In this document: piece after piece, positions 1 through 64,000 of the stretch
Layout of the letters: the number at the start of each line of letters is the position of its first letter
Position numbering within the stretch: the stretch's first letter is position 1
IMG/VR virus record: IMGVR_UViG_3300025137_000027
Span: 1-64,000 of that record
Origin: a virus
DNA length: 64,000 nt
Direction: 5' to 3' (one strand)
The notes under the pieces: generated by a model
What the model was told of the DNA's origin: nothing
Databases searched by the model: none
The model's input: only the letters and a program-made list of their open reading frames with translations
Program-made: the position numbers and the translations under genes

Positions 1-98
1 AGCCTAATTTTGTTTTAGCTTCAACCGAGTACACTCACGCCGAGATTAGGGCTTTGATTTTAGATTTTGAACAGGGCTGGGTGGAGGACACCATATAA
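1..98 (+). CDS. 3' end of an upstream gene (partial, hypothetical phage protein)
   Basis: Open frame from nt 3 reads PNFVLASTEYTHAEIRALILDFEQGWVEDTI, stop TAA at 96-98; same strand as the downstream operon. Confidence 0.5.
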   Translation, partial: PNFVLASTEYTHAEIRALILDFEQGWVEDTI

Positions 99-132
99 TC
101 TGAAGAAGACATCATTGTTTAGAAACTAGAAA

Positions 133-639
133 ATGAAAAAGCCAAAACATATGAAGTTAGAACTGTACCGTATGAGTACCGGCAAGGACAGTACACTAGG
201 AACTTTGTTTCTTAGTAAAGGCAAAGACAAAAGAAAGTATCTTTGCTTTACATTAGAGGATGAGCATCGTGACGAGAAGGTGATGGCAGAAACGCGCATC
301 CCGGCTGGCGTATACGATATTAAGCTCAGAGACTTCGGTGGTTACCACCAGAAGTATAGCAAACGTTTTAAAGACATTCACAAAGGAATGTTGTGGCTTC
401 AGGACGTACCAAACTTTAAGTATATACTAATCCACTGTGGCAACACGGAGGAGGATACAGCAGGATGCTTGCTTACCGGCTATGGGCCAAAGCGAGTAAA
501 GGATGGAGAATTTGAATTGTATAATAGCACCCAGGCGTATTTTGATGTGTACCCGCCTATAGCAAACCATCTTGCAGATGGAGGTACCGTAACTATTAAT
601 ATCTATGACTTCGATGAAATTCCAGAACGGATGGGGTAA
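133..639 (+). CDS. DUF5675-family protein, L,D-transpeptidase-like putative endolysin
   Basis: STLGTL...TLED...TRIPAGVY and ILIHCGNTEEDTAGCLL (His/Cys motif) match DUF5675; lies upstream of a holin. Confidence 0.75.
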   Translation: MKKPKHMKLELYRMSTGKDSTLGTLFLSKGKDKRKYLCFTLEDEHRDEKVMAETRIPAGVYDIKLRDFGGYHQKYSKRFKDIHKGMLWLQDVPNFKYILIHCGNTEEDTAGCLLTGYGPKRVKDGEFELYNSTQAYFDVYPPIANHLADGGTVTINIYDFDEIPERMG

Positions 640-769
640 CCCAAATAAGCACGGAGATAAATTTATCTACAAGCTTCGAATCGGCACTATAACGGTGTTT
701 GACTTTATTGTTGACCTGAGTTCTAAAATGTACTCAGTTACTTTTTTCAACTTTACAATTAAGTTCTAA
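614..769 (+). CDS. small 51-aa protein in lysis cassette (below the ORF-track cutoff)
   Basis: MKFQNGWGNPNKHGDKFIYKLRIGTITVFDFIVDLSSKMYSVTFFNFTIKF; fills the gap exactly, stop TAA overlaps the holin ATG (TAATG). Confidence 0.65.
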   Translation: MKFQNGWGNPNKHGDKFIYKLRIGTITVFDFIVDLSSKMYSVTFFNFTIKF

Positions 770-1215
770 TGGACAAACTCCGCGACACTAAACTAGGGTC
801 GTGGCTAAAAGAAAAAGCGCCCAAGATTTTTGAAACAGTAGCCGACGCATTACCTGATGCCGGACTTCTGGGCGTAGTAAAGAACCTTGTAAATGCAGAC
901 AGTAGCCTTAGCCACGAGCAAAAACTAGAGTTCGAACGTCTTGAACAACAAGAGCGTATTGCATTAGAAGAGAACGTTACAAAACGTTGGACAGCTGATG
1001 TAGGATCTAAGAGTTGGCTTTCGAGGAATGTACGTCCCTTGATTGTAATGTCTTTGACTTTTATGTTTTTGGTTTTCATCTTGCTTGATACACTCTCTCC
1101 TGTTGAAGTGCGAGACGCTTGGATTAAGATGTATGAAACTATTCTAATGACTACTATTGGCGGCTACTTTGTAGTGCGTTCTGTAGATAAAAACCAGCTG
1201 CCATGGCAACGTTAA
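769..1215 (+). CDS. putative holin (3TM gene-transfer-release holin-like family)
   Basis: RWTADVGSKSWLSRNVRPL motif followed by two hydrophobic segments and GGYF..RS..K. Confidence 0.7.
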   Translation: MDKLRDTKLGSWLKEKAPKIFETVADALPDAGLLGVVKNLVNADSSLSHEQKLEFERLEQQERIALEENVTKRWTADVGSKSWLSRNVRPLIVMSLTFMFLVFILLDTLSPVEVRDAWIKMYETILMTTIGGYFVVRSVDKNQLPWQR

Positions 1216-1853
1216 ATGAAATTGTATACAACATTGCGCTGCAGGTAGAAAAAGCGGATGACGCGGTACTGCTGGAGCGGTTAAAGTTTCATGTGGCATA
1301 CTACCGTGCGCAGTTTATCCGCCAAGACCAAAAACGTAATCATAGCTTGCCAAGCCAGTTTTTACAAAAGCTTGACTGCTTAGAAATGGAAGCGGCAAGT
1401 GCTATGGAGTGCTGCTCTACTGAAGATATCGGCTGCACAGTTTGGAGAACTAAGAAGACTATTCCTAGACCTGTAAGGATATATGACGGCAGTGAGTTTG
1501 CGTACGTTGGCACAGTGGACGCTAAAGAGCCTTACCAGCGCACTACTGGGGTACAAGCGGAATACGCTAAACACAATAAGTGGACTGCAGACGGAGCAAG
1601 GTATATCTATGCGAATGATCGCATTTATGTACTGAATGCTCGTCCGTCTAAGATTTTATTAAAAGGTATTTTTGAACAGCCTCAAGAGTTAGCGGCGTAC
1701 TTGTGCTGCGATGGCGACGCAATATTTTCAGAAGATAAACAGTATCCTATTTCTATGGACATGGTGCAGCGTGTTACGCAAAGCATTCTTTCTACTGAAA
1801 TGCAATTAGAAAACCGGCAGAATGACAGCGACGAAGTACAGCTCAGCGAGTAG
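1203..1853 (+). CDS. crAss-like tail/neck ring structural protein
   Basis: Size, position before the IHF-like and tail tubular genes, and motifs (YYRAQFI, IFEQP, YPISMDMV) resemble crAss ring proteins. Confidence 0.55.
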   Translation: MATLNEIVYNIALQVEKADDAVLLERLKFHVAYYRAQFIRQDQKRNHSLPSQFLQKLDCLEMEAASAMECCSTEDIGCTVWRTKKTIPRPVRIYDGSEFAYVGTVDAKEPYQRTTGVQAEYAKHNKWTADGARYIYANDRIYVLNARPSKILLKGIFEQPQELAAYLCCDGDAIFSEDKQYPISMDMVQRVTQSILSTEMQLENRQNDSDEVQLSE

Positions 1854-2280
1854 GTATAGTACTAAAGATTCCTACAGATGGTTTAAGAAACAGAATCCTA
1901 GTACAACAATTACTTATTCGTTGTATAAGCATATTATTACAGCGTTTAATAAACGTGTAAGTGATCGGCTACTAGAGGGGCAGGTATTTAATATGGGTCA
2001 AAGACTTGGCTCTTTAAGAATTAAAAAGATACCGCGTACCTTTAACAAGCCTACAATAGATTGGGGAGAGACCAATCGCCTAAAGAAACAGGGGATAAAG
2101 AAGCTTGTTTATTACACCGATGATTTTTATTATAGGTGGAACTGGGACAAGCATAGGTGTTTGGTTAAGAACAAGAGTGTGTACACGTTTGCTCCTACTG
2201 CAGGGCAAAGCGGTAATCGACGTAAGCTCGTACAGAAGTTAAAAACTGATGAATTCGCACACTTGAACTACAAAACATGA
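1822..2280 (+). CDS. IHF/HU-like DNA-binding protein (crAss tail-module type)
   Basis: Basic; helix-helix then LLEGQVFNMGQRLGSLRIKK HU-like arm; IDWGET and YYTD..Y...W motifs; conserved crAss position. Confidence 0.6.
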   Translation: MTATKYSSASRYSTKDSYRWFKKQNPSTTITYSLYKHIITAFNKRVSDRLLEGQVFNMGQRLGSLRIKKIPRTFNKPTIDWGETNRLKKQGIKKLVYYTDDFYYRWNWDKHRCLVKNKSVYTFAPTAGQSGNRRKLVQKLKTDEFAHLNYKT

Positions 2281-3077
2281 TCTACAAAACAGTCTCATCT
2301 AAAGCTGTAATTGCGAAAGTCTTTCGTGATTTAAAGCCTACTACAGATACATGGGTCAATGACTCTGTGGAGTGGATGGGTGAGGCTCTCGAGTTTATCG
2401 GGTATTTTACTGGGTTAGAGAAAAAAGCAATGGAGCTTACTATTTCTAATCACCGTGCTTTACTCCCGTGCGAGCTTGTCGACATTGTTCAGGTAGAATA
2501 CAATGGGAGCCATTTGCACTACGGAACAGATACGACTGGGTATGATCTACCTAATGCTCCTCGTACTACTAACACACAGCCTTATAATGCGTCTGAGATT
2601 ACCACAGGAGCAGTGTTCCAAACTGTAGCAAATGAGCATCCTACAGGCAACAGTACGTACAAGCAGCAGAAAACCATAAAAGCTTCTTCTTACGGAGGAG
2701 GAGACTACTATGTTATTAATCCGGATTACATTCAAACTTCTTTTGAAGAGGGCACTATAAAAGTTCATTACACTGCTTATCCGATTTGCGATGACGGTTA
2801 CCCTAAAATTCCGGACAACATTTATTATAAGCAGGCACTCGAATGGTACATTCTAAGACAGATGATTATGGGGGGTTACACTCATCCGTTTCTGAATTGG
2901 CAGATAGCCGATCAAAAGTGGGGGCATTACTGTGTGGCTGCACAGAACGATGCAGCATACCCGAGCATCGACAAGATGGAGAGCTTCAAAAACATGTGGG
3001 TACGAATGGTTCCCAACATGAATGCACACTCCGATTTCTTTATTGGGAATAACACACAAGAGAGACTGCAGCGATGA
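2277..3077 (+). CDS. tail tubular/ring protein
   Basis: WMGEALEFIG, N-x-x-A-x-LPC, YIQTSFEEG and DGYPKIPD motifs; directly upstream of the tail stabilization gene. Confidence 0.65.
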   Translation: MIYKTVSSKAVIAKVFRDLKPTTDTWVNDSVEWMGEALEFIGYFTGLEKKAMELTISNHRALLPCELVDIVQVEYNGSHLHYGTDTTGYDLPNAPRTTNTQPYNASEITTGAVFQTVANEHPTGNSTYKQQKTIKASSYGGGDYYVINPDYIQTSFEEGTIKVHYTAYPICDDGYPKIPDNIYYKQALEWYILRQMIMGGYTHPFLNWQIADQKWGHYCVAAQNDAAYPSIDKMESFKNMWVRMVPNMNAHSDFFIGNNTQERLQR

Positions 3078-6000
3078 AACCTATCAAAGGCATGAACTTA
3101 GACGTATCTCCGGATGCGCAACCGCCTAATACGTATCGTCACGCGCGTAACTGGGTGTATGACAAAACGTTCGACGGTTTAATGCAAGAACCAGGGCACA
3201 CTGCACTAGCTACCCATCAGAGTAGACACGCTGTTGGGCAACACGCTTATGAAAATGGAGATATTGTTTTCCTAACTGTAGCGTCAAATGCTGCAACAGG
3301 GGGTGAGGAAGTGGTGCTTTATACTGCCGCCACGAATACTTTTAGTGTAGTTTACAATGACTCGGCTTTAGTGTTCAACCGTGCTAGAATCTATGACTTT
3401 GCTTCTTTTCGCAATACGGATAACGAACGTATTCTAATTATTTCAGACGGAATAGATAAACCTCTATCTATAAATATAGATGTTGCAGCAGCTCAGCAGC
3501 CGCCGCACGGGTTGCAATACTTATTTGCAACGAGAGAGCAGGCCAACTTAAAGTTAGATGTAAGAACTTCAGGCTCTCTTGGAGAAGGTTCTTATTTTTT
3601 GGCTATTAGGTATGTTATGAAGGACAAAACCAAGCTCTCTTTTGGCCCAATACATGGACCTTTTACAGTAACGGACTCTGCTGGGTTTATTGTAGAGCTT
3701 ACAAATCTTGATACAAACTACGAAGGATACGAAATTGCCGTTTTAGCATTTGTAAACAACAGCCCGAGTACTTTCATAGGTGCATCAGGGTTAATTACAG
3801 GGGCTACTCTAAACTCTTACATTGAAGGAACTCCTATCGAAGCATTAGTTTTAGAAGACGTAATAGTAGGCGCGACTACTTACCAGACTGCAGGTTCTTT
3901 AGAAGTTCATGAAAACCGCCTTTACTTAGGAAATGTTAGTACGCCTTCAGATCCTGTAGATTTACAGCAGATTGCTAATAAAATTCAACCTATATGGGTT
4001 TTAAGTAGAGGTGTTACTGCGCAACCATCGGAGGAACCCGAGACGTCACGGTTTCAACCAGACGAGGTGTATGCTTTTTATGTATCTTATATTCGAGAGG
4101 ATGGGTCTCAAACTAGAGCTTACCATATCCCAGGACGAGCGGCTAGCTCGACTATTGCGGTTCCTATAACTGCCACAGCTTCTGCTACAGTAAGTACAGG
4201 AACTACGCGTACAATTAACCCAAAAGCAACTCTTAAAGCTATCTTAGAATCTACGTCTACTAATGGAGTAGACAACCATGAGAACGCCCTAGAGTATTTA
4301 AAAAATGACCGTCAGATTTTTGTCAGCGGTGATGCTGAATTTGACACTGTAAAATACTTTCATACGCGCGGTACGGCTAAAGCTTTTACCAATCAAACAG
4401 CTTTTCACTTTGGGGAGTGCGGGTATTGGGAAAACGACAACGAAACATACCCAACGGGGTTTCCTGTAGGCACTACGTATACTTGGAATGCTAGTGGGTT
4501 AAGCGCTGCATCTGTAGATTCTGCTGTAGTTTTAGCGGGGGAAAAAGTCCGACATCATCGTGTACCTTCTTTAGGCTGGATGTTTGAAAACGTAAGTGAC
4601 TTTGATTTTCAAGCAGACAAGGATCACGCATTTCAAATGCGGTTTGAGTACTTGGAGTTGCCGACTGGAATAAAAGGAGCCGTACTATATCATGCAAAAC
4701 GCACTAATTCTAACAATTTAGTTTTAGCCCATACTCCAATCCATTTTGGGGCCGCAAATCACTATTCGGTATGGGGCGAGGGAGGGACTGAGTATAGAGA
4801 CTACTCTACTGTATCTCCGGTAAACGCTCCCTTGCGTAACAATCTTCTTTCTCTTGCAGGTACTTCTCCAGGCGCTCCTATATCTTCTGCTGTTTCAAAC
4901 GCTCTCCGGGATGCTGCAGGAGATCCGAAAAAAGCGGATGGAAGTGCTTTTTCTACAAACGACTACTTTGATGTTGACGACGCCAGTCAGGCTAGCTTAA
5001 GCGTGTGGGATTCGGAGTTTTCTGATCGCGTTAAAGTGCACTACAACAAAGGGGCTGCAATGCCTCACGATTTGCTAGGAGCAAAGCCTGCTTTGCCTCA
5101 AAAAGTATACACGCGTCTTGAGTATGTTTTAATGGCAATGGAAGAGTACCCAGACGACATAAGTGGTCATCCTTCTATTACTGATGGCAATCACCATACT
5201 ATGCAGATTGCGGATACTAACGATGCATATTATTACGCAGATACAACTCTTCCAGGAACCCCGTTACCTAACTCTGCGAATAGATCAGGAGTTTTTAATT
5301 TTGTAGCGCACAACACTCAGATAAATAGACCTTTTCCTCAATCTGAAATTTTACCTACTCGGAATATTCGGTACGTTCCCGCAGGTGTAGTAGATGATGA
5401 AGTAAAGTTTGATAACCGGTTTGGAGCTGAATGTCTTTACTGGGATTACGCATTGCAATCCACTGGTTACGGGAACTATTCAGTTGCTGGTCACCACAAT
5501 ATGGGCGCTCGCATGTGGTATAGCATTTTAAATAATACCAATACTTTTAGCGATGACGGGACAGGGGATACGGATAATGCTAGCTTTACAAATAGTTTAC
5601 CTTCAGGTGGCACAAATACCCAAACTAACAACGCCGGGTATTTTGTAAATACCCAATTTTCGGCTAACGATGTTCTTGCAGTGCAGCGGTTGCCTTTTGT
5701 AAATGTTACAGCTATGCGCTTTGACTGTTATTTTGGGATTGAAGCTCAAGACTTAGTAGCCTGCACTCAAGTAATTACACTCGCTAATACTACCGTAGCG
5801 CCAAATATCAATAGTCAGGCTAGCTCTTTAAGAAGGGTGGCTGAAACTCAGGTTCACGGAGATATTAAGTTTTCGGAACGAAGGTATAGAGTTACGTCTT
5901 CTTCAGGTTGGAATGTAGGGTTTGCTGCTAGCGTAGAAGATCAACTGCAGATTACCACTTTTGCAGCGCCTGATATATCTGCCCAAGCTTTGACTACAGT

Positions 6001-7573
6001 TCCAACGGCTGGCACCATTAATAATTCAAGAGGGTCTGTTCGAATGGTTCACAAAGTCCCAACGTATGGGCCTGTCGAGAGTAAGATTCATCTTGCTGAA
6101 ACCGTGCAAGGTTTAGAATCTGAGTTTGAGGCGTGCTATAGACAAGTAAGTCCTCAAGAAACAAATGATGTTTCTTTTATTTCTAGCTTGTTAAAATTGA
6201 ATGACTGGATTCAGCCTCTGATACATGTAACCACATCTGAGTACCCCACATCTTTTGCGTATCGCATTGCTCGTAGTTCAAAGCAAGATCTTGGTACCTC
6301 CGTTTTGGCGTATAGATCTTTCCCAGCTTTAGACTATTTAGAACAACCTCGAACGCGTGGGGTTATTACAAACTTGCAGAGTTACTCAGATAAACTTTTG
6401 ATTCATCACGAGCAAAGTCTTTTTGTGACGGTAGGTAAAGAATCTGTTGCGACTTCTTCTGGGCAACTTGTTATAGGTACGGGAGATATCTTTCGCGTTA
6501 CTCCTTCGGAAATAGCTCCTAGTGAGTTTGGGTTTGGGGGGACGCAACATAAACAATCAGCTGTACTTACTCCCAGAGGTTATTTTTATGTAGACGCTCT
6601 TCAGGGTAAAGCTTTTTTGTACAATGGCAAACTAGAAGAGATTAGCAATCGCGGTATGCGGGACTACCTTAAGGACGCGCTTAAACTCAATACTACGTGG
6701 TTTCCAGGCGGTAATGCTCAAAGTTACTACCCTGGAGTATTAGCAGAGTATGACTCTGAGTTTAACAGGGTTATGTTAATGATTCGGAATAATACTTGGG
6801 TAGGGTCATATGGCGTAGGAAATACTACTCTTCCTTTTGATTTGAAAGATTATTACGCTAATACCTTCTTTAAAGATCAGACAGAGATACTGTCGTATAG
6901 CTTTAATAACAGTGCTTGGGTAGCTTTTCACGACTTACGTATGAATGCGTTTGTTGCTTCTGGAACAAATTTTTATAGTTGGAATACGGGACCAGTTGCA
7001 TCTCCGCCTCCGGCTGGAACATACTTAAACTTATTTAAGTTAAACGATTTTACAAATGCTTCTATTACGTACCATCACGATAGTGTCACAACAACTGTAG
7101 ATCCTTATATCGATATTGCATTCCCTGCAAAAGAGTCTGTTCAATGGCAATCTTTTTCGTGGCACACAAAGGCTATAGAGCATGTGCCAAATGATGCTAA
7201 TGCAGGGCATATAGATTTAACTAAAACGTTTGTAAAAGCTGCAGTTTATAATGACTACCAGTGTAGCGGAAATCAGACTTTTATTAAACCAGGAGACATT
7301 GATATTCAAACCTACCAGCGAGTGACTCTACGTCATAATGGTACTCAGTATCAGTTTAATGGGTTTAGAGATTTAGTGAATAATCGTTCTCTCAGGTTTA
7401 TTGACGATGCGCAAGAGTTTGTTACTGCTAATATTAATGCGGCTACTGTTTGGCACGATCAAAGACGTTTTAATAGCACTCATGCTATTCTTCGTTTAAT
7501 TGCTCCGACTACTACTACTAATCTGTTATATTTACATGATGTAGATGCTAAAGTGCGTAAGAGTTATAGATAA
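3074..7573 (+). CDS. tail stabilization (muzzle) protein, P22 gp10-like beta-propeller
   Basis: 1499 aa; KGMNLD..P....NTYR.ARN start, NRLYLGN, RFQPDEVYAFY, VRHHRVP, GGTQH, LSYSF...WVAFH; typical of crAss Tstab. Confidence 0.75.
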   Translation: MKPIKGMNLDVSPDAQPPNTYRHARNWVYDKTFDGLMQEPGHTALATHQSRHAVGQHAYENGDIVFLTVASNAATGGEEVVLYTAATNTFSVVYNDSALVFNRARIYDFASFRNTDNERILIISDGIDKPLSINIDVAAAQQPPHGLQYLFATREQANLKLDVRTSGSLGEGSYFLAIRYVMKDKTKLSFGPIHGPFTVTDSAGFIVELTNLDTNYEGYEIAVLAFVNNSPSTFIGASGLITGATLNSYIEGTPIEALVLEDVIVGATTYQTAGSLEVHENRLYLGNVSTPSDPVDLQQIANKIQPIWVLSRGVTAQPSEEPETSRFQPDEVYAFYVSYIREDGSQTRAYHIPGRAASSTIAVPITATASATVSTGTTRTINPKATLKAILESTSTNGVDNHENALEYLKNDRQIFVSGDAEFDTVKYFHTRGTAKAFTNQTAFHFGECGYWENDNETYPTGFPVGTTYTWNASGLSAASVDSAVVLAGEKVRHHRVPSLGWMFENVSDFDFQADKDHAFQMRFEYLELPTGIKGAVLYHAKRTNSNNLVLAHTPIHFGAANHYSVWGEGGTEYRDYSTVSPVNAPLRNNLLSLAGTSPGAPISSAVSNALRDAAGDPKKADGSAFSTNDYFDVDDASQASLSVWDSEFSDRVKVHYNKGAAMPHDLLGAKPALPQKVYTRLEYVLMAMEEYPDDISGHPSITDGNHHTMQIADTNDAYYYADTTLPGTPLPNSANRSGVFNFVAHNTQINRPFPQSEILPTRNIRYVPAGVVDDEVKFDNRFGAECLYWDYALQSTGYGNYSVAGHHNMGARMWYSILNNTNTFSDDGTGDTDNASFTNSLPSGGTNTQTNNAGYFVNTQFSANDVLAVQRLPFVNVTAMRFDCYFGIEAQDLVACTQVITLANTTVAPNINSQASSLRRVAETQVHGDIKFSERRYRVTSSSGWNVGFAASVEDQLQITTFAAPDISAQALTTVPTAGTINNSRGSVRMVHKVPTYGPVESKIHLAETVQGLESEFEACYRQVSPQETNDVSFISSLLKLNDWIQPLIHVTTSEYPTSFAYRIARSSKQDLGTSVLAYRSFPALDYLEQPRTRGVITNLQSYSDKLLIHHEQSLFVTVGKESVATSSGQLVIGTGDIFRVTPSEIAPSEFGFGGTQHKQSAVLTPRGYFYVDALQGKAFLYNGKLEEISNRGMRDYLKDALKLNTTWFPGGNAQSYYPGVLAEYDSEFNRVMLMIRNNTWVGSYGVGNTTLPFDLKDYYANTFFKDQTEILSYSFNNSAWVAFHDLRMNAFVASGTNFYSWNTGPVASPPPAGTYLNLFKLNDFTNASITYHHDSVTTTVDPYIDIAFPAKESVQWQSFSWHTKAIEHVPNDANAGHIDLTKTFVKAAVYNDYQCSGNQTFIKPGDIDIQTYQRVTLRHNGTQYQFNGFRDLVNNRSLRFIDDAQEFVTANINAATVWHDQRRFNSTHAILRLIAPTTTTNLLYLHDVDAKVRKSYR

Positions 7574-7632
7574 CTCGAGAGTAGCAATCAAGTGTATAGA
7601 ATATAAGTACGCGCTCTCACAACATAACTGCT

Positions 7633-7839
7633 ATGAAATACGGTAAGAAAAAGCCTGTTAAAAAGGCTGCTAAAAAGGTGCCTGTCATGACTTATGGTGG
7701 GGCTATGTCAGCTGCTACTCGTCAAATTAAATTGACTAAAGGAGGTAAAACTCCTACGGCTTTAATTAACGCACTTAAAGCTGCGGGACACCTCAAGATG
7801 TTTGGAGGTAAGACTGCGACTTCTAAAAAGAAAAAGTAA
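7633..7839 (+). CDS. small Lys-rich basic protein
   Basis: 68 aa, very K-rich, contains MTYGG and KMFGG. Confidence 0.65.
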   Translation: MKYGKKKPVKKAAKKVPVMTYGGAMSAATRQIKLTKGGKTPTALINALKAAGHLKMFGGKTATSKKKK

Positions 7840-7962
7840 GAGGATTTAAACGTCCTTAAAAGATTAACGAATAGATTCGAAAAGGAAACCCTTGGGGGTC
7901 AGCCTACACGTCTGCCTGCAGTAAAACGTCAGAAAACGTACTACTACTAAACGTAAACGGTG

Positions 7963-10098
7963 ATGAAAGGCTTTTTATTCTTTTTTGGTTCTCTATTGCC
8001 TGCAGTACTGCTTGGACAGAGCTGGGTACTTGTGTCATTGCAAACAGATCTGTACGCGCCTGAAACAAGCTGGGTTATTGTACAGGGGGAGGAGGTAGTA
8101 GAGGAGTCTTCTCTGTATCTTACAGAGTCGTACAATGAAAAGATTGTTTACCTGCAGCCCGGCAATTACGACTTTATTATTTACGATAGTTTTGGCGACG
8201 GTATTTGCTGTGCGTTTGGGGAAGGTTACTTCTCTTTATCTAATTCTTGCGGGTTAGATATTTCGGTATATGATTTTGCATCATCCGCACTGACTGTTCC
8301 TTTTGAAGTTCTGCCCTGCCCACCTCCGATTTTTGGATGCAGTGATCCTCAGGGAGTTAACTACAACCCTTGGGCAAACGTTTCTCAGCCTTGTGTTTAT
8401 CCCCCACAACCTTGCGCGGAAGGAGAAACTACTGTTATTGTTACTGTTACTCCTGATACGTATGCGGGGGAGATTAGTTGGGGGCTTCAGTCTAATGGGG
8501 TAGAGATACTATCGGGCAGTGGGTATACTTCTGTAGGAGTCCCGGTTACATACGATGCATGTATTGCTGTTGCAGACACGCTTGTTTTAGAAGTGCTAGA
8601 CACTTTTGGCGATGGGATGTGCGGAAGCTGCTACGGGGGAGTGGACGGCAATATTTCTATTACAACCTTATGCCAAGACACCCTATTTTATGTAGGCGAT
8701 ACAACGCAATACTCTGCTATTTCTAGTGAGTTAATTATAGTAGAAGAGTGCGTGTTAGATCTGCTTGAAGGATGTACAGATTATAACTTTACTGAGTATG
8801 ACCCGCTTGCTCTTATTGACGACGGTTCTTGTACTACAGAGGTTATTCTAGGTTGCACTATACCAGGCTCTTTAAACTTCAACCCAGAAGCTAATACTTT
8901 AGAAACTAACCCTATATGTATGAGCCTGCTTACTCTAACCGATGGGGCGGGCGATGGCTGGTTTGGAAGTTGGTTAGGCGTTATCCAAGGGGATGAGATT
9001 TTTGGTCCATTTCAAATGGGGCCTAATGATGGCATAGAAGAATTTTTCTATCTCCCGCTCTACTCCGGCGAACCCATTCAAGTTTACTTCTTTACTGGGG
9101 GCAACGCTGAAACCACTGCTGCTCAATGTGGTTTTCTTCTTACCAGTCCTCAAGGCATCTTCTTGGAGGCGGGCAGTAACCCTTGGAACGACGCTATTAA
9201 GAAGTTTCCCTATTCCTATACAGGTGTTCCCTTCTGCAATGACTTGTGTATCGAATCGGTAATCGGGTGTATGGACTCCCAAGCCTGTGATTATAACTCG
9301 CAGTCTAACGTACAAGGGGACTGTACTTTTCCTATTGAGTTCTACAACTGTTCGAACGAGTGCATCTTTGATACTGACAATGATGGTATTTGCGATGAGT
9401 TGGAGGTTGTAGGGTGTATGGATGCTACTGCCTTTAATTACAACGAACTTGCTAGTGACCCAGGAGAATGTGACCCATTTGTCTTTGGGTGTATCGACCC
9501 CACCCAATATAATTACGACCCTGCAGCGAATACGGATAACGGTAGCTGCATTCCCTTTGTGTACGGCTGTACTGATGTACTCGCTATCAACTTTGAGGAG
9601 GACGCGAATACTGACAACGGAGGGTGCGTTGAAGCTGTCATGGGTTGTATGGATCTTGATGCTTATAACTTCGAGGTTTCCGCTAATATAGCGAATAATG
9701 GTATATGCTTGTATGATGCCGGCTGCATTACAGGACCTGGGCAACCTTACTGGGCAAACGACTCTTGCTACTCTTGGGTTATTGAAGTCGATCCTTTTTG
9801 CTGTGAGTCAGAGTGGGACGGGGCATGCCAAGAACTTCACGCTTACTGCGAGTTAGGCTGGCCTACAGATGTTACAGAGATAAATCACACTATTCGAGTG
9901 TATCCTAATCCTGTACAAGACCTGTTAAACATTAGCTGTCCGAATCTGCAATATGCAAAGGCGTATAATAGCCTTGGTCAATTAATTTATGAAGGGGCAG
10001 AGTCTGCAATTAGTACCGAGCACTGGAAACCTGGCGTATATCATGTAACAGTCTACGCTTACTTGCGGTCTTACCAAATTAAAATTGTAAAGTCATGA
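7963..10098 (+). CDS. secreted Cys-rich repeat protein with type IX secretion (T9SS) type A C-terminal sorting domain
   Basis: N-terminal signal peptide; 8 GCxD..A.NY...A..D.G.C repeats; C-terminus VYPNPVQDLLNI...YNSLGQLIY...WKPGVYHVTV...QIKIVKS fits the type A CTD consensus; ATG at 7963 (GTG at 7960 alternative). Confidence 0.85.
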   Translation: MKGFLFFFGSLLPAVLLGQSWVLVSLQTDLYAPETSWVIVQGEEVVEESSLYLTESYNEKIVYLQPGNYDFIIYDSFGDGICCAFGEGYFSLSNSCGLDISVYDFASSALTVPFEVLPCPPPIFGCSDPQGVNYNPWANVSQPCVYPPQPCAEGETTVIVTVTPDTYAGEISWGLQSNGVEILSGSGYTSVGVPVTYDACIAVADTLVLEVLDTFGDGMCGSCYGGVDGNISITTLCQDTLFYVGDTTQYSAISSELIIVEECVLDLLEGCTDYNFTEYDPLALIDDGSCTTEVILGCTIPGSLNFNPEANTLETNPICMSLLTLTDGAGDGWFGSWLGVIQGDEIFGPFQMGPNDGIEEFFYLPLYSGEPIQVYFFTGGNAETTAAQCGFLLTSPQGIFLEAGSNPWNDAIKKFPYSYTGVPFCNDLCIESVIGCMDSQACDYNSQSNVQGDCTFPIEFYNCSNECIFDTDNDGICDELEVVGCMDATAFNYNELASDPGECDPFVFGCIDPTQYNYDPAANTDNGSCIPFVYGCTDVLAINFEEDANTDNGGCVEAVMGCMDLDAYNFEVSANIANNGICLYDAGCITGPGQPYWANDSCYSWVIEVDPFCCESEWDGACQELHAYCELGWPTDVTEINHTIRVYPNPVQDLLNISCPNLQYAKAYNSLGQLIYEGAESAISTEHWKPGVYHVTVYAYLRSYQIKIVKS

Positions 10099-11135
10099 GA
10101 CTAGCAGTCCTTTTGTTTTTTACCGCTTTACCATTTGTAGGACAGGCGCAGGTATTTAAGAATTTTTTTAAATACTCTACGTTATACGCAGCTGCTAATG
10201 GCAATAATTCTTTAGCTACAACAGAAGCGTATTCTATAGATGGTAATACTGTTCAGTATGACTTAATCCAAACGCCCTTTGACTACAGCTTAACACTAGG
10301 CATTCGTAAGATTGCTAGGTTTGGTTATGAGAATAGAGCAAATGCATTTTACGATGGAACTGAAAAAACTTATGGAGATGATGCTACTATAGGTAAAAGG
10401 CAAGGCTTTGAGTTTTTATCTGAGATTGATTATCGCAGGCAACAAGGTCGGGTGCTAGTAAACCAACATCACTTTTTACGGTATGTATCAAAACGTTGGC
10501 TGGCTAAAGTTGAATACTTAGAAGATGGGTTTGCAGATGTGAAGTACGCGGAGGGGTCACAGCGTTTGCGTATTAATAGTAAAGGCAAGCTTTCTTTTAA
10601 CGCAGGCATTGCGCAGCGCATTTCAGAGGCGTACGGCTACGATCCCATCGCGGAGTGGGTAGAGGCTAACAACTCTGTTCATTACACCACCTTAGCGCTC
10701 CAAGAGGGTTATAGCGTGGATTTTAATACACAAGACTTCCTTAATCCAAATGGCGAAAGGGTAGCAAGTAGCATAGATGTTTGGAGAGAGGTTGTGATTC
10801 CTACGGTTCTTAGCGACTATGCTGAAAAACAACGTCTACTTCTTGGGGACCAGTGGTGTCATAGTCTAGTGCTAGGTTACGACTACTACTACAATAGCAA
10901 AGATTTATGGTTGCACACCTGGGGTAACTTCTACCCTTACCATCTAGATCTAAACAACGAGTACTCTTACAATACTCTTATCGGAGCTAACGACTGGTTA
11001 GACTTGTCAGTAGGCGTGGTTAGCGGGTGGCGAATTACTAAAAGTTTAGGTATTTTTTTAGAGGGGACTTACAACCGGTATTGGAACCGTTCGTGGCATA
11101 ATTTTTCTGCTGGGGTAAACTATGTAATTTATTAA
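10095..11135 (+). CDS. putative outer-membrane beta-barrel protein
   Basis: Signal peptide ending GQA-Q; many amphipathic, aromatic-rich strands; C-terminal beta-signal-like NFSAGVNYVIY. Confidence 0.65.
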   Translation: MRLAVLLFFTALPFVGQAQVFKNFFKYSTLYAAANGNNSLATTEAYSIDGNTVQYDLIQTPFDYSLTLGIRKIARFGYENRANAFYDGTEKTYGDDATIGKRQGFEFLSEIDYRRQQGRVLVNQHHFLRYVSKRWLAKVEYLEDGFADVKYAEGSQRLRINSKGKLSFNAGIAQRISEAYGYDPIAEWVEANNSVHYTTLALQEGYSVDFNTQDFLNPNGERVASSIDVWREVVIPTVLSDYAEKQRLLLGDQWCHSLVLGYDYYYNSKDLWLHTWGNFYPYHLDLNNEYSYNTLIGANDWLDLSVGVVSGWRITKSLGIFLEGTYNRYWNRSWHNFSAGVNYVIY

Positions 11136-11425
11136 TGATGGGAAAGGAATTAAATGAAGACACGAGCTTTCAGGTAAGTATTAAAACATTGCTTACTATT
11201 GGGGCGGGGATGGTGGTGATAATTAGTGGTTGGTTTGTTTTACAAGCTGATATTGAGGAAGCTAAGAAGTTGCCGGAACCTGCTGAGCCTGAGATTACAC
11301 GCATGGAATTTGATATGAAAGACAAGCTTGTGCGTCAAACTATTATGACAACCCAAGAGGATGTTTCTGAAATAAAAGATGACATGAAACGGATAGAAGA
11401 AAAAATTGATAACTTAAGAAAATGA
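11135..11425 (+). CDS. single-TM coiled-coil membrane protein
   Basis: Hydrophobic LLTIGAGMVVIISGWFVL followed by a heptad C-terminus (EIKDDMKRIEEKIDNL). Confidence 0.65.
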   Translation: MMGKELNEDTSFQVSIKTLLTIGAGMVVIISGWFVLQADIEEAKKLPEPAEPEITRMEFDMKDKLVRQTIMTTQEDVSEIKDDMKRIEEKIDNLRK

Positions 11426-11429
11426 ACTA

Positions 11430-11795
11430 ATGAAAATTATTACCGCAATATTTGCTACTTTTGTTGTGGGTGCATTGATATTTGCTACACCTGATGTAGC
11501 GAATACAGAAAATCTATATGAGGGTCTTTGCGTTGTAGAATTTAACGCAGGCTTTAACTCACAGAACAGTGTTCCTTGGATAGAGGAACTCACAGATTGT
11601 ACGGGCCGGCGAGTAGACATCGCTTCTTCCCCAGCAGAACAAGCAGATCACAGCATCGTAGTAGTGCCTACAATCATTATTTTTAATGAGGGGCAAGAAG
11701 TAAAACGGTACCAAGCTAACATCATGATGGAGTTAGAGGTACAGAAAGAAACTATTCAAGAGGATATTGATGAAATCATAATGAGCGACTTCTAA
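11430..11795 (+). CDS. exported thioredoxin-fold protein lacking CxxC
   Basis: Signal peptide; VVEFNAGF, VDI and VVPTIIIFNEGQEVKRY (cis-Pro loop) follow the Trx pattern; its two Cys are far apart. Confidence 0.65.
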   Translation: MKIITAIFATFVVGALIFATPDVANTENLYEGLCVVEFNAGFNSQNSVPWIEELTDCTGRRVDIASSPAEQADHSIVVVPTIIIFNEGQEVKRYQANIMMELEVQKETIQEDIDEIIMSDF

Positions 11796-11962
11796 TGGCT
11801 ACTAAAAAGAAAAAGGGTTTATACGCAAACATCCATGCAAAACGAAAACGCATCAAAGCCGGATCGGGTGAAAAGATGCGCTCAGCTGGAGCAAAGGGTG
11901 CGCCTACTAAAAAAGCGTTTAAGCGATCTGCAAAAACTGCAAAACGACGTAAAAAGCGTTAG
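11795..11962 (+). CDS. 55-aa basic phage protein (below the ORF-track cutoff)
   Basis: MATKKKKGLYANIHAKRKRIKAGSGEKMRSAGAKGAPTKKAFKRSAKTAKRRKKR; TAATG-coupled to the upstream gene; GLYANIHAKRKR recurs in marine phage small proteins. Confidence 0.8.
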   Translation: MATKKKKGLYANIHAKRKRIKAGSGEKMRSAGAKGAPTKKAFKRSAKTAKRRKKR

Positions 11963-11964
11963 TG

Positions 11965-12267
11965 ATGGCAGCAACACGCAAGGCAACTTCTATTCGCAAA
12001 ACCACAAAGGGGAAAGGGGCAAACTACCGCTCGACCAAAAAGGGTGCGGGGATGACTGCAAAAGGTGTACGTGCATACCGAAAAGCAAACCCAGGGAGTA
12101 AGCTAAAGACAGCTGTTACTGGTAAGGTTAAAAAGGGAAGCAAGGCAGCTAAGCGGCGTAAGTCGTATTGTGCCCGTTCTTTAGGGCAGCTAAAGCGTTC
12201 TAGTTCTAAGACTAAAAATGATCCTAATTCACGCATACGCCAAGCACGTAGGCGTTGGAAATGCTAA
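11965..12267 (+). CDS. basic protein, DUF6321-like
   Basis: GMTAKGV..YR.ANPGSKLKTAV...RRKSYCAR...DPNSRI..ARRRWKC motif. Confidence 0.7.
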   Translation: MAATRKATSIRKTTKGKGANYRSTKKGAGMTAKGVRAYRKANPGSKLKTAVTGKVKKGSKAAKRRKSYCARSLGQLKRSSSKTKNDPNSRIRQARRRWKC

Positions 12268-12269
12268 TT

Positions 12270-12398
12270 ATGGAAGACGAATTTGACATCTCTTTTCTCG
12301 ACTCAGAGAAACTTAAAAAATCTCAAGAAAAACTTGAGAGCGGAGAAATTACATGCAACCTGGACGACCCAGAAGATTGCGAAAGCTGTAGCGGATGA
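12270..12398 (+). CDS. 42-aa acidic peptide with C-terminal C-x7-CxxC, resembling the ribonucleotide reductase alpha redox tail
   Basis: MEDEFDISFLDSEKLKKSQEKLESGEITCNLDDPEDCESCSG; fills the gap, ATGA-coupled to the next gene. Confidence 0.7.
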   Translation: MEDEFDISFLDSEKLKKSQEKLESGEITCNLDDPEDCESCSG

Positions 12399-13981
12399 GC
12401 AAGAAATTTAACGGAGAACGGTGCGAGCGTCGAAACTTAACTGATTTAGTTCTGGGTACGGGACCAACTGGTATGAAGCGCCCTGTTACTAAAAAGAAAC
12501 AACCTGCTAAGTCGACTGTTCCTCAAATGAACTACGGAGGGCCTTTCATAGCTTCTGATTACTATGCTAATTTAGCTAACGCTAATCCAGAAATGGTTGA
12601 GAATGGTGCAATGCAAGCTCCTGAAGGATTCGAGTTTCCTACTGAGGGTGGCGCTACTATGACTCCTGGGCAATTCCCAGAATTTATGAAGCAGTATCTT
12701 GCAAAACAGGGCAACATGAGTCTAGCAAGTTCTGCAGGTCAATCTGCAGGACAGTTTATTACCCAAAATTCGGATACTGTTGGTGACCCTATGGCTAATT
12801 TTGGCGTAGGAGAAGGGCTAGGGGCAGCTGTAAGCGGAGCAGCTAACCCTTTCGCTATGTCTTTTGGACCTGCAGGCATGGTAGTTGGTGCTGGGGTAGG
12901 TTTACTTAAGGCTAGGCAAGAGAGTAACATGGAAAAAAATCGTTTCATAGCAGAAGAAGAAAGACTTTCTGGTATGCGAACGGCTGCAAATGTGGCTAAT
13001 GCACAAGACTTTAGTCGTCAGGCTTTAAGTACTTACGATCAAGACGGTGCAGGAGGAGGGTACTACTCTAAGTATGGAGGACCAGTAGATCGTTTTTACA
13101 TGGGAGGAGCTACTAAGCGACAGTATCCCCATGGCGGAGGAACTCATCCTCCTGTTATTCCTGGGATGGAGCAATATGCCCAATACAATAACTTAAATCC
13201 TGATCTTGCTGCTGCTGTTGCAAACCGGCCTGAGACTTCTGATAGGTTAACAAATTATACTAATGCGGAACAGCGCAGGTATAACAATATAGGAAATCAA
13301 ACACGTATAAATTCTGCTGTTGAAAATGCGAGGAATAATGCAAATACTTTTGCTACTAACACTTATAATTTTCATAAGGAGCAACCTTTGGATGCGCTAG
13401 GCATGGATTTAGCTATTGCTGGTCAGCTCCCTATAGTAGGCGAGGCGGCGGACTTATTAAATGCTGGAATTAGTGGAGCGCGAGGCTTTTACAATACTGC
13501 AGTAGGAGATACCGCAAAAGCTAAAGAACAGTATGCATTAGCGACACTTAGCGGGTTAAGTGCAATCCCTATTGCAGGAAATGTAACTGGAGCAGCTCGC
13601 ATAGGTAAAGGACTGTACAAGGCTTCTCATGGTGCTCACAAGCTAGAGAGAGGGGTCATTGGCGCAAAAGGAGTAAAAGCCGGGACTTACGAGTCTTATG
13701 CTATGGGCGGCCCTATCGATTATGAAACTGAAAAAGAAGAAGTTATATTAGCTTCGCCTTACGACCGACCCGTAGCGCCGGGACAAGGAAGCTATAACCA
13801 GCTGTCTGAAAATCTTTTTAAAGGTAATGGCCCTAGTCACGCGCAAGGAGGTATTCCTACACGAGGTGCTACACAACCATTTGTAGACGCTGGAGGGCAA
13901 CCTGTTGATAGCCCATATGTATTTAGCGATTCTAAAGATATGAAATTTGATCCGAATGACATTTTATCTATGATCACATGA
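12395..13981 (+). CDS. virion cargo/ejection protein with Gly-rich hydrophobic segments and a pre-toxin-like motif
   Basis: GPSHAQGGIP and YVFSD motifs of crAss cargo proteins; repeated x-x-x-GG motifs; QLPIVGEAADLLNA...LSAIPIAG segment. Confidence 0.6.
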   Translation: MSKKFNGERCERRNLTDLVLGTGPTGMKRPVTKKKQPAKSTVPQMNYGGPFIASDYYANLANANPEMVENGAMQAPEGFEFPTEGGATMTPGQFPEFMKQYLAKQGNMSLASSAGQSAGQFITQNSDTVGDPMANFGVGEGLGAAVSGAANPFAMSFGPAGMVVGAGVGLLKARQESNMEKNRFIAEEERLSGMRTAANVANAQDFSRQALSTYDQDGAGGGYYSKYGGPVDRFYMGGATKRQYPHGGGTHPPVIPGMEQYAQYNNLNPDLAAAVANRPETSDRLTNYTNAEQRRYNNIGNQTRINSAVENARNNANTFATNTYNFHKEQPLDALGMDLAIAGQLPIVGEAADLLNAGISGARGFYNTAVGDTAKAKEQYALATLSGLSAIPIAGNVTGAARIGKGLYKASHGAHKLERGVIGAKGVKAGTYESYAMGGPIDYETEKEEVILASPYDRPVAPGQGSYNQLSENLFKGNGPSHAQGGIPTRGATQPFVDAGGQPVDSPYVFSDSKDMKFDPNDILSMIT

Positions 13982-16900
13982 GTAAGAAGAAGATGACCCC
14001 TGCTCAAGTAGCAGAAAAAATAGCGCGGTTTATAGCTAAACAAGAAGAAACGTTAAAGACTTACCCTGTAGGTCCTTTAGGCAACACGGCAAAGCGTAAT
14101 TTGGAAAAGGGTAAGAAAGCGTTAGCTGCTTTGCAAGGTAAGAACGAAGAGATGCGTATGGCTATGCAGCCTCAAGGTCAGGCTGCTATGCCTTCCCAGC
14201 AAATGGCATTAGGGGGGGATTTAGTAAGCGCACTTCCGGCTGCTAGTGGAGCAGGGACTGCTTCTAGTATAACACCCGCACAGCAGTCTATGATTGATAG
14301 CCTGTCTTCTCAGTATGGCATGAGTCCTGCTATTGCTGCTGCTGTAGCTTCTGTAACCCAAAAAGAAAGCGGGGGGTCAGGAACTAAAGCAGAAAATAAT
14401 TACAGCAACACTTCTAATGCTGCTATTAGAGGAGTAAACACCCGTTTTGCAAGGAAGTTTAAGGACATGCCAGACGCAGAGCTTACTAAGCTTAAAGCGA
14501 ATCCAGAGGCGTTCTTTAATTATGTATACGATGATGCTACCGGTAACTCTGCTGAGGGTGACGGCTACAAGTATAGAGGGCGAGGGCTTGTACAAGTTAC
14601 TGGCAAGGCTAATTACAAACGCGTAAGCCAGGCAGTATACGGGGATGATCGCTTAGTAGACAATCCGGACTTGCTTTTAGACGATGCTACTGCCGGAGCA
14701 GCTGCTGCTTATTTTGCTGCGGAAAGCGGTAAAGGGGTAAAAGGATATGTGGACTTTGATTTGAGCACGCCTAATCCCTCTCCCGAACAGATACAACAAG
14801 TATTAAATGGGTCGTACGCTGTAGTTGCATCTGGAGGAACTTTGTCAAAGACAGAAGCTCAAGACTCTGCAAAGATGGCAAAGCGGTACGAACAGTTTAA
14901 TAAGAGTATGGCTACAATGCAGGCGTTTGCCGGAGTAAATGTTCCAAACTCCCAGGGTTCTAACGAAGCTTCTGCACAAAATACTAATGGTTCAAATGCT
15001 GTTGCACCCCAAACGCAGAGAGTTCAAGAACCTCAAGTTTCTATTCCTGAAGAATTAGATGATAATAAACTATTTGAGTTAGCTGCTTCTGATAAACGCA
15101 CGTTGGATTTTATGCAACGTAATAATGTTACTACAAGTGACTTAAATAAAGCTTTAGCAGGAGAGTACGTAGACATCCCTAACCGAGCTGCATTTGATGG
15201 CTTAGTTAGAAAAGTTGCTAGTGATTACACTACTTCTCGAAACTCTGCAATAGCTCAAACCCAAGCGTCTCGTACAAAAGATAAAACAGGCGACTCTATT
15301 GGGTGGAGCGAATCTTTAGGCATTTCTAGAGAGCGTTATAAAGAGTTAGCTTCAGAAGCAGAAGACGAGTTCCCCGATCAGGCTTTAGCTTATATACCTG
15401 GTCCCGAGGGTACTGAGGGTAGCTTTCGAGTTGATATAACTAGTCCTATGGGTTCGGCAAGGGTAGTTACGGATAGGCCAGAATTTACTGGTATGCAGGC
15501 AAAAATTAACTATGATAATTTTAAAGCCGGCGGGGAGGATTTCTTAGAACGTGGGATAGAAATGACGGATGCGGTAAAGGCAGGGCGAGACGAGTTCGCA
15601 GATACTTTTATGAAACCTGCTCTAGCTATGGGTTTAGGAGCTGCGGCTTTAGCCCCAGGAGCTATAGGATTAGGCGGTCTTAGTATGGGTCAAACTGGGT
15701 TAGCTGCTCAAGCCGTCGGTCGGCAATTTTTATCTGGTCAGGTTTTTAATCCTGCTATTGCTGGTGGAGGCATTAATTATGCGGGGGCTTTGGGGTCTGC
15801 AGCAGTTGCAGCACAGATGACGTCTGGAGTTATGCGTACTGCTGGAGACTTTGGGTTAACTGATCGGCAAAATGCTTTTGAAGTTGCAATGGACCCTGAC
15901 TTAAGTGCTCTTCAAAAAGCGCAGTATTTTACTGAAATAGGTTTAGAGTTATCCCCGGCACTTTTCGAAAGTCCGACAGCTATAAGAAATATATTTCGAG
16001 GTAAGCCGTCAGATTTTCCAGGTAGCCGTTCTCAATTTTTAATGGCGCGTAGAGCAGGACTTAATAAAGCAGATGATGCTTCGGCTTTAGTTGATGAAAC
16101 GCAGGATGCTTTTAGAGCTGTTCAAACTAATCGGGGGTCTTTTAAAAACACTGCAGCTTCGGCAGAGCAAAAAGCTCTAGCTGCTGAAACTAAAGCAACA
16201 AACTCTCCTACGAAAGCGAATAAAACAGCAGCTACTAAAGCTCGGGCGAAAGCAGAGACTGCAAAAGCAAATGATGCGCAGGCTTTGCGTAACCAGCAAT
16301 CTGCAGGGGCGTTTAGAAACAACGCTGTAGGTCGGGCAGGGGTAGCAGATGATGAGCTGAACTTATTTAATAAACGTTACAACGCTGCTCGAGAGCCTTA
16401 CAGTTTTGGTTCTACTGGAGTATTAAGTAATACAGGTAAGTTAATACCTGCGGCAGTTTCTGCGGCTCCTATGTTAGCTAACCTTGCTACTAACCCGGCT
16501 CAGAACACTCCAGAAAATGTACGAGCTGTATCTCCCACTATAGTAGATCCTCAAATACAGGCGAATCAAATTGAACAACCTGTAAGCGACCCTAATCAGG
16601 TTCCGACTAGAGATGGTTCTGGGACAACACCTGGTGGAGGGACTAGAGAAGGCGTCGCACCGTTGCCTGTTCGAGGAGTAGAAGAGGTAGCTTCTGTATT
16701 GCCTACAAAGGAAATACAAACTGCTTCTCCTGAAATGATGCAGGTAAATATGCCTAAGATGAACGCGTTACAAGCAGTACCTGCTATGGCATCTCTGGGT
16801 AGCGCGGCAATCCAACGTCGGGCACTTAATGCTATGCAAGGACCTCAGCGTCCTATTGAAACTGATATACCGCAGTTTGCTTATGAAAGTAATATTCAAA

Positions 16901-17313
16901 GTACGCTCGACGATATCCGCAATGCTACTAACACGGCAGCCCGAGGTACAAACTTACCGCAACAAGCGGCTGCTGCAAACCAACAAGCTTTAATGGCAAA
17001 CCGGTTTAGAGCAGAAGGGCGTGCACGGGCTATCGACAATCAAGCAAAGCAACAAGCTAAAGCGCGTTATGATACGATGGCTTACCAAGGAAGAGCAGTT
17101 CAAAACGATTTACGTAGCAAATACCAAGATGATATGGTAGGGTTTAATAATCAGAAGGCTATGCTTGATGCTCAAATCAAACAACAACCTCTGAACGTAC
17201 TAGCTTCTAGCACTCAAGACTACCTAAAAAACATTTATGCGCCTAACTTAGCAGCAATGTTTGAATCGCAAGGCCGGCAGTACGGCACAAACTACACTGA
17301 AGAAAATACATAA
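13978..17313 (+). CDS. virion cargo protein with GH19 (lysozyme-like) peptidoglycan hydrolase domain
   Basis: KESGG...GNSAEGDGYKYRGRGLVQVTGKANY...LVDNPDLL is the GH19 signature; the rest is Ala/Gln-rich. Confidence 0.8.
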   Translation: MSKKKMTPAQVAEKIARFIAKQEETLKTYPVGPLGNTAKRNLEKGKKALAALQGKNEEMRMAMQPQGQAAMPSQQMALGGDLVSALPAASGAGTASSITPAQQSMIDSLSSQYGMSPAIAAAVASVTQKESGGSGTKAENNYSNTSNAAIRGVNTRFARKFKDMPDAELTKLKANPEAFFNYVYDDATGNSAEGDGYKYRGRGLVQVTGKANYKRVSQAVYGDDRLVDNPDLLLDDATAGAAAAYFAAESGKGVKGYVDFDLSTPNPSPEQIQQVLNGSYAVVASGGTLSKTEAQDSAKMAKRYEQFNKSMATMQAFAGVNVPNSQGSNEASAQNTNGSNAVAPQTQRVQEPQVSIPEELDDNKLFELAASDKRTLDFMQRNNVTTSDLNKALAGEYVDIPNRAAFDGLVRKVASDYTTSRNSAIAQTQASRTKDKTGDSIGWSESLGISRERYKELASEAEDEFPDQALAYIPGPEGTEGSFRVDITSPMGSARVVTDRPEFTGMQAKINYDNFKAGGEDFLERGIEMTDAVKAGRDEFADTFMKPALAMGLGAAALAPGAIGLGGLSMGQTGLAAQAVGRQFLSGQVFNPAIAGGGINYAGALGSAAVAAQMTSGVMRTAGDFGLTDRQNAFEVAMDPDLSALQKAQYFTEIGLELSPALFESPTAIRNIFRGKPSDFPGSRSQFLMARRAGLNKADDASALVDETQDAFRAVQTNRGSFKNTAASAEQKALAAETKATNSPTKANKTAATKARAKAETAKANDAQALRNQQSAGAFRNNAVGRAGVADDELNLFNKRYNAAREPYSFGSTGVLSNTGKLIPAAVSAAPMLANLATNPAQNTPENVRAVSPTIVDPQIQANQIEQPVSDPNQVPTRDGSGTTPGGGTREGVAPLPVRGVEEVASVLPTKEIQTASPEMMQVNMPKMNALQAVPAMASLGSAAIQRRALNAMQGPQRPIETDIPQFAYESNIQSTLDDIRNATNTAARGTNLPQQAAAANQQALMANRFRAEGRARAIDNQAKQQAKARYDTMAYQGRAVQNDLRSKYQDDMVGFNNQKAMLDAQIKQQPLNVLASSTQDYLKNIYAPNLAAMFESQGRQYGTNYTEENT

Positions 17314-18842
17314 TGGCTGTAAATCTCCCCAAGTCTATGGAGTTTGTAGAGTACAAACCTTCGATGGTAGGTATTCCCACGCAATCTGTAGCACGATACT
17401 ATGACCGCTTAGACAGAGACGCTCTTCGTACTGAAGCTGCGGCTAATTCTGTTCAAGACACTTTAGCTGCAGAAATTGCATTAGCTGCTGAAGGCGACAA
17501 ACCCTACTTAAACGATTTATGGGGTAAAGTCGATGGGATTATGGAACAGGCTTCGAGCGAAAAGAATCTGCCAGGTTATGCTAAGCAGATTCGCAAGCTA
17601 GTAGGGGACATTAGTGGTTCTCCAGAGTATGCTAATGTTAAGCTAAACTCTCAGTTAGTTAAATCGTATACTGATAACTATACCAATTTGGCTACGTTGT
17701 ACGGACCAGAGAACATTGTTTCTAGCGGCGACAATCCGCGTAATTTTTCTAGCTCTAACGCAGAGGGCGGGATGCAAAAATTCCAAGGATTTGCAACAAA
17801 ACGTCCCGACTACTTAAAAGGCATGGACGACGTTTATATGAAAAATGTAGACATTGTACAGTCTGTAGGTGCTATGGAAGAGTTTGTAGATAGCGGAATG
17901 GCTCTTTCAGATTACTTGCAAACTCCTGAAGGACGAGTCCATATAAATGAAATTTCGCAGCAACTTACAGGGGTGTCTTATGACCGCCTTCCTGCAGCTC
18001 AAAATCAAGCAGGAGAGTACGTTGTTGGAGAAGAGGGCGTAGCAGTCATGAATCGAATGAATGACCTTCTTAAAGATGCAGGAGTTCGGTATGTTAAGAC
18101 TGCCACAGCTAAAACTGCAGCTGACGATCCTCGATTTAAAAACTTAAAAAATAAAGGAATTGTCAGTAGCGGTATTGCTAACGATACACTTACAGATGGC
18201 ACTGCTGCTCCAGATAGCACTATAGGTGTCTTTGACGATCGGGTAAATAATACATTATTAGACGATCAGCTTAATGCCTTCGTCGCATATGACCGCACGC
18301 TTAATCTGTTCCCCGCTGCAAGTGGGGGTAAAGAGAACTTTGAGCGCGGGGAGAACATCCAGTCAAATCAGATTTTAGGATCACGATTGACAAGTGGCAT
18401 TGGTCCTAAGGGTTATCCGCTTGTGCAAGTAGAATATAGTAATCGAGTTGCGGGCAAGGAAGGGGAGCAAGGTATTGGGTATTACGAGCTGAATAATCCA
18501 GATGATTTAGGGCTTCTCCAACAAAGTATGGAGGGAACATTGTTACAGCTTCGTAGTGGGGCTACAACTCCTGCAACCCGTTTCAGCATGACTCCAGCTA
18601 TTGCTAATATATTTGCTCCTAAATTAAATTCGTGGGCAGGGGGAGACGGAAAAGAATCGCTTACTGTGCAAAGTCCTCGAGGTACAGCATTAGAAATTAA
18701 AAAAGTATCGAATGGGTTTGCGTTATATGACAGCGAGGGGTCTCCTTATATGAATAATGGGAGTCATTATATTTTAGATAATGAGAATGGGGTTAAGGAT
18801 TTGCGTAACGCAATTGGAGATTTATTTATTAATAATTATTAA
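17313..18842 (+). CDS. putative virion cargo protein
   Basis: 509-aa ORF coupled between the cargo gene and the vRNAP gene, as in the crAss layout. Confidence 0.5.
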   Translation: MAVNLPKSMEFVEYKPSMVGIPTQSVARYYDRLDRDALRTEAAANSVQDTLAAEIALAAEGDKPYLNDLWGKVDGIMEQASSEKNLPGYAKQIRKLVGDISGSPEYANVKLNSQLVKSYTDNYTNLATLYGPENIVSSGDNPRNFSSSNAEGGMQKFQGFATKRPDYLKGMDDVYMKNVDIVQSVGAMEEFVDSGMALSDYLQTPEGRVHINEISQQLTGVSYDRLPAAQNQAGEYVVGEEGVAVMNRMNDLLKDAGVRYVKTATAKTAADDPRFKNLKNKGIVSSGIANDTLTDGTAAPDSTIGVFDDRVNNTLLDDQLNAFVAYDRTLNLFPAASGGKENFERGENIQSNQILGSRLTSGIGPKGYPLVQVEYSNRVAGKEGEQGIGYYELNNPDDLGLLQQSMEGTLLQLRSGATTPATRFSMTPAIANIFAPKLNSWAGGDGKESLTVQSPRGTALEIKKVSNGFALYDSEGSPYMNNGSHYILDNENGVKDLRNAIGDLFINNY

Positions 18843-18853
18843 TACTACATATT

Positions 18854-21800
18854 ATGGCGGAGGAAAATCAAGAGCCGGTCAACCTGGGCGATCTAGGTAC
18901 GGCATCATCCTCAGACATTCGCAAAGCTTTAGAAGGACAGCCTAGTCCTGTAGAAGCGAAGGATGCTGTTGACTCGGAAACACCAACTGAAACCCCTGAT
19001 GCACCACCTGCATCTCCGGGTCAGGACATTACAGGGTTTCTTACAAACAGCAGTAACAATATTGTCCAGAAGGAGAACGGCAGCTTTAAGTTTATAAATC
19101 CTTACGATAATAACTTAGATGTTGACTTAGATCAGTTTGAAACTCAGCGACGTCGAGTATCGGAAGGTAGCGCGTTGTCAGGCATTTTAAACGGGGTAGA
19201 AGGGCTTGAAGAAAGCTTTACTTACACTAGCTTAGAAGACACTGCAAAACGCAGTCAGGAGGCTCAAGGCGTCATCAATAAGATGAAGAATGGGATGACT
19301 CAGCTTGTAGCAGATACAGGTATAAATGTTGCTCAAGGTTTTGGCGCATTGCTTTACGGAGTTCCTAGTGCTATAGCGAATGGCGACATCACAAAACTGT
19401 ATGATAATTCTTTAGCTAATAACTTAGATAAAGGCACAGAGTTTTTAGACGAGTTCTATAAGATAAAACGAGGGGGTGACCAGAGTAAGGGTCAGAAGGT
19501 AGCTAACTTTTTATTTGATGACTTAGCGGGCGGTGCAAGTTTTGTAATGGGTGCTATTGCTACAGAAATGGCATTTAGTGCTCTTACTGCTGCAACTTTT
19601 GGAGGAGCTGCTCCTGCGCAAGCTGCAGTTACTGCAGGTCTTGTGGCTCGAGGTACGCGGTTAGCTCAAAAAACTTTACAAGGAGGGAAGGCTTTAATAT
19701 CAGGTAGCCTAGTAGACGATGCTTTACGGGCTAGTAGATCTTTAGGAGCTGCAGCTACTAGAGAAGGTGCGGCTTCTGCTTTGCAAGCTGCGGCTCAAAC
19801 TGCGCGTACTCCGATGGCGCTTCAAGCAGCAGCACGTGTAGGACGTCAGCTTATTACAGGCGCTTCAATGGAGTCTGGTATGGAAGCAAGACACATGCTC
19901 AATGCTTCAGTTGAGAACCAAAAACAACAGTATGAAGAACTAAACGGTAAAGGTTCTTTTTCTGAGGAGATGGCAGGAGACTTTCGAGAGGAAATTAGCG
20001 GGTATGCAGACGGTGTTTTCGGGGCTAATATGGCTTTGGTAGGAGCGTCTAACATGTTGATGTTTCCAAAACTGTTTGGGGTAGGGTTACGCAAAGGAAT
20101 GTCTACTTCAAAGTTTATTGATACAAGTAAACTTTCTCAGAAAGCACGGGCGCGATTGGCTAAAAATCTAGGAGTAGTAGAAGGCAAGCTTCCGCGTCTT
20201 GTAGATGCTGCAAGAGGGAACACTCTAGGGCGTATAGCGGGTCGCACTGGGACTGTAGGACGTGTAACTGCTGCCAATACTAAGAATGCTTTGTATGAAG
20301 GTTTTATCGAGGAAGGTGGGCAAGGAGCTATCAGTCGTTCGACAGAGGATTACATATCGAAACGCTATGACCCAAAAGGCGTAAAGGATACTGTACGGTT
20401 TGCAGACAGCTTTTTAGAGGGACTTAAAGGCAGCTACACGACCAAAGACGGCTTTAAGGAAATTGGCATTGGTATGCTTCTAGCATTTACAGGTGTCCCT
20501 ATGTATGCCCGTAATCAAAGTACTACTCCGTCTTCTAATAGTGAAACGGCTGGAAAGCCTGAGAAGAAGTGGAAGTGGCAAATGATGGGAGGGTATGCAG
20601 ATCAACGGAAAGCACTCATAGCGCGGGATAAAAAAATGGACGCTATTATGAACCTGTCTGAGAAGCACGGGGATGTAGGCGGCATACTGCGGGCAGAGAT
20701 AGCAAATATGAATAGACAAAATGTTTTGCAAAAAGAGCAAGACGCGTCTATTCAAGAGGGCCGATTCAAAGAAGCCAAAGATGCGGAAGCTGAAATGATT
20801 TTTTCTCATGCCGCAACTAAAGTCGTTACTGGTCGGTATGAGCAATCTATTGCTGAAGCTCAGCAGATTATGGACGAGATGTCAGACGAGGAGTTGCGGG
20901 AACAGCTAGGCCCTTCTGCAAAAAACATGACAGAAGAAGACTTGCGTGCCCACCGCAATAAAGCCATGGAAACTTACCGGTCTAGAATGGATCGGGCTAG
21001 GCAGGCGTATGATAGGGCAGGTACAGTGTACAGAGGAGAAGATGCAGACATCCATACGGGAGTCGCTCATATGCTTTATATGACTAAGGAGAAGGATGCA
21101 CGTGAGAAGAGTATTGCGGGAGAGATTGCAGATGCAATTGAAAATATGAATGAAGGTGATGTTCTTGATCTTGTCCGTATGCAGGCAGATTTAAACATGA
21201 CTGAGAGCACGACTAATTCATTTTTAGACCTTATTAATAAATATCAAAATATTGATAAACAGCTTAATACAAAGCTGGAACGTAAGATTATAAAAAACAT
21301 TGACCCGGAAAAAGCTGACCAACGTCAAAAAGATATTGCTAGCGCTCAACAAGCTCGGGAAATACTGGCGGAACAAATGGAAACTATGCTGGAGACTATG
21401 GCTACAGCACAGAATGTCGAACGAGGTAAGTACGACTTTGACCTTAGCACATTCGATCGTTTAGGAGACTTACATAGAGCGATTAGACGTCAACAAGGGG
21501 TCGAGTTTCAAGAGGCGGATCTAAAGGCTTTGTTTGAGGACATGTATGCCGTAGCACAGGACCGTCTAAATTTAATTGGTAACTATAACGACTTTATTAA
21601 ACCTGGAGGTGTTGAGCGTTTTGAATCTAAGATGATTGGTTCTATAGAGCGTTTAGCAAAGATGTCTCCTGAGCAGCGTCAAGAAGCTCGTCAACAAGCG
21701 GCAGCCGAAGAAGATGCTGATGCTGATTCTGCGGTAGCAGAAGAGATAGTAAAGGCGGAAGAGGCAGCTACAAAACAGGCTTCTTCACCCCAAAATCCAG

Positions 21801-24800
21801 GTTCTAATCCCCCTCAAGCTCAAGATGGAGGAGGAGAGTTTAGCGTAAATCAAGCTCCACAACAGGTTGTTACTGAGCCGGGCATTGGGTTTCCTGAGCC
21901 AGCAGGGTATACTGGGGATGTGCCGACTGCTCCCGCTAATGTGGAACTTCGCGAGACACTGCCAGGAGAAAACCCTACACGTAATACGGTAGTCTCTGAC
22001 GTGACAACAGTACAATTTCAATTTACAAATGCGAATAATAGTACAGAGGAAAATAAAGGTAGTACGATTAATGACAAGTACTTAGCCGGACTAAAGAAGG
22101 TTATTGCAGGGCTACCTATAGGCACTGTAATAGAAGCTAGAGAAGGAGAATCTAATGGGAGAATTGCACTACGAGCAGATAAAACTCTTTTAGCAGACAT
22201 TAAAATTCAAGAGTTTTCTCAAGAGGTGCAAGCGGAGTTAAGGCTGGGAAAGACAGTCGCACTAGTAACAACATCAGAAGTTAGTCGAGGCTTTGTGGGA
22301 GGCGAAACACTTTGGGAAAACAATAATGGAGTAAGGGTTAGCGCGAATCAGAAAAACGACTTTCCAACAGAGGACTTAGTTAGAGAGGTATTACCGAATG
22401 GTGTAGAAGATATCAAAGGCATGAATTTAGTGCCTTCTAATTCTAACAATTTACTGCCTATAGCAGGGGTAGAATCTATGGGGATTCCTGGTGAAATGGT
22501 TACGGATCCAAAGTTTGCAGGTAATTTATTGGTTTCTACTGTAGATGCTTTAACTAAAGAAGAAGCGTATCACTTTGTGGAACTCTCGCCAATGACATAC
22601 GAAAGTTCTACCCAATTGGTAGACTTAGTAGATGCATTTAATCAATTTGTTCTTAGCCCAAACTCTATGAGTCCTAGTCAAAACGATCTTCTTAGAAAGT
22701 TCGCAGAGGCTTCACAAATAGATTTGCAACAACCCGCAGACGAAGTTTCTAAGGCTGTTGCGTTAAAACTTCGACGGATTATACAGGGCGCAGAGTTCTT
22801 AAGTGAGCAAACAAAGAAACTAAAAAATAACCCTAGGATTAAAAGGCCGTTACTTGCTGTGGAGCCTTTGGGTTCAGGGAGGGACGGAATTACTTTGGTG
22901 GCTTTACTGCAAGGAGATACGTATTATTCCCATGACAAAGAGGGGAATCGACAAGGCCCCGGTGCGGAAGCTATTGCAAGTTTTATAACCAAGCGTCCTG
23001 CAAACGTTACTCAAGAAGGCACTACAGTGTACCCAGATGGTAAAGGGAATTTTGATGTTTTTTCTACTTTGGAAATGGTCCAGAAGCAAGGAAAATTTGT
23101 GTATCGTGCGCCTTTTGTAGTAGACGGCAAAATTTATAACCGGCAATTTGCAAAGGTAGAGCTAAGCATGAACCCTTTGGTTCCTGTTCCTACTAAATTT
23201 AAAAGATTAGAAGAGACACCCGAACCTGCTGGCAATACATCTTCTGAGGTTGTAATTGAAAAAAATACGCAGTTTGATCCAGGCAACTATGATCCGAATA
23301 AGTTTGGTCTTGACGCAGACTACTTGCCATCTAGTTCCCAAGAGAGTACCGACCCAATGGAACGCGCAGGGGCTTTGTATGAAGTTCCAGGACTGACTTC
23401 TCGTCAGTTGCGTGACGGGATTAACTTCAGTACAGGAATGATGGCACGAGCGTTTTCTACTCACATTCGAACGAAAGACCGCAGTGTACCTATTTCAAGT
23501 GATTACCTGCGACGTTATGTGAAAGCCAACTTAGAAAATAATCTTGCATACTATAAGTCTCTTAAACAAGAGGGCTTTACTGTGAAAGTAGTTGAAGCAC
23601 ATGAAGCCTATCTCAGCTCTGAAAACTTCAATCCTTTAATGGATTTGGCTATGGTTGAGCTGCTGCAACAAGCAAAAGACACAGTCGTAGGTCAGGGCGA
23701 TTTGAATAAGGCGCTCGAAAACATCCGGGATAGAGCGGCAAATTCTGAAATGTTAGATGATGCAGAGCAAGCTGAACGGGATGCAAATCCTATGGCTGCG
23801 TTTGATGAAAACTTTGCTTTTGGAGTAAACCCTAAAAGCACTTTGCGGTTAGAGTCTAAGCTTTTGCTTATGGGCTTAGTCGATGAGCGTGGTACAACCG
23901 GGAAGTCTTTTGGTCTAGCTGGACGTAAATTTTTGAACAACACAGATCTTTTAGATAAGCTATCTGCTGTGCTTGCAGGTGTTGCGCCTAGCTATATTAA
24001 AGTTAAAGAACGCTTAAAAAAATACACTAAGACTTATCCTCAGTTTCAGTCTGTTCTAGATATAATGACGGATACTTATGCAATTAATAGCATACCTCCG
24101 GGTTTAAAAGCAACCTCTACTGCTAAAGAGTACGCTGAAATTCAAAACCGTGCTTTGTCTGTCCAAGACATGATTCGCAACCAGTTTGTAGTCTTTGCAA
24201 ACAAAGAGGTTACAACTTATGACTCGGTTAAAATTGTAGACGTTACTGCTACACAAGCAAGGGACATCCAAATTTGGAACAGCAACTCCCGTAATATGCG
24301 GGAGCATGCAGGAAACGATATTCGTTCAGCTTTGATTGAACAAGAGTTCTTTGATCTTGATGGTGCGATTAATAAGCCGAAGTTTAAAAACCTTTACGAT
24401 CAAATCGTAGGAATTTCTGAGTTGCCAGAATCAGACCAAGCTGCTAAATTTTCTTTAATTCTTGAAGATGAATTAAATATTTCAGTAACGCCTGATGCTT
24501 TAACAAGTAAAAACTTGACGGACAATGAAAAGGGTGATAGAATATTTCTTGGGGTAGAAGATGCATTAAGGAAAGGAGAAGCGGGAACTGCTGGGATTGT
24601 GGGGCGTTTTAAAACAGCCTTAAAAGATTTAAGCACGTCAGATTTAACTTTAGAAGAAGCATTAAGCTCTGGGTCACAAGCGGGTCGAGCGGTAAAAGAC
24701 TTTTTTGTAGGGTTAGCGGATTACCGTGAAAACTTTATTCAAAAAAGTAGTAAAGACGGGGACAATAAAACTCGGTATCAATACAGTGCGCCTAAACTGG

Positions 24801-27800
24801 TGCATCAGATGCTAAGAGAAATCAAGACAGCAGCTGTAGAAAATCCAGCTTCGGTTCTTTTAGGAAAGCGTTTTGCACAACTTAGCGCAGAAAACCGTCG
24901 CTTGATTGAGTTGACTTACTTAAGTGGCATTAAAAAGGGAAATAAAGGAAAGGAACGAAACTTTCACGGCATGCAAGTGGGTGACAATGTTTTAGCCCAA
25001 CTTGCTTTTTACGGCAATCGAAACACATATAAACAGCGGGATGCAAACGGGGAGGCTATAATAATATCAAAATTTTTGATGCCTACCCTAGCTGATAAAC
25101 AAACAATGCCGATTTTGCAAGCCCCTGCTTTAAGTGCTAAGCAGGCTGGTGTTGTTTTAAACGAAGAGGTATCTGAAAAGTCTTGGAAGACTCTAACGTT
25201 TAAAGACGTAGTGCCTAACGTAGCTGGTGCTTATGAAACAATTCTTAAAGACAGCGTTGATCTTGAGATAGATCGTATTATGCGTATCCAAGCGGGAAAT
25301 ACAGAGGGCATGACTGCAGCTCAACGAGTAGCAGTAGGATTTGTAATGGTTCCTTCCTTAAACGGAGTAGCTGAAACCTTTATGGAAGGTAAAATCAAAC
25401 GCGCGGACTTCCGAGCAGAAATTCATAGCAAAGCAGTAAGGGTATTTGAAGAAGCGATGAACGAAGATATGCAGCACATGCTTCGTGAGACAGAGGGTAC
25501 TATCTGGAATCCTACAGATAAAGAGGGGGTTGAAACTATAGGTGAGCTATTTCACTTTAACGGGTCTAAAAAGAAAAGTCCTGTTAAGGTTCATGTTGCT
25601 CCAACAGCTAATCTTCAAAAAGGAGGCAGGCACATAGTAGCATTTGTAGCGTTTTTAGCTAAGTATGCTATGGATAGCATGAACGTTCGGACAAGTGTTA
25701 TTATGGACACTATGGGAGATCCTGGGGCATTTGTAAAAACAGATAAAGAGACTGGTAAAATTAAACCTGCAAAAACTGCTACTAATTTAGGAAAGCGGTT
25801 TGCATCTCTTATTGCCCCTGGCGCGGCAATACCCTATGTCACATACAATAATCGAAAAGGTATTCCTGTAGATAGCCAAAAGGTAAACTTTCTGGTTATC
25901 CCTGCTCGCGTAGTATCTAAAGCCGGGCATTATGAATACTTGAAAAAGATAGGACAGTCTGCAGATGAATTGTCTATGCAGGAAAATTACGATAGCGCAG
26001 ATGCTGCAGAGTATACAACTGTGGAAGAGCATCTGGGTATACTCTATGCGAAAGGTGAAATAACTCGTCTGGAAATGGACGATGTTTTAAGTAAAATAGC
26101 AAACAACATAAAGCTAACCAATGAGCTAGATTGGTTTCAACCCATGAAGCCGGTAACTACTGCGCGTGTGGGGGATCATATGCTTTATGTTAAGAGTGCA
26201 GCCTTCCCGTTAGTGCCTCAACTTACTCAAGGGACAGAGCTAGACAAGCTACGGGTATTTATGGAGACTAATAATGTCCAACGTGCTGCTTACGACAGTG
26301 CTGTAAAGTTGGGCAACGAGTGGTCGGATGTTAATGACACGTTAGCTACTGAAGCCCAAAAAATGATTCCGGTTCACGTAGGAGACACGGTTGAAATTAA
26401 TGTAGACGAGTTAAAAAAGCGTGTTATAACTGGCGTCGATCGTAAGTACATGCGGATACAACAGGAAGTCCCGAGCAGTACTACAAATGAGAAGGTTCAC
26501 GGATCGCAGGTAGCTAAATTGCTTCTAGTTGATATAATCAGTTCTAAATTTATTTTAAATGGAGAATCGGTAAAAGGGGCTAAGATGTATCAGGCTTACT
26601 TGAAGGCTCGTAGGGAAGAGCAAAACGCTCGTTTAGAAGTATTTGCTGCTCGATACGGGATGGAGTACGATAGCGACACGGGTATATCGCACACTCCAGA
26701 GTCAAGGAAGAAGTTTGCCGAGCGTATAACTGAAGAAGGTGTTGACCGTTCCTATGATGCTAACGAATTAGCGCATCTTTACTTTGACCAGGAAACAGTA
26801 CGTTTCTTGACACCTTTAGAGGCAGGCCCAAGTTCAGAACGCATTGAAAACCTCGTCAAAAGTATAATTTTTAAGGAAGTATACGAGCCGAGTATAGAGG
26901 GCTTTAGTGGACCTATACGACCGGAGGTAGGCATTAAGTCTATTGACGAGGATTTAGTTAATAGCGGAGACATTATGTGGGTTATGAAAGGAGGCGTGCG
27001 TCTCTTTGATGGCAATAAACTGAAGGTTGCTCAGGAAGGGCAGATGGATCAGATTATCATGCCTTGGAAATACAAAGCCAGTCTTGAAAAATATATGGAT
27101 GATGATGGCAATATCAATGCTGATGACTTACCTCCAGAGTTGCTCAAGGCTTTTGCCTATCGTATTCCAAATCAACGAAAGAGTTCTTCTGCTGCATTCG
27201 AAATTGTAGGGTTCTTGCCCAAGAGTTACGGAGATACCTTAATTGTTAATGAAGAGCTGGTAGGACGTATTGGACAAGACTACGACATCGATAAGATGTT
27301 TGGGTTCTTGTATTCAATTGAACAAACAGAGGATGGTTCTATAGAGGTTATTAGGAGCGAAGAGAAAGCTAGTGCGCAACGACGGGTTGCGGCTGCACGC
27401 AACGAACAAGTTGATATCTATCTCGCCTCTATGGACCCTCAGGACAATGCGGTTGAAAAGGCTATACACGCTCCTGTAACAGACGGCTATGCGGTAGCGT
27501 TAGCAGATCAGATGGATGGACTACTGCATGATGATGCAGTTTTGGGGCTACCTATGAGCCAGTCCTATAACTCTCGTAAAGCAGATGCAGCTCGAAGTGC
27601 GAAAAGTTCTATTGGAGTATTTGCAAAACAGCATGTTCTTCACGCGCAACTTCAACAGTCTCTTGAAACAAGAGGTTACGGAGGTATTAGTTTTCGAGAG
27701 GGAGAGTTTATTACAATTCTTTCAAGCCCAAATGCGAAGAAACCTACAGAGAATATAGCTTTAGGGAACATAGGAATTCATGACGCAGACTTTAAACTTG

Positions 27801-30800
27801 AGTATAAAAATCCTCCAGCAGCAGGCAACCGTAGCGATCAGTTTAGCCGATTGTTAAATCATTCTGTAGATAACGAAAACAACGGGTTGTTAAGCAAGCT
27901 AGGAATTACACAAGATACTTGGCCTGTATGGACTGGCTTAACGCATATGGGGTACAACCAAGAGACTATAGCTTTTCTTGTAGCTATGCCTGCAGTTCAA
28001 CAGTACTTAGCTTTAAAGAAAAAGACGGGACGTTTAGCTAGTACAGGAAGTACTATAAAAATTAGTACGCTGATAGCACAGGAAATAACAAAGCTGCAGG
28101 GAGATTCTAAAAATCCTATAGATATTAAGACTTTACCAGAGTTAGATAAGGAGTCTATGCTGGATATTATTAAAGGCGCGTCTGAGAAAAGTGAGAGAGA
28201 AATTTCTCAAATGAATCTGAGAGCTTTACTAGCTGTTGAGAAGCTAGAGGTTATGGGTAGAGATCTGAGTCGTGTACAAAACTTTATGGGCTTAGACACT
28301 AACCGACCAAAAACATTAATTGGATTGCAGGTGGCTTTGTCTAAAATGAAAAACCCTCAAAGTGACAAAGAAGGGACTACATTCTCTGTACTAGACGCTG
28401 TATCAGCCGCAGACATGACAGTTTCAGGGCAGATTTCGAATCTAGTTAAAAGGACTGCAACAGGCTTGTTGAATATTCAAAATAACCTGCTGCCGCAAAA
28501 TATTATTTCGTCTTTAGTAACTGATTTTGAAAAAGCAGGTCTAACTCAATCTGTAGAAGAATCTATTGGTGACTTGATAAAAGGTGTCAAGAGTTACAAT
28601 TACTCTTTGTTTACAGCTAAACTAGCGGGTAGGAGTGCAGAAGAAGTAAGAGCAGAAGCTCACAATCTTGAGACGGGCGGTATTGCAACTCTTTTAATTG
28701 AGGCACGTCAGAATCCTGAAATAGCTAATAATTCTTTTATTAAGCAGTTGATTGCTGTAAAGGCACCAGGTTCATACCCACACCTAGAGTTTCCAGGAGA
28801 CCGAGAGCTAGAGGGAAGTTCTACAGAACTACATCGAGGCTTTTTAAGTTTACTACGTAGTGCTGATCCTGAAGTAAAGAAGTTTGGGGAGTACTTGGTT
28901 GTATATGCTTTGGCTACTAGTGGAGGTAAACTCAAAGCAAGAGGCTATTTAAAGTATGTTCCGGCAGAATACTTACAATCTAAAGGGCTAGGAGATATTG
29001 TCAATATTCCTAATATTGCTGAAAGCGTGTCTACTGATAAAGTCATAACTGAGGTAATTCGTCATAATGATACTTTAGCTCCTTACTACAACAGTAAGGC
29101 AGACGCGGGCATATTTACCTCTAACGAAGTATTACACCTAGACGTTGAAGCAGCATCCTTTAGAGGGCACGTTCGTGTTAAGAATGCTTTATATGCTCCT
29201 TCTGATACTATGGGGCGCATGGTTAGACATAAAGGAAAAGACGTTGAAGCTATTCCTTTGATACTGGTGAGTAAATTAGGCGATTATTTGACAGATGAGT
29301 ACACGTCAGATTTTCAGCCAGCTAATAAGAAACCTATAGTTAAGAGTCTAAAAGGTAATACTACAGCTCCAGCACCTGATGCGCCTCCCCAAGGAACTAT
29401 GGATCAAAGCTATGAACCAACCCGTAACGTAGCGGAAGAGTACGACCCAAATTTTAATCCGGTTGTTCCCATGAATATGGGTTTGTCGGGTAAGGTTAAT
29501 GATGAGATAGTCCGGTCTGAGAATCCAAACAAAATGCCAATGGGCATTAAGGAGTTCTTAAAAGTTTCTGAGTTACGTAATAACCCTTTTATACAAGAGT
29601 TAGCGCAGACTCAAGAATCGTTACAACCTGAAGATAGAGTTACGGTAGTTGTTAGTGAGGACTTGCCAGGAAAGGGTATGTATAATGCTGGTACTAATAC
29701 TGTTACTATTCGTCAGGATATGGTAAACGATATTCGTACTGTAACTCATGAGTTGGTCCACGCATTTACAAGCCTATCTATTAAGGTAGCGCAAGGCAAG
29801 GCAAAAATATCTGACCCTAACAAAAAGGCTAAGATGGTAGCTGCAGTGAACGAGCTGCAAAAACTTCTGAATATTGCACGTACTCCAGAGTCCTTGCAAA
29901 AGATGGGATTAACTTTTGCGGGTCAACAACAATCTGCAAGAGGCTACAGGGCTTTTAAGAATCAGAGAGATGGAAAGGCCTTGACTGCAGAAGAGCAGCT
30001 TGATTTGGATTTCTTCAAAGAAAACTTAGATAAGTACTATGCTTTTGTAAGTCTAGAAGAGTTCGTAGCGGAGTCTTTTTCTAATAAAAAGTTTGCTGAG
30101 AGGATTGCAAAGCTTTCTTTGAATAGAAATGAAACCTTTATCGATAGGTTTATGCAGGCTGTAAATAAAGCGTTAATCGCTTTAGGCATAAACTTTGGTA
30201 AGGACACTAAGTTCTTAAAGGAGATTTACACGCTGAGTATGGGAATCGTGGACATCCAAACAGGAGGTCAGATTGGGTTGATTCCCGGGCAAGAGATAGC
30301 GTCTAGTGATTTGATTGACGCAGTTACGGCTGTGGATGTAGGGGGACAAAACCTACAAGGACTAGATCAGATGAAGGACTACAAGGAGAAGCGTATCCGA
30401 CAGTTTGAGGAACTTAAGAGTCGGTATAACACTAATAGGGAGTTTGTACGGAGGGTGGAAGCTAGGCTGGTACAAGAGCGTAAGGATTTGAAGGTGCTTA
30501 CTGATGATAGTGTAGAGATAACGCCTGACTACTTCCTGGCTGTTGGTCAAAGAGAACTTGATTTTGCTCGTAGGACTATCGAGAACGTTGACTCTACCGA
30601 CCCGCAGATTACCATGGCTCTGAGTGCTCTAGAGAATATTTATAGTGTGGTCGAGTTCTACGATAAGAGTAGAGAGATTTTGAAAGATCCTGCGCTGTTA
30701 GATGTTGCTACTGCGCTACGTAGGGAAGCATCGGAATTGAAAGATAATTATTTGGATAAGGCTCGGGACATAACACGTCGTGGTGCTAGACAAGAATTAG

Positions 30801-33586
30801 AGACTCTAGGCGTTAACGTAGATGCTAATAGCTTTGAGACTTTACAGCAGGTTGGGTGGATGAAGTCTTTCTTTATGGATGCGTCTCGTCAGGGCACGGT
30901 AGAACTTTCTTTCTTAGATAAGATTGTAAGAGATGCTAGCCAATTGCAGCGGGTACAGTTTAATGCTCGTGCTAAGCGGTATATGGAAAATAGTAAGAAG
31001 TTTAAAAAGACCTCTTACTTTAACGAACACGGCTGGAATGGCATGGTTGAACTAGATGCGCAAGGGAATCCTACAGCTAATATGCTTACCATGCTTAGCG
31101 GTTCTTATGAATCGGAGTACAACCTTAAGCGTGCTACGTTAAACAATTCAAAAGCTTTCTATGATTGGAAGCGAAGTGTTACGGGACGTATTGATATCTC
31201 TGCTATGTTTGATATCTCTGGTACAGAGGTAAAGCGTAAAAACAATCCTAAGTACGTAGAGTATCTGAATAAAACGTATGGCGCAGCTGGTGCAGCAGAA
31301 TTTTTGCAGCAGCAAGAAACGATGGCGCAGGAGTATGTAGACGCGCGTACCAGTGAATTTGATACGCTGGAGCTTACCCTAGGGGAAAACGCAACAGATG
31401 CAAAAGCTTTATGGGAGGCTAAGAATAATCCTATCCAAGCTTACAAACGTGCTGAGGGTAAAGGGGGTCGTTTTATTAAAGGCGCAACAAGTAGATTCTT
31501 GTTAGACATTCCTTTACGCACTGTAAAGGGTAAGGCTACGAATTACTATGATGCTAGGTTTGATCAGCTTCAGTCTGAGCCTGATGCATTGGCTTTCTAT
31601 AATGACTACCGCCAGCAGATAAAAGAGATGATGGCAATGTTGCCAGCACATAAGATGACACGTGAAGCGCACCTTGTACGTAATGGACTTTTTATTCCAG
31701 CAATTGCGAAATCATTGACGAACGATTTATTTAAAGCAGAAGGGCTGGCAACCAGGATGAAGCAGCTGCCTGATAATATTCGTAGCGCGTTTACAATTGA
31801 CCCTGAGTACAATATTAATAAACTTATTGACCCAGTAACTGGACGTCCTCGTCAAGAGCTTCCTACTTATTTCTTGGGACAGGTAGATCCTGAAACTCAG
31901 GACTACGATATGGATAGGACCTTCCTTGCTTTTACTATGATGGCTACCACTTACGATAGTAAGAATGCTATTGAAGATAAAGTTCGGATGACGAAAAGTG
32001 TTATGAGCAATGCGCGTGTAGGACGCGTAAAGAAAGGATTAGCAGAAAGTGTTTTAAATAAATTAGGGGCAGAGTCTCCTGTAGGGTATGCTGATGAGGC
32101 AGCTAGAGCAACTACTATGAGAGTAGTAAATACTGTAGTAGATACTTTCTACGGTTACCAAAGTAATCAGGATATTACTTTTGAAGCAAATGAAAATTTG
32201 TTCACTAAAAAGCAAAAGGAAAAACTAGACGAGTTGAAAGACCAAAAGCTTGCTGCAAAAACGCAAGAAGAAAAAGACTTAATTCAAAGTCAAATAGAAG
32301 AAGCTACTCCTCAAGTAAGTGTGTATAAAGGAATTCGAGGGGTACAACAGTTTATCCAAGCCAAAGGCATGGCATGGAACGTTCCAGCAGCTATTGTGAA
32401 TATGGCGTTTGGAGCCATAAGTGTCTTCAAGCACGCTAGTGGTCAGCGTGACTTTACTGAAGCAGACACCCGTAAAGCTACAGGTATTATGCTAAGTAGT
32501 TCATTGAATAATATGACCTTAAATACAGGCTTAACGCAGAATAAGGAAGCGTTGAAGACTCAAAATGCTATGATAAGCTTTGATTCACTGAAGGACTTTA
32601 CAGAGATGCGGCACGACCAACGCAAGTTTAAAACTCAATCTGGTGAAACTAGCATAAACCAGGCAGAATCTCAGGGCTTTAACAAGCTACGTATGTACGA
32701 AATTCAACGTAGCTCAGAGTATTTTGTGTATGGGCAGGTCATGATTTCTGTATTGCTACATGAAAAAGTCGAGGGTAAGTCTTTGTGGGAGCACATGGGT
32801 GGAGATGGGATTATTGATATTGATGGTTATCGTCCGGGCGAAGAGAAACACTTGGCTTTGATGAATAAGATGGACCAGATCAATAAACGCATACACGGTA
32901 ACTACGACCCTTCGAGTCCTATCGCAGTGAAGAAGACAATGATTGGGCCTCTTCTTATGCAGTTCCGTAGTTGGTTGCCTGAATCCGTAGCAGCTAGATT
33001 CGAAAAAGAAAAGTTTGATCCGTATTTGCAACGAGATGTAAAGGGCACGTATCAAACGATGTTCTTTAGTAGTGCTATTCGTAAGCACCTAACTGCAATG
33101 CTTCCAATGTTGGTGCCGAGCTGGGCACGTACGAAAGGTATGAATGAGATGAGTGCAGAGATCTCAGCAGTGGACCAAGAAAACATTAGAAAGTTCGCGG
33201 CTAGCTTGCGTCAGTACTTACAAATAATGATTCTTATTTCTGTCTTACGTGCCTTGAAAGATGATGAAGACGATAAAGAAGCGTTAATGATTCTGAATGC
33301 AAGTCTGAATGTAGTGGACAGAGCTGAAAATGACTTAGCTTTGTTCGGTCGTCCTGGGGCATTCTTAGATATGACTCAAGGTGATTTCTTAGCTGCAATT
33401 GGCGCAGCTAGTGAAGTTGAGAAACTTGGAGAAGCTGTAGTTAAAACAGCGCAAGGAGACGGAATAATTGAAACCGGTGTTTACGCTGGTAAGTCACGAA
33501 TGTGGCATCACTTCCAGAAATTAGTACCACACTTAGGAGCAGTACAGCGGATAGCTAACAACTTAGATCGCGAACTAGGCTCTTGA
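18854..33586 (+). CDS. giant virion-packaged RNA polymerase polyprotein (crAss-type two-barrel RNAP) with zincin-like domain
   Basis: 4910 aa; AYRIPNQ, catalytic GQDYDIDK (27278-27295), PTLADK, HSVDNE; HELVH (29747-29761) plus EEFVAE. Confidence 0.85.
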   Translation: MAEENQEPVNLGDLGTASSSDIRKALEGQPSPVEAKDAVDSETPTETPDAPPASPGQDITGFLTNSSNNIVQKENGSFKFINPYDNNLDVDLDQFETQRRRVSEGSALSGILNGVEGLEESFTYTSLEDTAKRSQEAQGVINKMKNGMTQLVADTGINVAQGFGALLYGVPSAIANGDITKLYDNSLANNLDKGTEFLDEFYKIKRGGDQSKGQKVANFLFDDLAGGASFVMGAIATEMAFSALTAATFGGAAPAQAAVTAGLVARGTRLAQKTLQGGKALISGSLVDDALRASRSLGAAATREGAASALQAAAQTARTPMALQAAARVGRQLITGASMESGMEARHMLNASVENQKQQYEELNGKGSFSEEMAGDFREEISGYADGVFGANMALVGASNMLMFPKLFGVGLRKGMSTSKFIDTSKLSQKARARLAKNLGVVEGKLPRLVDAARGNTLGRIAGRTGTVGRVTAANTKNALYEGFIEEGGQGAISRSTEDYISKRYDPKGVKDTVRFADSFLEGLKGSYTTKDGFKEIGIGMLLAFTGVPMYARNQSTTPSSNSETAGKPEKKWKWQMMGGYADQRKALIARDKKMDAIMNLSEKHGDVGGILRAEIANMNRQNVLQKEQDASIQEGRFKEAKDAEAEMIFSHAATKVVTGRYEQSIAEAQQIMDEMSDEELREQLGPSAKNMTEEDLRAHRNKAMETYRSRMDRARQAYDRAGTVYRGEDADIHTGVAHMLYMTKEKDAREKSIAGEIADAIENMNEGDVLDLVRMQADLNMTESTTNSFLDLINKYQNIDKQLNTKLERKIIKNIDPEKADQRQKDIASAQQAREILAEQMETMLETMATAQNVERGKYDFDLSTFDRLGDLHRAIRRQQGVEFQEADLKALFEDMYAVAQDRLNLIGNYNDFIKPGGVERFESKMIGSIERLAKMSPEQRQEARQQAAAEEDADADSAVAEEIVKAEEAATKQASSPQNPGSNPPQAQDGGGEFSVNQAPQQVVTEPGIGFPEPAGYTGDVPTAPANVELRETLPGENPTRNTVVSDVTTVQFQFTNANNSTEENKGSTINDKYLAGLKKVIAGLPIGTVIEAREGESNGRIALRADKTLLADIKIQEFSQEVQAELRLGKTVALVTTSEVSRGFVGGETLWENNNGVRVSANQKNDFPTEDLVREVLPNGVEDIKGMNLVPSNSNNLLPIAGVESMGIPGEMVTDPKFAGNLLVSTVDALTKEEAYHFVELSPMTYESSTQLVDLVDAFNQFVLSPNSMSPSQNDLLRKFAEASQIDLQQPADEVSKAVALKLRRIIQGAEFLSEQTKKLKNNPRIKRPLLAVEPLGSGRDGITLVALLQGDTYYSHDKEGNRQGPGAEAIASFITKRPANVTQEGTTVYPDGKGNFDVFSTLEMVQKQGKFVYRAPFVVDGKIYNRQFAKVELSMNPLVPVPTKFKRLEETPEPAGNTSSEVVIEKNTQFDPGNYDPNKFGLDADYLPSSSQESTDPMERAGALYEVPGLTSRQLRDGINFSTGMMARAFSTHIRTKDRSVPISSDYLRRYVKANLENNLAYYKSLKQEGFTVKVVEAHEAYLSSENFNPLMDLAMVELLQQAKDTVVGQGDLNKALENIRDRAANSEMLDDAEQAERDANPMAAFDENFAFGVNPKSTLRLESKLLLMGLVDERGTTGKSFGLAGRKFLNNTDLLDKLSAVLAGVAPSYIKVKERLKKYTKTYPQFQSVLDIMTDTYAINSIPPGLKATSTAKEYAEIQNRALSVQDMIRNQFVVFANKEVTTYDSVKIVDVTATQARDIQIWNSNSRNMREHAGNDIRSALIEQEFFDLDGAINKPKFKNLYDQIVGISELPESDQAAKFSLILEDELNISVTPDALTSKNLTDNEKGDRIFLGVEDALRKGEAGTAGIVGRFKTALKDLSTSDLTLEEALSSGSQAGRAVKDFFVGLADYRENFIQKSSKDGDNKTRYQYSAPKLVHQMLREIKTAAVENPASVLLGKRFAQLSAENRRLIELTYLSGIKKGNKGKERNFHGMQVGDNVLAQLAFYGNRNTYKQRDANGEAIIISKFLMPTLADKQTMPILQAPALSAKQAGVVLNEEVSEKSWKTLTFKDVVPNVAGAYETILKDSVDLEIDRIMRIQAGNTEGMTAAQRVAVGFVMVPSLNGVAETFMEGKIKRADFRAEIHSKAVRVFEEAMNEDMQHMLRETEGTIWNPTDKEGVETIGELFHFNGSKKKSPVKVHVAPTANLQKGGRHIVAFVAFLAKYAMDSMNVRTSVIMDTMGDPGAFVKTDKETGKIKPAKTATNLGKRFASLIAPGAAIPYVTYNNRKGIPVDSQKVNFLVIPARVVSKAGHYEYLKKIGQSADELSMQENYDSADAAEYTTVEEHLGILYAKGEITRLEMDDVLSKIANNIKLTNELDWFQPMKPVTTARVGDHMLYVKSAAFPLVPQLTQGTELDKLRVFMETNNVQRAAYDSAVKLGNEWSDVNDTLATEAQKMIPVHVGDTVEINVDELKKRVITGVDRKYMRIQQEVPSSTTNEKVHGSQVAKLLLVDIISSKFILNGESVKGAKMYQAYLKARREEQNARLEVFAARYGMEYDSDTGISHTPESRKKFAERITEEGVDRSYDANELAHLYFDQETVRFLTPLEAGPSSERIENLVKSIIFKEVYEPSIEGFSGPIRPEVGIKSIDEDLVNSGDIMWVMKGGVRLFDGNKLKVAQEGQMDQIIMPWKYKASLEKYMDDDGNINADDLPPELLKAFAYRIPNQRKSSSAAFEIVGFLPKSYGDTLIVNEELVGRIGQDYDIDKMFGFLYSIEQTEDGSIEVIRSEEKASAQRRVAAARNEQVDIYLASMDPQDNAVEKAIHAPVTDGYAVALADQMDGLLHDDAVLGLPMSQSYNSRKADAARSAKSSIGVFAKQHVLHAQLQQSLETRGYGGISFREGEFITILSSPNAKKPTENIALGNIGIHDADFKLEYKNPPAAGNRSDQFSRLLNHSVDNENNGLLSKLGITQDTWPVWTGLTHMGYNQETIAFLVAMPAVQQYLALKKKTGRLASTGSTIKISTLIAQEITKLQGDSKNPIDIKTLPELDKESMLDIIKGASEKSEREISQMNLRALLAVEKLEVMGRDLSRVQNFMGLDTNRPKTLIGLQVALSKMKNPQSDKEGTTFSVLDAVSAADMTVSGQISNLVKRTATGLLNIQNNLLPQNIISSLVTDFEKAGLTQSVEESIGDLIKGVKSYNYSLFTAKLAGRSAEEVRAEAHNLETGGIATLLIEARQNPEIANNSFIKQLIAVKAPGSYPHLEFPGDRELEGSSTELHRGFLSLLRSADPEVKKFGEYLVVYALATSGGKLKARGYLKYVPAEYLQSKGLGDIVNIPNIAESVSTDKVITEVIRHNDTLAPYYNSKADAGIFTSNEVLHLDVEAASFRGHVRVKNALYAPSDTMGRMVRHKGKDVEAIPLILVSKLGDYLTDEYTSDFQPANKKPIVKSLKGNTTAPAPDAPPQGTMDQSYEPTRNVAEEYDPNFNPVVPMNMGLSGKVNDEIVRSENPNKMPMGIKEFLKVSELRNNPFIQELAQTQESLQPEDRVTVVVSEDLPGKGMYNAGTNTVTIRQDMVNDIRTVTHELVHAFTSLSIKVAQGKAKISDPNKKAKMVAAVNELQKLLNIARTPESLQKMGLTFAGQQQSARGYRAFKNQRDGKALTAEEQLDLDFFKENLDKYYAFVSLEEFVAESFSNKKFAERIAKLSLNRNETFIDRFMQAVNKALIALGINFGKDTKFLKEIYTLSMGIVDIQTGGQIGLIPGQEIASSDLIDAVTAVDVGGQNLQGLDQMKDYKEKRIRQFEELKSRYNTNREFVRRVEARLVQERKDLKVLTDDSVEITPDYFLAVGQRELDFARRTIENVDSTDPQITMALSALENIYSVVEFYDKSREILKDPALLDVATALRREASELKDNYLDKARDITRRGARQELETLGVNVDANSFETLQQVGWMKSFFMDASRQGTVELSFLDKIVRDASQLQRVQFNARAKRYMENSKKFKKTSYFNEHGWNGMVELDAQGNPTANMLTMLSGSYESEYNLKRATLNNSKAFYDWKRSVTGRIDISAMFDISGTEVKRKNNPKYVEYLNKTYGAAGAAEFLQQQETMAQEYVDARTSEFDTLELTLGENATDAKALWEAKNNPIQAYKRAEGKGGRFIKGATSRFLLDIPLRTVKGKATNYYDARFDQLQSEPDALAFYNDYRQQIKEMMAMLPAHKMTREAHLVRNGLFIPAIAKSLTNDLFKAEGLATRMKQLPDNIRSAFTIDPEYNINKLIDPVTGRPRQELPTYFLGQVDPETQDYDMDRTFLAFTMMATTYDSKNAIEDKVRMTKSVMSNARVGRVKKGLAESVLNKLGAESPVGYADEAARATTMRVVNTVVDTFYGYQSNQDITFEANENLFTKKQKEKLDELKDQKLAAKTQEEKDLIQSQIEEATPQVSVYKGIRGVQQFIQAKGMAWNVPAAIVNMAFGAISVFKHASGQRDFTEADTRKATGIMLSSSLNNMTLNTGLTQNKEALKTQNAMISFDSLKDFTEMRHDQRKFKTQSGETSINQAESQGFNKLRMYEIQRSSEYFVYGQVMISVLLHEKVEGKSLWEHMGGDGIIDIDGYRPGEEKHLALMNKMDQINKRIHGNYDPSSPIAVKKTMIGPLLMQFRSWLPESVAARFEKEKFDPYLQRDVKGTYQTMFFSSAIRKHLTAMLPMLVPSWARTKGMNEMSAEISAVDQENIRKFAASLRQYLQIMILISVLRALKDDEDDKEALMILNASLNVVDRAENDLALFGRPGAFLDMTQGDFLAAIGAASEVEKLGEAVVKTAQGDGIIETGVYAGKSRMWHHFQKLVPHLGAVQRIANNLDRELGS

Positions 33587-33589
33587 CAC

Positions 33590-34858
33590 ATGAAAAATAA
33601 AATAATCTTTAAAACGCTTAGCCTACTTTGGTTAGGCGTTTTTCTTGGCTATAATAATTATAGTCAATCTGTCCCCTTTATAGAAGGAATAAACTTATTA
33701 TTTCCTGGGTGCACTGATCCTATGGCGCTCAACTACAATGAGGAAGCTACTGAAGATGATGGCACCTGCGTCTATTCTATAGGCCCAGATCCAGTCATAC
33801 TTAATATAACTGTTACAGATGAAAGCTGCCAAGAGTACGAGACAGGAGTCCTGTCTTCTTACGTATACGAGGCTACTATAGTAAATATAGGAAACGAAGC
33901 AGTTACAAACTTTTGCCTTAGCGACTTCTTAGGTACCACGTTTAACTGTTTTAACGGGGTCTCTAATCTTGCTGTTTGGATTCAACCCGGGGATACTATA
34001 ACTGTGACGGGTAACATCAATAGTATAGGCACATGGGTAGAAGGACAAGGAAACTATATGACTGTAACGAGTGTTCCTGGGGAGGTTATTACAGGTAATA
34101 ATAACTTTGTTTTTTATATGCCTGAGGGAGTGGATTGCGTAGAGCCTGCTGATCCTGAATACTGCGATACTCTACTGGTCTACGTGACTGAAATAGACAC
34201 GCTTATTGAGTATGTAGAACTTCCGGCTGATACAGTGACTGTGCTGCAGCTAGACACGTTGTATATTCCTTGGGAGTATTATTTCTACGATACGGTATAC
34301 GTAGATGTTTTTGACACTATTTACGTGACAATGCTAGATACTGTAATTATTACAGAAATAGATTTACAGTATGTATATGAAACAGATACTATTCTTGTAC
34401 TACAAGTAGACACAGTTCTTGTGTCTCAAATAGATACTCTCTTTCAGGAGGTAGTAATCTATGAATATATCTACCAGACGGATACAGTACTCCAAGTAGT
34501 ATACGATGAGGTTTTAATAGACTGCGGGACCGGTCTACCTTGTATAGGAGGTTTCTCAGGCATGACGTGTGAATCTGTATTCATACCAAATGCGTTTTCT
34601 CCAAACAACGATGGCATTAATGATACTTTCTATGTAGTATCTGAATCTTATGACTGCTGGTTAGAATGGCAGTTAATCGTATACAATAGGTGGGGTACTG
34701 CAATTTGGAGCAGCGATGATCCGCAAGCCCAGTGGTATGGACAAGCAGAAAATCAAATGCATTACGTTTCAGATGGCGTGTATGTCTGGACTCTGCGGGC
34801 AAAGGGAGCCACAGGTAACGCGTTAGATCTATCAGGGTCAGTTACGGTCTTCCGTTGA
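33590..34858 (+). CDS. secreted protein with T9SS type B (gliding-motility/CHU_C) C-terminal domain
   Basis: Signal peptide; GCTDPMALNYNEEATEDDGTC repeat; DT repeats; C-terminus VFIPNAFSPNNDGINDTF...YNRWG...W.G...GVYVW...GSVTVFR. Confidence 0.88.
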   Translation: MKNKIIFKTLSLLWLGVFLGYNNYSQSVPFIEGINLLFPGCTDPMALNYNEEATEDDGTCVYSIGPDPVILNITVTDESCQEYETGVLSSYVYEATIVNIGNEAVTNFCLSDFLGTTFNCFNGVSNLAVWIQPGDTITVTGNINSIGTWVEGQGNYMTVTSVPGEVITGNNNFVFYMPEGVDCVEPADPEYCDTLLVYVTEIDTLIEYVELPADTVTVLQLDTLYIPWEYYFYDTVYVDVFDTIYVTMLDTVIITEIDLQYVYETDTILVLQVDTVLVSQIDTLFQEVVIYEYIYQTDTVLQVVYDEVLIDCGTGLPCIGGFSGMTCESVFIPNAFSPNNDGINDTFYVVSESYDCWLEWQLIVYNRWGTAIWSSDDPQAQWYGQAENQMHYVSDGVYVWTLRAKGATGNALDLSGSVTVFR

Positions 34859-35125
34859 CGCATTGGTTACACGTCCGCAAATCATGTGCTCTGAGATTAG
34901 CACGTGGTCTTCTCCGTCGATAGGAATAATTAGACCTTTAGATTCAGGATGTACCATAACAGTATCGCCAACTTTAACATTGCGGCAATCAGGTCCGACT
35001 GCTAGAACGGGCAATACATAAGAAGGTCTAACAGTAGTCTGTTCCGTAAGGATAATACCAGACTTAGTCTTCTCGTGCTTTTCGTGAGGCAGAATCACGT
35101 AGTTGTGTGTGGGTATAAAATTCAT
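34838..35125 (-). CDS. groES: co-chaperonin GroES (Cpn10)
   Basis: P..NYVIL, KTKSGIIL mobile loop, VLAVGPD..NVKVGDTV. Confidence 0.85.
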   Translation of the reverse strand: MNFIPTHNYVILPHEKHEKTKSGIILTEQTTVRPSYVLPVLAVGPDCRNVKVGDTVMVHPESKGLIIPIDGEDHVLISEHMICGRVTNASTEDRN

Positions 35126-35136
35126 TGCTGATAAAT

Positions 35137-35271
35137 TTAGCGTCCTTGCCCTCTGTAAGATTTCTTATAGAGCTTGGAGTTATTACTTTTAGATGTCTTT
35201 GTTTTAGCGTGTACACCTGGACGCTTTACACTTTGCTTAGTTGCAAATGTGCTAGTCATATTCTTTGCCAT
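35137..35271 (-). CDS. 44-aa basic protein (below the ORF-track cutoff)
   Basis: MAKNMTSTFATKQSVKRPGVHAKTKTSKSNNSKLYKKSYRGQGR; KRPGVHAK...YRGQGR recurs in phage small proteins; TAnnTTTA element just upstream. Confidence 0.7.
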   Translation of the reverse strand: MAKNMTSTFATKQSVKRPGVHAKTKTSKSNNSKLYKKSYRGQGR

Positions 35272-35280
35272 ACCGTAAAG

Positions 35281-35320
35281 GTAGTAACTGAGGCGGGACT
35301 CTCACCCGCACTCAGTCTAC
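35281..35320 (-). terminator. long hairpin downstream of ung (terminator or processing site)
   Basis: GTAG-ACTGAG-GCGGG / CCCGC-CTCAGT-CTAC inverted repeat; no clear U-tract. Confidence 0.4.
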
Positions 35321-35323
35321 TGT

Positions 35324-36010
35324 CTACCAGTTTATTGGTTCAGCACCGTGTTGTACTAAAAAGTTATTGGCTTTCTGAAAATGCCCTGATCCAAAGTACC
35401 CTGCTTTACCCCCTGCGTACACTTCTGCAGCAGGGTGTGGGGCTTTAAGTACTAGTTGATGCGGCATAGTAAAGAACTTCTCATACTCTTGTGCTGCTTT
35501 ACCCCATAGCATAATAACAAGGGGAGCTTGGGACTCGCGAAAGTTCAGCGCGTTCAAGGAAGCAGCAATAAACTTCTCCCATCCCCATCCGTGGTGTGAC
35601 TTTGGTGAGCCAGCATCCACTGTAAGGATTGTATTAAGAAGAAGAACCCCTTGCTCAGCCCAATGGCTAAGGTTGCCGTTCTCTTTACTCAGTCTTCCAA
35701 TGCTGCCTTTAATCTCCTTTTGGATGTTACGTAAAGACGGGTTGATTTTAGGACTATCGCCTACGTCAAATGCTAAGCCTGTAGCTACCCCATCATGATA
35801 AGGGTCTTGTCCTAGTATAAGTACACGGGCATCGAGCAGTGAGGTGTCTCTATATGCTCTGAAGATATTCTTTCGTGCAGGATAGGTAGTACCAAATGTA
35901 TAGCAGACTCCCAATTTTTCTTGGAGAGCCTGCATATACTTTGAATCGAACTCAGCATCTAAATGCTTTGCCCACTCCTTACCTACAACGTGTTCATACG
36001 TTGTAACCAT
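35324..36010 (-). CDS. ung: uracil-DNA glycosylase family 1
   Basis: ILGQDPYH, GLAF, PSLRNI, WAEQGVLLLN, LWG..A and HP motifs. Confidence 0.93.
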   Translation of the reverse strand: MVTTYEHVVGKEWAKHLDAEFDSKYMQALQEKLGVCYTFGTTYPARKNIFRAYRDTSLLDARVLILGQDPYHDGVATGLAFDVGDSPKINPSLRNIQKEIKGSIGRLSKENGNLSHWAEQGVLLLNTILTVDAGSPKSHHGWGWEKFIAASLNALNFRESQAPLVIMLWGKAAQEYEKFFTMPHQLVLKAPHPAAEVYAGGKAGYFGSGHFQKANNFLVQHGAEPINW

Positions 36011-37007
36011 CAGGTAATTTTAAGGTTTGAATCATGCCTAACTGAGTCTCCATAGAGTTACCCCAGTTGTTTCGAGCAAGGTGAAAAGCAATTCGGTCAA
36101 GGTGTGCTTCGTACTCTAGGATGCCTTGAGACAAATAACTTTCGTCAATTTTAAATACTTCGCTTGGGAACTCTTTATTAGTTTGAACCGCTACGATGTA
36201 ACACTCGTCTACTTCATAGCCGTCATATGCTGTCTCAAGACACATACGGTAGTATGCGAGTTGACGGTGGTAGTGGTACATATTTATCGTCTCTTCAAAC
36301 TTGCCTAAAGGTTTGGCAGTAGTCTTTAAGTCGACAAGCGTTATGCGTTTGTTCTTGTGATCAAAGAGTACTCGGTCAATCTTACCCTTAATAGGAATAT
36401 CGACTAACTGATCATTCTCTACAGGCCACTGTAAGTCAAACGTAATTTCTATTTCAGCCATAGCTTCATCGAATTTGCCATAGCCGTCTTTACAGATCAA
36501 CTCATTAGCTGCTTCGTGCATCTTAATAGACTCGATACATCCTTGTACGGTGTGGTAGGTAACAGGGTCGACAATCATTTTGCCAGCACTTGTACAGATA
36601 CACTTCCAGTAATCGTTGCCGTCTTTTAAGATGCGGTTGATTTTAGTCTGAAGCCCATTGCTTTTGTAGTAGTCCTCAGGTATGACGGACTCCCAAGTAT
36701 CGTTCTTAATAGAATCTAACTCGGTAATAGGGACATCGTTAGCTTCGACATTCTTGTATAGCCTATTGTAAAGCCGGTCAATAACGTCTTGTGTTTTAGG
36801 ACCTGGCACATTCTCAGATACAATATCTAGTTTACCTGGTTCTAGCAGCTCTTCATGAATGAGAGTTCCAATCTCAAAAGATTTGGAAGACTTCTGTTCT
36901 AGTTGTCCGTCAAGAAATTTCCGAAAGAGACGGGGATTACCCCCGCTCTCCGGATCAATGTAGTTCAGCGAGCTATTGCTTACTGCTTTAATATCAAAGT
37001 AACTCAT
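35994..37007 (-). CDS. PD-(D/E)XK exonuclease (RecE/ExoVIII-like)
   Basis: GTLIH, KGKIDRV, VDLKTT, YHRQLAYY. Confidence 0.8.
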   Translation of the reverse strand: MSYFDIKAVSNSSLNYIDPESGGNPRLFRKFLDGQLEQKSSKSFEIGTLIHEELLEPGKLDIVSENVPGPKTQDVIDRLYNRLYKNVEANDVPITELDSIKNDTWESVIPEDYYKSNGLQTKINRILKDGNDYWKCICTSAGKMIVDPVTYHTVQGCIESIKMHEAANELICKDGYGKFDEAMAEIEITFDLQWPVENDQLVDIPIKGKIDRVLFDHKNKRITLVDLKTTAKPLGKFEETINMYHYHRQLAYYRMCLETAYDGYEVDECYIVAVQTNKEFPSEVFKIDESYLSQGILEYEAHLDRIAFHLARNNWGNSMETQLGMIQTLKLPDGYNV

Positions 37008-38068
37008 GTAAATAAAGTAAGTTGGGCATTACTGATTTCTTTATACTCCTCGTCAGAAAGATACTGCTCAGTAGTAATGTTGAACCACATCTCTTCTTCT
37101 TTGTCCCAGATAAAATCGTATCCATCCCCTGATTGGTAATACCCCTCGTCTTCCTCAGTATAGTCGTCAAAAATCGAGGAGCTATAAACAGTTGGACTAG
37201 TAGGCTGTCGGTAATCTGCGTAGTCTTTGAGTAAAGGCAAATCTGCATTAGGAACAGTGTCGTTAAAGTACAGCCAGGATGTAACGACCATTCCATTGTC
37301 TAATGAAATCTTTATCTCTTTACGTTGGTACCATTCCGGATGATTCTCTAGCTGGTCCATCTGGTTTAGAGTAGCGTCGTCTACTGCATATACTTCGACC
37401 CTAAGATTGTGACCGTCTTCTCTGTGCCCTGAGGCTACATACGGAATGCCTTGTGCTACCATTGCATACTGCTCGATAGTTTGACCTGCTCCAAGAAGAC
37501 GAGCACTGCTAAGTAAACGGTGGTTGCCGAAGCCTTTACGGAGAGTACCGTATACTGCTACAAGATGTGGGCAATCTAAGACATTGGGCTTACTGTAGTA
37601 TACCCCATCGTTTATGTGCCAGTTACCTATACGATTTACATATACCTTACCTGATTTGCTCATACGAGTGTATGCAAACCTGCTATCCGTTAAAGACAAT
37701 ATGTCTTTCCATGATTGCCAAGGCGTTTTACGAAGTGTGTCTGCCACAAAACGTGTATCAGATATGTCTTTATCCCAGGTGTGCGGTACCTGCACGGTGC
37801 CGTTATGGAATAGCCAGTTATGTTCGTTGACTTTAACTGGATGAGCATTGTCTATATCAGTTGTGCCTACTGTAGTAAGGCGGGCGTGAAAGATATAAGG
37901 ACGCTCAGACTGTAGCCAGTCCTGAGCTTCCGCAATGTTCATTGTCTTTAAGACTTTGCCATCATCCAAAGTTTGGATACCAAAACCATGGGGGTTGTAT
38001 GCCAGCGCTTGGGCGGCAATAGAGGGATCAAGCTTCCCGGTTTGCTTCTTGACTATAATCACACACAT
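37004..38068 (-). CDS. class II glutamine amidotransferase fused to gamma-glutamylcyclotransferase (AIG2-like)
   Basis: N-terminal nucleophile Cys2 (MCVI), HARLTT, HP, HNG, SDT; second domain VAVYGTLRKGFGNH...LDQLE-like motif...Y.R. Confidence 0.85.
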   Translation of the reverse strand: MCVIIVKKQTGKLDPSIAAQALAYNPHGFGIQTLDDGKVLKTMNIAEAQDWLQSERPYIFHARLTTVGTTDIDNAHPVKVNEHNWLFHNGTVQVPHTWDKDISDTRFVADTLRKTPWQSWKDILSLTDSRFAYTRMSKSGKVYVNRIGNWHINDGVYYSKPNVLDCPHLVAVYGTLRKGFGNHRLLSSARLLGAGQTIEQYAMVAQGIPYVASGHREDGHNLRVEVYAVDDATLNQMDQLENHPEWYQRKEIKISLDNGMVVTSWLYFNDTVPNADLPLLKDYADYRQPTSPTVYSSSIFDDYTEEDEGYYQSGDGYDFIWDKEEEMWFNITTEQYLSDEEYKEISNAQLTLFT

Positions 38069-38978
38069 CTAAAGTGAGTTGTTTTAAATTTGACTTAACC
38101 GTAGGATTTGGTTGGACGATGAGTCTGTTCCTTACTCCGGTTGGAATTAGAGTGCGCACCTTGCTATAGGATTTCCACTCGATTGATTCTACTGCAAAGG
38201 CTTTGCTGTATGCAGCTGCTAATAGGACTTTCTCGCCATACTTCTTTTCATACAAGCCGTAGATATGACTTCCTAACTCGCTGTTGATGTCAAGTAAGTC
38301 TTTATAGATTGTATCCCAGGACAGGTCTTCGTACTTCTCTGTGGTAAACAGAATACGAAGTAAAGTTACCCGCCACTCTAGCTGTTTGAGAGATTTAATA
38401 GCACTGAAAAGCCGTATCTCCATGCGATCCGAGCTACCAAGATTGATAGCATTGTATCTTTCGTTGTAGTCGTTCTTGGTGTAGAACTTAGAGTAGCCTC
38501 TTCTCTTCGCCCGCTTAGGGTAGAGAGCGTAGAGTAACGGGATAATCTGTGCAGCTTTCTTAGCATACCAATCAGCATCAGCGTTATGCTTTGAAACAGT
38601 GATGTGTCCACCACATGCGTAGCTGGTTTTAGAATGGATGAGGTAGTTTAATACAGGTTCACTTAAGTGTGTCTTGTATATGTCATTACAAAGATTGTAG
38701 ATAGGGCTGATAAGCTCGAATCCATAATTTCCTAGTGACCCGTCTCTTTCTGCACGCCAGGAGTTAGGAAGATACTCTTCTCTTTGACCTTGGTATAGTT
38801 GACAGATGTGTCTGCCAGGCTCGTCTTCTTTCTCTGCTTCGATACCGAATCGGTACATAGCACGAGGAGTCGTATCCCAGATAGCAGCTACAGAATGGTA
38901 TCCATATAAGTCACCGTATGTATAGGGAGCATCTTCGCATAGTGCTTCGTACATGTCTTCTCTTACTTCGGTTGGCAT
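38028..38978 (-). CDS. putative amidoligase (COOH-NH2 ligase, glutamine-synthetase-like fold)
   Basis: FGIEAE, DGSL, FELISP, CGGHITVS, RYNAIN, EIRLF; adjacent to GATase/GGCT as is typical. Confidence 0.8.
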   Translation of the reverse strand: MPTEVREDMYEALCEDAPYTYGDLYGYHSVAAIWDTTPRAMYRFGIEAEKEDEPGRHICQLYQGQREEYLPNSWRAERDGSLGNYGFELISPIYNLCNDIYKTHLSEPVLNYLIHSKTSYACGGHITVSKHNADADWYAKKAAQIIPLLYALYPKRAKRRGYSKFYTKNDYNERYNAINLGSSDRMEIRLFSAIKSLKQLEWRVTLLRILFTTEKYEDLSWDTIYKDLLDINSELGSHIYGLYEKKYGEKVLLAAAYSKAFAVESIEWKSYSKVRTLIPTGVRNRLIVQPNPTVKSNLKQLTLDVCDYSQEANREA

Positions 38979-39178
38979 GGCTCATCCATATTGTCAAACT
39001 CATTAACTAAACTGAATATTTGCATGATGAATAGATCAGCATCGACATTCCCGTTTCGGTAAAGTTTAACTGCGTGTGATACATTCTTCATACATGTTTG
39101 TGCGTATTCTAATTCCGGCGCACCAGCCGTCATACCACTCGAAATTTCTTCGTGGTAATGCTCTTTTAATTTACCCAT
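38963..39178 (-). CDS. hypothetical protein
   Basis: 71-aa ORF tiled within the operon. Confidence 0.55.
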   Translation of the reverse strand: MGKLKEHYHEEISSGMTAGAPELEYAQTCMKNVSHAVKLYRNGNVDADLFIMQIFSLVNEFDNMDEPCQPK

Positions 39179-39323
39179 TTTCTTTTAATTTAAATGCTTC
39201 TTCCATAGCTCTCTCAAACCTTTTATAGTTTTTGAACCCTATTCTCTTTGTTAAAGATGTTACATTGATATTTTCATCTGCTAACTTTAACATTAGTCCG
39301 TCAATTATTTCTTCTTTACTCAT
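39171..39323 (-). CDS. 50-aa hypothetical protein (below the ORF-track cutoff)
   Basis: MSKEKIIDGLMLKLADENINVTSLTKRIGFKNYKRFERAMEEAFKLKENG; fills the gap. Confidence 0.55.
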   Translation of the reverse strand: MSKEEIIDGLMLKLADENINVTSLTKRIGFKNYKRFERAMEEAFKLKENG

Positions 39324-39324
39324 C

Positions 39325-39780
39325 TTATATAGAATAAAGGTGTGAAGGGTCTGGGATATCCAGACTCATATTCTCAGCAGCCCACTGTCGTATGTTGTCT
39401 ATGTAAAGCTTAAACTCTTTAGTAGACATATCCTTAGTGGACTTCTTGGTCAGTGCGATAACGCGTCCTGTTTCAGGATGGTACAACTCTTGCTTAGCGA
39501 AGAGTTCTTTCATCACTTCATGAACGATATCGCGTGTTAGATTGCCGGTTCTACCAGTGACTAAGTCGCCTGCTTGGTATCCGGATGATACAAGTTCTTC
39601 TCGAATCATGTATAGTAGCGTACCCCAGTAATATCTATTCTGAGGATTGCTGCGTAGTCGTACACTGTTGACTGTTACTTCAACGTCGTGTCCTTCGAGC
39701 TTACGTAGCTCGTTGTGAAATTGAAGATCTTCATACGGTATTAGTACACCGTCTTTAATCTTCCCGGTAATATGTATCAT
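39325..39780 (-). CDS. NinB/YbcN-like recombination protein
   Basis: RSNPQNRYYWG and STKDMSTKEFKLYID...IPDP. Confidence 0.7.
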   Translation of the reverse strand: MIHITGKIKDGVLIPYEDLQFHNELRKLEGHDVEVTVNSVRLRSNPQNRYYWGTLLYMIREELVSSGYQAGDLVTGRTGNLTRDIVHEVMKELFAKQELYHPETGRVIALTKKSTKDMSTKEFKLYIDNIRQWAAENMSLDIPDPSHLYSI

Positions 39781-40367
39781 ACATAGAAAAGCGTGTGCTC
39801 TCTTGTGTCTGTTGTAATGGTAAATACTAGCTTACGTTCTTCCGTAGTTTCTACTGGAAAGAACTCCATGCTAGCAGCCTTACTGACGTACTTGATATTG
39901 TCATCAGGTATCAGTTTTTCATTTACGATAAGATCTTGGAACACCTTTAGGTAAATCCATTTGTTATCTAAATCCCAGTCGGCTTTACCAGCTACATCAT
40001 ACATGGCACAACTGATTTGAATTGGGAACTTGTCTCTTGGAATCTTCCGAACCTTCCTAAGGTAAGGGCGGAAGGCATCCTTAATAGCGTTAACTACCTT
40101 GACTCGCATGACTGGTCTTGTATTACCAGCATAGAAGTCTTGGCCGTTAATCTTCTTCATACGCGGGGTGTTTACACTCTTCGCGTTACGAATAATAGGT
40201 TGTCCATCGTTAGTACAAAGCCTACCCTTTCGGTCATACCCGAAAGTAGGGTCTTGGAACTTCTTTGGAATCTTGTCTTTACTAGTGTAGTAGGTCGCTC
40301 GTCTTCGGTTGCTCATCTTTACGTGGGTGATGAACTCCGGAATCTCTATCGTTACGATATGTGCCAT
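39777..40367 (-). CDS. RusA-like Holliday junction resolvase
   Basis: DLDN...K...D.......DDN..V acidic motif. Confidence 0.7.
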   Translation of the reverse strand: MAHIVTIEIPEFITHVKMSNRRRATYYTSKDKIPKKFQDPTFGYDRKGRLCTNDGQPIIRNAKSVNTPRMKKINGQDFYAGNTRPVMRVKVVNAIKDAFRPYLRKVRKIPRDKFPIQISCAMYDVAGKADWDLDNKWIYLKVFQDLIVNEKLIPDDNIKYVSKAASMEFFPVETTEERKLVFTITTDTREHTLFYV

Positions 40368-41331
40368 CCCATAAAGATATGAGTTTCTCTACCTTGCTTC
40401 GACCATAAGCCTGCACTAAGTCGCTAATGTCCTTAGCTCCATAGTTAATCGACCCGAATCTACCGTCGGTTAGAAACATAGGTCTGATGCCATACTTCTT
40501 ACGCATGTAGTTAGCCATCGTTACACCAGCTCGGTCAAAATCATATAGACTTACGACAGTATGTGCTTCAGAAAGTAACCCAGTAATCCAAACTTCATCT
40601 GGGTACACGGTCTCAGACTGAGGAGCTACAGCAGTGATGCCAAACTCATGTAAGACCATCACGTCTTTCATACTTTTAGTAATGACTACTAGACCTGTAG
40701 TATCTCGCAGCACTTGGTAACCTTGTACCAAGCTACAGTTGCACATGAATCGGTTAGTCTTCCGTTTAGGGAAATAGATTTTGTATTGATCGTCACCAAA
40801 ATCATATGCATAAGCAGGGTCACCTTTCCTATAGGAGTAGATGCAATTGCCGTTTAACCATGCTGCTTCAAGTGGAGGTACATGGAAGTGCAGTAGAGTA
40901 GATTTACTTATACCGAACTGTGTCCAGAACTCTCTGTCCTCTTCGTTGAAAGGACGTCTCTTGATTTGTATTACAGTCTCGCGTCGCTGAAAAGTGACGA
41001 GGTGCGGGTAGTCTTTACGCTCTACCCGCACTCCATCAATCAAATTAAAGTCATTTGCTATAATCTCTAGTGCCTCGTGAAAGGAGCAGTTGTAGATATG
41101 CATTACAATCTTGAAACAACCGCCGCTTAGAAATCCAGCAAAGTCTTTGAATATCAGCGAGCCTTCTTTATTGTAGAAAAATCCACAGGTCGGATTCTTA
41201 TCCTCACGTAGAGGGCTAAGAAACCTAGCCTTAAGCTTAATGGGCACTTTAAGGTAGTGCTGCATTATCTGCTCTTGGCTTAGTTCCCCAAGGATATAGT
41301 CTGCGCTTAAGTCAGGCTTAAGCTGATACAT
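40282..41331 (-). CDS. DNA primase (crAss-type DnaG, TOPRIM)
   Basis: SPLREDKNPT, FKDF, ITKSMKDVM, YDFDRAG, KDISD. Confidence 0.85.
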   Translation of the reverse strand: MYQLKPDLSADYILGELSQEQIMQHYLKVPIKLKARFLSPLREDKNPTCGFFYNKEGSLIFKDFAGFLSGGCFKIVMHIYNCSFHEALEIIANDFNLIDGVRVERKDYPHLVTFQRRETVIQIKRRPFNEEDREFWTQFGISKSTLLHFHVPPLEAAWLNGNCIYSYRKGDPAYAYDFGDDQYKIYFPKRKTNRFMCNCSLVQGYQVLRDTTGLVVITKSMKDVMVLHEFGITAVAPQSETVYPDEVWITGLLSEAHTVVSLYDFDRAGVTMANYMRKKYGIRPMFLTDGRFGSINYGAKDISDLVQAYGRSKVEKLISLWDGTYRNDRDSGVHHPRKDEQPKTSDLLH

Positions 41332-41957
41332 TACCAGGGAGCAGTATCCTCCGTTGTCGCAGTAGACTTCTCACTGCTAGACCATGCTTCTCCAGAACTA
41401 TCAGGAGCAGCAGCTTCCACGATATCCCACTTAGGGTCAATCACAAGACGGTTAGGCTCAGTCATCGCTTGGATAAATGGCTTGAACGCTCTGTTAGGGA
41501 AGGTTGTAAACTGACTGTTCTTCTTGTAGACAATCTTTACACGGCAAGGCACGTCGACATAAGTCTGACCAAGCATCTTGATCACGCCGTCTGCAAACTC
41601 TTTGAAGTTGGCAGCACGGAATACACACTTGTCCTTAGGGATAAAGCATGAAAGAACGTGCTTGATACGCTCGCCTTGAGCGTCAAACTGCTGCTTAACA
41701 AATGCTTCAGCATCAGCAGTAGACTTGCCCCAACCTTTAGCAAGCTCTTGGAGTCGTGCCGGGTCAATAGGAAATTCTATATGTGTAAAGCTAGAGCCAG
41801 CGCTATCGCTGAATAGAAACTTAAGTACATCGTCTCCACTGCCATCGGCTTTAAGAGGTTCGTACAACACGTCTTTAAGGTTTACGTTTTCAGTAATACC
41901 TGCCGCGATACGAGAGCCTCCACTAGAAGCGCCCGTTTGTTCATCAAATCCGTACAT
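41331..41957 (-). CDS. putative ssDNA-binding/annealing protein
   Basis: Lies between the AAA ATPase and primase; acidic tail ending EDTAPW. Confidence 0.5.
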   Translation of the reverse strand: MYGFDEQTGASSGGSRIAAGITENVNLKDVLYEPLKADGSGDDVLKFLFSDSAGSSFTHIEFPIDPARLQELAKGWGKSTADAEAFVKQQFDAQGERIKHVLSCFIPKDKCVFRAANFKEFADGVIKMLGQTYVDVPCRVKIVYKKNSQFTTFPNRAFKPFIQAMTEPNRLVIDPKWDIVEAAAPDSSGEAWSSSEKSTATTEDTAPW

Positions 41958-42643
41958 TATTTTATTGTATCAGGGTAAATTTTATTCCAATTTAATTCTA
42001 AGAACTGACCTGCTAAGGTAGGAATGCGGCACCCAGCGTCAGTATTAATTCCGGTTCGGAAATCAACCATTAGTTTATCTTCTTCACGGACTATGCGTCC
42101 TACCCCATCCATAATAGAACAGAGGTGAGTCTTGAGTTTACCTGTAAGGTTAATCTTCTGTACTTCTACACCCTCGTCATCGTGCCCATCTTTCTGGTGC
42201 CCGACAATAATGATGTGCTTTGAAGCACGTGCAAACTGCTCGACTATTGCAATAACTTGACTGCGCATTAGTGACCAGCCCTTACCGTGAGGGATGTCGC
42301 CAATGTGCTTTACATTGTTAGAGTTGCATATAGCCTCGCCTACCCACTGCTCGATATGATCAATGGTATCTAAGACAATAAAGTCATGCTTGCTAGGATT
42401 CTCTAGCAAATAGTCAAGAGTTTCTCTTAGCATGGGCAGTCCATCTACAACGATGCTTGTTGCACCATCGCAGTAGGATGTGCCGCCTACTAACTCTTCT
42501 CCATAGTTGCCCTTGACTTCGGTGTCGATAATCAGGTGCGAGGGTAATTGTGCTACTGCACTTGTTTTACCCACCTTCGGTTTTCCATACAAGAACAACC
42601 GGTGTGGCGATAATGCTGCCACCGTTACTTTAGGTTTAATCAT
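41957..42643 (-). CDS. AAA_24 / Sak4-like ATPase
   Basis: LYGKPKVGKTS Walker A, IDTE, IVLDTID, G.GW, IVGH. Confidence 0.8.
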   Translation of the reverse strand: MIKPKVTVAALSPHRLFLYGKPKVGKTSAVAQLPSHLIIDTEVKGNYGEELVGGTSYCDGATSIVVDGLPMLRETLDYLLENPSKHDFIVLDTIDHIEQWVGEAICNSNNVKHIGDIPHGKGWSLMRSQVIAIVEQFARASKHIIIVGHQKDGHDDEGVEVQKINLTGKLKTHLCSIMDGVGRIVREEDKLMVDFRTGINTDAGCRIPTLAGQFLELNWNKIYPDTIK

Positions 42644-42986
42644 CTAGTATTCCGTCTTCTATTTCATGATATATAGCGCCGAGTAATGTTCGAGCGCGAT
42701 CTCTAAGATACGTAATAAGCTCCTTATCTTCTACTATTATGTCAGCAGAACTAGCAGTGTATTCCTCTGCAGGAGAAGCAGTTACGTAGTTTTTGCCAAT
42801 GAATTTATAGATTCTATACTTACCTAAAAGTACGAATTGAGTAGGAGGAGCATACGTGCTTTTACCCAAGCTGTCATTGTCATACTTTGAGATAAGTATG
42901 CTACCTACATCAAAGCTTTTAGAGACCGTAGGGGTTGTCTCTACGTGCTGCCGTATCTCCACTGTCCCAGTCTTCAAAGATTCCAT
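42636..42986 (-). CDS. hypothetical protein
   Basis: ORF tiling between dnaB and the ATPase; start uncertain. Confidence 0.5.
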   Translation of the reverse strand: MESLKTGTVEIRQHVETTPTVSKSFDVGSILISKYDNDSLGKSTYAPPTQFVLLGKYRIYKFIGKNYVTASPAEEYTASSADIIVEDKELITYLRDRARTLLGAIYHEIEDGILDD

Positions 42987-43899
42987 GTCTTAAATTATTT
43001 TTAAGTAGCGTAATGCCTGCCTGACCGTGTCGGTTCTTAAGGCAATGCAATGCTACTAGATTTCTAGTCGGTAAGTTTTTCCTACCGTACGCTTCTAGCC
43101 CTAGTAACGAAGGCTGATGGATTACCATGACAATATCAGCAGCGTGGTACAGCTGCTTACTGCCGTGGATGTCAGTCTTCAAGGGGTAGTGTAGATTGGG
43201 AGAATCAGGATCGCGTCTCTTCTCACCTTCTATCTTGTCATTGAGTTGAGAGAGTAAGAGAACCATAGCGCCAAAGCGTTTACGGATTTCGATACTAATC
43301 TTACCTAGTTCAGCGAGTGTTTGAATCTCGTTCTCTCCAGGCATAGGATTTACAAGCAGAGTGTGGTCAAGGCATATAACATAATGACAATCGCCATGTT
43401 GTTTAATGAACTCTTGCACAGTACGAGCAATCTGTACCCTGTTACCAGGTGTTTCTATAAAATAAATAGAAGGCTCGTCAATCTGTTTGAGCTTATCCTC
43501 AATCATCACCCGCTCAGTATCATTAAGAGCAGTCGTAGCGTGAAGCATCCTATCTAGGGGTACTTCAGCTAATGATGAAAGTCTACGCATCAGTTCCATT
43601 TCTGCAGACATCTCGAAAGAAAAGTGCAGAATCTTTACTGGCTTGTCAAACTTATTGTAAGCAGTTGAAGTAAAGTCACGGAGTAAGTTGTTTAAAAACA
43701 TACTCTTACCATGACCTGACGCACCCGCTACTACATATACCATCCCAAACTGCATGCCACCCAGCAGCATCTTGTTGACTTTCTCCCAGCGTGTTTTCAT
43801 CACAGGGATTTTGCCATCCATATAGTTGTGAATCGTAGTCTGAGTAGATTCTACGACTGATGCCATTGGGCGTACTAGAAGTTCAGAGAATTCGGTCAT
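42919..43899 (-). CDS. dnaB: DnaB-like SF4 replicative helicase
   Basis: GASGHGKS, FSFEM, LDH, LSQLN, ADIV, KNRHG. Confidence 0.88.
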   Translation of the reverse strand: MTEFSELLVRPMASVVESTQTTIHNYMDGKIPVMKTRWEKVNKMLLGGMQFGMVYVVAGASGHGKSMFLNNLLRDFTSTAYNKFDKPVKILHFSFEMSAEMELMRRLSSLAEVPLDRMLHATTALNDTERVMIEDKLKQIDEPSIYFIETPGNRVQIARTVQEFIKQHGDCHYVICLDHTLLVNPMPGENEIQTLAELGKISIEIRKRFGAMVLLLSQLNDKIEGEKRRDPDSPNLHYPLKTDIHGSKQLYHAADIVMVIHQPSLLGLEAYGRKNLPTRNLVALHCLKNRHGQAGITLLKNNLRHGIFEDWDSGDTAARRDNPYGL

Positions 43900-44440
43900 G
43901 CGGTAAGTCTTCTGTAGGGGTTTCTTTCATCATCTCCCAAAGGTCGACGAAAGTTTCTGCTTGTAACCACTTGTCTATACGTGTGCTAATCAACTTCCTG
44001 TCTTTGGCAAACTGCAAAGCTGCCATTACTTTCTTGTGATCGTGCACGCTACCAACGTGTTTATGGTACCACTTTACCATTTCCTCCTTGTTGACAGCTT
44101 TAAGAGTAATCTTTTTGCCATCGATAGTACTGTAAGGAGGATAGCTCTTCCAAAACTCATCGCCATCTGTGGTTGAGACAGAATAAAAGGCTTTGCTAAA
44201 CTCTTCCGTTACTTCATAGTACTCTGCGTACTTTGAATTTGCAGAAGGGTTTGTATCAACTACTAAGCCTTTGGTTACGAGGTCGTCTAGATACTCTTTA
44301 GGAAATATCTGTCCTTCCTCTCCAATTTTGTAAAGCAGATCGTGTCGTCTTTCATATATGATTTGACAAAACAATACTTGAATAGGGCTGATGTTTAGCT
44401 TAAGCAATACATCTACGTATTTGTCAAGCGGGTACACCAT
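43883..44440 (-). CDS. putative replication initiator/helicase-loader-like protein
   Basis: Winged-helix-like N-terminus and FWKSYP motif, directly upstream of dnaB. Confidence 0.4.
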   Translation of the reverse strand: MVYPLDKYVDVLLKLNISPIQVLFCQIIYERRHDLLYKIGEEGQIFPKEYLDDLVTKGLVVDTNPSANSKYAEYYEVTEEFSKAFYSVSTTDGDEFWKSYPPYSTIDGKKITLKAVNKEEMVKWYHKHVGSVHDHKKVMAALQFAKDRKLISTRIDKWLQAETFVDLWEMMKETPTEDLPHDRIL

Positions 44441-44583
44441 TGCTCTTTAAGATTGTTTGTTCAACACATCGGGCATCCGTTAACTCTTGGGATATCTGAG
44501 TAAGGGAAGCTTCTAAATTATACTCTTCACTCAGAGATAGTTGGAACTGCCATGGTTGGTCAGCCCACTCCCTCTTACCAGAC

Positions 44584-45822
44584 TTAACCAGTAATAGGAT
44601 TTCTGAGTAAAGAGTCGTTGCACTTTGTGAGTAGTTCCTCGATAGAGTGTACCCATTCGATATTCGCGGACTTACTTTGCCGCTTCTTAAGCCATTTTTC
44701 ATCCTGTGTATCTTTCAGATATAGGTTAATAATAACTCCGGTCTTATTCTCCTGAAACCTAATGGCTCGACCTGTACGTTGTAGGTCTTGCCTGGGTGTC
44801 GAAGTCCCGGAACAAACTATTGCCAACTCTATGCCTTCTACATCAAATCCCTCGTCCAATGCGCGTGCTGTATGAATCACACGGATATCGGTACGTCTGT
44901 CTGCAAAAGAATCTAGTACGTTTTGACGGGCGTACTTAGACATTTTTGAATGGTACGCAGCGCCCCATGGCTGCGTCTCTTTGTTCATTTGTATAGCGAA
45001 GTCAACACTCTCGCTAAAAGTGATAGTAGGTACGTCAAAGATCTCAATGAGTTTCTTTGCTGCAGTCTGCTTAGTAGCACTCTTGTAGATGAGCTGCTTT
45101 CGCTTTTGCATTGCTCGGTTAAACGCACGGGCCTGATTCAGTACCTGTTGTTCGTCCCATCCTGCCAAGTTTCTAGTGAATACTGACAGGTATTGTCGGT
45201 CTTGCATACAGCGCATAGCTGCATGGAACCGGTTGTTAAAGATAGCAAATGCTTTGTAATAAGCATCCGTAACTACCCCATACTCTTCAGCCTCTTTCTC
45301 GCCCATGCGTAGACCAAGGTTAAAGACTTGAAACTGTGATACATAGTTGTTACGCACAGCTTCCCGAAGAGAGATAGTATCTATGACTGGAGCTGCACTA
45401 GATATGATATGAAACCTAGGGTCTTCATGATCTAGTGTAGCAGTCAAGCCAAGGATATACCGATAGTCGGTACAGCCAAAGATACCTCTAAATACATCAG
45501 ACATGTAGTTATGTATCTCGTCAAGTATCAACAAGTCACACTCAGTTTGTATTTTAACTGCACTGTTTATGACTCTAACAGTTGTGTTAGTGATACCCAT
45601 TGCTTCAATCTGCTTTTGCCATTGGTCTCGCAGATTCTGAGTGGGTACAATAACAAGTGCAGTTCCTGTAGGTAACCGCATGTTAAGGTCTTGAATGATA
45701 AGCAGAGCAACGTAAGTCTTACCGAAGCCTGTTACAGCCTCGAGAGTACCACGTCGCCCTGCTTTAGTCCATTTGTCTATGACCTGCTGCTGTCGTTTGA
45801 GTCGCCGCTGGTCAATCTTCAT
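44584..45822 (-). CDS. superfamily 2 DExH helicase
   Basis: TGFGKT, LDEIH, LGLTAT, LDEGFD, QRTGRAIR. Confidence 0.88.
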   Translation of the reverse strand: MKIDQRRLKRQQQVIDKWTKAGRRGTLEAVTGFGKTYVALLIIQDLNMRLPTGTALVIVPTQNLRDQWQKQIEAMGITNTTVRVINSAVKIQTECDLLILDEIHNYMSDVFRGIFGCTDYRYILGLTATLDHEDPRFHIISSAAPVIDTISLREAVRNNYVSQFQVFNLGLRMGEKEAEEYGVVTDAYYKAFAIFNNRFHAAMRCMQDRQYLSVFTRNLAGWDEQQVLNQARAFNRAMQKRKQLIYKSATKQTAAKKLIEIFDVPTITFSESVDFAIQMNKETQPWGAAYHSKMSKYARQNVLDSFADRRTDIRVIHTARALDEGFDVEGIELAIVCSGTSTPRQDLQRTGRAIRFQENKTGVIINLYLKDTQDEKWLKKRQSKSANIEWVHSIEELLTKCNDSLLRNPITG

Positions 45823-46291
45823 AAGCCATAGAGGTATTCATTCGCTCTTCACTTACATAATCCCATGACTCGCCCCACATTTTACCGTGTGGCAGCTCGA
45901 TAAAAGCATGAGCATAGCCGCCATCATTGACTTCGCACACAGAGAAACGCTCATAAATAAACTGACCTAGTGTGTAGTCGTTCCCTTCCTCGATGCTAAC
46001 TGTGTATTCGCGCTCTGTGTTGTTTCCATTAAAGTCTATTCCCGTGCGTTTCTGAGTATAGTAATACCTAGAAGGGTCTCTTTCTCCAATCAGATACGAT
46101 GGAGGAGCGCACCCATTTACTTTGCAGAACTTTATACCTTCAGGAGTTAAGAAGTGTATTTCTTCTATACCTCCGCTATCTCCGCACCCTTGCCAATGAA
46201 TATGTACGCCGGGGAAATCACGAGGGCTGACGGAGTGCGTCTTGTATAAGTCCTCCAATGTGTCGAGGATCTTTCTTGGAATCCGTTCCAT
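45812..46291 (-). CDS. DUF6878-like protein
   Basis: G.GDSG and NDGGY motifs; paired with the DUF6915-like gene. Confidence 0.55.
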   Translation of the reverse strand: MERIPRKILDTLEDLYKTHSVSPRDFPGVHIHWQGCGDSGGIEEIHFLTPEGIKFCKVNGCAPPSYLIGERDPSRYYYTQKRTGIDFNGNNTEREYTVSIEEGNDYTLGQFIYERFSVCEVNDGGYAHAFIELPHGKMWGESWDYVSEERMNTSMAYED

Positions 46292-46628
46292 GGTCTTCTA
46301 ATTTTAATTTACGACCGGTCATCCAGAACTCTTTTGGGAGATCCTTTAACCAGTCTTGTACTGATGGGACAAAGCCCAAGTCTTCTACGATATGCGTCTC
46401 GGCAATGGTCCTAACAGGTACCTCTATGCCGTCGCTATTCATTATTGTTTTCCCGAATTTCTCTTCGCAAGCAAATACGCCAAAGCTATGATGACGCAAA
46501 GCACGATGTCGATGGTCACTAAAAGCAATCTTAGAGCCATCAATCCACTCATGTATAGCCATATAGTCTTCTGGAATACCACGAAAGCGACGAGTAGTAC
46601 TAACAGCGTGATGATAAGCATGTGCCAT
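46218..46628 (-). CDS. DUF6915-like His-rich protein
   Basis: HAVS, EDY..IH.W.D.SK, RHRALRHH, VPVR.IAE.HI.EDLG..PS..DWL. Confidence 0.7.
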   Translation of the reverse strand: MAHAYHHAVSTTRRFRGIPEDYMAIHEWIDGSKIAFSDHRHRALRHHSFGVFACEEKFGKTIMNSDGIEVPVRTIAETHIVEDLGFVPSVQDWLKDLPKEFWMTGRKLKLEDHGTDSKKDPRHIGGLIQDALRQPS

Positions 46629-46867
46629 TATAAATCAATTATTATTTCTCTTACATCTATATCTCGTTCTTTAGCAGACTTGAGAAGGTCTTTAAAACTA
46701 GACCGAAAGAGAAGGGTTTGTTGGCTGTCAATGTCTTCAAGAACATAGGCAGATAACTCTCGGTACAAACGATACTTACCCGTACGAGGGGCTTGGAAGA
46801 TATCCTTGCATATAGCTTGAATATCTTCCAAAACCTCTATGTACAGGCGTTGTTGCCGAATGTCCAT
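46628..46867 (-). CDS. hypothetical protein
   Basis: 79-aa ORF coupled on both sides. Confidence 0.55.
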   Translation of the reverse strand: MDIRQQRLYIEVLEDIQAICKDIFQAPRTGKYRLYRELSAYVLEDIDSQQTLLFRSSFKDLLKSAKERDIDVREIIIDL

Positions 46868-47628
46868 TAGTTTAATGCTGCTTCACTGAAAAACTCGGTG
46901 ATTTTAGCATGTGTTTTAACAGTCTCGTGAGCTGAAGAACGTTTAGCTGCTTCAGTACAGTTATTGTACAGCTTCCAAACGGTGTCATTCATAAGTTTGC
47001 CCTCTTCTGTTTGCTCGAAAGCCCACAACTCAGAGTCATAGATCTCTTTCTTTAGGTCGCTAAGCATACGTGGTGAAAGAACACCGTCGAAGTACATGCG
47101 TCCAGCTAATTGAGCGGCACGTTCTGGGCTAATTATTACATTCTCTGCCTTAGTCCTGAAGTCTACCAACTTTGTAAAGTTCCTATGCATCTGGTCTACT
47201 TGGGTATCTACAGAAGTATAAATGTCATCCCAGATATTGCTATGATGGCGTCGTGTAAACGTGTTTTCATCTCCAATAAACATACCGTTAGAGCATGCCA
47301 TAACTACAGCTCCTGATGCAAAGGATACCTTGCGCATCTTGTTGTAGCTATTCATAAAAGCAAATACTCGGTTCATCCCGGGTGTTTCAGGACTATTGAT
47401 ATGAAGCTTACAAAGCATTACTTGTCCTTTTAAAGAGGACTCAAATTCTTCATTGACAATGGTCAAGCCGTGCTGACGTATTCTTTCAGTCACCGTGTTA
47501 TACAGCTCCTCGTTTGCTACGGGACCGTACGTTCTTGTCGCCATCGGTACGGCTTGTTGAAATAGCCCTCTTTTGTTTTGCTGTGCTCGGAGTTGACGCA
47601 CTTGCGATTGTTCTGTTACTAGGTTCAT
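46867..47628 (-). CDS. DUF932-family phage/plasmid protein
   Basis: NSYN...V.ACSNG...RRH...W.LYN..TE. Confidence 0.7.
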   Translation of the reverse strand: MNLVTEQSQVRQLRAQQNKRGLFQQAVPMATRTYGPVANEELYNTVTERIRQHGLTIVNEEFESSLKGQVMLCKLHINSPETPGMNRVFAFMNSYNKMRKVSFASGAVVMACSNGMFIGDENTFTRRHHSNIWDDIYTSVDTQVDQMHRNFTKLVDFRTKAENVIISPERAAQLAGRMYFDGVLSPRMLSDLKKEIYDSELWAFEQTEEGKLMNDTVWKLYNNCTEAAKRSSAHETVKTHAKITEFFSEAALN

Positions 47629-47830
47629 TCTTAAGGATATTAAGGGTTTCTGTTACTCTTCTAATTTCGGCTAAAAGCATATCGTGCTTCTCGCTACTAA
47701 TATCTGGATCATGTAAGGAAAATGTAATTAGACGATCTAAATAGTCTAACCAATATAACCTTCTATGATGCAAAGGGAGATGCTCGTATCGTGCGAACGA
47801 GGTATCATCGTATACTTTCATTTGCTCCAT
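47498..47830 (-). CDS. hypothetical protein
   Basis: ORF filling the gap between polA and DUF932; long 3' overlap. Confidence 0.45.
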   Translation of the reverse strand: MEQMKVYDDTSFARYEHLPLHHRRLYWLDYLDRLITFSLHDPDISSEKHDMLLAEIRRVTETLNILKNEPSNRTIASASTPSTAKQKRAISTSRTDGDKNVRSRSKRGAV

Positions 47831-49698
47831 TTATCTGTAATCTCGACCTCTGCTTTGAGTAGGTCGTTTCCCATGATGTGTTCTGCGGCTTCTTCCATAA
47901 GTTCTTTAAGTTTAGCAGCCCACTCCTCGGCATAATCGCGCGGACATGTCGTATCGATCTGATCGTGTACGGTCATGACGAGTTCTACGGGTATATTATT
48001 GTTCTTGATATAGTCATAGCATAGCACCAGAGCGTGTTTGGTCATGTCAGCAGCAGTACCCTGAATAGGTGTATTCTTACTGACACGCTCGATGCGTCCT
48101 TTAGTAGCCATGTCCATACCTCGCGGCATCCAGTCATCAAACCATCGGGTACGTCCCCATGGTGCAAATGTCTTGATGAATCCTTGCTTGACACCAGCTC
48201 TAGACATACCCTCCAAGAAGTCTTTAATCTTGGGGAATGCTTTGAAGTAGTTCTCAATCAAGGTAGAAGCCTCAGACATGGAAATCTCCATAGTCTCTGA
48301 TAGCTTCTTAGGCCCCATACCGTAGGCGAGTCCAAAGTTGATACTCTTAACTGCGGTACGTAGCTTCTTATGTTCGGGACAGCTGCACTTCTCAAAGCCC
48401 TGTTCAAATACACACGAGTCTTCAGCGGCATCCTTCCATCGTTCCCCGAACACAAGTGCTGCGCAGACGCTATGCAAATCGTGTCCATTGCGGAGGGCGT
48501 GATTGAAGACCGGGTCTTTAGATCCGTGAGCTATGATACAAAGCTCTTGTGAAGAGTAGTCAGCTGATACAAATACATGGTCGGGCTTAGTGATGAAACA
48601 ATTACGATAGCTGTTATCAGCAGGTATCTGTTGCATGTTAGGCTCTTTGCAAGACACACGGCCCGTCCGTTTAATCTGAACGAAACGCGGGTGAATCTTA
48701 CCGTCATCATATACATGAGCCATGAACGCTTCACCAAAGGAAGAAACCTTCTTACTCATCTCTCGATACTTACGTAGTAGCTTACCGAGATCATGCATAG
48801 AAGCAATCTTAAATGTATCACGTTCTGACGTACCCATGATACTATTATCTATGCATTGGAATACACGTAGAGTCTGCATAGGGCTATCCCAATTGAGACG
48901 AGTGCCCATAACCTCAGAGTCAGCAAGAAACATATCAAGCTGAGAGGCAGGGGTACGCACAGATTGGAACGTGTCGTCTGTGTCGATGATAGTGTTAAGG
49001 TCTGATATGCATTGGACTGATTGTTGAGCGAGTGCATCAACCATATTCATCCAAGGCTTTTTGTCAAGAGTGAGGCCGTTGTATTCTATGGTGAGGAAAG
49101 CAAGGCATGCTTGACACTCGAGACGAGCGATATGCATGAGCTTGTTTTTCTTGAGTGCTGAAATCTGAGCGAGCATTACAGGTTTGAGGTACTTGACATC
49201 ATCGGCAGCATAACGTAGCTGTCGTTCAGTAAGTTTAAGACCTGCGCTGAATGTGGTACGAACGGATTTATCTAAGCGAACCTGACAATACCGTTGCACT
49301 ACAGAGTCTAGACCAGCACGTAGGTTAGTACCACTGACGAGTATCTGCTCACATAGCATAGTGTCGTAGATAGGTACATCAATCTGATAGCCATGGTACA
49401 TTAGAAACTTGAGGTCAAACTTGATGTTATGACCAACCATCATCTCGCATGTATTGAGTGTCTCAAACATACTAGTGAGGTCTTCTTTGTTATAGATGAA
49501 GACCCATTGGTCATTGGTATCATGAGCGATTTGTATCGAGAGGATACGGTCGCCCATAAAGTTGAACCCTGTTGTTTCTATGTCTACGAATAGGTATACA
49601 TGGTCCCTGAGAGCTGCTAGTGCAGCATCCCAGGGCATGTATTCATATCCGTCTGTGCATTCTGATTCCTGTGGGCTAGTGGTGACGAGGTATATCAT
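47818..49698 (-). CDS. polA: family A DNA polymerase with 3'-5' exonuclease
   Basis: DIETTG, HNIKFD, YAADDV, TGRVS, ADYSSQE, RTAVKSINFGLAYG, VHDQ; start placed at ATG 49698 (MIYLV). Confidence 0.93.
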   Translation of the reverse strand: MIYLVTTSPQESECTDGYEYMPWDAALAALRDHVYLFVDIETTGFNFMGDRILSIQIAHDTNDQWVFIYNKEDLTSMFETLNTCEMMVGHNIKFDLKFLMYHGYQIDVPIYDTMLCEQILVSGTNLRAGLDSVVQRYCQVRLDKSVRTTFSAGLKLTERQLRYAADDVKYLKPVMLAQISALKKNKLMHIARLECQACLAFLTIEYNGLTLDKKPWMNMVDALAQQSVQCISDLNTIIDTDDTFQSVRTPASQLDMFLADSEVMGTRLNWDSPMQTLRVFQCIDNSIMGTSERDTFKIASMHDLGKLLRKYREMSKKVSSFGEAFMAHVYDDGKIHPRFVQIKRTGRVSCKEPNMQQIPADNSYRNCFITKPDHVFVSADYSSQELCIIAHGSKDPVFNHALRNGHDLHSVCAALVFGERWKDAAEDSCVFEQGFEKCSCPEHKKLRTAVKSINFGLAYGMGPKKLSETMEISMSEASTLIENYFKAFPKIKDFLEGMSRAGVKQGFIKTFAPWGRTRWFDDWMPRGMDMATKGRIERVSKNTPIQGTAADMTKHALVLCYDYIKNNNIPVELVMTVHDQIDTTCPRDYAEEWAAKLKELMEEAAEHIMGNDLLKAEVEITDKWSK

Positions 49699-50416
49699 TG
49701 ACGTTGAGCTTAGAGCTACGCAAGCCTTTGTTATACCAGTATAGCATATGACGTGCCCAATTACCGGTACCTGATTGCTGTAGTATAGACTCAAAGTTAC
49801 GTTCTAATGCGTAGAATAATCTCTCCGCATCGAAGTTATGGTCACGCTGAAGCCACATAATACCTATTAGTACAGACTTCTGGCAAAACATATCTCGGAT
49901 TTTAGATAATGCATGGATCTTATCTAAGATGTACTTTTTCTCATCGGTCAGTTCGAATTTAAACTCTCCGTTCCTGATGACTACTGTATGAGTACTAGCT
50001 GCCGAATTCTTATGAAGGAAGCTTGCAAGAGCCGATAACTTAAGAGGCTTATAAGCTTCTGCGTATGCCTGTAAATTGGCATAATTTTCATTACCACTTT
50101 CAGCATAGTAATGAATCCAGTCTTGAATTCTCCATTGCCGTTGATTAGCATTTATCTCAGGCACGATATGAAATGGTATATCACGCTTGATGTACTTAAC
50201 CTGTACTGGTGTATCAGCAGTCTGGTTGATTGCTCGGATTGCTTCAAGTCTATGCTGACCGTCGGCTACCGTCATATCTTTATTGACAATGATAGGCATG
50301 AGCTGCCCATGCTCTTTGAGGGATTCGACAAGCAGTTTAACAAAACTTTGAATTACTAGTCGGTTACGTGGATCAAATTGGAACTGGTCCAAGTTGGTAG
50401 TCGTTTGAATTTTCAT
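49676..50416 (-). CDS. ParB/Srx N-terminal domain protein
   Basis: NR, PIIV, DGQHRLEA, N..QR.W. Confidence 0.7.
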   Translation of the reverse strand: MKIQTTTNLDQFQFDPRNRLVIQSFVKLLVESLKEHGQLMPIIVNKDMTVADGQHRLEAIRAINQTADTPVQVKYIKRDIPFHIVPEINANQRQWRIQDWIHYYAESGNENYANLQAYAEAYKPLKLSALASFLHKNSAASTHTVVIRNGEFKFELTDEKKYILDKIHALSKIRDMFCQKSVLIGIMWLQRDHNFDAERLFYALERNFESILQQSGTGNWARHMLYWYNKGLRSSKLNVNDIPRHH

Positions 50417-50418
50417 GT

Positions 50419-50739
50419 TTAAGAAGTTAAGGAAATAGTCTCGTTGTCTTGATGCAGCTTGAGCTTACCGAGGTCAGCTTGTATCTGCATATCTACTAAC
50501 TCTCCTAAGCTGCAAGCCTCACGGGTAGCAAGTTCTTTGTGAAGAGTTTTTGTCACGATACCTAAAGTGTCGCCTACCTCAAGCATCTTATTGAGCTTGT
50601 GGTTGTGCTTGGCTTTACGCATTAACATGTCGTGAAGAGCGGTCATGAGTTCCACGGCATTCATACTAGATATGTCGTGTTGCTTGCCGTCACGTGTTTG
50701 GTATACGGCATTCGGTGTTTCTGTAGGTACTAGGGTCAT
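50419..50739 (-). CDS. hypothetical protein
   Basis: 106-aa ORF with a leader motif. Confidence 0.55.
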   Translation of the reverse strand: MTLVPTETPNAVYQTRDGKQHDISSMNAVELMTALHDMLMRKAKHNHKLNKMLEVGDTLGIVTKTLHKELATREACSLGELVDMQIQADLGKLKLHQDNETISLTS

Positions 50740-50753
50740 GATGAAAAGGGGTT

Positions 50754-50784
50754 AAAAAGGAGAGAAGCACATGGCTTCCCTCCT
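50754..50784 (-). terminator. intrinsic terminator
   Basis: AGGAG.GAAGC/GCTTC.CTCCT hairpin followed by a T-run on the minus strand. Confidence 0.65.
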
Positions 50785-50790
50785 GTAAGA

Positions 50791-51300
50791 TTAATGGTTC
50801 GCTACTATCCCGCGTGCAGTAGATACTACTTCGTTAGCACCAGGGTTAGAGTAAGTCATATCTCCGTTCATAGGTACACGTGTAGCATCGGCTACTAGTG
50901 TGCGTCCGCTTCGGTCAAAGGCAGCTTTGATTGCCATATTGAACTCAGCCGAATTTGGATTACCTTGCACAAAGCAAGTAGCATTGTTGCGAACTTCTCC
51001 GTTGATTTCATACGGAATAACTTCACGACGTACGATCTGACCTTCTACTACCATGCCAGGAGCGGCATTCCATAGATAGTCAGAGACAGCAGACGAGTCG
51101 TCTTCGTCATAGAGATAGGGTACCTTGTAGCCAATGGTACGCACTGTCTTGCCTGGAGACAAGACTTGATGGATTTCTCCTGTTGATGGATTGGTCCAAC
51201 TTCCTTCTGTGGCAGTAGTGCCGAGTGTGACGCGTTTGTATTCGCGTCCGTTCTTGTCGCTACAAACTTCAGTAGCAACTACTTCAATCATGTTACTCAT
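50791..51300 (-). CDS. hypothetical protein, possibly OB-fold ssDNA-binding
   Basis: 169 aa, beta-rich (DKNGREYKRVTL), has its own terminator. Confidence 0.5.
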   Translation of the reverse strand: MSNMIEVVATEVCSDKNGREYKRVTLGTTATEGSWTNPSTGEIHQVLSPGKTVRTIGYKVPYLYDEDDSSAVSDYLWNAAPGMVVEGQIVRREVIPYEINGEVRNNATCFVQGNPNSAEFNMAIKAAFDRSGRTLVADATRVPMNGDMTYSNPGANEVVSTARGIVANH

Positions 51301-51348
51301 GTTGATAGGTATTAAGGGTAAATAAAATTAAATATATCGAAATCTGAT

Positions 51349-51657
51349 ATGGCACGTAACTCATTAGCTGGTAAGGGCCGCACTTATAAGAAGCGTGGCA
51401 TGACTGCGAGGAGTATCGCAAAGAAGCGTAAGTATGATGCTGAGTATCAGAAGAAACGATCCGCTGTTAAGAAGCGTGTCCAAGCTAATAGAGCTAATAG
51501 ACGCGCTGGTACTTATGGTAATGGTGACGGTAAGGACGCCAGCCATAAGAAAGGAGGCAAGATTGTAATGGAGAAAGCCTCCAAGAATCGAGCACGTAAT
51601 GGTATGAAGAAAGGTCGTAAGCCTTCATCACGCCGTCGCAATACAAAAAAGAAATAA
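51349..51657 (+). CDS. basic HNH-like protein
   Basis: R/K-rich; GDGKDASH...NRARN degenerate HNH pattern; lone plus-strand gene in a minus-strand block. Confidence 0.6.
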   Translation: MARNSLAGKGRTYKKRGMTARSIAKKRKYDAEYQKKRSAVKKRVQANRANRRAGTYGNGDGKDASHKKGGKIVMEKASKNRARNGMKKGRKPSSRRRNTKKK

Positions 51658-51820
51658 CCTACCGAGCGTTCCAACATCCCCTGCCTGCAAGCAAAGAGGA
51701 GCGTAATAAGCCTTTCAAACGGTTATTCCCTGATGTAAATGTCTTACAAGTGTCGGGGACTTGCTGCTATGTAACAGTCCGAAGACAAGACAAAGCTGAG
51801 GGGTAGTCATATTGGGGGAG

Positions 51821-51854
51821 AAAAGCAAGAGGGCCAGCATCTCTGCTAGCCCTC
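51821..51854 (-). terminator. intrinsic terminator (possibly bidirectional)
   Basis: GAGGGC.AGCA/TGCT.GCCCTC stem with TTGCTTTT on the minus strand. Confidence 0.65.
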
Positions 51855-52000
51855 CGTCCTTTTACTAATCCACCCTGTGGAACTACATTGGGTCAAGCTG
51901 TAGTAGGCTCGTAGACATAAACTACTTCTATAGGATAGGAACATGTAGTTACCCACCCTGTCTGCTGTGTGGTGCTATAATTAACCCTTAATACTGGCAC
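51821..52000 (-). ncRNA. candidate ~180-nt structured small RNA
   Basis: Bounded by a consensus Bacteroidota promoter and a terminator; multi-stem fold; only 32-35 codon ORFs. Confidence 0.4.
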
Positions 52001-52004
52001 GAGC

Positions 52005-52036
52005 CAAATATACAAGAGTTGCATATAACTACCAAA
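52005..52036 (-). promoter_or_regulatory. Bacteroidota primary-sigma promoter (-33 TTTG, -7 TATATTTG)
   Basis: Minus strand reads TTTG-N20-TATATTTG, matching TTTG-N19-21-TAnnTTTG. Confidence 0.7.
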
Positions 52037-52056
52037 CAACATATAGAAACTTTATA

Positions 52057-52305
52057 TTAGCTGTGCATATTGGTGACAGCAGTGTCCCAATTCATACCTC
52101 TTTTAAATATCTCAACTGGTTCAGTTAAGGTGTAAGAGCGTTCATCCATGCGATTGGCATTGGCATAAGACTTAGCTTCTGCTTCAGCTGCCCAGGGTGT
52201 ATGGCTATAGAATGGTAGTCGTGAACCCTTATCTGTTTCGATAAGAACACACTTCCAAGTAGCCTTGCTAGACCACTTGCCGGATGTTTTAGCATTGGCT
52301 CCCAT
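52057..52305 (-). CDS. hypothetical early protein
   Basis: 82-aa ORF, coupled. Confidence 0.55.
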   Translation of the reverse strand: MGANAKTSGKWSSKATWKCVLIETDKGSRLPFYSHTPWAAEAEAKSYANANRMDERSYTLTEPVEIFKRGMNWDTAVTNMHS

Positions 52306-52574
52306 TACTTCCCCATCTTTTGTTCGTACAGACGATCAGCTGCATCCTCAAAAGCTTCTGCTTTATTCGTGATGACAAGATCAGAGTCTTCAAGATGGGT
52401 ACTGATACCCTCTCTGACACCACCTAAAGGTTCTAGCTTGTGCCTGATAAGAGCAACTGTATCAAGTTCGAGTGTCTCTTTATCTGGACACTCGCAGTCA
52501 TCGTATGTCACGCATACGGTTATGTATACCTCACCACTAAATTGAGGTAAGGTGTAATCTTCGTTAGGATTCAT
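52305..52574 (-). CDS. hypothetical early protein (acidic)
   Basis: 89-aa ORF with a leader motif. Confidence 0.55.
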   Translation of the reverse strand: MNPNEDYTLPQFSGEVYITVCVTYDDCECPDKETLELDTVALIRHKLEPLGGVREGISTHLEDSDLVITNKAEAFEDAADRLYEQKMGK

Positions 52575-52604
52575 GTTACTTAATTTAAGGTTACTAATTT
52601 AAGA

Positions 52605-52634
52605 TAAAGGGACTGGCTTTTACACCAGCCCCTT
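52605..52634 (-). terminator. terminator-like hairpin
   Basis: AAGGGGCTGG/CCAGTCCCTT stem on the minus strand with a short T tail. Confidence 0.45.
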
Positions 52635-52643
52635 CATCACCCC

Positions 52644-53015
52644 TTATTCATGGTAAGCCTTACCTAGAATAGTGCGGTAATAATGACGCTCGGATTCAAC
52701 TCGAGTACTTCTCCTGACATAGGAAAGAATACTGGAAGAAATAAGAGCGCCATATAAAGAGAACTTAATCATAAACCATAGTATAGAGCTATCAGTTTGG
52801 ATGTCTAGATACATAGAGAGTAACATACATCCAAAGGTTAGCCCATATGCTACGCGTTCGCTGATTTCTGCATCATCTAATAACTTGCAGAGCTTGAGTA
52901 CTTGTACTCTGTGGTCGTCTGCCTGTTTGGGAGTCATGCCATCGAGTGGGTCAGGCAGCTGACTCCAGTTTAGTTTATTCAATGGGATGCTACGCTTATT
53001 GATTGACTTACTCAT
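52644..53015 (-). CDS. two-TM membrane protein
   Basis: ATG at 53015 is ATGA-coupled to the upstream lipoprotein gene; two hydrophobic segments. Confidence 0.55.
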   Translation of the reverse strand: MSKSINKRSIPLNKLNWSQLPDPLDGMTPKQADDHRVQVLKLCKLLDDAEISERVAYGLTFGCMLLSMYLDIQTDSSILWFMIKFSLYGALISSSILSYVRRSTRVESERHYYRTILGKAYHE

Positions 53016-53164
53016 GGTGCAGGTGTTTGATATGCAGGACAAGAATTGTAGGATCGGGAACTACCACTAACATGAGAGGTAGAAGAACAAGAGGTTAAGA
53101 ATGCCACAGTAAAGAGTACTGCAAGACATATCCAAAGAAGTCTAGTTTTATGAAGGGTATTCAT
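53012..53164 (-). CDS. 50-aa lipoprotein (below the ORF-track cutoff)
   Basis: MNTLHKTRLLWICLAVLFTVAFLTSC-SSTSHVSGSSRSYNSCPAYQTPAP; lipobox LTSC. Confidence 0.65.
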   Translation of the reverse strand: MNTLHKTRLLWICLAVLFTVAFLTSCSSTSHVSGSSRSYNSCPAYQTPAP

Positions 53165-53182
53165 GGCTTATAGAATAAAGGG

Positions 53183-53497
53183 TTAAAAGATAGGACAGTC
53201 TGCAACAGATATAGGCTGTGAATTAGGCTGAGGTTTCCATGCCTTGTAGTCATTGATGAGCTTATAGACACATGCTTTATGAATTACATAAGCATCCATG
53301 TTCTCGATAGTATCGCACCTGGTCATGCCTTCTTTAATATCTGAAAGCATCTTGATGCGCGTTACAAGTCGTTGGCGTTCTACTTGTGAGCTAGTAAGGT
53401 TAGCTGAGAAGTCAGCTTCTCTCATGAACGTTTCACGTTCTTCGAGCTGCACACTGTAGTCATTGATAAGGTCTTGGGTGTAATTAGGAGTCCACAT
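53183..53497 (-). CDS. hypothetical early protein
   Basis: 104-aa ORF with a leader motif. Confidence 0.55.
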   Translation of the reverse strand: MWTPNYTQDLINDYSVQLEERETFMREADFSANLTSSQVERQRLVTRIKMLSDIKEGMTRCDTIENMDAYVIHKACVYKLINDYKAWKPQPNSQPISVADCPIF

Positions 53498-53566
53498 GTT
53501 ACTAGGTTTAAAAGGTTACTAAGAATCGGATTTGTCTCTACCACGTATAGAGAGAGACATAAATAC

Positions 53567-53848
53567 TTACCACTCTGTAGTAGAGCAGTAAGCACTAAAC
53601 AATGGTAGTATAGGTGAAGGTGTCTCATCTAGATAGAAGGTGTCTCTAACTGCTGAGCATTCGTTCTCTACAACTATCCAGTTAACAGTACATGAGTAGT
53701 AGAAGCCATAGATCTTCCCACATACACATTCGTCTGTTACGTTAGTAAGAGGTATGGTAGGTTCAATGACTTCTTTAGTGCATGCAGTTAAGGATGCTGT
53801 TAGGATGATAAGGATACAAATAAGACTATGATGAATGGAGTTATTCAT
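53567..53848 (-). CDS. Cys-rich lipoprotein
   Basis: Hydrophobic signal, lipobox LTAC followed by TKE; ECVCGKI...ENECS. Confidence 0.65.
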   Translation of the reverse strand: MNNSIHHSLICILIILTASLTACTKEVIEPTIPLTNVTDECVCGKIYGFYYSCTVNWIVVENECSAVRDTFYLDETPSPILPLFSAYCSTTEW

Positions 53849-54001
53849 AGTGCAAGGATTAGAAGGTTATAGCGATAAAGACTATAGTCTGTAGTACAGA
53901 TGATGTAGCAAGGCCTAAACAAAGGGTAAATAGCTATGCACACGTCCTGGTAGGCACATGCACATAGCTGTAAGTGTCGTCGTTCTGATGATAGTGTACA
54001 C

Positions 54002-54019
54002 TAAAGGCACCGAAGTGCC
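54002..54019 (-). terminator. UUCG-tetraloop hairpin terminator
   Basis: Minus strand GGCAC-TTCG-GTGCC-TTTA just after the 54027 stop. Confidence 0.6.
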
Positions 54020-54026
54020 CCGTACG

Positions 54027-54344
54027 TTAGTCACGTACTATACCATACCACTGCTTACCTTCTTCAGTAAGCCATGGTTCGTTGGTCTCTCGGTCTGTGT
54101 AAGGCACGAGCTTCACACCTTCGAGGGCCACAGCTTCCTTGCTGCAGAACTCTGGGTACGAACCACCGCCTTCACGGCACTCAACCCAAGTGCTTGTTAC
54201 TTGCTCGGTTAGCCCGAAGTGGGCAGCCCTAAGAGCATCTACAAACACCAGGTGTGTGCCGTTCAACGTAGTATCATCGAACGACTGAAGAACCAAGTTA
54301 CCAGTTTCGGTACGGTTCATAGGGAATAAGGTTAGCTTATCCAT
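54027..54344 (-). CDS. hypothetical protein, first gene of the minus-strand block
   Basis: 105-aa ORF with its own terminator. Confidence 0.6.
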   Translation of the reverse strand: MDKLTLFPMNRTETGNLVLQSFDDTTLNGTHLVFVDALRAAHFGLTEQVTSTWVECREGGGSYPEFCSKEAVALEGVKLVPYTDRETNEPWLTEEGKQWYGIVRD

Positions 54345-54479
54345 GAGTTTGGGGTTTATGTTTGTGTAGAGCAGGATTACTCTGGCACGGAGCCGAAGGG
54401 TAGTTGTATTGGGGGGTGTTAAGTTGGACCGAGCGGGAGGGGAGTAGTAATGGGGGTGGTGCTCATAAGCATATTTCCG

Positions 54480-54487
54480 TAACTTTG
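54480..54487 (+). promoter_or_regulatory. Bacteroidota -7 promoter element TAACTTTG
   Basis: Matches TAnnTTTG, 4 nt before ATG 54492, at the head of the plus-strand block. Confidence 0.5.
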
Positions 54488-54491
54488 AGAT

Positions 54492-54674
54492 ATGTCAGAA
54501 TTTTATCCGGTAAATATTCAGCTGGTAGAACCCTACATTTTTACTTTCTATGAGCAGGGTGGGGGTGACTTAGTAGTCATTACAACGACCGGGGGTTTGT
54601 ATATTACTAGTGACTTAGTGGGGGAGGGTACTGACACAGTCGCATTGGACTTACTCGAACAGAACATTAATTAA
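54492..54674 (+). CDS. hypothetical protein
   Basis: 60-aa ORF after the promoter element. Confidence 0.45.
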   Translation: MSEFYPVNIQLVEPYIFTFYEQGGGDLVVITTTGGLYITSDLVGEGTDTVALDLLEQNIN

Positions 54675-54680
54675 ATTATT

Positions 54681-54959
54681 ATGGAAGGCAAGTACTACAC
54701 AGATAGTAAGACACGTAAGGTTATTGATTCCTTACTTAAGATGAATGCTGCTATACAAGCGAACATTGGCACTAATAGCGCAGTGGATATTAAGTCGCCG
54801 GGGGCTGCAGAACAGTTATGGCATCAGTGGTTAGTTGAGATTAAACAGCTTGATCCGTTGTTTTATAAGTCTATTTCTACCGCAGAGGAGAAAGAGATGG
54901 TGGCTAAGAAAATCTATAGTAAGCGTAGGTTTAGGGAACAGCAAGCTGGTTCTGTATAA
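54681..54959 (+). CDS. hypothetical protein
   Basis: 92-aa ORF. Confidence 0.6.
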   Translation: MEGKYYTDSKTRKVIDSLLKMNAAIQANIGTNSAVDIKSPGAAEQLWHQWLVEIKQLDPLFYKSISTAEEKEMVAKKIYSKRRFREQQAGSV

Positions 54960-54986
54960 TTTTCTTATATTTCGGGCAAATATTAT

Positions 54987-55295
54987 GTGATGGAAATTGT
55001 CAAGCCCGGGATAGAGTATCGGCTGCACAACTTCAAGTCAGAAACAGAGTATCAAACAGTACGCTTCACCGAGAAGACACCTACTGGATTTGTACCAGGA
55101 ACGACTAATGAAGAAGTGGTGTCGATGTTTATTGATCGCCTGTATGCACTGCAGGCTAAAAACTTTTCTGTAGAAAATCAGTGTTGTATTATCTTACTTA
55201 AACAAGTTAGAGTGCTTCTAAAGAAGCGTTTAAATCGTAAGATCGACAGAGTAAACAAATACCAAGAGAATGCAGCTGGAGATCAAGACAAGTAA
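54987..55295 (+). CDS. hypothetical protein (GTTNEEV motif)
   Basis: PGTTNEEVVSMFIDRLYALQ..F...EN pattern seen in small phage proteins. Confidence 0.55.
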   Translation: MMEIVKPGIEYRLHNFKSETEYQTVRFTEKTPTGFVPGTTNEEVVSMFIDRLYALQAKNFSVENQCCIILLKQVRVLLKKRLNRKIDRVNKYQENAAGDQDK

Positions 55296-55623
55296 AAAAA
55301 GTTTTATTCGCCACTACTTAGAACTTTTAAATGGTATCTTGAAGCTGACTCCCCGTGAGCTAGATTCACTGCTACTCTTTTTAGAATTCGACCCAGAAGT
55401 AGCGTGTAGCATGCAGGCAAGAAAGTTTGTTGCAGAGGCAATGAACTTTAAAAGCGTTAGTGTATTAAACAACTACGTAAAGAGCCTTAAGGACAAGAAA
55501 GTCATTCACAAGGATGACCACGGGGTGTATCGGTATAATGACATTGTTAAACCGCATGGAAACCTTGAATCACTTACCTTCAAATTCGTCGTCACCGAAA
55601 CCTCTATTTCGCCTAGAATATGA
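55270..55623 (+). CDS. putative winged-HTH protein
   Basis: LTPRELD...ARKFVAEAM...NNYVKSLKDKKVI. Confidence 0.5.
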   Translation: MQLEIKTSKKSFIRHYLELLNGILKLTPRELDSLLLFLEFDPEVACSMQARKFVAEAMNFKSVSVLNNYVKSLKDKKVIHKDDHGVYRYNDIVKPHGNLESLTFKFVVTETSISPRI

Positions 55624-55751
55624 GATGGATTCGCTTGACGTATTGTTTGCGTTTGAACTGTCTATGGCTACAGAGCTTGAAGACCAGCAGGTGTTGTACG
55701 ATACGGCAGTATCTGTTGGGCTGCACACCTACGTTTTAACTTACATAATCT

Positions 55752-55985
55752 ATGCCGCGACCTAATAAACTGATGGAAGAACTTATCCTGGAGATACTTC
55801 AGGAAGACGGGGGGACTTATGAGGAGGTGTCGGAAGTAGTTATGAGTCAGTTTACTTTTTTGCGCAAGCACATGGAGCACGGAGCATTTAGTACAGTGCG
55901 CTTACCCTACCTGGGCAAGTTTTATGTTAAACCCGGTCGGCTATACAGATTAAACAATGCGATTATTCAGGGAAGAAAGTTTTAA
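55752..55985 (+). CDS. IHF/HU-like protein
   Basis: SQF...STVRLPYLGKFYVK; conserved position upstream of the crAss terminase. Confidence 0.6.
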   Translation: MPRPNKLMEELILEILQEDGGTYEEVSEVVMSQFTFLRKHMEHGAFSTVRLPYLGKFYVKPGRLYRLNNAIIQGRKF

Positions 55986-56520
55986 AGTAGTAGTAGATAC
56001 AGAGCTGAAGTTAATCCCAGAGTTTAAGGCTCTAATTACCCGGGACCGCAGTGCCGATAAAAAGCAAGCGGTTAAAGAGTTGAGTTTTATCTACTTTTTC
56101 CACGACCACAAATCGCCTTATTTTATCTACCCTGAAGATGAACGCCGCTTGCGTGTGTGTAAAGATTCTGGGCTAGGCGAGGCCTTTACTCCTGATGATA
56201 AAGTTAAAGCGGCTGTTAAAAAATACCTTGAGTTGTCTAAGACTCCGACTATTCAGTCTCTTACATCTATACGCGAGGGTCTGCTTACTAGTAGTAGGCT
56301 TATTGATACATTGCGCGAGCGTATTGAGTCTGCTCTTGCTGATCCTTTGTTGGAAGACATTGACCCTGTTGTGCGATCCGTTACCCGCATGCTCGAGATT
56401 TCTGAGAAGCTGCCAAAGGCGATTGAGAATATTACATCGCTAGAAGAGAAGGTAAAGAAAGAGGAGTCTAATGATGTGCGCATCAAGGGAGGAGGTAAAA
56501 AAGGAATGTTTGAAGACTAA
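55957..56520 (+). CDS. conserved crAss protein upstream of terL (candidate small terminase)
   Basis: RD....K..A.KEL.FIYF..D.KSPY; TAATG-coupled to terL. Confidence 0.5.
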   Translation: MRLFREESFKVVVDTELKLIPEFKALITRDRSADKKQAVKELSFIYFFHDHKSPYFIYPEDERRLRVCKDSGLGEAFTPDDKVKAAVKKYLELSKTPTIQSLTSIREGLLTSSRLIDTLRERIESALADPLLEDIDPVVRSVTRMLEISEKLPKAIENITSLEEKVKKEESNDVRIKGGGKKGMFED

Positions 56521-58529
56521 TGTTAGTTAATACAAGAGAATTTAGTAGGAGTGGGCAACACTTCTTAGAACACGGGTTCTACTGTGCTGACCCGCCAGGC
56601 AGTGCTGCGTACTTTGAGTACTGGGCTGAAGAACTGCGTCGGTGCAAGGTGGGCTATCAAGTGGGAGGGACGGCTATTACCGGGCATCACTACTTCTATC
56701 TAAACTACGTACAGATAAAACTGACCGATAAGGGAAATAAAAAGATAGTTTCTTTTCCAAACTTTTGGGACGGAGACTACGAGTACTTCTGGTTGCAGGA
56801 CATTGCACGTAATGGAACTACCGTTGAGAAATATCAAAAGCTAGGCCTATCTTCAGTTGTTGCTCCTGAGCACATGGATGGGAGTCGGCACATGATTGTA
56901 GGTAAAGCGCGTCGTAAGGGATTCTCGTACAAAAACGCTGCTTTAGTAACCAATACCTTTAACACCGAACGCAATAGCTATACTTTGCTTTGTGCCTTTG
57001 ACAAAAAATACCTTTACCCTAAAGGCATTATGGCAATGGTTACAGACAACATGAACTTTCTAAATGAACACACGGGATGGGCAAAGCGCAGGCAGGTAGT
57101 CGATAAACAGAATCACCGCAGGGGCAGCTACTTAGAGTACATGTCGGGACAACAGGTGGAGAAGGGCTACAAGTCTGAGGTAGAGGCGATTACATTTAAA
57201 GATAACCCAGACGCTGCTCGTGGTAAGGATGCTAGTATCGTTATCTTCGAGGAGTGCGGGGCATTTGATAATCTCAAAGCATCTTACCTCGCTACTAAAC
57301 CAACCGTAGAAGACGGCGGTGTTACAACAGGGCAGATGATTTTGTTTGGCACAGGCGGAGACATGGCAGGAGGCACGATTGATTTCGAGAGTATGTTCTA
57401 TAATCCAGAAGCCTACAATCTTTTACCTATTACAAACACTTGGGACGAAGGCACGGACCACTCTAACTGTGGGTTTTTCTTTCCTTCTTTCATTAACAAG
57501 ATTGGGCATATGGATTTCTCTGGCAACAGCGATGTAGCTGGGGCAAGACAGTCGGAAGAAGCAAAGAGAGAGCAAATTAAACGAGATGCTAAAGATGCGG
57601 GTGTACTAGATAAGCATATTACAGAGTACCCATTTACGCCTAAGGAAGCATTCTTGCAGCATACAAGTAATATTTTTCCTACCGCTACCCTTATGGAATG
57701 GAGAAACGAACTTATGCGCAGTGGCATGTTTAAATCTCTAGCAGTAGCGGGGCATTTAGTGCAAACCCAGTCTGGTATAAAACTTAAACCAGACGACCGG
57801 TTGCGCCCTGTATTAAAATTTCCTACACAACGCGGGGACGATACAACAGGATGCGTTGTAATGTACCAGTCTCCGTACAAAGAAAATGGTGAGGTTCCTG
57901 GAGATCTGTACATTATCGCGCATGACCCTTATGCGCAGGACGGTAAAGGGCAATCTTTGGGGGCTGCGTATGTCTTGAAACGTGTAAATCCTTACAGCCA
58001 ACCCGACGATATGATTGTTGCAAGTTATATAGGCAGACCAGATACGCAGGATGAATACAACAATACCCTATTTTTGCTGTCAAAGTATTATAATGCTCGT
58101 ATAGGATTTGAGAATGACCGAGGTGAAATTATTCCTTTTGCTAAACGTCACAAAATGATGCAGCAGCTTTTACCAGAGGTAGAAATCTTTGATAAAACGG
58201 ACAATGTGCGCATACGCAAGCTAGGCCGTAGTTACGGCATGAGCATGGGTAGTAAAGAACGTAAAGGGCAAGCAGAAATCTATCTAAGAGACTGGTTAAA
58301 AACTCCTCGGGGTCGCAACGAGTCTGGAGAGATAAAGCTTAATCTACACCAAATATACGATATTGCGTTGATAGATGAGTTAGTAAAGTACAATCGTCGT
58401 GGCAACTTTGACAGAGTTTCCGCGCTGATGGTAGGCATGTTTCATTTAAAGGACCTGCATTCTAGAGAAGTCCAGGTGGTAGAGCAGTCAAGTAATGACA
58501 CTTTTTTTGACCGAGACTTCTTTTCATAA
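56520..58529 (+). CDS. terL: terminase large subunit
   Basis: ITGHHYFYLN, KARRKGFSY, FEECG, FGTGG, EYP..P.EAF, HDPY, FEND, GNFDRVSA. Confidence 0.92.
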   Translation: MLVNTREFSRSGQHFLEHGFYCADPPGSAAYFEYWAEELRRCKVGYQVGGTAITGHHYFYLNYVQIKLTDKGNKKIVSFPNFWDGDYEYFWLQDIARNGTTVEKYQKLGLSSVVAPEHMDGSRHMIVGKARRKGFSYKNAALVTNTFNTERNSYTLLCAFDKKYLYPKGIMAMVTDNMNFLNEHTGWAKRRQVVDKQNHRRGSYLEYMSGQQVEKGYKSEVEAITFKDNPDAARGKDASIVIFEECGAFDNLKASYLATKPTVEDGGVTTGQMILFGTGGDMAGGTIDFESMFYNPEAYNLLPITNTWDEGTDHSNCGFFFPSFINKIGHMDFSGNSDVAGARQSEEAKREQIKRDAKDAGVLDKHITEYPFTPKEAFLQHTSNIFPTATLMEWRNELMRSGMFKSLAVAGHLVQTQSGIKLKPDDRLRPVLKFPTQRGDDTTGCVVMYQSPYKENGEVPGDLYIIAHDPYAQDGKGQSLGAAYVLKRVNPYSQPDDMIVASYIGRPDTQDEYNNTLFLLSKYYNARIGFENDRGEIIPFAKRHKMMQQLLPEVEIFDKTDNVRIRKLGRSYGMSMGSKERKGQAEIYLRDWLKTPRGRNESGEIKLNLHQIYDIALIDELVKYNRRGNFDRVSALMVGMFHLKDLHSREVQVVEQSSNDTFFDRDFFS

Positions 58530-58540
58530 ATCGATATCTG

Positions 58541-60739
58541 ATGACCCAGATCCCAAAACAAAAAATTGCTAGATCTCGCAAGTCCAAAGACTGGGCGCAG
58601 GACTGCATCCGTGCTTTTATCAATCGTTCGTCATTTAGCACGAGCACTAAGCACACGCTACAAACATACTATGAGGCCTATAATGGGAATCTTAGAGAGG
58701 CGGATTACAACTATGTAACGAACCCTTATAATAGCGAAGCATGGGCTAAGAAGAACTTCCCAGCTCGATTGCGTAACTACAATATTATCAAGCCTATCAT
58801 AGACTTGCTCTTAGGAGAAAAAGCCAAGCGCCCGTTAGCTTACCAAGTTGTTGTACGCAATAGCGATATCGAATCGCGGTTTGACAAGTTTCGGAAGACG
58901 CAGTTCCGTCAGTACCTAGACCAAGTCTTTGTTAACGAGGCAAACAAACAAGGCATTGCAACTGGACAAGAGTCTGCCGAACTGCCTGCTGCTGAGGAGT
59001 ACATGGACCAAGTCTTTTCTAACTATAGGGATTCCCGTGCTATTATGGGGCAGGAGGTGTTGAATTACCTATTCGATTGGCTCGGCATGGAGGATCAGAT
59101 TCAAAAAATGTTCTTTGACTGGTTAGTTGCGGGGGAGTGCTATTCGTACAAAGACGTTTGCATGAACGACGTGAGCTACGATGTGGTGTCTCCTTTAGAT
59201 ATTGACTTTGAGAAGGGGCCGGACGTAGAGTATATTGAAGACGCGGATTGGGTAGTACGACGCCAGGTCATGAGCGTTAACCAAGTAGTGGACCGTTTCT
59301 ACGATGTTTTGACCCCAAAACAAATTGATCGGCTTGAAGCTCCTCATGGTAAATACCGTGATTCTGCAGGCGGGGCACAAAGCATGTTTAATACCAAGTC
59401 GGATGAAGACGACTCGGATCGTATGATAGAGGTAATGCATGTCTGTTGGAAGTCTTTCTCACGTGTAGGCATTTTGAGCTACATAGATGAGTTAGGACAG
59501 CCGCAGGAAGAAGTAGTAGACGAAACTTACTCGGTGGAAGAGAATGAGGAGATTAAATACTACTGGGTAAATGAAGTTTGGGAAGGGTATCAAATTGATA
59601 AAGACCTTTTTGTATCTCACCAACCTCATCCTGTACAGCGAAATGAGATGAATAATCTTTCTGTATGCAAGCTGCCATATAACGGCAGGGTATACAGCAA
59701 TCGGCACAGCGATAACATAAGCGTTGTCAGCATGGGGCTGCCGTACCAAGTTCTTTACAATGTATTTCATTACCGCCTAGAGCTGTCTATTGCTAAGAAC
59801 AAAGACAAGATTATGCTTATGGAGATGAATACCATCCCTAAACGCCATGGTTGGGACGAAGAGAAGTTTATGTATTACGCGGATGCTATGGGCTACGCGT
59901 TTATTGACTCTACTGCAGAGGGCAAGAACAACGAACGTGTTACTTTTAATCAGTACCAAGTACTGGACATGTCTTTAGGTCAGTATATCGCGGCTCAGTT
60001 CCAACTACTGCAAGCTATTAAAGCTGAGTGGGAAGAAAACATTGGGGTCTCACGGCAACGCAAAGGGCAAGTAAAGACCTCTGATGGCGTAGGCACGACC
60101 GAACGCGCAGTATTTCAGTCTTCCGTTATCTCAGAAGAGATATTCAGACGATTCGAGTCTTTCTTAGAGCGCGAGTATGCAGGTTTAATTGACACAAGCA
60201 AGATTGCATGGCGAGAAGGCAAAAAGATGTCTTACGTAACCAGCGATTTGCGTACAGCCCTAGTGAGCGTAGACCCTCAAGAGTACCAAGAAGCTGAATA
60301 CGGAGTATTTGTCAAGAATAACAGCCGCGAGCAGGACAAGTTAAACCAGATTAAGTCTTTGGCTTTAGCCTTTGCTCAGAACGGGCAGCAGCCTTCTACT
60401 ATTGCGGAGATTATAGACAGCAACAACTTCAGTCAAATTAAAACTTTGATGGCAGAGGTTGATGAAAAGCAAAAAGAAATGCAAGAACAGGCTAGTCAAA
60501 TGCAGCAGCAACAACTTCAAGCTCAAGCAGAGGCACAGGCTCAGGAAAAGCAAGGAGACCAGATGTTTGAAGCGGATCAAAACGACAAAGACCGCATGGT
60601 TCAACTAGAGCTTAAGAAAATGGAAGTTGCCTCTAAGTTGACTACAGATGCAGACGGTAATGGGCGTAAAGACGAGATTGACAAGGCTCGGTTAGACGTC
60701 GAAAAAGAAAAAGTGGCGCTCCAACGTCAAAAAGGTTGA
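58541..60739 (+). CDS. portal protein
   Basis: 732 aa after terL; YNII.P.IDLLLGE..KR, W.NEVWEG, KLPYNG, PYQ.LYN, GVSRQR.GQ. Confidence 0.88.
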   Translation: MTQIPKQKIARSRKSKDWAQDCIRAFINRSSFSTSTKHTLQTYYEAYNGNLREADYNYVTNPYNSEAWAKKNFPARLRNYNIIKPIIDLLLGEKAKRPLAYQVVVRNSDIESRFDKFRKTQFRQYLDQVFVNEANKQGIATGQESAELPAAEEYMDQVFSNYRDSRAIMGQEVLNYLFDWLGMEDQIQKMFFDWLVAGECYSYKDVCMNDVSYDVVSPLDIDFEKGPDVEYIEDADWVVRRQVMSVNQVVDRFYDVLTPKQIDRLEAPHGKYRDSAGGAQSMFNTKSDEDDSDRMIEVMHVCWKSFSRVGILSYIDELGQPQEEVVDETYSVEENEEIKYYWVNEVWEGYQIDKDLFVSHQPHPVQRNEMNNLSVCKLPYNGRVYSNRHSDNISVVSMGLPYQVLYNVFHYRLELSIAKNKDKIMLMEMNTIPKRHGWDEEKFMYYADAMGYAFIDSTAEGKNNERVTFNQYQVLDMSLGQYIAAQFQLLQAIKAEWEENIGVSRQRKGQVKTSDGVGTTERAVFQSSVISEEIFRRFESFLEREYAGLIDTSKIAWREGKKMSYVTSDLRTALVSVDPQEYQEAEYGVFVKNNSREQDKLNQIKSLALAFAQNGQQPSTIAEIIDSNNFSQIKTLMAEVDEKQKEMQEQASQMQQQQLQAQAEAQAQEKQGDQMFEADQNDKDRMVQLELKKMEVASKLTTDADGNGRKDEIDKARLDVEKEKVALQRQKG

Positions 60740-60796
60740 TATTAATAAAAAGAATAGACGGCAAATATAATCCGTCATATAATTCGGTATATAAAA

Positions 60797-60804
60797 TACT
60801 TTTG
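60797..60804 (+). promoter_or_regulatory. Bacteroidota -7-like element TACTTTTG
   Basis: TAnnTTTG 5 nt before ATG 60810 in an AT-rich intergenic gap. Confidence 0.4.
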
Positions 60805-60809
60805 TAGGA

Positions 60810-61898
60810 ATGAGTGAAGAAAAATCATTGGATTTAAGCCAAGTTAGCGTAGCCAACTTGCTTAACAATACGGGACAAACGGCAATTCCAACGCCCGAGC
60901 CAGAAGCAGTAGAAGAGCCAGAAGCAGTTGCTGAGACCCCCGAGGTTTCGGAAGAAGTGGAAGAGCAAGTAGAACAAGAAGAAGAAACGTCGGAAGACTC
61001 TGACGATTCTCCTGAAGTTCTTGCAGATACTGATACTGAAGCACCTGTAGAAGAAGATGTAAGTGTCATCGATGTTTTAAAGTCCAAAATGGGCTACGAA
61101 ATTGAAGGAGACTTTGCAGAAGACTACGACGGCGTTGCAAAGTTTGCAGATGCTGTAGCTCAAGAGATTGCTAAAGAGCAGCTTGACACGGTATTCTCGC
61201 AATTTCCTGACGTAGAAGAGTACTTGCAGTTTCGTTACAACGGTGGCGATCCTAAACAATACTTTCAGGCAACCTCTCCTGTAGTAGACTATAGTGCTGT
61301 AGAGATAAGCGATGAAAACGTCGGTATCCAACGAGCTGTAGTAGAAGAGTTTTTACAACGCTCTGGGTATACTAACGAAGAAGTTGCAGAAACAGTGCAG
61401 GACTACCTCGAGGCAGGCATTTTGCAGCGTCAGGCAACTAGAAGCTTAGGCAAGCTCCAACGGCTACAGGAGACTGAAGCTAAGGAAATTGTAGTAAAGC
61501 AAAAGCAGCAAGCGGAGCAGCGTCAAGAAGAAATGCAACAACAGTGGTCCTCTATTAAAGGCACCATTGATAAAGGCACAGTTAAAAACTTTGAAATCCC
61601 TACCTCTGATCGCAAGAAGTTTTATACTTGGATGAGCGAGGCGGTAGATAAACAAGGACGCACTCAGCGTCTAGTAGATAGAGAGCAAATGGACTTAGAA
61701 AGCCAAGTTGCTATGGAGTACTTGTTGTGGAAGAAGTTCGACCTCAACAAATTAGTAAGTAGTACTAAGAATACTAAAGCGGCACAGAACCTTAAGCAGA
61801 AACTGCAACAGAATAAACCCGCCTCACAGCGGATGAAGGGAGGTAAATCTTCTTTCAAAGCACCGAAGAAATTACCTTCATTGAAAGATCTTTTGTAA
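60810..61898 (+). CDS. acidic scaffold-like protein (crAss gene between portal and capsid)
   Basis: E/D-rich N-terminus, coiled coil, canonical position. Confidence 0.65.
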   Translation: MSEEKSLDLSQVSVANLLNNTGQTAIPTPEPEAVEEPEAVAETPEVSEEVEEQVEQEEETSEDSDDSPEVLADTDTEAPVEEDVSVIDVLKSKMGYEIEGDFAEDYDGVAKFADAVAQEIAKEQLDTVFSQFPDVEEYLQFRYNGGDPKQYFQATSPVVDYSAVEISDENVGIQRAVVEEFLQRSGYTNEEVAETVQDYLEAGILQRQATRSLGKLQRLQETEAKEIVVKQKQQAEQRQEEMQQQWSSIKGTIDKGTVKNFEIPTSDRKKFYTWMSEAVDKQGRTQRLVDREQMDLESQVAMEYLLWKKFDLNKLVSSTKNTKAAQNLKQKLQQNKPASQRMKGGKSSFKAPKKLPSLKDLL

Positions 61899-61920
61899 CC
61901 CTTAATAATTAGTTTAAATC

Positions 61921-63348
61921 ATGTCTGCTGACAACATTAAAAAGCTTCGTTTATACGAAGACACGTTCAACAGTTCCTCGATGACTGATGAGAATAGCCT
62001 CGCAGCTGCTCTCATGACTCAACCCGACGTTCTGTCCCCTGTAATTACCCATCTTTCCGGCCAGGAAGACAAGCGATTCCCGCTTTCTTACTTGACTGAA
62101 GGCATGGGTGCAACTAAGTACATCAACGATATTGAGTACGATTACCCAGTGATGGGCCGTATGAATAAAGCCGTAGAGTGTACTGCCCAATCTGGTACTG
62201 GTATAAACCATACTCGTATTAAATTAACTTTTGCTGAGCGATGGTTCGTTCGTCAATACATTCTTGAGGCTCCAGATGGAACGCAAGTACGTGTAATGGA
62301 CGACCCCACTCCTGTAGCAGCAGGTTATGAGTATAGCGTTCAGCTCGTATCATCTGATGGTGCCGCCGTAACTAGTACTGCTTTTGCAAACAAGATGTTT
62401 GTTCAATTGTACGCTCCGGCTGCAATGAGCGGATCTCGTGGAAACGAAAGCCACTGGGTTGCCCCATCTAAAATGCGTAATCAAATCAGCTTGATTCGTA
62501 AGTCTTATGCGTACGAAGGCAACATGCCTGACCGCGTTGTAAACTTTGAATTCAATGTTGGTGGACGCTCTACTAACCTATGGTATGACTTTGAGGAGTA
62601 CCAGCACATGTTGCGTTGGAAAGAAGAGACTGAATATGCATTGTGGTACAGCCAGTACAACCGTGACGCTGCAGGACTTATCCATATGAAGGATGACAAT
62701 GGCAAGCCGATTTCTCTTGGTTCTGGTGTCTTTGAGCAGATTCCTAACGTGGATACCTACTCTGAGTTGACTACTGCTAAGATTAAGTCTGTTGTACGGG
62801 ATGCTTTGTATGGGGCAACTGACGCACAACAGATGAACATCGTATTGTTCACTGGTATTGGGGGAATGGAAGAGTTTGACAACGCTATGAAGTCTGAGAT
62901 TAGTGCCGGTTCTTATATCAAGAATACTGATCCTGCAAGCTTTATTGGCGGAAGCGGTAACAACCTTAAGCTAGGCGGTTACTTCACTTCTTACCAGCAC
63001 ATCGATGGGCACATCATCACTGTTCGCCACTTGCCTCTGTTTGACCACGGAGCACGTGCTTTGAATAGCGATCGTCACCCAGTGACTGGTCTTCCTTTGG
63101 AATCTTACCGCATGTGTTTCCTCGATATGAGCACATATGATGGTGAGCCAAACGTTCAGTACATTTCTCGTAAGGGACGTGAGCTAATGCGTTGGGCCGT
63201 TGCAGGTGCTTCTGTACCTCCTGGGTTCGGCGGAAACGCTCTCCGTGCTACTGACGTTGACGGTTCTTCTGTACACTTCATGAAGGAGTGTGGAATTGCA
63301 ATCCGTCGTGCTACAAATTGCTTACTCTTGGATTGCACCAAGTCGTAA
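61921..63348 (+). CDS. major capsid protein (crAss-type HK97 fold)
   Basis: 475 aa; TDENSL, MRNQISLIRKS, G.GVFEQI, TG.GGM.EF, GGYF..Y.H.DGH, HLPLFD, HP.TG.PLESY. Confidence 0.9.
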   Translation: MSADNIKKLRLYEDTFNSSSMTDENSLAAALMTQPDVLSPVITHLSGQEDKRFPLSYLTEGMGATKYINDIEYDYPVMGRMNKAVECTAQSGTGINHTRIKLTFAERWFVRQYILEAPDGTQVRVMDDPTPVAAGYEYSVQLVSSDGAAVTSTAFANKMFVQLYAPAAMSGSRGNESHWVAPSKMRNQISLIRKSYAYEGNMPDRVVNFEFNVGGRSTNLWYDFEEYQHMLRWKEETEYALWYSQYNRDAAGLIHMKDDNGKPISLGSGVFEQIPNVDTYSELTTAKIKSVVRDALYGATDAQQMNIVLFTGIGGMEEFDNAMKSEISAGSYIKNTDPASFIGGSGNNLKLGGYFTSYQHIDGHIITVRHLPLFDHGARALNSDRHPVTGLPLESYRMCFLDMSTYDGEPNVQYISRKGRELMRWAVAGASVPPGFGGNALRATDVDGSSVHFMKECGIAIRRATNCLLLDCTKS

Positions 63349-63368
63349 CTGGTATTTTGGTTAGGATT

Positions 63369-63401
63369 GGGGGAGGTAGTGTGCCTCCCCCTTTTCTTTT
63401 T
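63369..63401 (+). terminator. intrinsic terminator after the capsid gene
   Basis: GGGGGAGG/CCTCCCCC stem plus TTTTCTTTTT. Confidence 0.85.
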
Positions 63402-63430
63402 ATTAGAAACTCATTAGAAAAACAATAGAT

Positions 63431-64000
63431 ATGTCTTCACACCTCATCACCATTAACCGTCGACCTAACTCGACAAACCTCCCAAATGAAATTTATACAG
63501 AGTCCAAGCGTAAGATTGGATCAGTATTTACTAGCGGAGGAGATATTATTAGAGGCCTGACTTTTGCAGAGCAGAAGCAGTACCTCCCTGAAATTATAGG
63601 ACTTAGCCCCTCTGATCCCGAATTCAGTCGTAAATGCCGAGAATACTATTTGAACATGACTGTGTCTGTTCCTATGGCTGGGCTAGATCTTGAAGTTGGT
63701 TTAGACGAAGAAGGGCATCCTTTGAATGTACTTGATTACATTAAGTACAAGTTTGCTCTTGCACACCCCTTTGTTGTAACAGACGAGGAGCAGTTGACTG
63801 GCAGCAAGCGTATCCAGTATTTTATTAGCGATAACCGCAAGGAGCTTAAAGAAGCTAGTGCAAGTTTGGTTATTAGGAAAGATGCGTACAAGGAGTTTAT
63901 TAAGCTGTGCGATAATGAAGACCGTATGAATATGGTTCTTCACGTGTATTCTTATGATCCTGGGTCAATGACTAAGGATGAAAAAGAACTTCAATTAGAA
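63431..64000 (+). CDS. conserved crAss protein downstream of MCP (partial)
   Basis: MSSHLITINRRPN...GLTFAEQKQYLPEIIG...PLNVLDYIKYKFALAHP; open to the window end. Confidence 0.7.
   Translation, partial: MSSHLITINRRPNSTNLPNEIYTESKRKIGSVFTSGGDIIRGLTFAEQKQYLPEIIGLSPSDPEFSRKCREYYLNMTVSVPMAGLDLEVGLDEEGHPLNVLDYIKYKFALAHPFVVTDEEQLTGSKRIQYFISDNRKELKEASASLVIRKDAYKEFIKLCDNEDRMNMVLHVYSYDPGSMTKDEKELQLE

What the first reader, a model, noticed from the sequence alone, without database searches (positions are those of the whole stretch)
7963..11795. Phage-encoded cell-surface cassette: T9SS cargo, outer-membrane beta-barrel, membrane anchor and exported thioredoxin fold
Seen: four tightly coupled genes (ATGA and TAATG overlaps, one 4-nt gap) inserted in the tail/cargo operon, all with export or membrane signals. 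They encode a Cys-rich protein with a type A T9SS CTD, a predicted beta-barrel with a C-terminal beta-signal, a TM plus coiled-coil protein, and a secreted Trx-fold protein. Established: CTD proteins cross the Bacteroidota outer membrane through the T9SS translocon with barrel shuttles such as PorV, and gliding/T9SS defects confer phage resistance in Flavobacterium. Inference: this is a dedicated viral system that builds a surface structure on the infected cell or occupies the host T9SS. Possible roles are superinfection exclusion, masking receptors so progeny do not bind debris, adhesion or grazer evasion. I know of no characterised phage system of this kind.
Basis: partly seen in the sequence, partly recalled or inferred. 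Interest (0 to 1): 0.9.

Follow-up and report, generated by a model that had tools for sequence, protein, structure and literature searches.

The report
Phage envelope module with T9SS cargo
An uncultured marine crAss-like phage carries a swappable four-gene set that sends proteins to the host's inner membrane, periplasm, outer membrane and (through type IX secretion) cell surface; related phages keep it beside their lysis genes, so it probably acts on the host envelope at the end of infection, by a mechanism nobody has tested.

Summary
Four translationally coupled ORFs encode:
- O1, a 40-Cys protein with a genuine type-A T9SS CTD.
- O2, a ~14-strand outer-membrane barrel of no named family.
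- O3, a 96-aa protein with one TM segment and one helix.
- O4, an exported thioredoxin fold without CxxC.

The set is real phage DNA. An independent sample covers both boundaries with no mismatch.

It is widespread: over 3,000 O2 proteins and 67 IMG/VR loci. It is phage-only, with no match in isolate genomes or GenBank phages.

O2-O3-O4 stay together in at least five unrelated phage backbones. O1 is present in 46 of the 55 loci with a full trio, and only 3 loci with long flanks lack it.

In several backbones the set directly abuts, or lies inside, the endolysin/holin cassette. A close relative (L090) lacks it at the same site, so it is a replaceable accessory module.

O2 shows no PorP/SprF signal and only a non-specific resemblance to PorV.

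Best reading (about 0.4): the trio is a periplasm-spanning late module acting at lysis, a spanin analogue with an OMP as its outer part. O1 would be a separately evolving, surface-binding T9SS cargo. Surface masking or superinfection exclusion remains a live rival.

Phage T9SS cargo has precedents (2019, 2020). I found no published description of the trio. This scan has met the same module on other genomes, with similar verdicts.

The parts
7960..10098 (+). O1: secreted Cys-rich protein (712 aa). Signal peptide, three beta-sandwich modules, GCxD..DDGSC repeats, a helical Cys module and a type-A T9SS CTD.
   Evidence: (15 of 28 homologues reach PF18962, best E 2.8e-12).
9886..10095 (+). T9SS type-A C-terminal sorting domain of O1 (aa 643-712).
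   Evidence: Six-frame PF18962 hit at 9898-10068, 32.2 bits. The model superposes on 8glj_D, 8glk_D and 8gl6_D and on the RgpB and mirolase CTDs (Z 8.1-9.7).
10095..11135 (+). O2: outer-membrane beta-barrel of about 14 strands. It has a helical insert (aa 180-250) and a highly conserved, low-confidence segment (aa 69-90). No named family.
   Evidence: 3151 homologues; 266 clusters at 50% identity.
11135..11425 (+). O3: 96-aa bitopic membrane protein with a short N-tail, one TM segment, a Pro-rich linker and a ~45-aa helix. Mean identity is 63% across backbones.
   Evidence: The N-in/C-out topology is inferred, not shown.
11430..11795 (+). O4: exported thioredoxin-fold protein. The cis-Pro loop is kept, CxxC is replaced by WNxxN, and the C-terminal Phe is invariant (...SDF).
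133..639 (+). DUF5675 protein, the probable endolysin of this phage. In L005-L007 its homologue lies directly upstream of O1.
   Evidence: PF18925 E 2.5e-25. A preprint assigns the domain structurally to C82-like peptidase lysins. Synteny.
769..1215 (+). Holin. The same family lies directly after the module in other backbones.
   Evidence: phrog_3427 holin E 3.8e-17. Cluster c20 in L004, L005, L008, L020, L022 and L035.
33590..34858 (+). Second T9SS cargo of the same phage, with a type-B CTD (CHU_C).
   Evidence: PF13585 64 bits in the six-frame search and 60.7 bits on the protein.
11795..12267 (+). Two small basic-protein genes (G_55 and H_101/DUF6321), translationally coupled to O4. Homologues follow the trio in 28 loci. 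H_101 marks the right edge of the replaceable block.

Best explanation
The block is a phage-only accessory module whose products are addressed to every layer of a Bacteroidota envelope. It is made late, together with virion and lysis proteins.

O2 (outer-membrane barrel), O3 (inner-membrane anchor with a Pro-rich linker and helix) and O4 (catalytically dead periplasmic thioredoxin fold) form a conserved trio. It most likely assembles into a periplasm-spanning complex and acts at the last step of infection. That would be outer-membrane disruption or its control, the job done elsewhere by two-component spanins, here with an OMP in place of the lipoprotein.

O1 is a separate, faster-evolving partner. 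It is a non-enzymatic binding protein built of beta-sandwich modules, exported by Sec and then by the host T9SS to the cell surface or the medium.

Shown: the folds, the targeting signals, the co-occurrence, the adjacency to lysis genes, the absence from cellular genomes, and the presence/absence polymorphism.

Inferred: complex formation, O3 topology, late timing, and any role in lysis.
For: Trio linkage: O2, O3 and O4 are together in 55 of 68 loci. Most of the rest are cut off at a contig end.

Backbones: the set occurs in at least 5 backbones that share no other detectable genes. O2 clades follow the backbones.

Lysis adjacency:
- O4-amidase-holin in 10 loci.
- O4-M15 peptidase-holin in L022.
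- DUF5675-O1-O2-SNase-O3-O4-lipoprotein-holin in L005 (L006 and L007 show the same order as far as they reach). This group is the sister clade of the window's cassette (98/97 support).
- A recognised lysis gene lies within 0-1 called ORFs of the module in 19 loci, and within 0-5 in 27.

No canonical spanin: no TM-protein/lipoprotein pair sits beside this phage's holin or DUF5675 gene. The only good lipobox ORFs are in the early block.

Literature: Kongari et al. list 91 of 677 phages without spanins and propose that 'an OMP could act as an o-spanin'.

Conservation: O3 and O4 are conserved over their full length (63% and 42% mean identity). O2's most conserved stretch has low model confidence, as a binding segment might.

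Phage-only: the one scan of 185,579 species genomes, run with the O3 profile, gave only 7 hits. All are MAG contigs, and 4 are plainly mis-binned.

Transcription: contigs from RNA libraries bridge the F_68-O1, O1-O2, O2-O3 and O3-O4-G_55 junctions.
Against: - In the window itself the module is 7 kb from the holin, inside the tail/cargo genes.
- O3's periplasmic part (~55 aa, one helix, no Cys) is shorter than typical i-spanins. Its orientation is ambiguous by the positive-inside rule.
- No spanin PHROG matches any of 16 O3 members.
- A barrel cannot obviously take part in membrane fusion.
- Late genes cluster anyway, so adjacency to lysis genes is suggestive rather than proof.
- O1 is found in nearly all loci with enough flank (only L047, L067 and L068 lack it). 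The spanin reading leaves that link unexplained.
- The close relative L090 lacks the module on its whole 43-kb contig (54% complete), so it is dispensable or replaceable.
- RNA-library contigs may derive from contaminating DNA.
Confidence: 0.4

Rival explanations
1. Surface remodelling. O1 is displayed or released through the T9SS, and the trio anchors it or helps assemble it. The result masks the phage receptor or changes adhesion. That would give superinfection exclusion, or stop progeny from adsorbing to debris and vesicles after lysis, a role like T5 Llp (from my own knowledge).
For: - O1 is a genuine T9SS cargo with CBM/C2-like beta-sandwich modules and no catalytic domain. Three of 28 homologues add a MAM adhesion domain.
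- O1 is far more variable than the trio (30% against 39-63% mean column identity), as expected for a protein facing variable surfaces.
- O1 co-occurs with the trio in 46 of 55 loci. It overlaps the O2 start (ATGA) here, and the uninterrupted order O1-O2-O3-O4 is seen in 15 loci.
- The phage carries a second, type-B cargo.
- Being an accessory present/absent block fits a moron-type function.
Against: - The trio occurs without O1 in L067/L068.
- In 39 loci O1 is separated from the trio by 0-8 genes.
- The barrel has no similarity to T9SS shuttle or anchor barrels.
- Exclusion genes are usually early or lysogenic, whereas this block sits in the late operon beside lysis genes.
- The idea assigns no role to an inner-membrane anchor or a dead thioredoxin.
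Confidence: 0.25
2. A T9SS helper. O2 is a phage-specific shuttle or anchor barrel, functionally like PorV or PorP/SprF. O3 and O4 act as periplasmic chaperone and tether. Together they ensure secretion of the phage's own type-A and type-B cargo late in infection.
For: - O2 is about the size (346 aa) of PorP/SprF proteins (305-342 aa in three Bacteroidota MAGs). Its model has about 14 strands.
- Type-B cargo normally needs a cognate PorP/SprF barrel (from my own knowledge). This phage has a type-B cargo but no PorP/SprF gene.
- O1 and O2 are translationally coupled.
Against: - hhalign of the O2 family against PorP/SprF gives 6% probability and aligns the signal peptide only.
- No PF11751 hit at E <= 1.
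- The PorV match is non-specific (Z 8.0 against 10.3 for CymA).
- The trio persists where no CTD protein lies within 7.6 kb (L067/L068).
Confidence: 0.1
3. A lysis-timing sensor. O3 (and O4) act like a periplasmic antiholin, comparable to T4 RI (97 aa; from my own knowledge). They would read an envelope signal through O2 and O1 and delay or trigger the holin.
For: - O3's size and TM-plus-periplasmic-domain layout.
- Its position next to holins in several backbones.
- Conservation of O3's cytoplasmic N-tail as well as its helix, which suggests partners on both sides of the membrane.
Against: - No sequence similarity to any holin or antiholin family beyond one stray hit.
- The neighbouring holins belong to at least two unrelated families (Phage_holin_4_1 and phrog_3427), while O3 stays 50-80% identical. 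That argues against a holin-specific partner.
Confidence: 0.1
4. Ordinary virion parts (a fibre or decoration protein plus assembly factors) that merely look exported.
For: - Location inside the tail/cargo operon.
- The Cys repeat of O1 also occurs in a cyanophage 'virion structural protein'.
Against: - Cleavable-type signal peptides on O1, O2 and O4, a BAM-type barrel and a T9SS CTD are incompatible with cytoplasmic virion assembly.
- The close relative L090, with 90-92% identical neighbouring genes, lacks the block.
Confidence: 0.03

Closest known systems
Two-component spanins (lambda Rz/Rz1 type; survey in Kongari et al. 2018, PMC6139136)
   Same: - Phage-encoded.
- One partner anchored in the inner membrane with a helical periplasmic part, another partner in the outer membrane.
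- Genes overlapping or adjacent.
- Located in or beside the holin/endolysin cassette in several backbones.
- The survey itself proposes an OMP as a possible o-spanin.
   Different: - The outer partner is a ~14-strand barrel, not a small lipoprotein.
- There is a third, periplasmic pseudo-thioredoxin.
- O3 has one short helix and no Cys.
- No sequence match to spanin PHROGs.
- In this window the set is 7 kb from the holin.
- A function in lysis is untested.
Phage-encoded T9SS type-A cargo: 'Cryophage' variable genes (Bellas et al. 2020, PMC7468147) and T9SS-sorting-domain ORFs in gut crAss-like contigs (de Jonge et al. 2019, PMC6949934)
   Same: - A phage gene ending in a type-A CTD, presumed to hijack the host T9SS.
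- The cargo is highly variable between related phages.
   Different: - The Cryophage cargoes are an endoglucanase, a GH39 hydrolase and a PA14-domain protein. The gut crAss-like ORFs are BACON-repeat proteins or unnamed CTD proteins.
- O1 is a Cys-rich, non-enzymatic multi-sandwich protein.
- O1 is linked to a conserved envelope trio, and the same phage carries a second, type-B cargo.
T9SS outer-membrane barrels PorV and PorP/SprF
   Same: - An outer-membrane barrel of similar size, encoded next to a CTD cargo.
- PorV is among the structural hits (6h3i_F Z 8.0; 8gl6_F in Foldseek).
   Different: - No sequence or profile similarity.
- The structural match is no better than to unrelated porins.
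- O2 travels with O3 and O4 rather than strictly with the cargo.
Phage superinfection-exclusion / receptor-masking envelope proteins (e.g. T5 Llp; from my own knowledge)
   Same: Small phage-encoded proteins exported to the host envelope that alter the surface for the phage's benefit.
   Different: - Those are single lipoproteins expressed early.
- This is a four-part, late-operon set that spans all envelope layers.
Thioredoxin family
   Same: O4 has the fold and the cis-Pro loop. Its profile hits thioredoxins at E 1e-8.
   Different: The active-site CxxC is absent in all 57 members, so O4 is a binding or scaffold domain, not an oxidoreductase.

Membership tests
T9SS type-A cargo (TIGR04183 / PF18962) | C-terminal sorting domain scoring above the curated cut-offs | tested here: met
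   PF18962 27.7 bits (cut-off 27); TIGR04183 23.9 (cut-off 23); 32.2 bits in the six-frame search. The margin is narrow in this copy, but 15 of 28 homologues match, best E 2.8e-12.
T9SS type-A cargo (TIGR04183 / PF18962) | CTD adopts the Ig-like beta-sandwich of solved CTDs | tested here: met
   Model aa 643-712 against 8glj_D (Z 9.7, rmsd 1.8 A over 70 residues, 27% identity). Also 8glk_D, 8gl6_D and the RgpB and mirolase CTDs. Foldseek 8glk_D TMt 0.77.
T9SS type-A cargo (TIGR04183 / PF18962) | N-terminal Sec signal peptide | tested here: met
   Hydrophobic N-terminus, aa 1-20. In most full-length homologues the leader ends just before Gln, the Bacteroidota pattern. No dedicated predictor was available.
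T9SS type-A cargo (TIGR04183 / PF18962) | Secretion depends on the host T9SS | not testable with these tools
   Needs expression in wild type against sprA/porV mutants.
Outer-membrane beta-barrel protein (BAM substrate) | Signal peptide, closed antiparallel barrel and a C-terminal aromatic/hydrophobic residue | tested here: met
   AF2 pLDDT 80.7, about 14 strands. The top hits are almost all OM barrels, best Z 10.3. Terminal F in 41, L in 9 and Y in 3 of 57 homologues.
PorP/SprF (PF11751) | Match to the family profile | tested here: not met
   No hit at E <= 1 in the phage genome. None of 42 O2 members hits it. hhalign against 12 PorP/SprF proteins gives 6% probability.
PorV (FadL-like T9SS shuttle) | Specific structural or sequence similarity to PorV | tested here: inconclusive
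   6h3i_F Z 8.0, within the range of unrelated barrels. No Pfam hit.
Two-component spanin | i-spanin: N-terminal TM domain with a periplasmic coiled-coil domain | tested here: inconclusive
   O3 has one TM segment and one ~45-aa helix. Its orientation is not decided by flanking charges, and it is shorter than typical i-spanins.
Two-component spanin | o-spanin: small outer-membrane lipoprotein with a lipobox | tested here: not met
   Neither O2 nor O4 has a lipobox Cys after the leader. The outer-membrane component is a barrel.
Two-component spanin | Genes lie in the lysis cassette | tested here: inconclusive
   Met in at least 4 other backbones. Not met in this window, where the module is 7 kb from the holin.
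Two-component spanin | Required for outer-membrane disruption at lysis | not testable with these tools
   Needs genetics in an isolated phage-host pair.
Thioredoxin (redox-active) | Thioredoxin fold with a cis-Pro loop | tested here: met
   Profile hits at E 9e-9 to 1e-5 to many thioredoxins. VPTIIIF..GEE loop.
Thioredoxin (redox-active) | CxxC active site | tested here: not met
   57 of 57 members have F[NV]A.[WF][NV] at that position. The only C..C strings lie in signal peptides.

The most novel reading that the evidence does not exclude
The O2-O3-O4 trio is a new class of phage outer-membrane-disruption system for Bacteroidota. It would be a three-part 'OMP-spanin': an inner-membrane tether and a pseudo-thioredoxin adaptor couple to a phage-made barrel. 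It would take the place of the lipoprotein spanins that have not been identified in these phages. The T9SS cargo O1 would be its co-evolving extracellular partner.
Probability: 0.3. Interest if true: 0.85.

Novelty: new variant of a known kind. Interest (0 to 1): 0.68.

Why it matters
How phages of Bacteroidota, major players in the ocean and the gut, breach or manipulate the outer membrane is essentially unknown. About one in seven phages of Gram-negative hosts in the 2018 spanin survey had no recognisable spanin.

The module described here is abundant: over 3,000 non-redundant O2 proteins, found in marine metagenomes from 12 studies. It is restricted to phages, is kept as a unit in several unrelated phage lineages, and lies next to their lysis genes. 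That makes it a concrete, testable candidate for the missing step.

It also shows that lytic marine phages routinely load their own cargo onto the host type IX secretion system. This phage carries both a type-A and a type-B cargo. That has consequences for cell-surface properties, particle attachment and phage-host arms races during algal-bloom turnover.

Tried and rejected
- **GenBank phages.** tblastn of the window's O2, O3 and O4, and of three diverged O2 relatives, against 50,697 records found no usable match. The deposited virus behind the BFVD hit A0A516LKJ4 could not be traced.
- **Genome scan with the O2 alignment** failed for lack of a conserved word. The O3 alignment was used instead.
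- **PorP/SprF membership** of O2 is rejected.
- **SH3_5.** Weak hits in 9 of 42 O2 members are below the cut-off and treated as chance.
- **Fusions.** Only 16 near-singleton longer forms of O3 exist. Two are O3-O4 read-throughs that keep O4's signal peptide, probably errors, so they are not used as evidence.
- **Promoters and terminators.** Sigma-70-type sites are at or below chance. The Bacteroidota motif TTTG-N-TAnnTTTG has no site before the cassette. The 120-nt leader has no stable fold (z -0.08).
- **Other endolysin families.** Amidase_2, Peptidase_M15_3 and Phage_lysozyme are absent from the phage genome.
- **GIANT.** The ~2,550-aa ORF upstream of O2 in 39 loci has no PHROG hit and no similarity to this phage's large proteins.
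- **The 68-aa ORF** that fills the slot in L090 belongs to no known family.
- **Whole-model fold search of O1** gave only generic beta-sandwich matches for the N-terminal domains.
- **RNA runs.** Parts of the region without cover in the RNA runs are not interpreted.

Full report
**What is there.** The window is the first 64 kb of a 76.9-kb IMG/VR virus record, 96% complete.

It is a distant crAss-like phage. It has a 4,910-aa ORF at 18854-33586. Its 1,499-aa tail protein is related to crAss 'stabilisation' proteins. A single long + strand block runs from 133 to 34858.

The four ORFs lie at the reported positions, and the reported overlaps are real. The coupling continues into two small basic-protein genes downstream.

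**The four proteins.**

O1 (712 aa, 40 Cys):
- It starts with a hydrophobic leader.
- It ends in a type-A T9SS CTD that just passes both curated cut-offs and scores 32 bits in the six-frame search.
- The call is secured by the family: 15 of 28 homologues match, best E 2.8e-12.
- The profile also hits solved CTDs.
- The AF2 model (pLDDT 74.5) has C-terminal 70 residues that superpose on CTDs solved inside the translocon (8glj_D Z 9.7, rmsd 1.8 A).
- The rest of O1 is three beta-sandwich modules, a run of short Cys repeats and a helical Cys module. No catalytic domain is apparent. The best N-terminal domain match is a CBM, 2xhh_A at Z 6.7.

O2:
- It folds with good confidence (pLDDT 80.7, pTM 0.74) into a barrel of about 14 strands.
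- Its top matches are almost all outer-membrane barrels.
- Most homologues end in an aromatic or hydrophobic residue.
- It belongs to no Pfam or PHROG family.

O3:
- It has one TM segment, a Pro-rich linker and one helix.
- It is strikingly conserved, with 63% mean identity.

O4:
- It is a thioredoxin fold by profile (E about 1e-8).
- The cis-Pro loop is intact, but WNxxN stands in place of CxxC in all 57 members.
- The C-terminal Phe is invariant.

**Is it real, and whose is it?**
- An independent DNA run covers 6500-13000 without a mismatch across both boundaries.
- Two other samples give the same gene order (L002 and L003).
- The stretch occurs in marine runs from 12 studies.
- Contigs from four metatranscriptome libraries bridge the gene junctions. 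This is compatible with a polycistronic message, but DNA carry-over is not excluded.
- O2 has 3,151 homologues in the 5.8-billion-protein set and 266 clusters at 50% identity. All are self-contained.
- No GenBank phage has O2, O3 or O4.
- The one scan of 185,579 species genomes, run with the O3 profile, returned only 7 hits. All are MAG contigs. Three are Bacteroidota and four are obvious mis-bins.
- The module is therefore phage-specific, and its hosts are Bacteroidota by inference.

**Synteny.** Among the 67 related viral loci plus the window, 55 hold the full trio O2-O3-O4, and 46 of those also hold an O1 homologue. Only L047, L067 and L068 lack O1 despite more than 7 kb of flank.

The loci fall into at least five backbones that share no other detectable genes:
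- (a) The window, L002 and L003: crAss-like.
- (b) 39 loci with a ~2,550-aa ORF directly before O2, and O1 lying 0-8 genes after O4.
- (c) 10 loci, on contigs up to 165 kb, with O1-O2-O3-O4 followed at once by a PG_binding_1+Amidase_2 endolysin and a Phage_holin_4_1 holin.
- (d) L004-L007. L005 shows the full order DUF5675, O1, O2, SNase, O3, O4, a lipoprotein, then a phrog_3427-type holin. The other three show the same order as far as they reach.
- (e, f and singletons) For example L022, with O4, an M15 peptidase and a holin.

In this phage, DUF5675 (133-639) and the same holin family (769-1215) sit side by side at the head of the late block. A 2026 preprint places DUF5675 structurally with C82-like peptidase lysins.

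The O2 tree follows the backbones. Group (d) is sister to the window's clade with 98/97 support. The nearest relatives of this cassette therefore lie inside a lysis cassette.

**Accessory status.** L090 comes from another sample.
- Its upstream genes A-D are 91-92% identical in protein to the window's, and H_101 is 90% identical.
- Nucleotide identity is 83-85% over window 132-3270 and 11965-12484.
- Window 7660-11964 is replaced there by 0.93 kb. That stretch encodes small basic proteins and a 68-aa TM-plus-coiled-coil ORF of no known family.
- The whole 43-kb contig (54% complete) has no O2 or O3 homologue.
- The block is therefore replaceable. That argues against an ordinary virion part and fits the cassette-like exchange typical of lysis and moron genes.

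**Link to the T9SS.**
- The phage encodes a second cargo with a strong type-B CTD (CHU_C, 64 bits). Use of the host T9SS by this phage is therefore well founded.
- The barrel, however, is not a recognisable T9SS component. PF11751 gives no hit. hhalign against 12 PorP/SprF proteins taken from three Bacteroidota MAGs gives 6% probability. PorV scores no better than unrelated porins.

**Interpretation.** The evidence fits a trio that spans the envelope and works at the end of infection. The spanin survey itself raised the idea that an OMP could serve as an o-spanin. No canonical TM-protein/lipoprotein pair lies beside this phage's lysis genes.

The weaknesses are these:
- O3's short periplasmic part and uncertain orientation.
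- The lack of any spanin-family match.
- The 7-kb distance from the holin in this genome.
- The unexplained, nearly constant company of O1.

I put the lysis-associated spanning-complex reading at about 0.4, surface masking at 0.25, and a T9SS helper and a lysis-timing sensor at about 0.1 each.

**Novelty.** Phage T9SS cargo was reported in Cryophage (PMC7468147) and in gut crAss-like contigs (PMC6949934). Five literature searches found no description of the trio.

Earlier follow-ups in this scan met the same module on other genomes and reached similar verdicts. I reached the lysis-gene adjacency before reading them and re-tested it here.
- the L090 replacement;
- the sister relation to the group that lies inside a lysis cassette;
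- the explicit PorP/SprF profile test;
- the independent-sample check.

Noticed in passing
window 33590-34858 (+): A 422-aa protein directly after the 4,910-aa ORF carries a strong type-B T9SS CTD (CHU_C, 60-64 bits). The phage encodes no PorP/SprF partner.
   Followed up: partly
window 133-1215 (+): A DUF5675 protein (candidate C82-like lysin) and a phrog_3427 holin form the probable lysis pair at the head of the late block. No Amidase_2, M15_3 or phage-lysozyme gene exists in the genome.
   Followed up: partly
window 53012-53164 (-) and 53567-53848 (-): Two small ORFs in the leftward early block have good lipoprotein leaders (lipoboxes LTSC and LTAC; 50 and 93 aa). They could be exclusion lipoproteins or a distant o-spanin.
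   Followed up: no
L090 15302-15508 (+): In a close relative that lacks O1-O4, the same slot holds a 68-aa TM-plus-coiled-coil ORF of no known family. It may be a functional substitute.
   Followed up: partly
window 11795-12267 (+); cluster 'basic115' in 28 loci: Small, very basic proteins (phrog_16028; DUF6321) follow the trio in backbones (a) and (b) and are translationally coupled to O4 here. Their function is unknown.
   Followed up: no
window 11057-11490 and 11925-12141: In DNA run X2 the summed contig depth jumps from about 7 to 93-397 over the conserved cores of O3 and H_101. Many contigs are 90-95% alike and run on into unlike flanks. These cores are therefore shared at nucleotide level by many co-occurring phages.
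   Followed up: no
L011 196-7962 and 38 other loci: A ~2,550-aa ORF with no PHROG hit, and no similarity to this phage's large proteins, lies directly upstream of O2 in backbone (b).
   Followed up: partly
L005-L007, L011, L030, L033, L035, L041, L053, L055: A leaderless staphylococcal-nuclease-like gene (SNase, PF00565) sits inside or beside the module in 10 loci.
   Followed up: no
window 13978-17313 (+): A 1,111-aa cargo-region protein contains a GH19/endolysin-like segment (phrog_181 E 6.6e-25). It is probably a virion-borne wall hydrolase for entry.
   Followed up: no
BFVD entry A0A516LKJ4: One unnamed deposited viral protein (342 aa, 23% identity) has the O2 fold (E 1.4e-26, TM 0.73). 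Its genome could not be found in the phage collection.
   Followed up: partly

What the first reader, a model, noticed from the sequence alone, without database searches (positions are those of the whole stretch)
33590..34858. Second T9SS cargo, with a type B CTD, at the end of the late operon
Seen: signal peptide, the same GCTD repeat as the 7963 protein, an Ig/CARDB-like segment and a clear type B CTD. It starts 3 nt after the RNAP stop and overlaps groES tail-to-tail. Established: type B CTD proteins such as SprB need a PorP/SprF-family barrel, usually encoded adjacent; none is adjacent here. Inference: the phage uses both T9SS routes, borrowing a host PorP/SprF or the 10095 barrel, and may compete with the gliding adhesin.
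Basis: partly seen in the sequence, partly recalled or inferred. Interest (0 to 1): 0.8.

Follow-up and report, generated by a model that had tools for sequence, protein, structure and literature searches.

The report
Phage T9SS type-B glyco-stalk protein
A marine crAss-like phage encodes an exported protein with a type IX secretion "type B" signal and a stalk of 11 host-type O-glycosylation sites, so it probably uses the host's export and sugar-adding machinery to put its own protein on the infected cell's surface.

Summary
ORF 33590-34858 (+, 422 aa) is a real gene of a 76.9-kb, about 96% complete marine crAss-like phage. It has a Sec signal peptide, one GCTD cysteine knot, a generic Ig-like beta-sandwich and a C-terminal T9SS type B domain (Pfam CHU_C 60.7 bits, cut-off 27). 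It starts 3 nt after the 4910-aa vRNAP-containing ORF and overlaps groES tail-to-tail by 21 nt.

Residues 186-317 are a repeat stalk with 11 DT[L/V/I] triplets, which is the Bacteroidota O-glycosylation sequon.

- **Phage-only core.** Head plus stalk plus CTD occurs on 233 IMG/VR contigs. It gave one marginal match in 401 Flavobacteriales genomes.
- **Mosaic.** Heads are swapped between unrelated phages.
- **No shuttle gene.** No phage carrying the family encodes a PorP/SprF. The 10095 barrel is an outer-membrane barrel but not a detectable PorP/SprF, and a complete phage has the cargo without it.
- **Orphans are normal.** Three marine Flavobacteriales MAGs carry 37-61 type B proteins but only 9-20 PorP/SprF genes.

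Best reading: the protein is exported by Sec, O-glycosylated, passed through the host T9SS on a host shuttle, and displayed on the infected cell. Its purpose (receptor masking is my guess) is untested. This is a new variant of a known kind; only type A phage T9SS cargo was found in the literature searched.

The parts
33590..34858 (+). Whole gene (422 aa plus stop): a phage-encoded T9SS type B substrate
   Evidence: ORF listing and translation. There are 507 homologues, all carrying PF13585, and 233 viral contigs encode a relative.
33590..33664 (+). Sec (SPI-type) signal peptide, aa 1-25, with Gln just after the likely cleavage site
   Evidence: Read from the sequence; modelled as a helix at residues 4-24. 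The feature is conserved in 66 of 73 full-length viral relatives. No dedicated signal-peptide predictor was available.
33704..33775 (+). GCTD cysteine knot, aa 39-62, one copy
   Evidence: The same motif occurs about eight times in the 712-aa protein at 7960. It gives 87 and 48 matches in two marine Flavobacteriales MAGs.
33779..34141 (+). Ig-like beta-sandwich 'head', aa 64-184
   Evidence: AlphaFold pLDDT 75-86. VIA-align Z 8.9 to generic sandwich domains. It is 93% identical to the head in a different phage lineage and 76% identical to the head on an unrelated 162-kb viral contig.
34145..34540 (+). DT-repeat stalk, aa 186-317: 11 DT[L/V/I] triplets, matching the Bacteroidota O-glycosylation sequon D(S/T)(A/I/L/V/M/T)
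   Evidence: Density is 8.3 sequons per 100 aa against 0.35 in the other window ORFs. Shuffles give 1.2 +/- 1.0, with a maximum of 6 in 5000. The array is conserved in 80 viral relatives, with a median of 11 in the densest 132 aa. AlphaFold does not model it (pLDDT < 30).
34541..34855 (+). Cys-rich linker (IDCGTGLPC) and T9SS type B C-terminal domain, aa 318-422
   Evidence: CHU_C 60.7 bits and TIGR04131 34.3 bits. The motifs PNAFSPNNDGxND, NRWG, W.G, DGVY and G.VT.FR are shared with bacterial CTDs that precede Pfam-verified PorP/SprF genes.
18854..33586 (+). Context: the upstream 4910-aa virion-cargo/vRNAP ORF. Its stop lies 3 nt before the gene, so co-transcription is likely.
   Evidence: aa 2374-2825 match 6VR4 at E 2.8e-16. 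The junction was read. One RNA-library contig bridges 33156-33690.
34838..35125 (-). Context: groES-like gene, convergent with the finding, 21-nt overlap
   Evidence: Cpn10 E 1e-10; sequence read.
10095..11135 (+). It is not shown to be a partner.
   Evidence: AlphaFold pTM 0.63; Foldseek matches porins, FadL and OmpG at E about 1e-7. It is not a PorP/SprF. In lineage B phages it sits in an operon directly convergent with the type B gene.
7960..10098 (+). Context only: a 712-aa exported protein with about eight GCTD knots and a threshold-level type A CTD
   Evidence: Por_Secre_tail 27.7 bits (cut-off 27) and TIGR04183 23.9 bits (cut-off 23).

Best explanation
The gene encodes a phage-made surface protein that depends on three host envelope systems.

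1. The N-terminal signal peptide sends it through Sec. This step is inferred from sequence, from five conserved cysteines and from family-wide conservation of the signal peptide.
2. In the periplasm, the host's general O-glycosylation system decorates the 11 DT[L/V/I] sequons of the stalk, giving a mucin-like glycan-coated spacer. The sequon array is shown; glycosylation is inferred.
3. The C-terminal type B domain is recognised by the host T9SS, and a host PorP/SprF-type shuttle takes the protein out of the translocon and holds it on the cell surface. This step is inferred, because the phage encodes no shuttle of its own.

The product is a glycosylated stalk that presents a swappable binding head (here a GCTD knot plus an Ig-like sandwich) on the infected cell. 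It is probably made together with the late, virion genes.

My preferred purpose, the weakest step, is remodelling or masking of the infected cell's surface. That would stop other phages, or the phage's own progeny, from adsorbing unproductively to the infected cell and its debris.
For: Type B CTD:
- It passes Pfam's cut-off and lies at the very C-terminus.
- It shares 16 invariant positions with bacterial and viral CTDs, four of them from bacterial genes followed by Pfam-verified PorP/SprF genes, three directly and one after an intervening ORF.

Export:
- A signal peptide is present in 66 of 73 full-length relatives.
- Cysteines C109, C312, C318, C327 and C356 are conserved across the family.

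Sequon array:
- 11 sequons in 132 aa, against 1.2 +/- 1.0 in shuffles.
- In 80 viral relatives the residue after DT is L, V, I or T in 916 cases. Triplets that do not fit the sequon are rare.
- Bacterial type B proteins have a median of 2.5 sequons in their densest window, against 11 here.
- The phage's other exported proteins have 0 to 3 sequons.
[quoted passage not shown] DTV and DTL are mapped sites (PMC8729774, PMC8550257).

Phage-specific and selected:
- 233 IMG/VR contigs encode a relative.
- The sandwich plus stalk gave one marginal hit (E 6e-4) in 401 Flavobacteriales genomes.
- Only 25 clusters match in a library of 1.84 billion representatives, and 18 of 21 scanned carry CHU_C.

Mosaic, host-facing evolution:
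- The protein is 81% identical to that of a phage whose TerL and portal are about 41% identical.
- Close relatives of the window phage carry versions only 47-60% identical.
- Head, stalk and CTD are 93%, 79% and 66% identical to L096, while the head alone is 76% identical to that of an unrelated 162-kb contig.

Host shuttle is plausible:
- Type B substrates need PorP/SprF shuttles, and three orphan substrates share one (PMC12618676).
- Type B proteins are anchored by PorP-like proteins (PMC9143113).
- Candidate host-type MAGs hold about three to four times more CHU_C proteins than PorP/SprF genes.

Host phylum: the terminase resembles those of crAss-like phages of Flavobacterium, Cellulophaga and Bacteroides.

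The gene is stable in nature. It appears in runs from 14 studies, and RNA-library contigs at least 99% identical cover parts of it and its 5' junction.
Against: Nothing here is experimental. Secretion, glycosylation and surface display are all inferred.

- TIGR04131 scores 34.3 bits, just under its cut-off of 35.
- Reported minimal type B secretion signals run up to 235 aa (PMC12618676). The last 235 aa of this protein would include the stalk.
- The host is unknown, so its T9SS and O-glycosylation system are assumed from phylum-level reasoning.
- The DT[LVI] repeat could be a purely structural beta-repeat whose match to the sequon is incidental. AlphaFold gives no model of it.
- In P. gingivalis, abundant T9SS cargo avoids O-glycosylation (PMC8729774). 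T. forsythia cargo is glycosylated.
- RNA-library contigs cannot prove transcription, because DNA carry-over is possible.
- The masking function has no direct support.
Confidence: 0.6

Rival explanations
1. Private shuttle: the phage's own outer-membrane barrel (10095-11135) collects and anchors the type B protein, making the phage independent of host PorP/SprF proteins.
For: In 11 related loci (lineage B) the type B gene sits directly beside, and convergent with, the operon that holds the barrel. The barrel has a signal peptide, a C-terminal aromatic residue and a porin/FadL-like fold. Its family is virus-only by the Atlas, with 3151 homologues.
Against: - No PF11751 match even at E 10.
- hhalign against five Pfam-verified PorP/SprF proteins gives probability 0.4%.
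- The N-terminal AQD.H.SQY...NPA motif of those proteins is absent, and so is a twin-cysteine C-tail like the one SprF uses (PMC12635249; read).
- The complete phage G405 carries the type B protein but no barrel.
- In the window the two genes are 22 kb apart.
- The barrel family is far larger than the cargo family (3151 against 507 homologues).
Confidence: 0.1
2. Released factor: the T9SS secretes the protein but it is then shed into the medium rather than kept on the cell. It would act away from the infected cell, for example by binding polysaccharide, particles or neighbouring cells through its head.
For: The T9SS delivers substrates both onto the cell surface and into the environment (PMC12618676). 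The heads look like ligand-binding modules, and one family representative carries an F5/8 type C (discoidin) head. GCTD knots are common in large surface or secreted proteins of marine Flavobacteriales.
Against: Type B substrates studied so far associate with PorP-like proteins for anchorage (PMC9143113). A long glycosylated stalk makes most sense as a spacer from a surface. A diffusible protein gives no obvious benefit to a lytic phage.
Confidence: 0.15
3. Lysis or envelope-disruption accessory: the protein belongs to the phage's end-of-infection envelope module and helps breach or destabilise the outer membrane, for instance by jamming the T9SS translocon.
For: In lineage B it lies between a DUF5675 gene and the module of type A cargo, barrel, membrane protein and thioredoxin-fold protein, which is flanked by a weak holin-like ORF. 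In other 58-67-kb phages it lies 3-4 kb from a DUF5675 gene. An earlier scan note placed that module next to lysis genes (e1-6080406).
Against: The lysis identity of the neighbours is weak: DUF5675 has no assigned function, and the holin match (E 0.0076) is below threshold. In the window the gene is 22 kb from that module. Hypervariable, swappable heads fit a binding role better than a conserved mechanical role.
Confidence: 0.1
4. Virion component: the repeat region forms a fibre shaft and the CHU_C-like domain is only a structural sandwich, so the protein is a tail fibre or decoration protein.
For: It is the last gene of the structural-gene strand. Its mosaic evolution resembles that of receptor-binding proteins. 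Short repeats are common in fibre shafts.
Against: The family has a conserved cleavable-looking signal peptide and conserved cysteines, which point to an extracytoplasmic protein, whereas virions assemble in the cytoplasm. There is no PHROG match to any structural family. The full set of type B secretion motifs is retained. The gene's position differs between phage lineages.
Confidence: 0.05

Closest known systems
Phage-encoded T9SS type A cargo of 'Cryophage' (Bellas et al. 2020, PMC7468147)
   Same: A phage of Bacteroidota carries genes with T9SS sorting domains. The genes are among the most variable in the phage pan-genome. The authors also proposed hijacking of the host T9SS, with possible roles in competition or superinfection.
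   Different: Those proteins have type A domains (the PorV and sortase route) on enzymes or a PA14 protein, and were described as a unique occurrence. This protein has a type B domain (the PorP/SprF route), no enzyme domain, a sequon-array stalk, and belongs to a phage-only family found on 233 viral contigs.
Orphan type B substrates of F. johnsoniae (Fjoh_1123, Fjoh_1720, Fjoh_4934) served by the shared shuttle Fjoh_1677 (PMC12618676)
   Same: They have a type B CTD with the conserved motifs, no adjacent PorP/SprF gene, and depend on a shuttle encoded elsewhere.
   Different: Those are chromosomal host genes. Here the substrate is on a lytic-type phage genome and the shuttle would belong to another organism. 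The bacterial type B proteins sampled here were mostly 700-2700 aa; viral members have a median length of 441 aa.
O-glycosylated T9SS cargo of Tannerella forsythia, such as the S-layer proteins (PMC8550257)
   Same: These are exported proteins that combine a T9SS C-terminal signal with D(S/T)(A/I/L/V/M/T) glycosylation sites.
   Different: Those carry scattered sites and type A CTDs. This protein concentrates 11 sites in 132 aa as the conserved core of a tandem repeat.
SprB/SprF gliding adhesin system (PMC12635249, PMC12618676)
   Same: A type B CTD surface protein held by a PorP/SprF-family barrel.
   Different: The phage protein is far smaller and has no cognate SprF gene. There is no evidence that it rides the gliding track.

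Membership tests
T9SS type B C-terminal domain (Pfam PF13585 CHU_C / NCBIfam TIGR04131) | Profile match above the curated cut-off | tested here: met
   PF13585 scores 60.7 bits against a cut-off of 27 (E 1.5e-16), and 64 bits in the genome search. TIGR04131 scores 34.3 bits against 35, marginally below.
T9SS type B C-terminal domain (Pfam PF13585 CHU_C / NCBIfam TIGR04131) | The domain lies at the extreme C-terminus and keeps the conserved motifs of functional type B CTDs | tested here: met
   The match covers aa 331-408 of 422. Alignment A4 with bacterial CTDs upstream of verified PorP/SprF genes shows 16 invariant positions, including PN.F.PNNDG.ND, RWG, W.G and G..T..R.
T9SS type B C-terminal domain (Pfam PF13585 CHU_C / NCBIfam TIGR04131) | N-terminal Sec signal peptide | tested here: met
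   Judged from sequence features and the AlphaFold helix at residues 4-24. It is conserved in 66 of 73 relatives. No SignalP-type tool was available.
T9SS type B C-terminal domain (Pfam PF13585 CHU_C / NCBIfam TIGR04131) | Cognate PorP/SprF shuttle gene adjacent (common, but not obligatory) | tested here: not met
   PF11751 is absent from G000 and from five other viral records that carry the family. My own PorP HMM finds none within 10 kb in 80 viral loci. Orphan substrates are known (PMC12618676) and are the majority in three MAGs.
T9SS type B C-terminal domain (Pfam PF13585 CHU_C / NCBIfam TIGR04131) | T9SS-dependent export of the protein or of a CTD fusion | not testable with these tools
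   This needs a secretion assay in a Flavobacteriia host and a T9SS mutant.
PorP/SprF shuttle family (PF11751), tested for the 10095 barrel | Profile or profile-profile similarity to PorP/SprF | tested here: not met
   No PF11751 match at E up to 10. My own HMM gives E 0.7. hhalign of A2 against A3 gives probability 0.4%.
PorP/SprF shuttle family (PF11751), tested for the 10095 barrel | Outer-membrane beta-barrel with a signal peptide | tested here: met
   AlphaFold pTM 0.63. Foldseek matches porins, FadL, OmpG and autotransporter barrels at E about 1e-7. This fold is not specific to PorP/SprF.
Bacteroidota general O-glycosylation substrates | D(S/T)(A/I/L/V/M/T) sequon on a protein exported beyond the cytoplasm | tested here: met
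   12 sequons, 11 of them in aa 186-317. Export is predicted from the signal peptide. The motif definition comes from PMC8729774 and PMC8550257.
Bacteroidota general O-glycosylation substrates | Glycan actually attached | not testable with these tools
   This needs glycoproteomics or a mass-shift assay.
crAss-like phage (context of the gene) | crAss-type terminase, portal, capsid, tail ring proteins and virion RNAP | tested here: met
   PHROG matches to terminase, portal and major head protein. CrAss_Ring_1 and CrAss_Ring_2 are present. The giant ORF matches 6VR4. The closest terminases belong to Flavobacterium, Cellulophaga and Bacteroides crAss-like phages.
Phage structural proteins (tail fibre or decoration) | Similarity to a known virion protein family | tested here: inconclusive
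   No PHROG family matched at E <= 0.01. Fold searches returned only generic sandwiches. The stalk could not be modelled.

The most novel reading that the evidence does not exclude
A widespread, phage-only protein family co-opts two Bacteroidota-specific envelope systems at once: general O-glycosylation and the type B branch of the T9SS. It plants a glycan-coated stalk with an exchangeable binding head on infected cells. By occupying host PorP/SprF shuttles or covering surface receptors, it blocks adsorption of competing phages and of the phage's own progeny, and possibly blocks gliding. That would be a new mode of phage-driven surface conversion in marine Flavobacteriia.
Probability: 0.25. 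Interest if true: 0.8.

Novelty: new variant of a known kind. Interest (0 to 1): 0.62.

Why it matters
T9SS substrates shape how Bacteroidota stick, glide, feed and are recognised by phages. A phage family that writes its own protein onto that surface would be a new layer of virus-host interaction in abundant marine bacteria.

- Type B CTD recognition by shuttles is poorly understood. Short natural substrates (about 350-650 aa) with diverse CTDs and no cognate shuttle gene are convenient probes of shuttle specificity.
- The DT[LVI] stalk is a compact natural array of O-glycosylation sequons. It could serve as a reporter or scaffold for studying the still-unidentified Bacteroidota O-oligosaccharyltransferase.
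- The head-swapping pattern gives a handle on what the phages are targeting.

Tried and rejected
- **Complex prediction** of the barrel (aa 20-346) with the CTD (aa 305-422) returned no verdict (score 0.00, controls not run). It counts neither for nor against binding.
- **megablast** of 33000-36000 against 50,697 phage records found no match.
- **tblastn** of the protein found only CTD-level hits, in two phages over 630 kb and one small fragment.
- **PHROGs** gave no family for this protein.
- **Foldseek against PDB** gave nothing at E <= 0.001.
- **Atlas feature search** gave no usable hit.
- **AlphaFold** with 27 sequences could not model the stalk (pLDDT < 30), so its fold is unknown.
- **Promoter and terminator scan, and the Bacteroidota TAnnTTTG motif**, were at chance level around the gene. 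There is no evidence for or against a separate promoter.
- **RNA-library contigs** leave parts of the region uncovered and cannot show strand, ends or level. Transcription is not shown.
- **Ely174 and DUF5675:** I checked whether the characterised F. psychrophilum endolysin Ely174 is a DUF5675 protein like the neighbour w_133. The paper does not say, and no PDB relative exists.
- **Host-fragment misassembly** is rejected. Base composition is uniform, and independent assemblies agree on the junctions.
I therefore checked its negative result separately with 401 Flavobacteriales genomes and with the exhaustive representative search.
Full report
**What is there.** The window is the first 64 kb of a 76,868-bp IMG/VR virus record that CheckV rates 96% complete. 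It is a crAss-like phage:
- PHROG terminase, portal and major head protein.
- CrAss tail ring proteins 1 and 2.
- A 4910-aa ORF whose residues 2374-2825 match the phi14:2 virion RNA polymerase, PDB 6VR4, at E 2.8e-16.
- A terminase closest, at about 38% identity, to those of crAss-like phages of Flavobacterium, Cellulophaga and Bacteroides.

The finding's ORF (33590-34858, + strand, 422 aa) starts 3 nt after the giant ORF's stop codon. It overlaps a convergent groES-like gene by 21 nt. It is the last gene of the long rightward block that holds the virion genes.

**Anatomy.** From N- to C-terminus:
- A Sec-type signal peptide (aa 1-25).
- One GCTD cysteine knot (aa 39-62).
- An Ig-like beta-sandwich (aa 64-184). 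AlphaFold pLDDT is 75-86, and structural matches are generic only (VIA Z 8.9).
- A 132-aa repeat region (aa 186-317) that AlphaFold cannot model.
- A Cys-rich linker (IDCGTGLPC).
- A type B T9SS C-terminal domain.

The CTD scores 60.7 bits on Pfam CHU_C (cut-off 27) and 34.3 bits on TIGR04131 (cut-off 35). I aligned it with four other viral members and four bacterial CTDs. Three of those bacterial genes are followed directly by a PorP/SprF gene, and the fourth after an intervening ORF. All were confirmed with Pfam or with my own PorP HMM. The alignment has 16 invariant positions in the known motif blocks. "CARDB-like" should be read as a generic sandwich, and the GCTD motif occurs once here against about eight times in the 712-aa protein at 7960.

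The repeat region is built around DT[L/V/I] triplets, 11 of them in 132 residues. D(S/T)(A/I/L/V/M/T) is the sequon of the general O-glycosylation system of Bacteroidota. It was defined by mutagenesis in B. fragilis and confirmed by glycoproteomics in T. forsythia and P. gingivalis. [quoted passage not shown]

| Measure | This stalk or viral family | Comparison |
|---|---|---|
| Sequons per 100 aa | 8.3 (stalk) | 0.35 in the window's other ORFs |
| Sequons in 132 aa | 11 | Shuffles of the same residues: 1.2 +/- 1.0, maximum 6 in 5000 |
| Densest 132-aa window, median | 11, minimum 7 (80 viral relatives) | 2.5 in 88 bacterial type B proteins |
| Residue after DT | L 268, V 267, I 236, T 145 | Non-sequon residues are rare |

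The few bacterial proteins with high counts carry unrelated GCDS-type repeats, not this stalk. The phage's other exported proteins have 0 to 3 sequons. The D and T of several repeats are invariant across the family. I read the stalk as a mucin-like array of glycosylation sites. A purely structural beta-repeat that only resembles the sequon cannot be excluded.

**A phage-only, mosaic family.**
- The protein has 507 homologues in the 5.8-billion-protein collection, all with CHU_C.
- An IMG/VR scan found 233 viral contigs encoding a relative.
- The best 80 hits in 185,579 bacterial and archaeal species genomes match the CTD, and in some cases part of the stalk, at 44% identity or less; none reaches the head.
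- The sandwich plus stalk gave one marginal match (E 6e-4) in 401 Flavobacteriales genomes.
- An exhaustive HMMER search of 1.84 billion representatives found only 25 clusters. Of 21 scanned, 18 carry CHU_C, and one has a discoidin-type head.

The gene does not follow phage phylogeny. The window's protein is 81% identical to that of a second lineage whose terminase, portal and barrel are 41%, 40% and 54% identical. The window's closest relatives have neighbouring genes 67-96% identical but carry versions only 47-60% identical.

By domain, head, stalk and CTD are 93%, 79% and 66% identical to that second lineage. The head alone is 76% identical to the head on an unrelated 162-kb viral contig whose stalk and CTD are only about 35% identical. 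At least three head types sit on the conserved stalk-CTD chassis. This pattern fits a host-facing binding module under diversifying selection and frequent exchange.

**Position in genomes.**
- In the window's lineage (9 loci) the order is giant ORF, type B gene, then groES and the early genes on the opposite strand.
- In the second lineage (11 loci) the gene lies between a DUF5675 gene plus groES on one side and, convergent and directly adjacent, the operon homologous to window 7960-11795 on the other. That operon holds the type A cargo, the barrel, a membrane coiled-coil protein and a thioredoxin-fold protein.
- In other 58-67-kb phages it lies just upstream of two large ORFs (705-707 and 811-823 aa, not identified) and 3-4 kb from a DUF5675 gene.

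The gene therefore sits at module junctions, as accessory genes do.

**The shuttle question.** Established knowledge:
- Type B substrates do not use PorV. They need PorP/SprF-type shuttles, often encoded just downstream.
- Orphan substrates exist and share a shuttle (PMC12618676).
- PorP-like proteins anchor type B proteins on the surface (PMC9143113).

What I found:
- No PorP/SprF gene in this phage.
- None in five other viral records carrying the family, three of them at least 94% complete.
- None within 10 kb of the gene in 80 viral loci.

It shows no similarity to PorP/SprF by Pfam, by my own HMM or by hhalign (probability 0.4%). A complete phage with terminal repeats (G405, 66 kb) has the type B protein but no barrel and no type A cargo.

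Three marine Flavobacteriales MAGs, chosen because they gave the best CTD matches, carry 54, 61 and 37 CHU_C proteins but only 15, 20 and 9 PorP/SprF genes. Shuttle sharing must be common in such hosts. The phage protein is best seen as one more orphan that uses a host shuttle.

**Is it real and expressed?**
- Base composition is uniform.
- The gene and both of its junctions recur in independent assemblies.
- Runs from 14 studies hold part of the stretch.
- A 19.5-kb DNA contig from another sample covers 28000-38268 at about 97% identity.
- RNA-library contigs at least 99% identical cover 33156-33690 (bridging the giant ORF and the gene), 33943-34556 and 34824-35251.

This rules out misassembly and is compatible with co-transcription with the late genes. 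These are contigs, so DNA carry-over cannot be excluded.

**Mechanism and function.** The most likely course is Sec export, O-glycosylation of the stalk, T9SS translocation with a host PorP/SprF shuttle, and display of the head on a glycan-coated stalk on the infected cell. I put about 0.75 on T9SS export, about 0.55 on glycosylation and 0.6 on the overall picture.

Why the phage does this is open. I favour surface masking or superinfection and anti-adsorption protection, at about 0.25. The reasons are the swappable heads, the tracking of something other than phage ancestry, and the precedent argued for type A cargo in Cryophage (PMC7468147). The rivals are a private phage shuttle, a released factor, a lysis accessory and a virion fibre. 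Each is listed with its own test.

**Novelty.** In the literature library I found phage-encoded T9SS cargo reported only with type A domains, and described there as a unique occurrence (PMC7468147; searches). I found no report of phage type B substrates or of a sequon-array stalk. I class the finding as a new variant of a known kind.

Noticed in passing
window 33704-33775 and 7960-10098: The GCTD cysteine knot (GC[TMS]D...NY[ND]...A..D[DN]G.C) has no Pfam family. It is very common in large proteins of marine Flavobacteriales MAGs: 87 matches in one genome and 48 in another. It may be a host-type surface module and a clue to the host.
   Followed up: partly
window 10095-11135: The outer-membrane beta-barrel, with a helical insert at about aa 180-250, has 3151 homologues, no Pfam family, and Atlas clusters that are 100% viral. 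It is more conserved (55-60% identity) and more widespread than the type B cargo. Its role is unknown.
   Followed up: partly
window 133-639 and 51349-51657; loci L121-L171: In viral contigs that share no other gene with the window, the type B family gene often sits near a DUF5675 homologue (23 of 80 loci). It also often sits next to a homologue of a very basic 102-aa protein (20 of 80 loci). No explanation so far.
   Followed up: no
L100 (IMGVR_UViG_3300027813_000005, 162 kb) 9419-11056: Its family member has a head 76% identical to the window's head, but its stalk and CTD are only about 35% identical. This is a clear case of head exchange between unrelated viruses.
   Followed up: partly
window 39180-39325: Two DNA runs from different studies carry contigs that skip these 146 nt, in the intergenic gap between the ORFs ending at 38978 and starting at 39325 (- strand). 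This is a natural indel polymorphism (table 5).
   Followed up: no
GenBank LR756502.1 (642 kb) 519118-519387 and LR745206.1 (635 kb) 27673-27963: Two huge uncultured phages also encode type B CTD-like C-termini (37-40% identity to aa 327-422). Phage type B cargo is therefore not limited to crAss-like phages.
   Followed up: no
Atlas clusters: The Atlas lists a 173-member cluster with Por_Secre_tail (type A) and a 57-member cluster with CHU_C, both 100% viral. Phage-encoded T9SS cargo may be much more common than the single published case. The structural scores were low, so this is only a lead.
   Followed up: no
window 11430-11795: This exported thioredoxin-fold protein (Pfam Thioredoxin E 0.0011, below cut-off) appears to lack the CxxC active site.
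   Followed up: no
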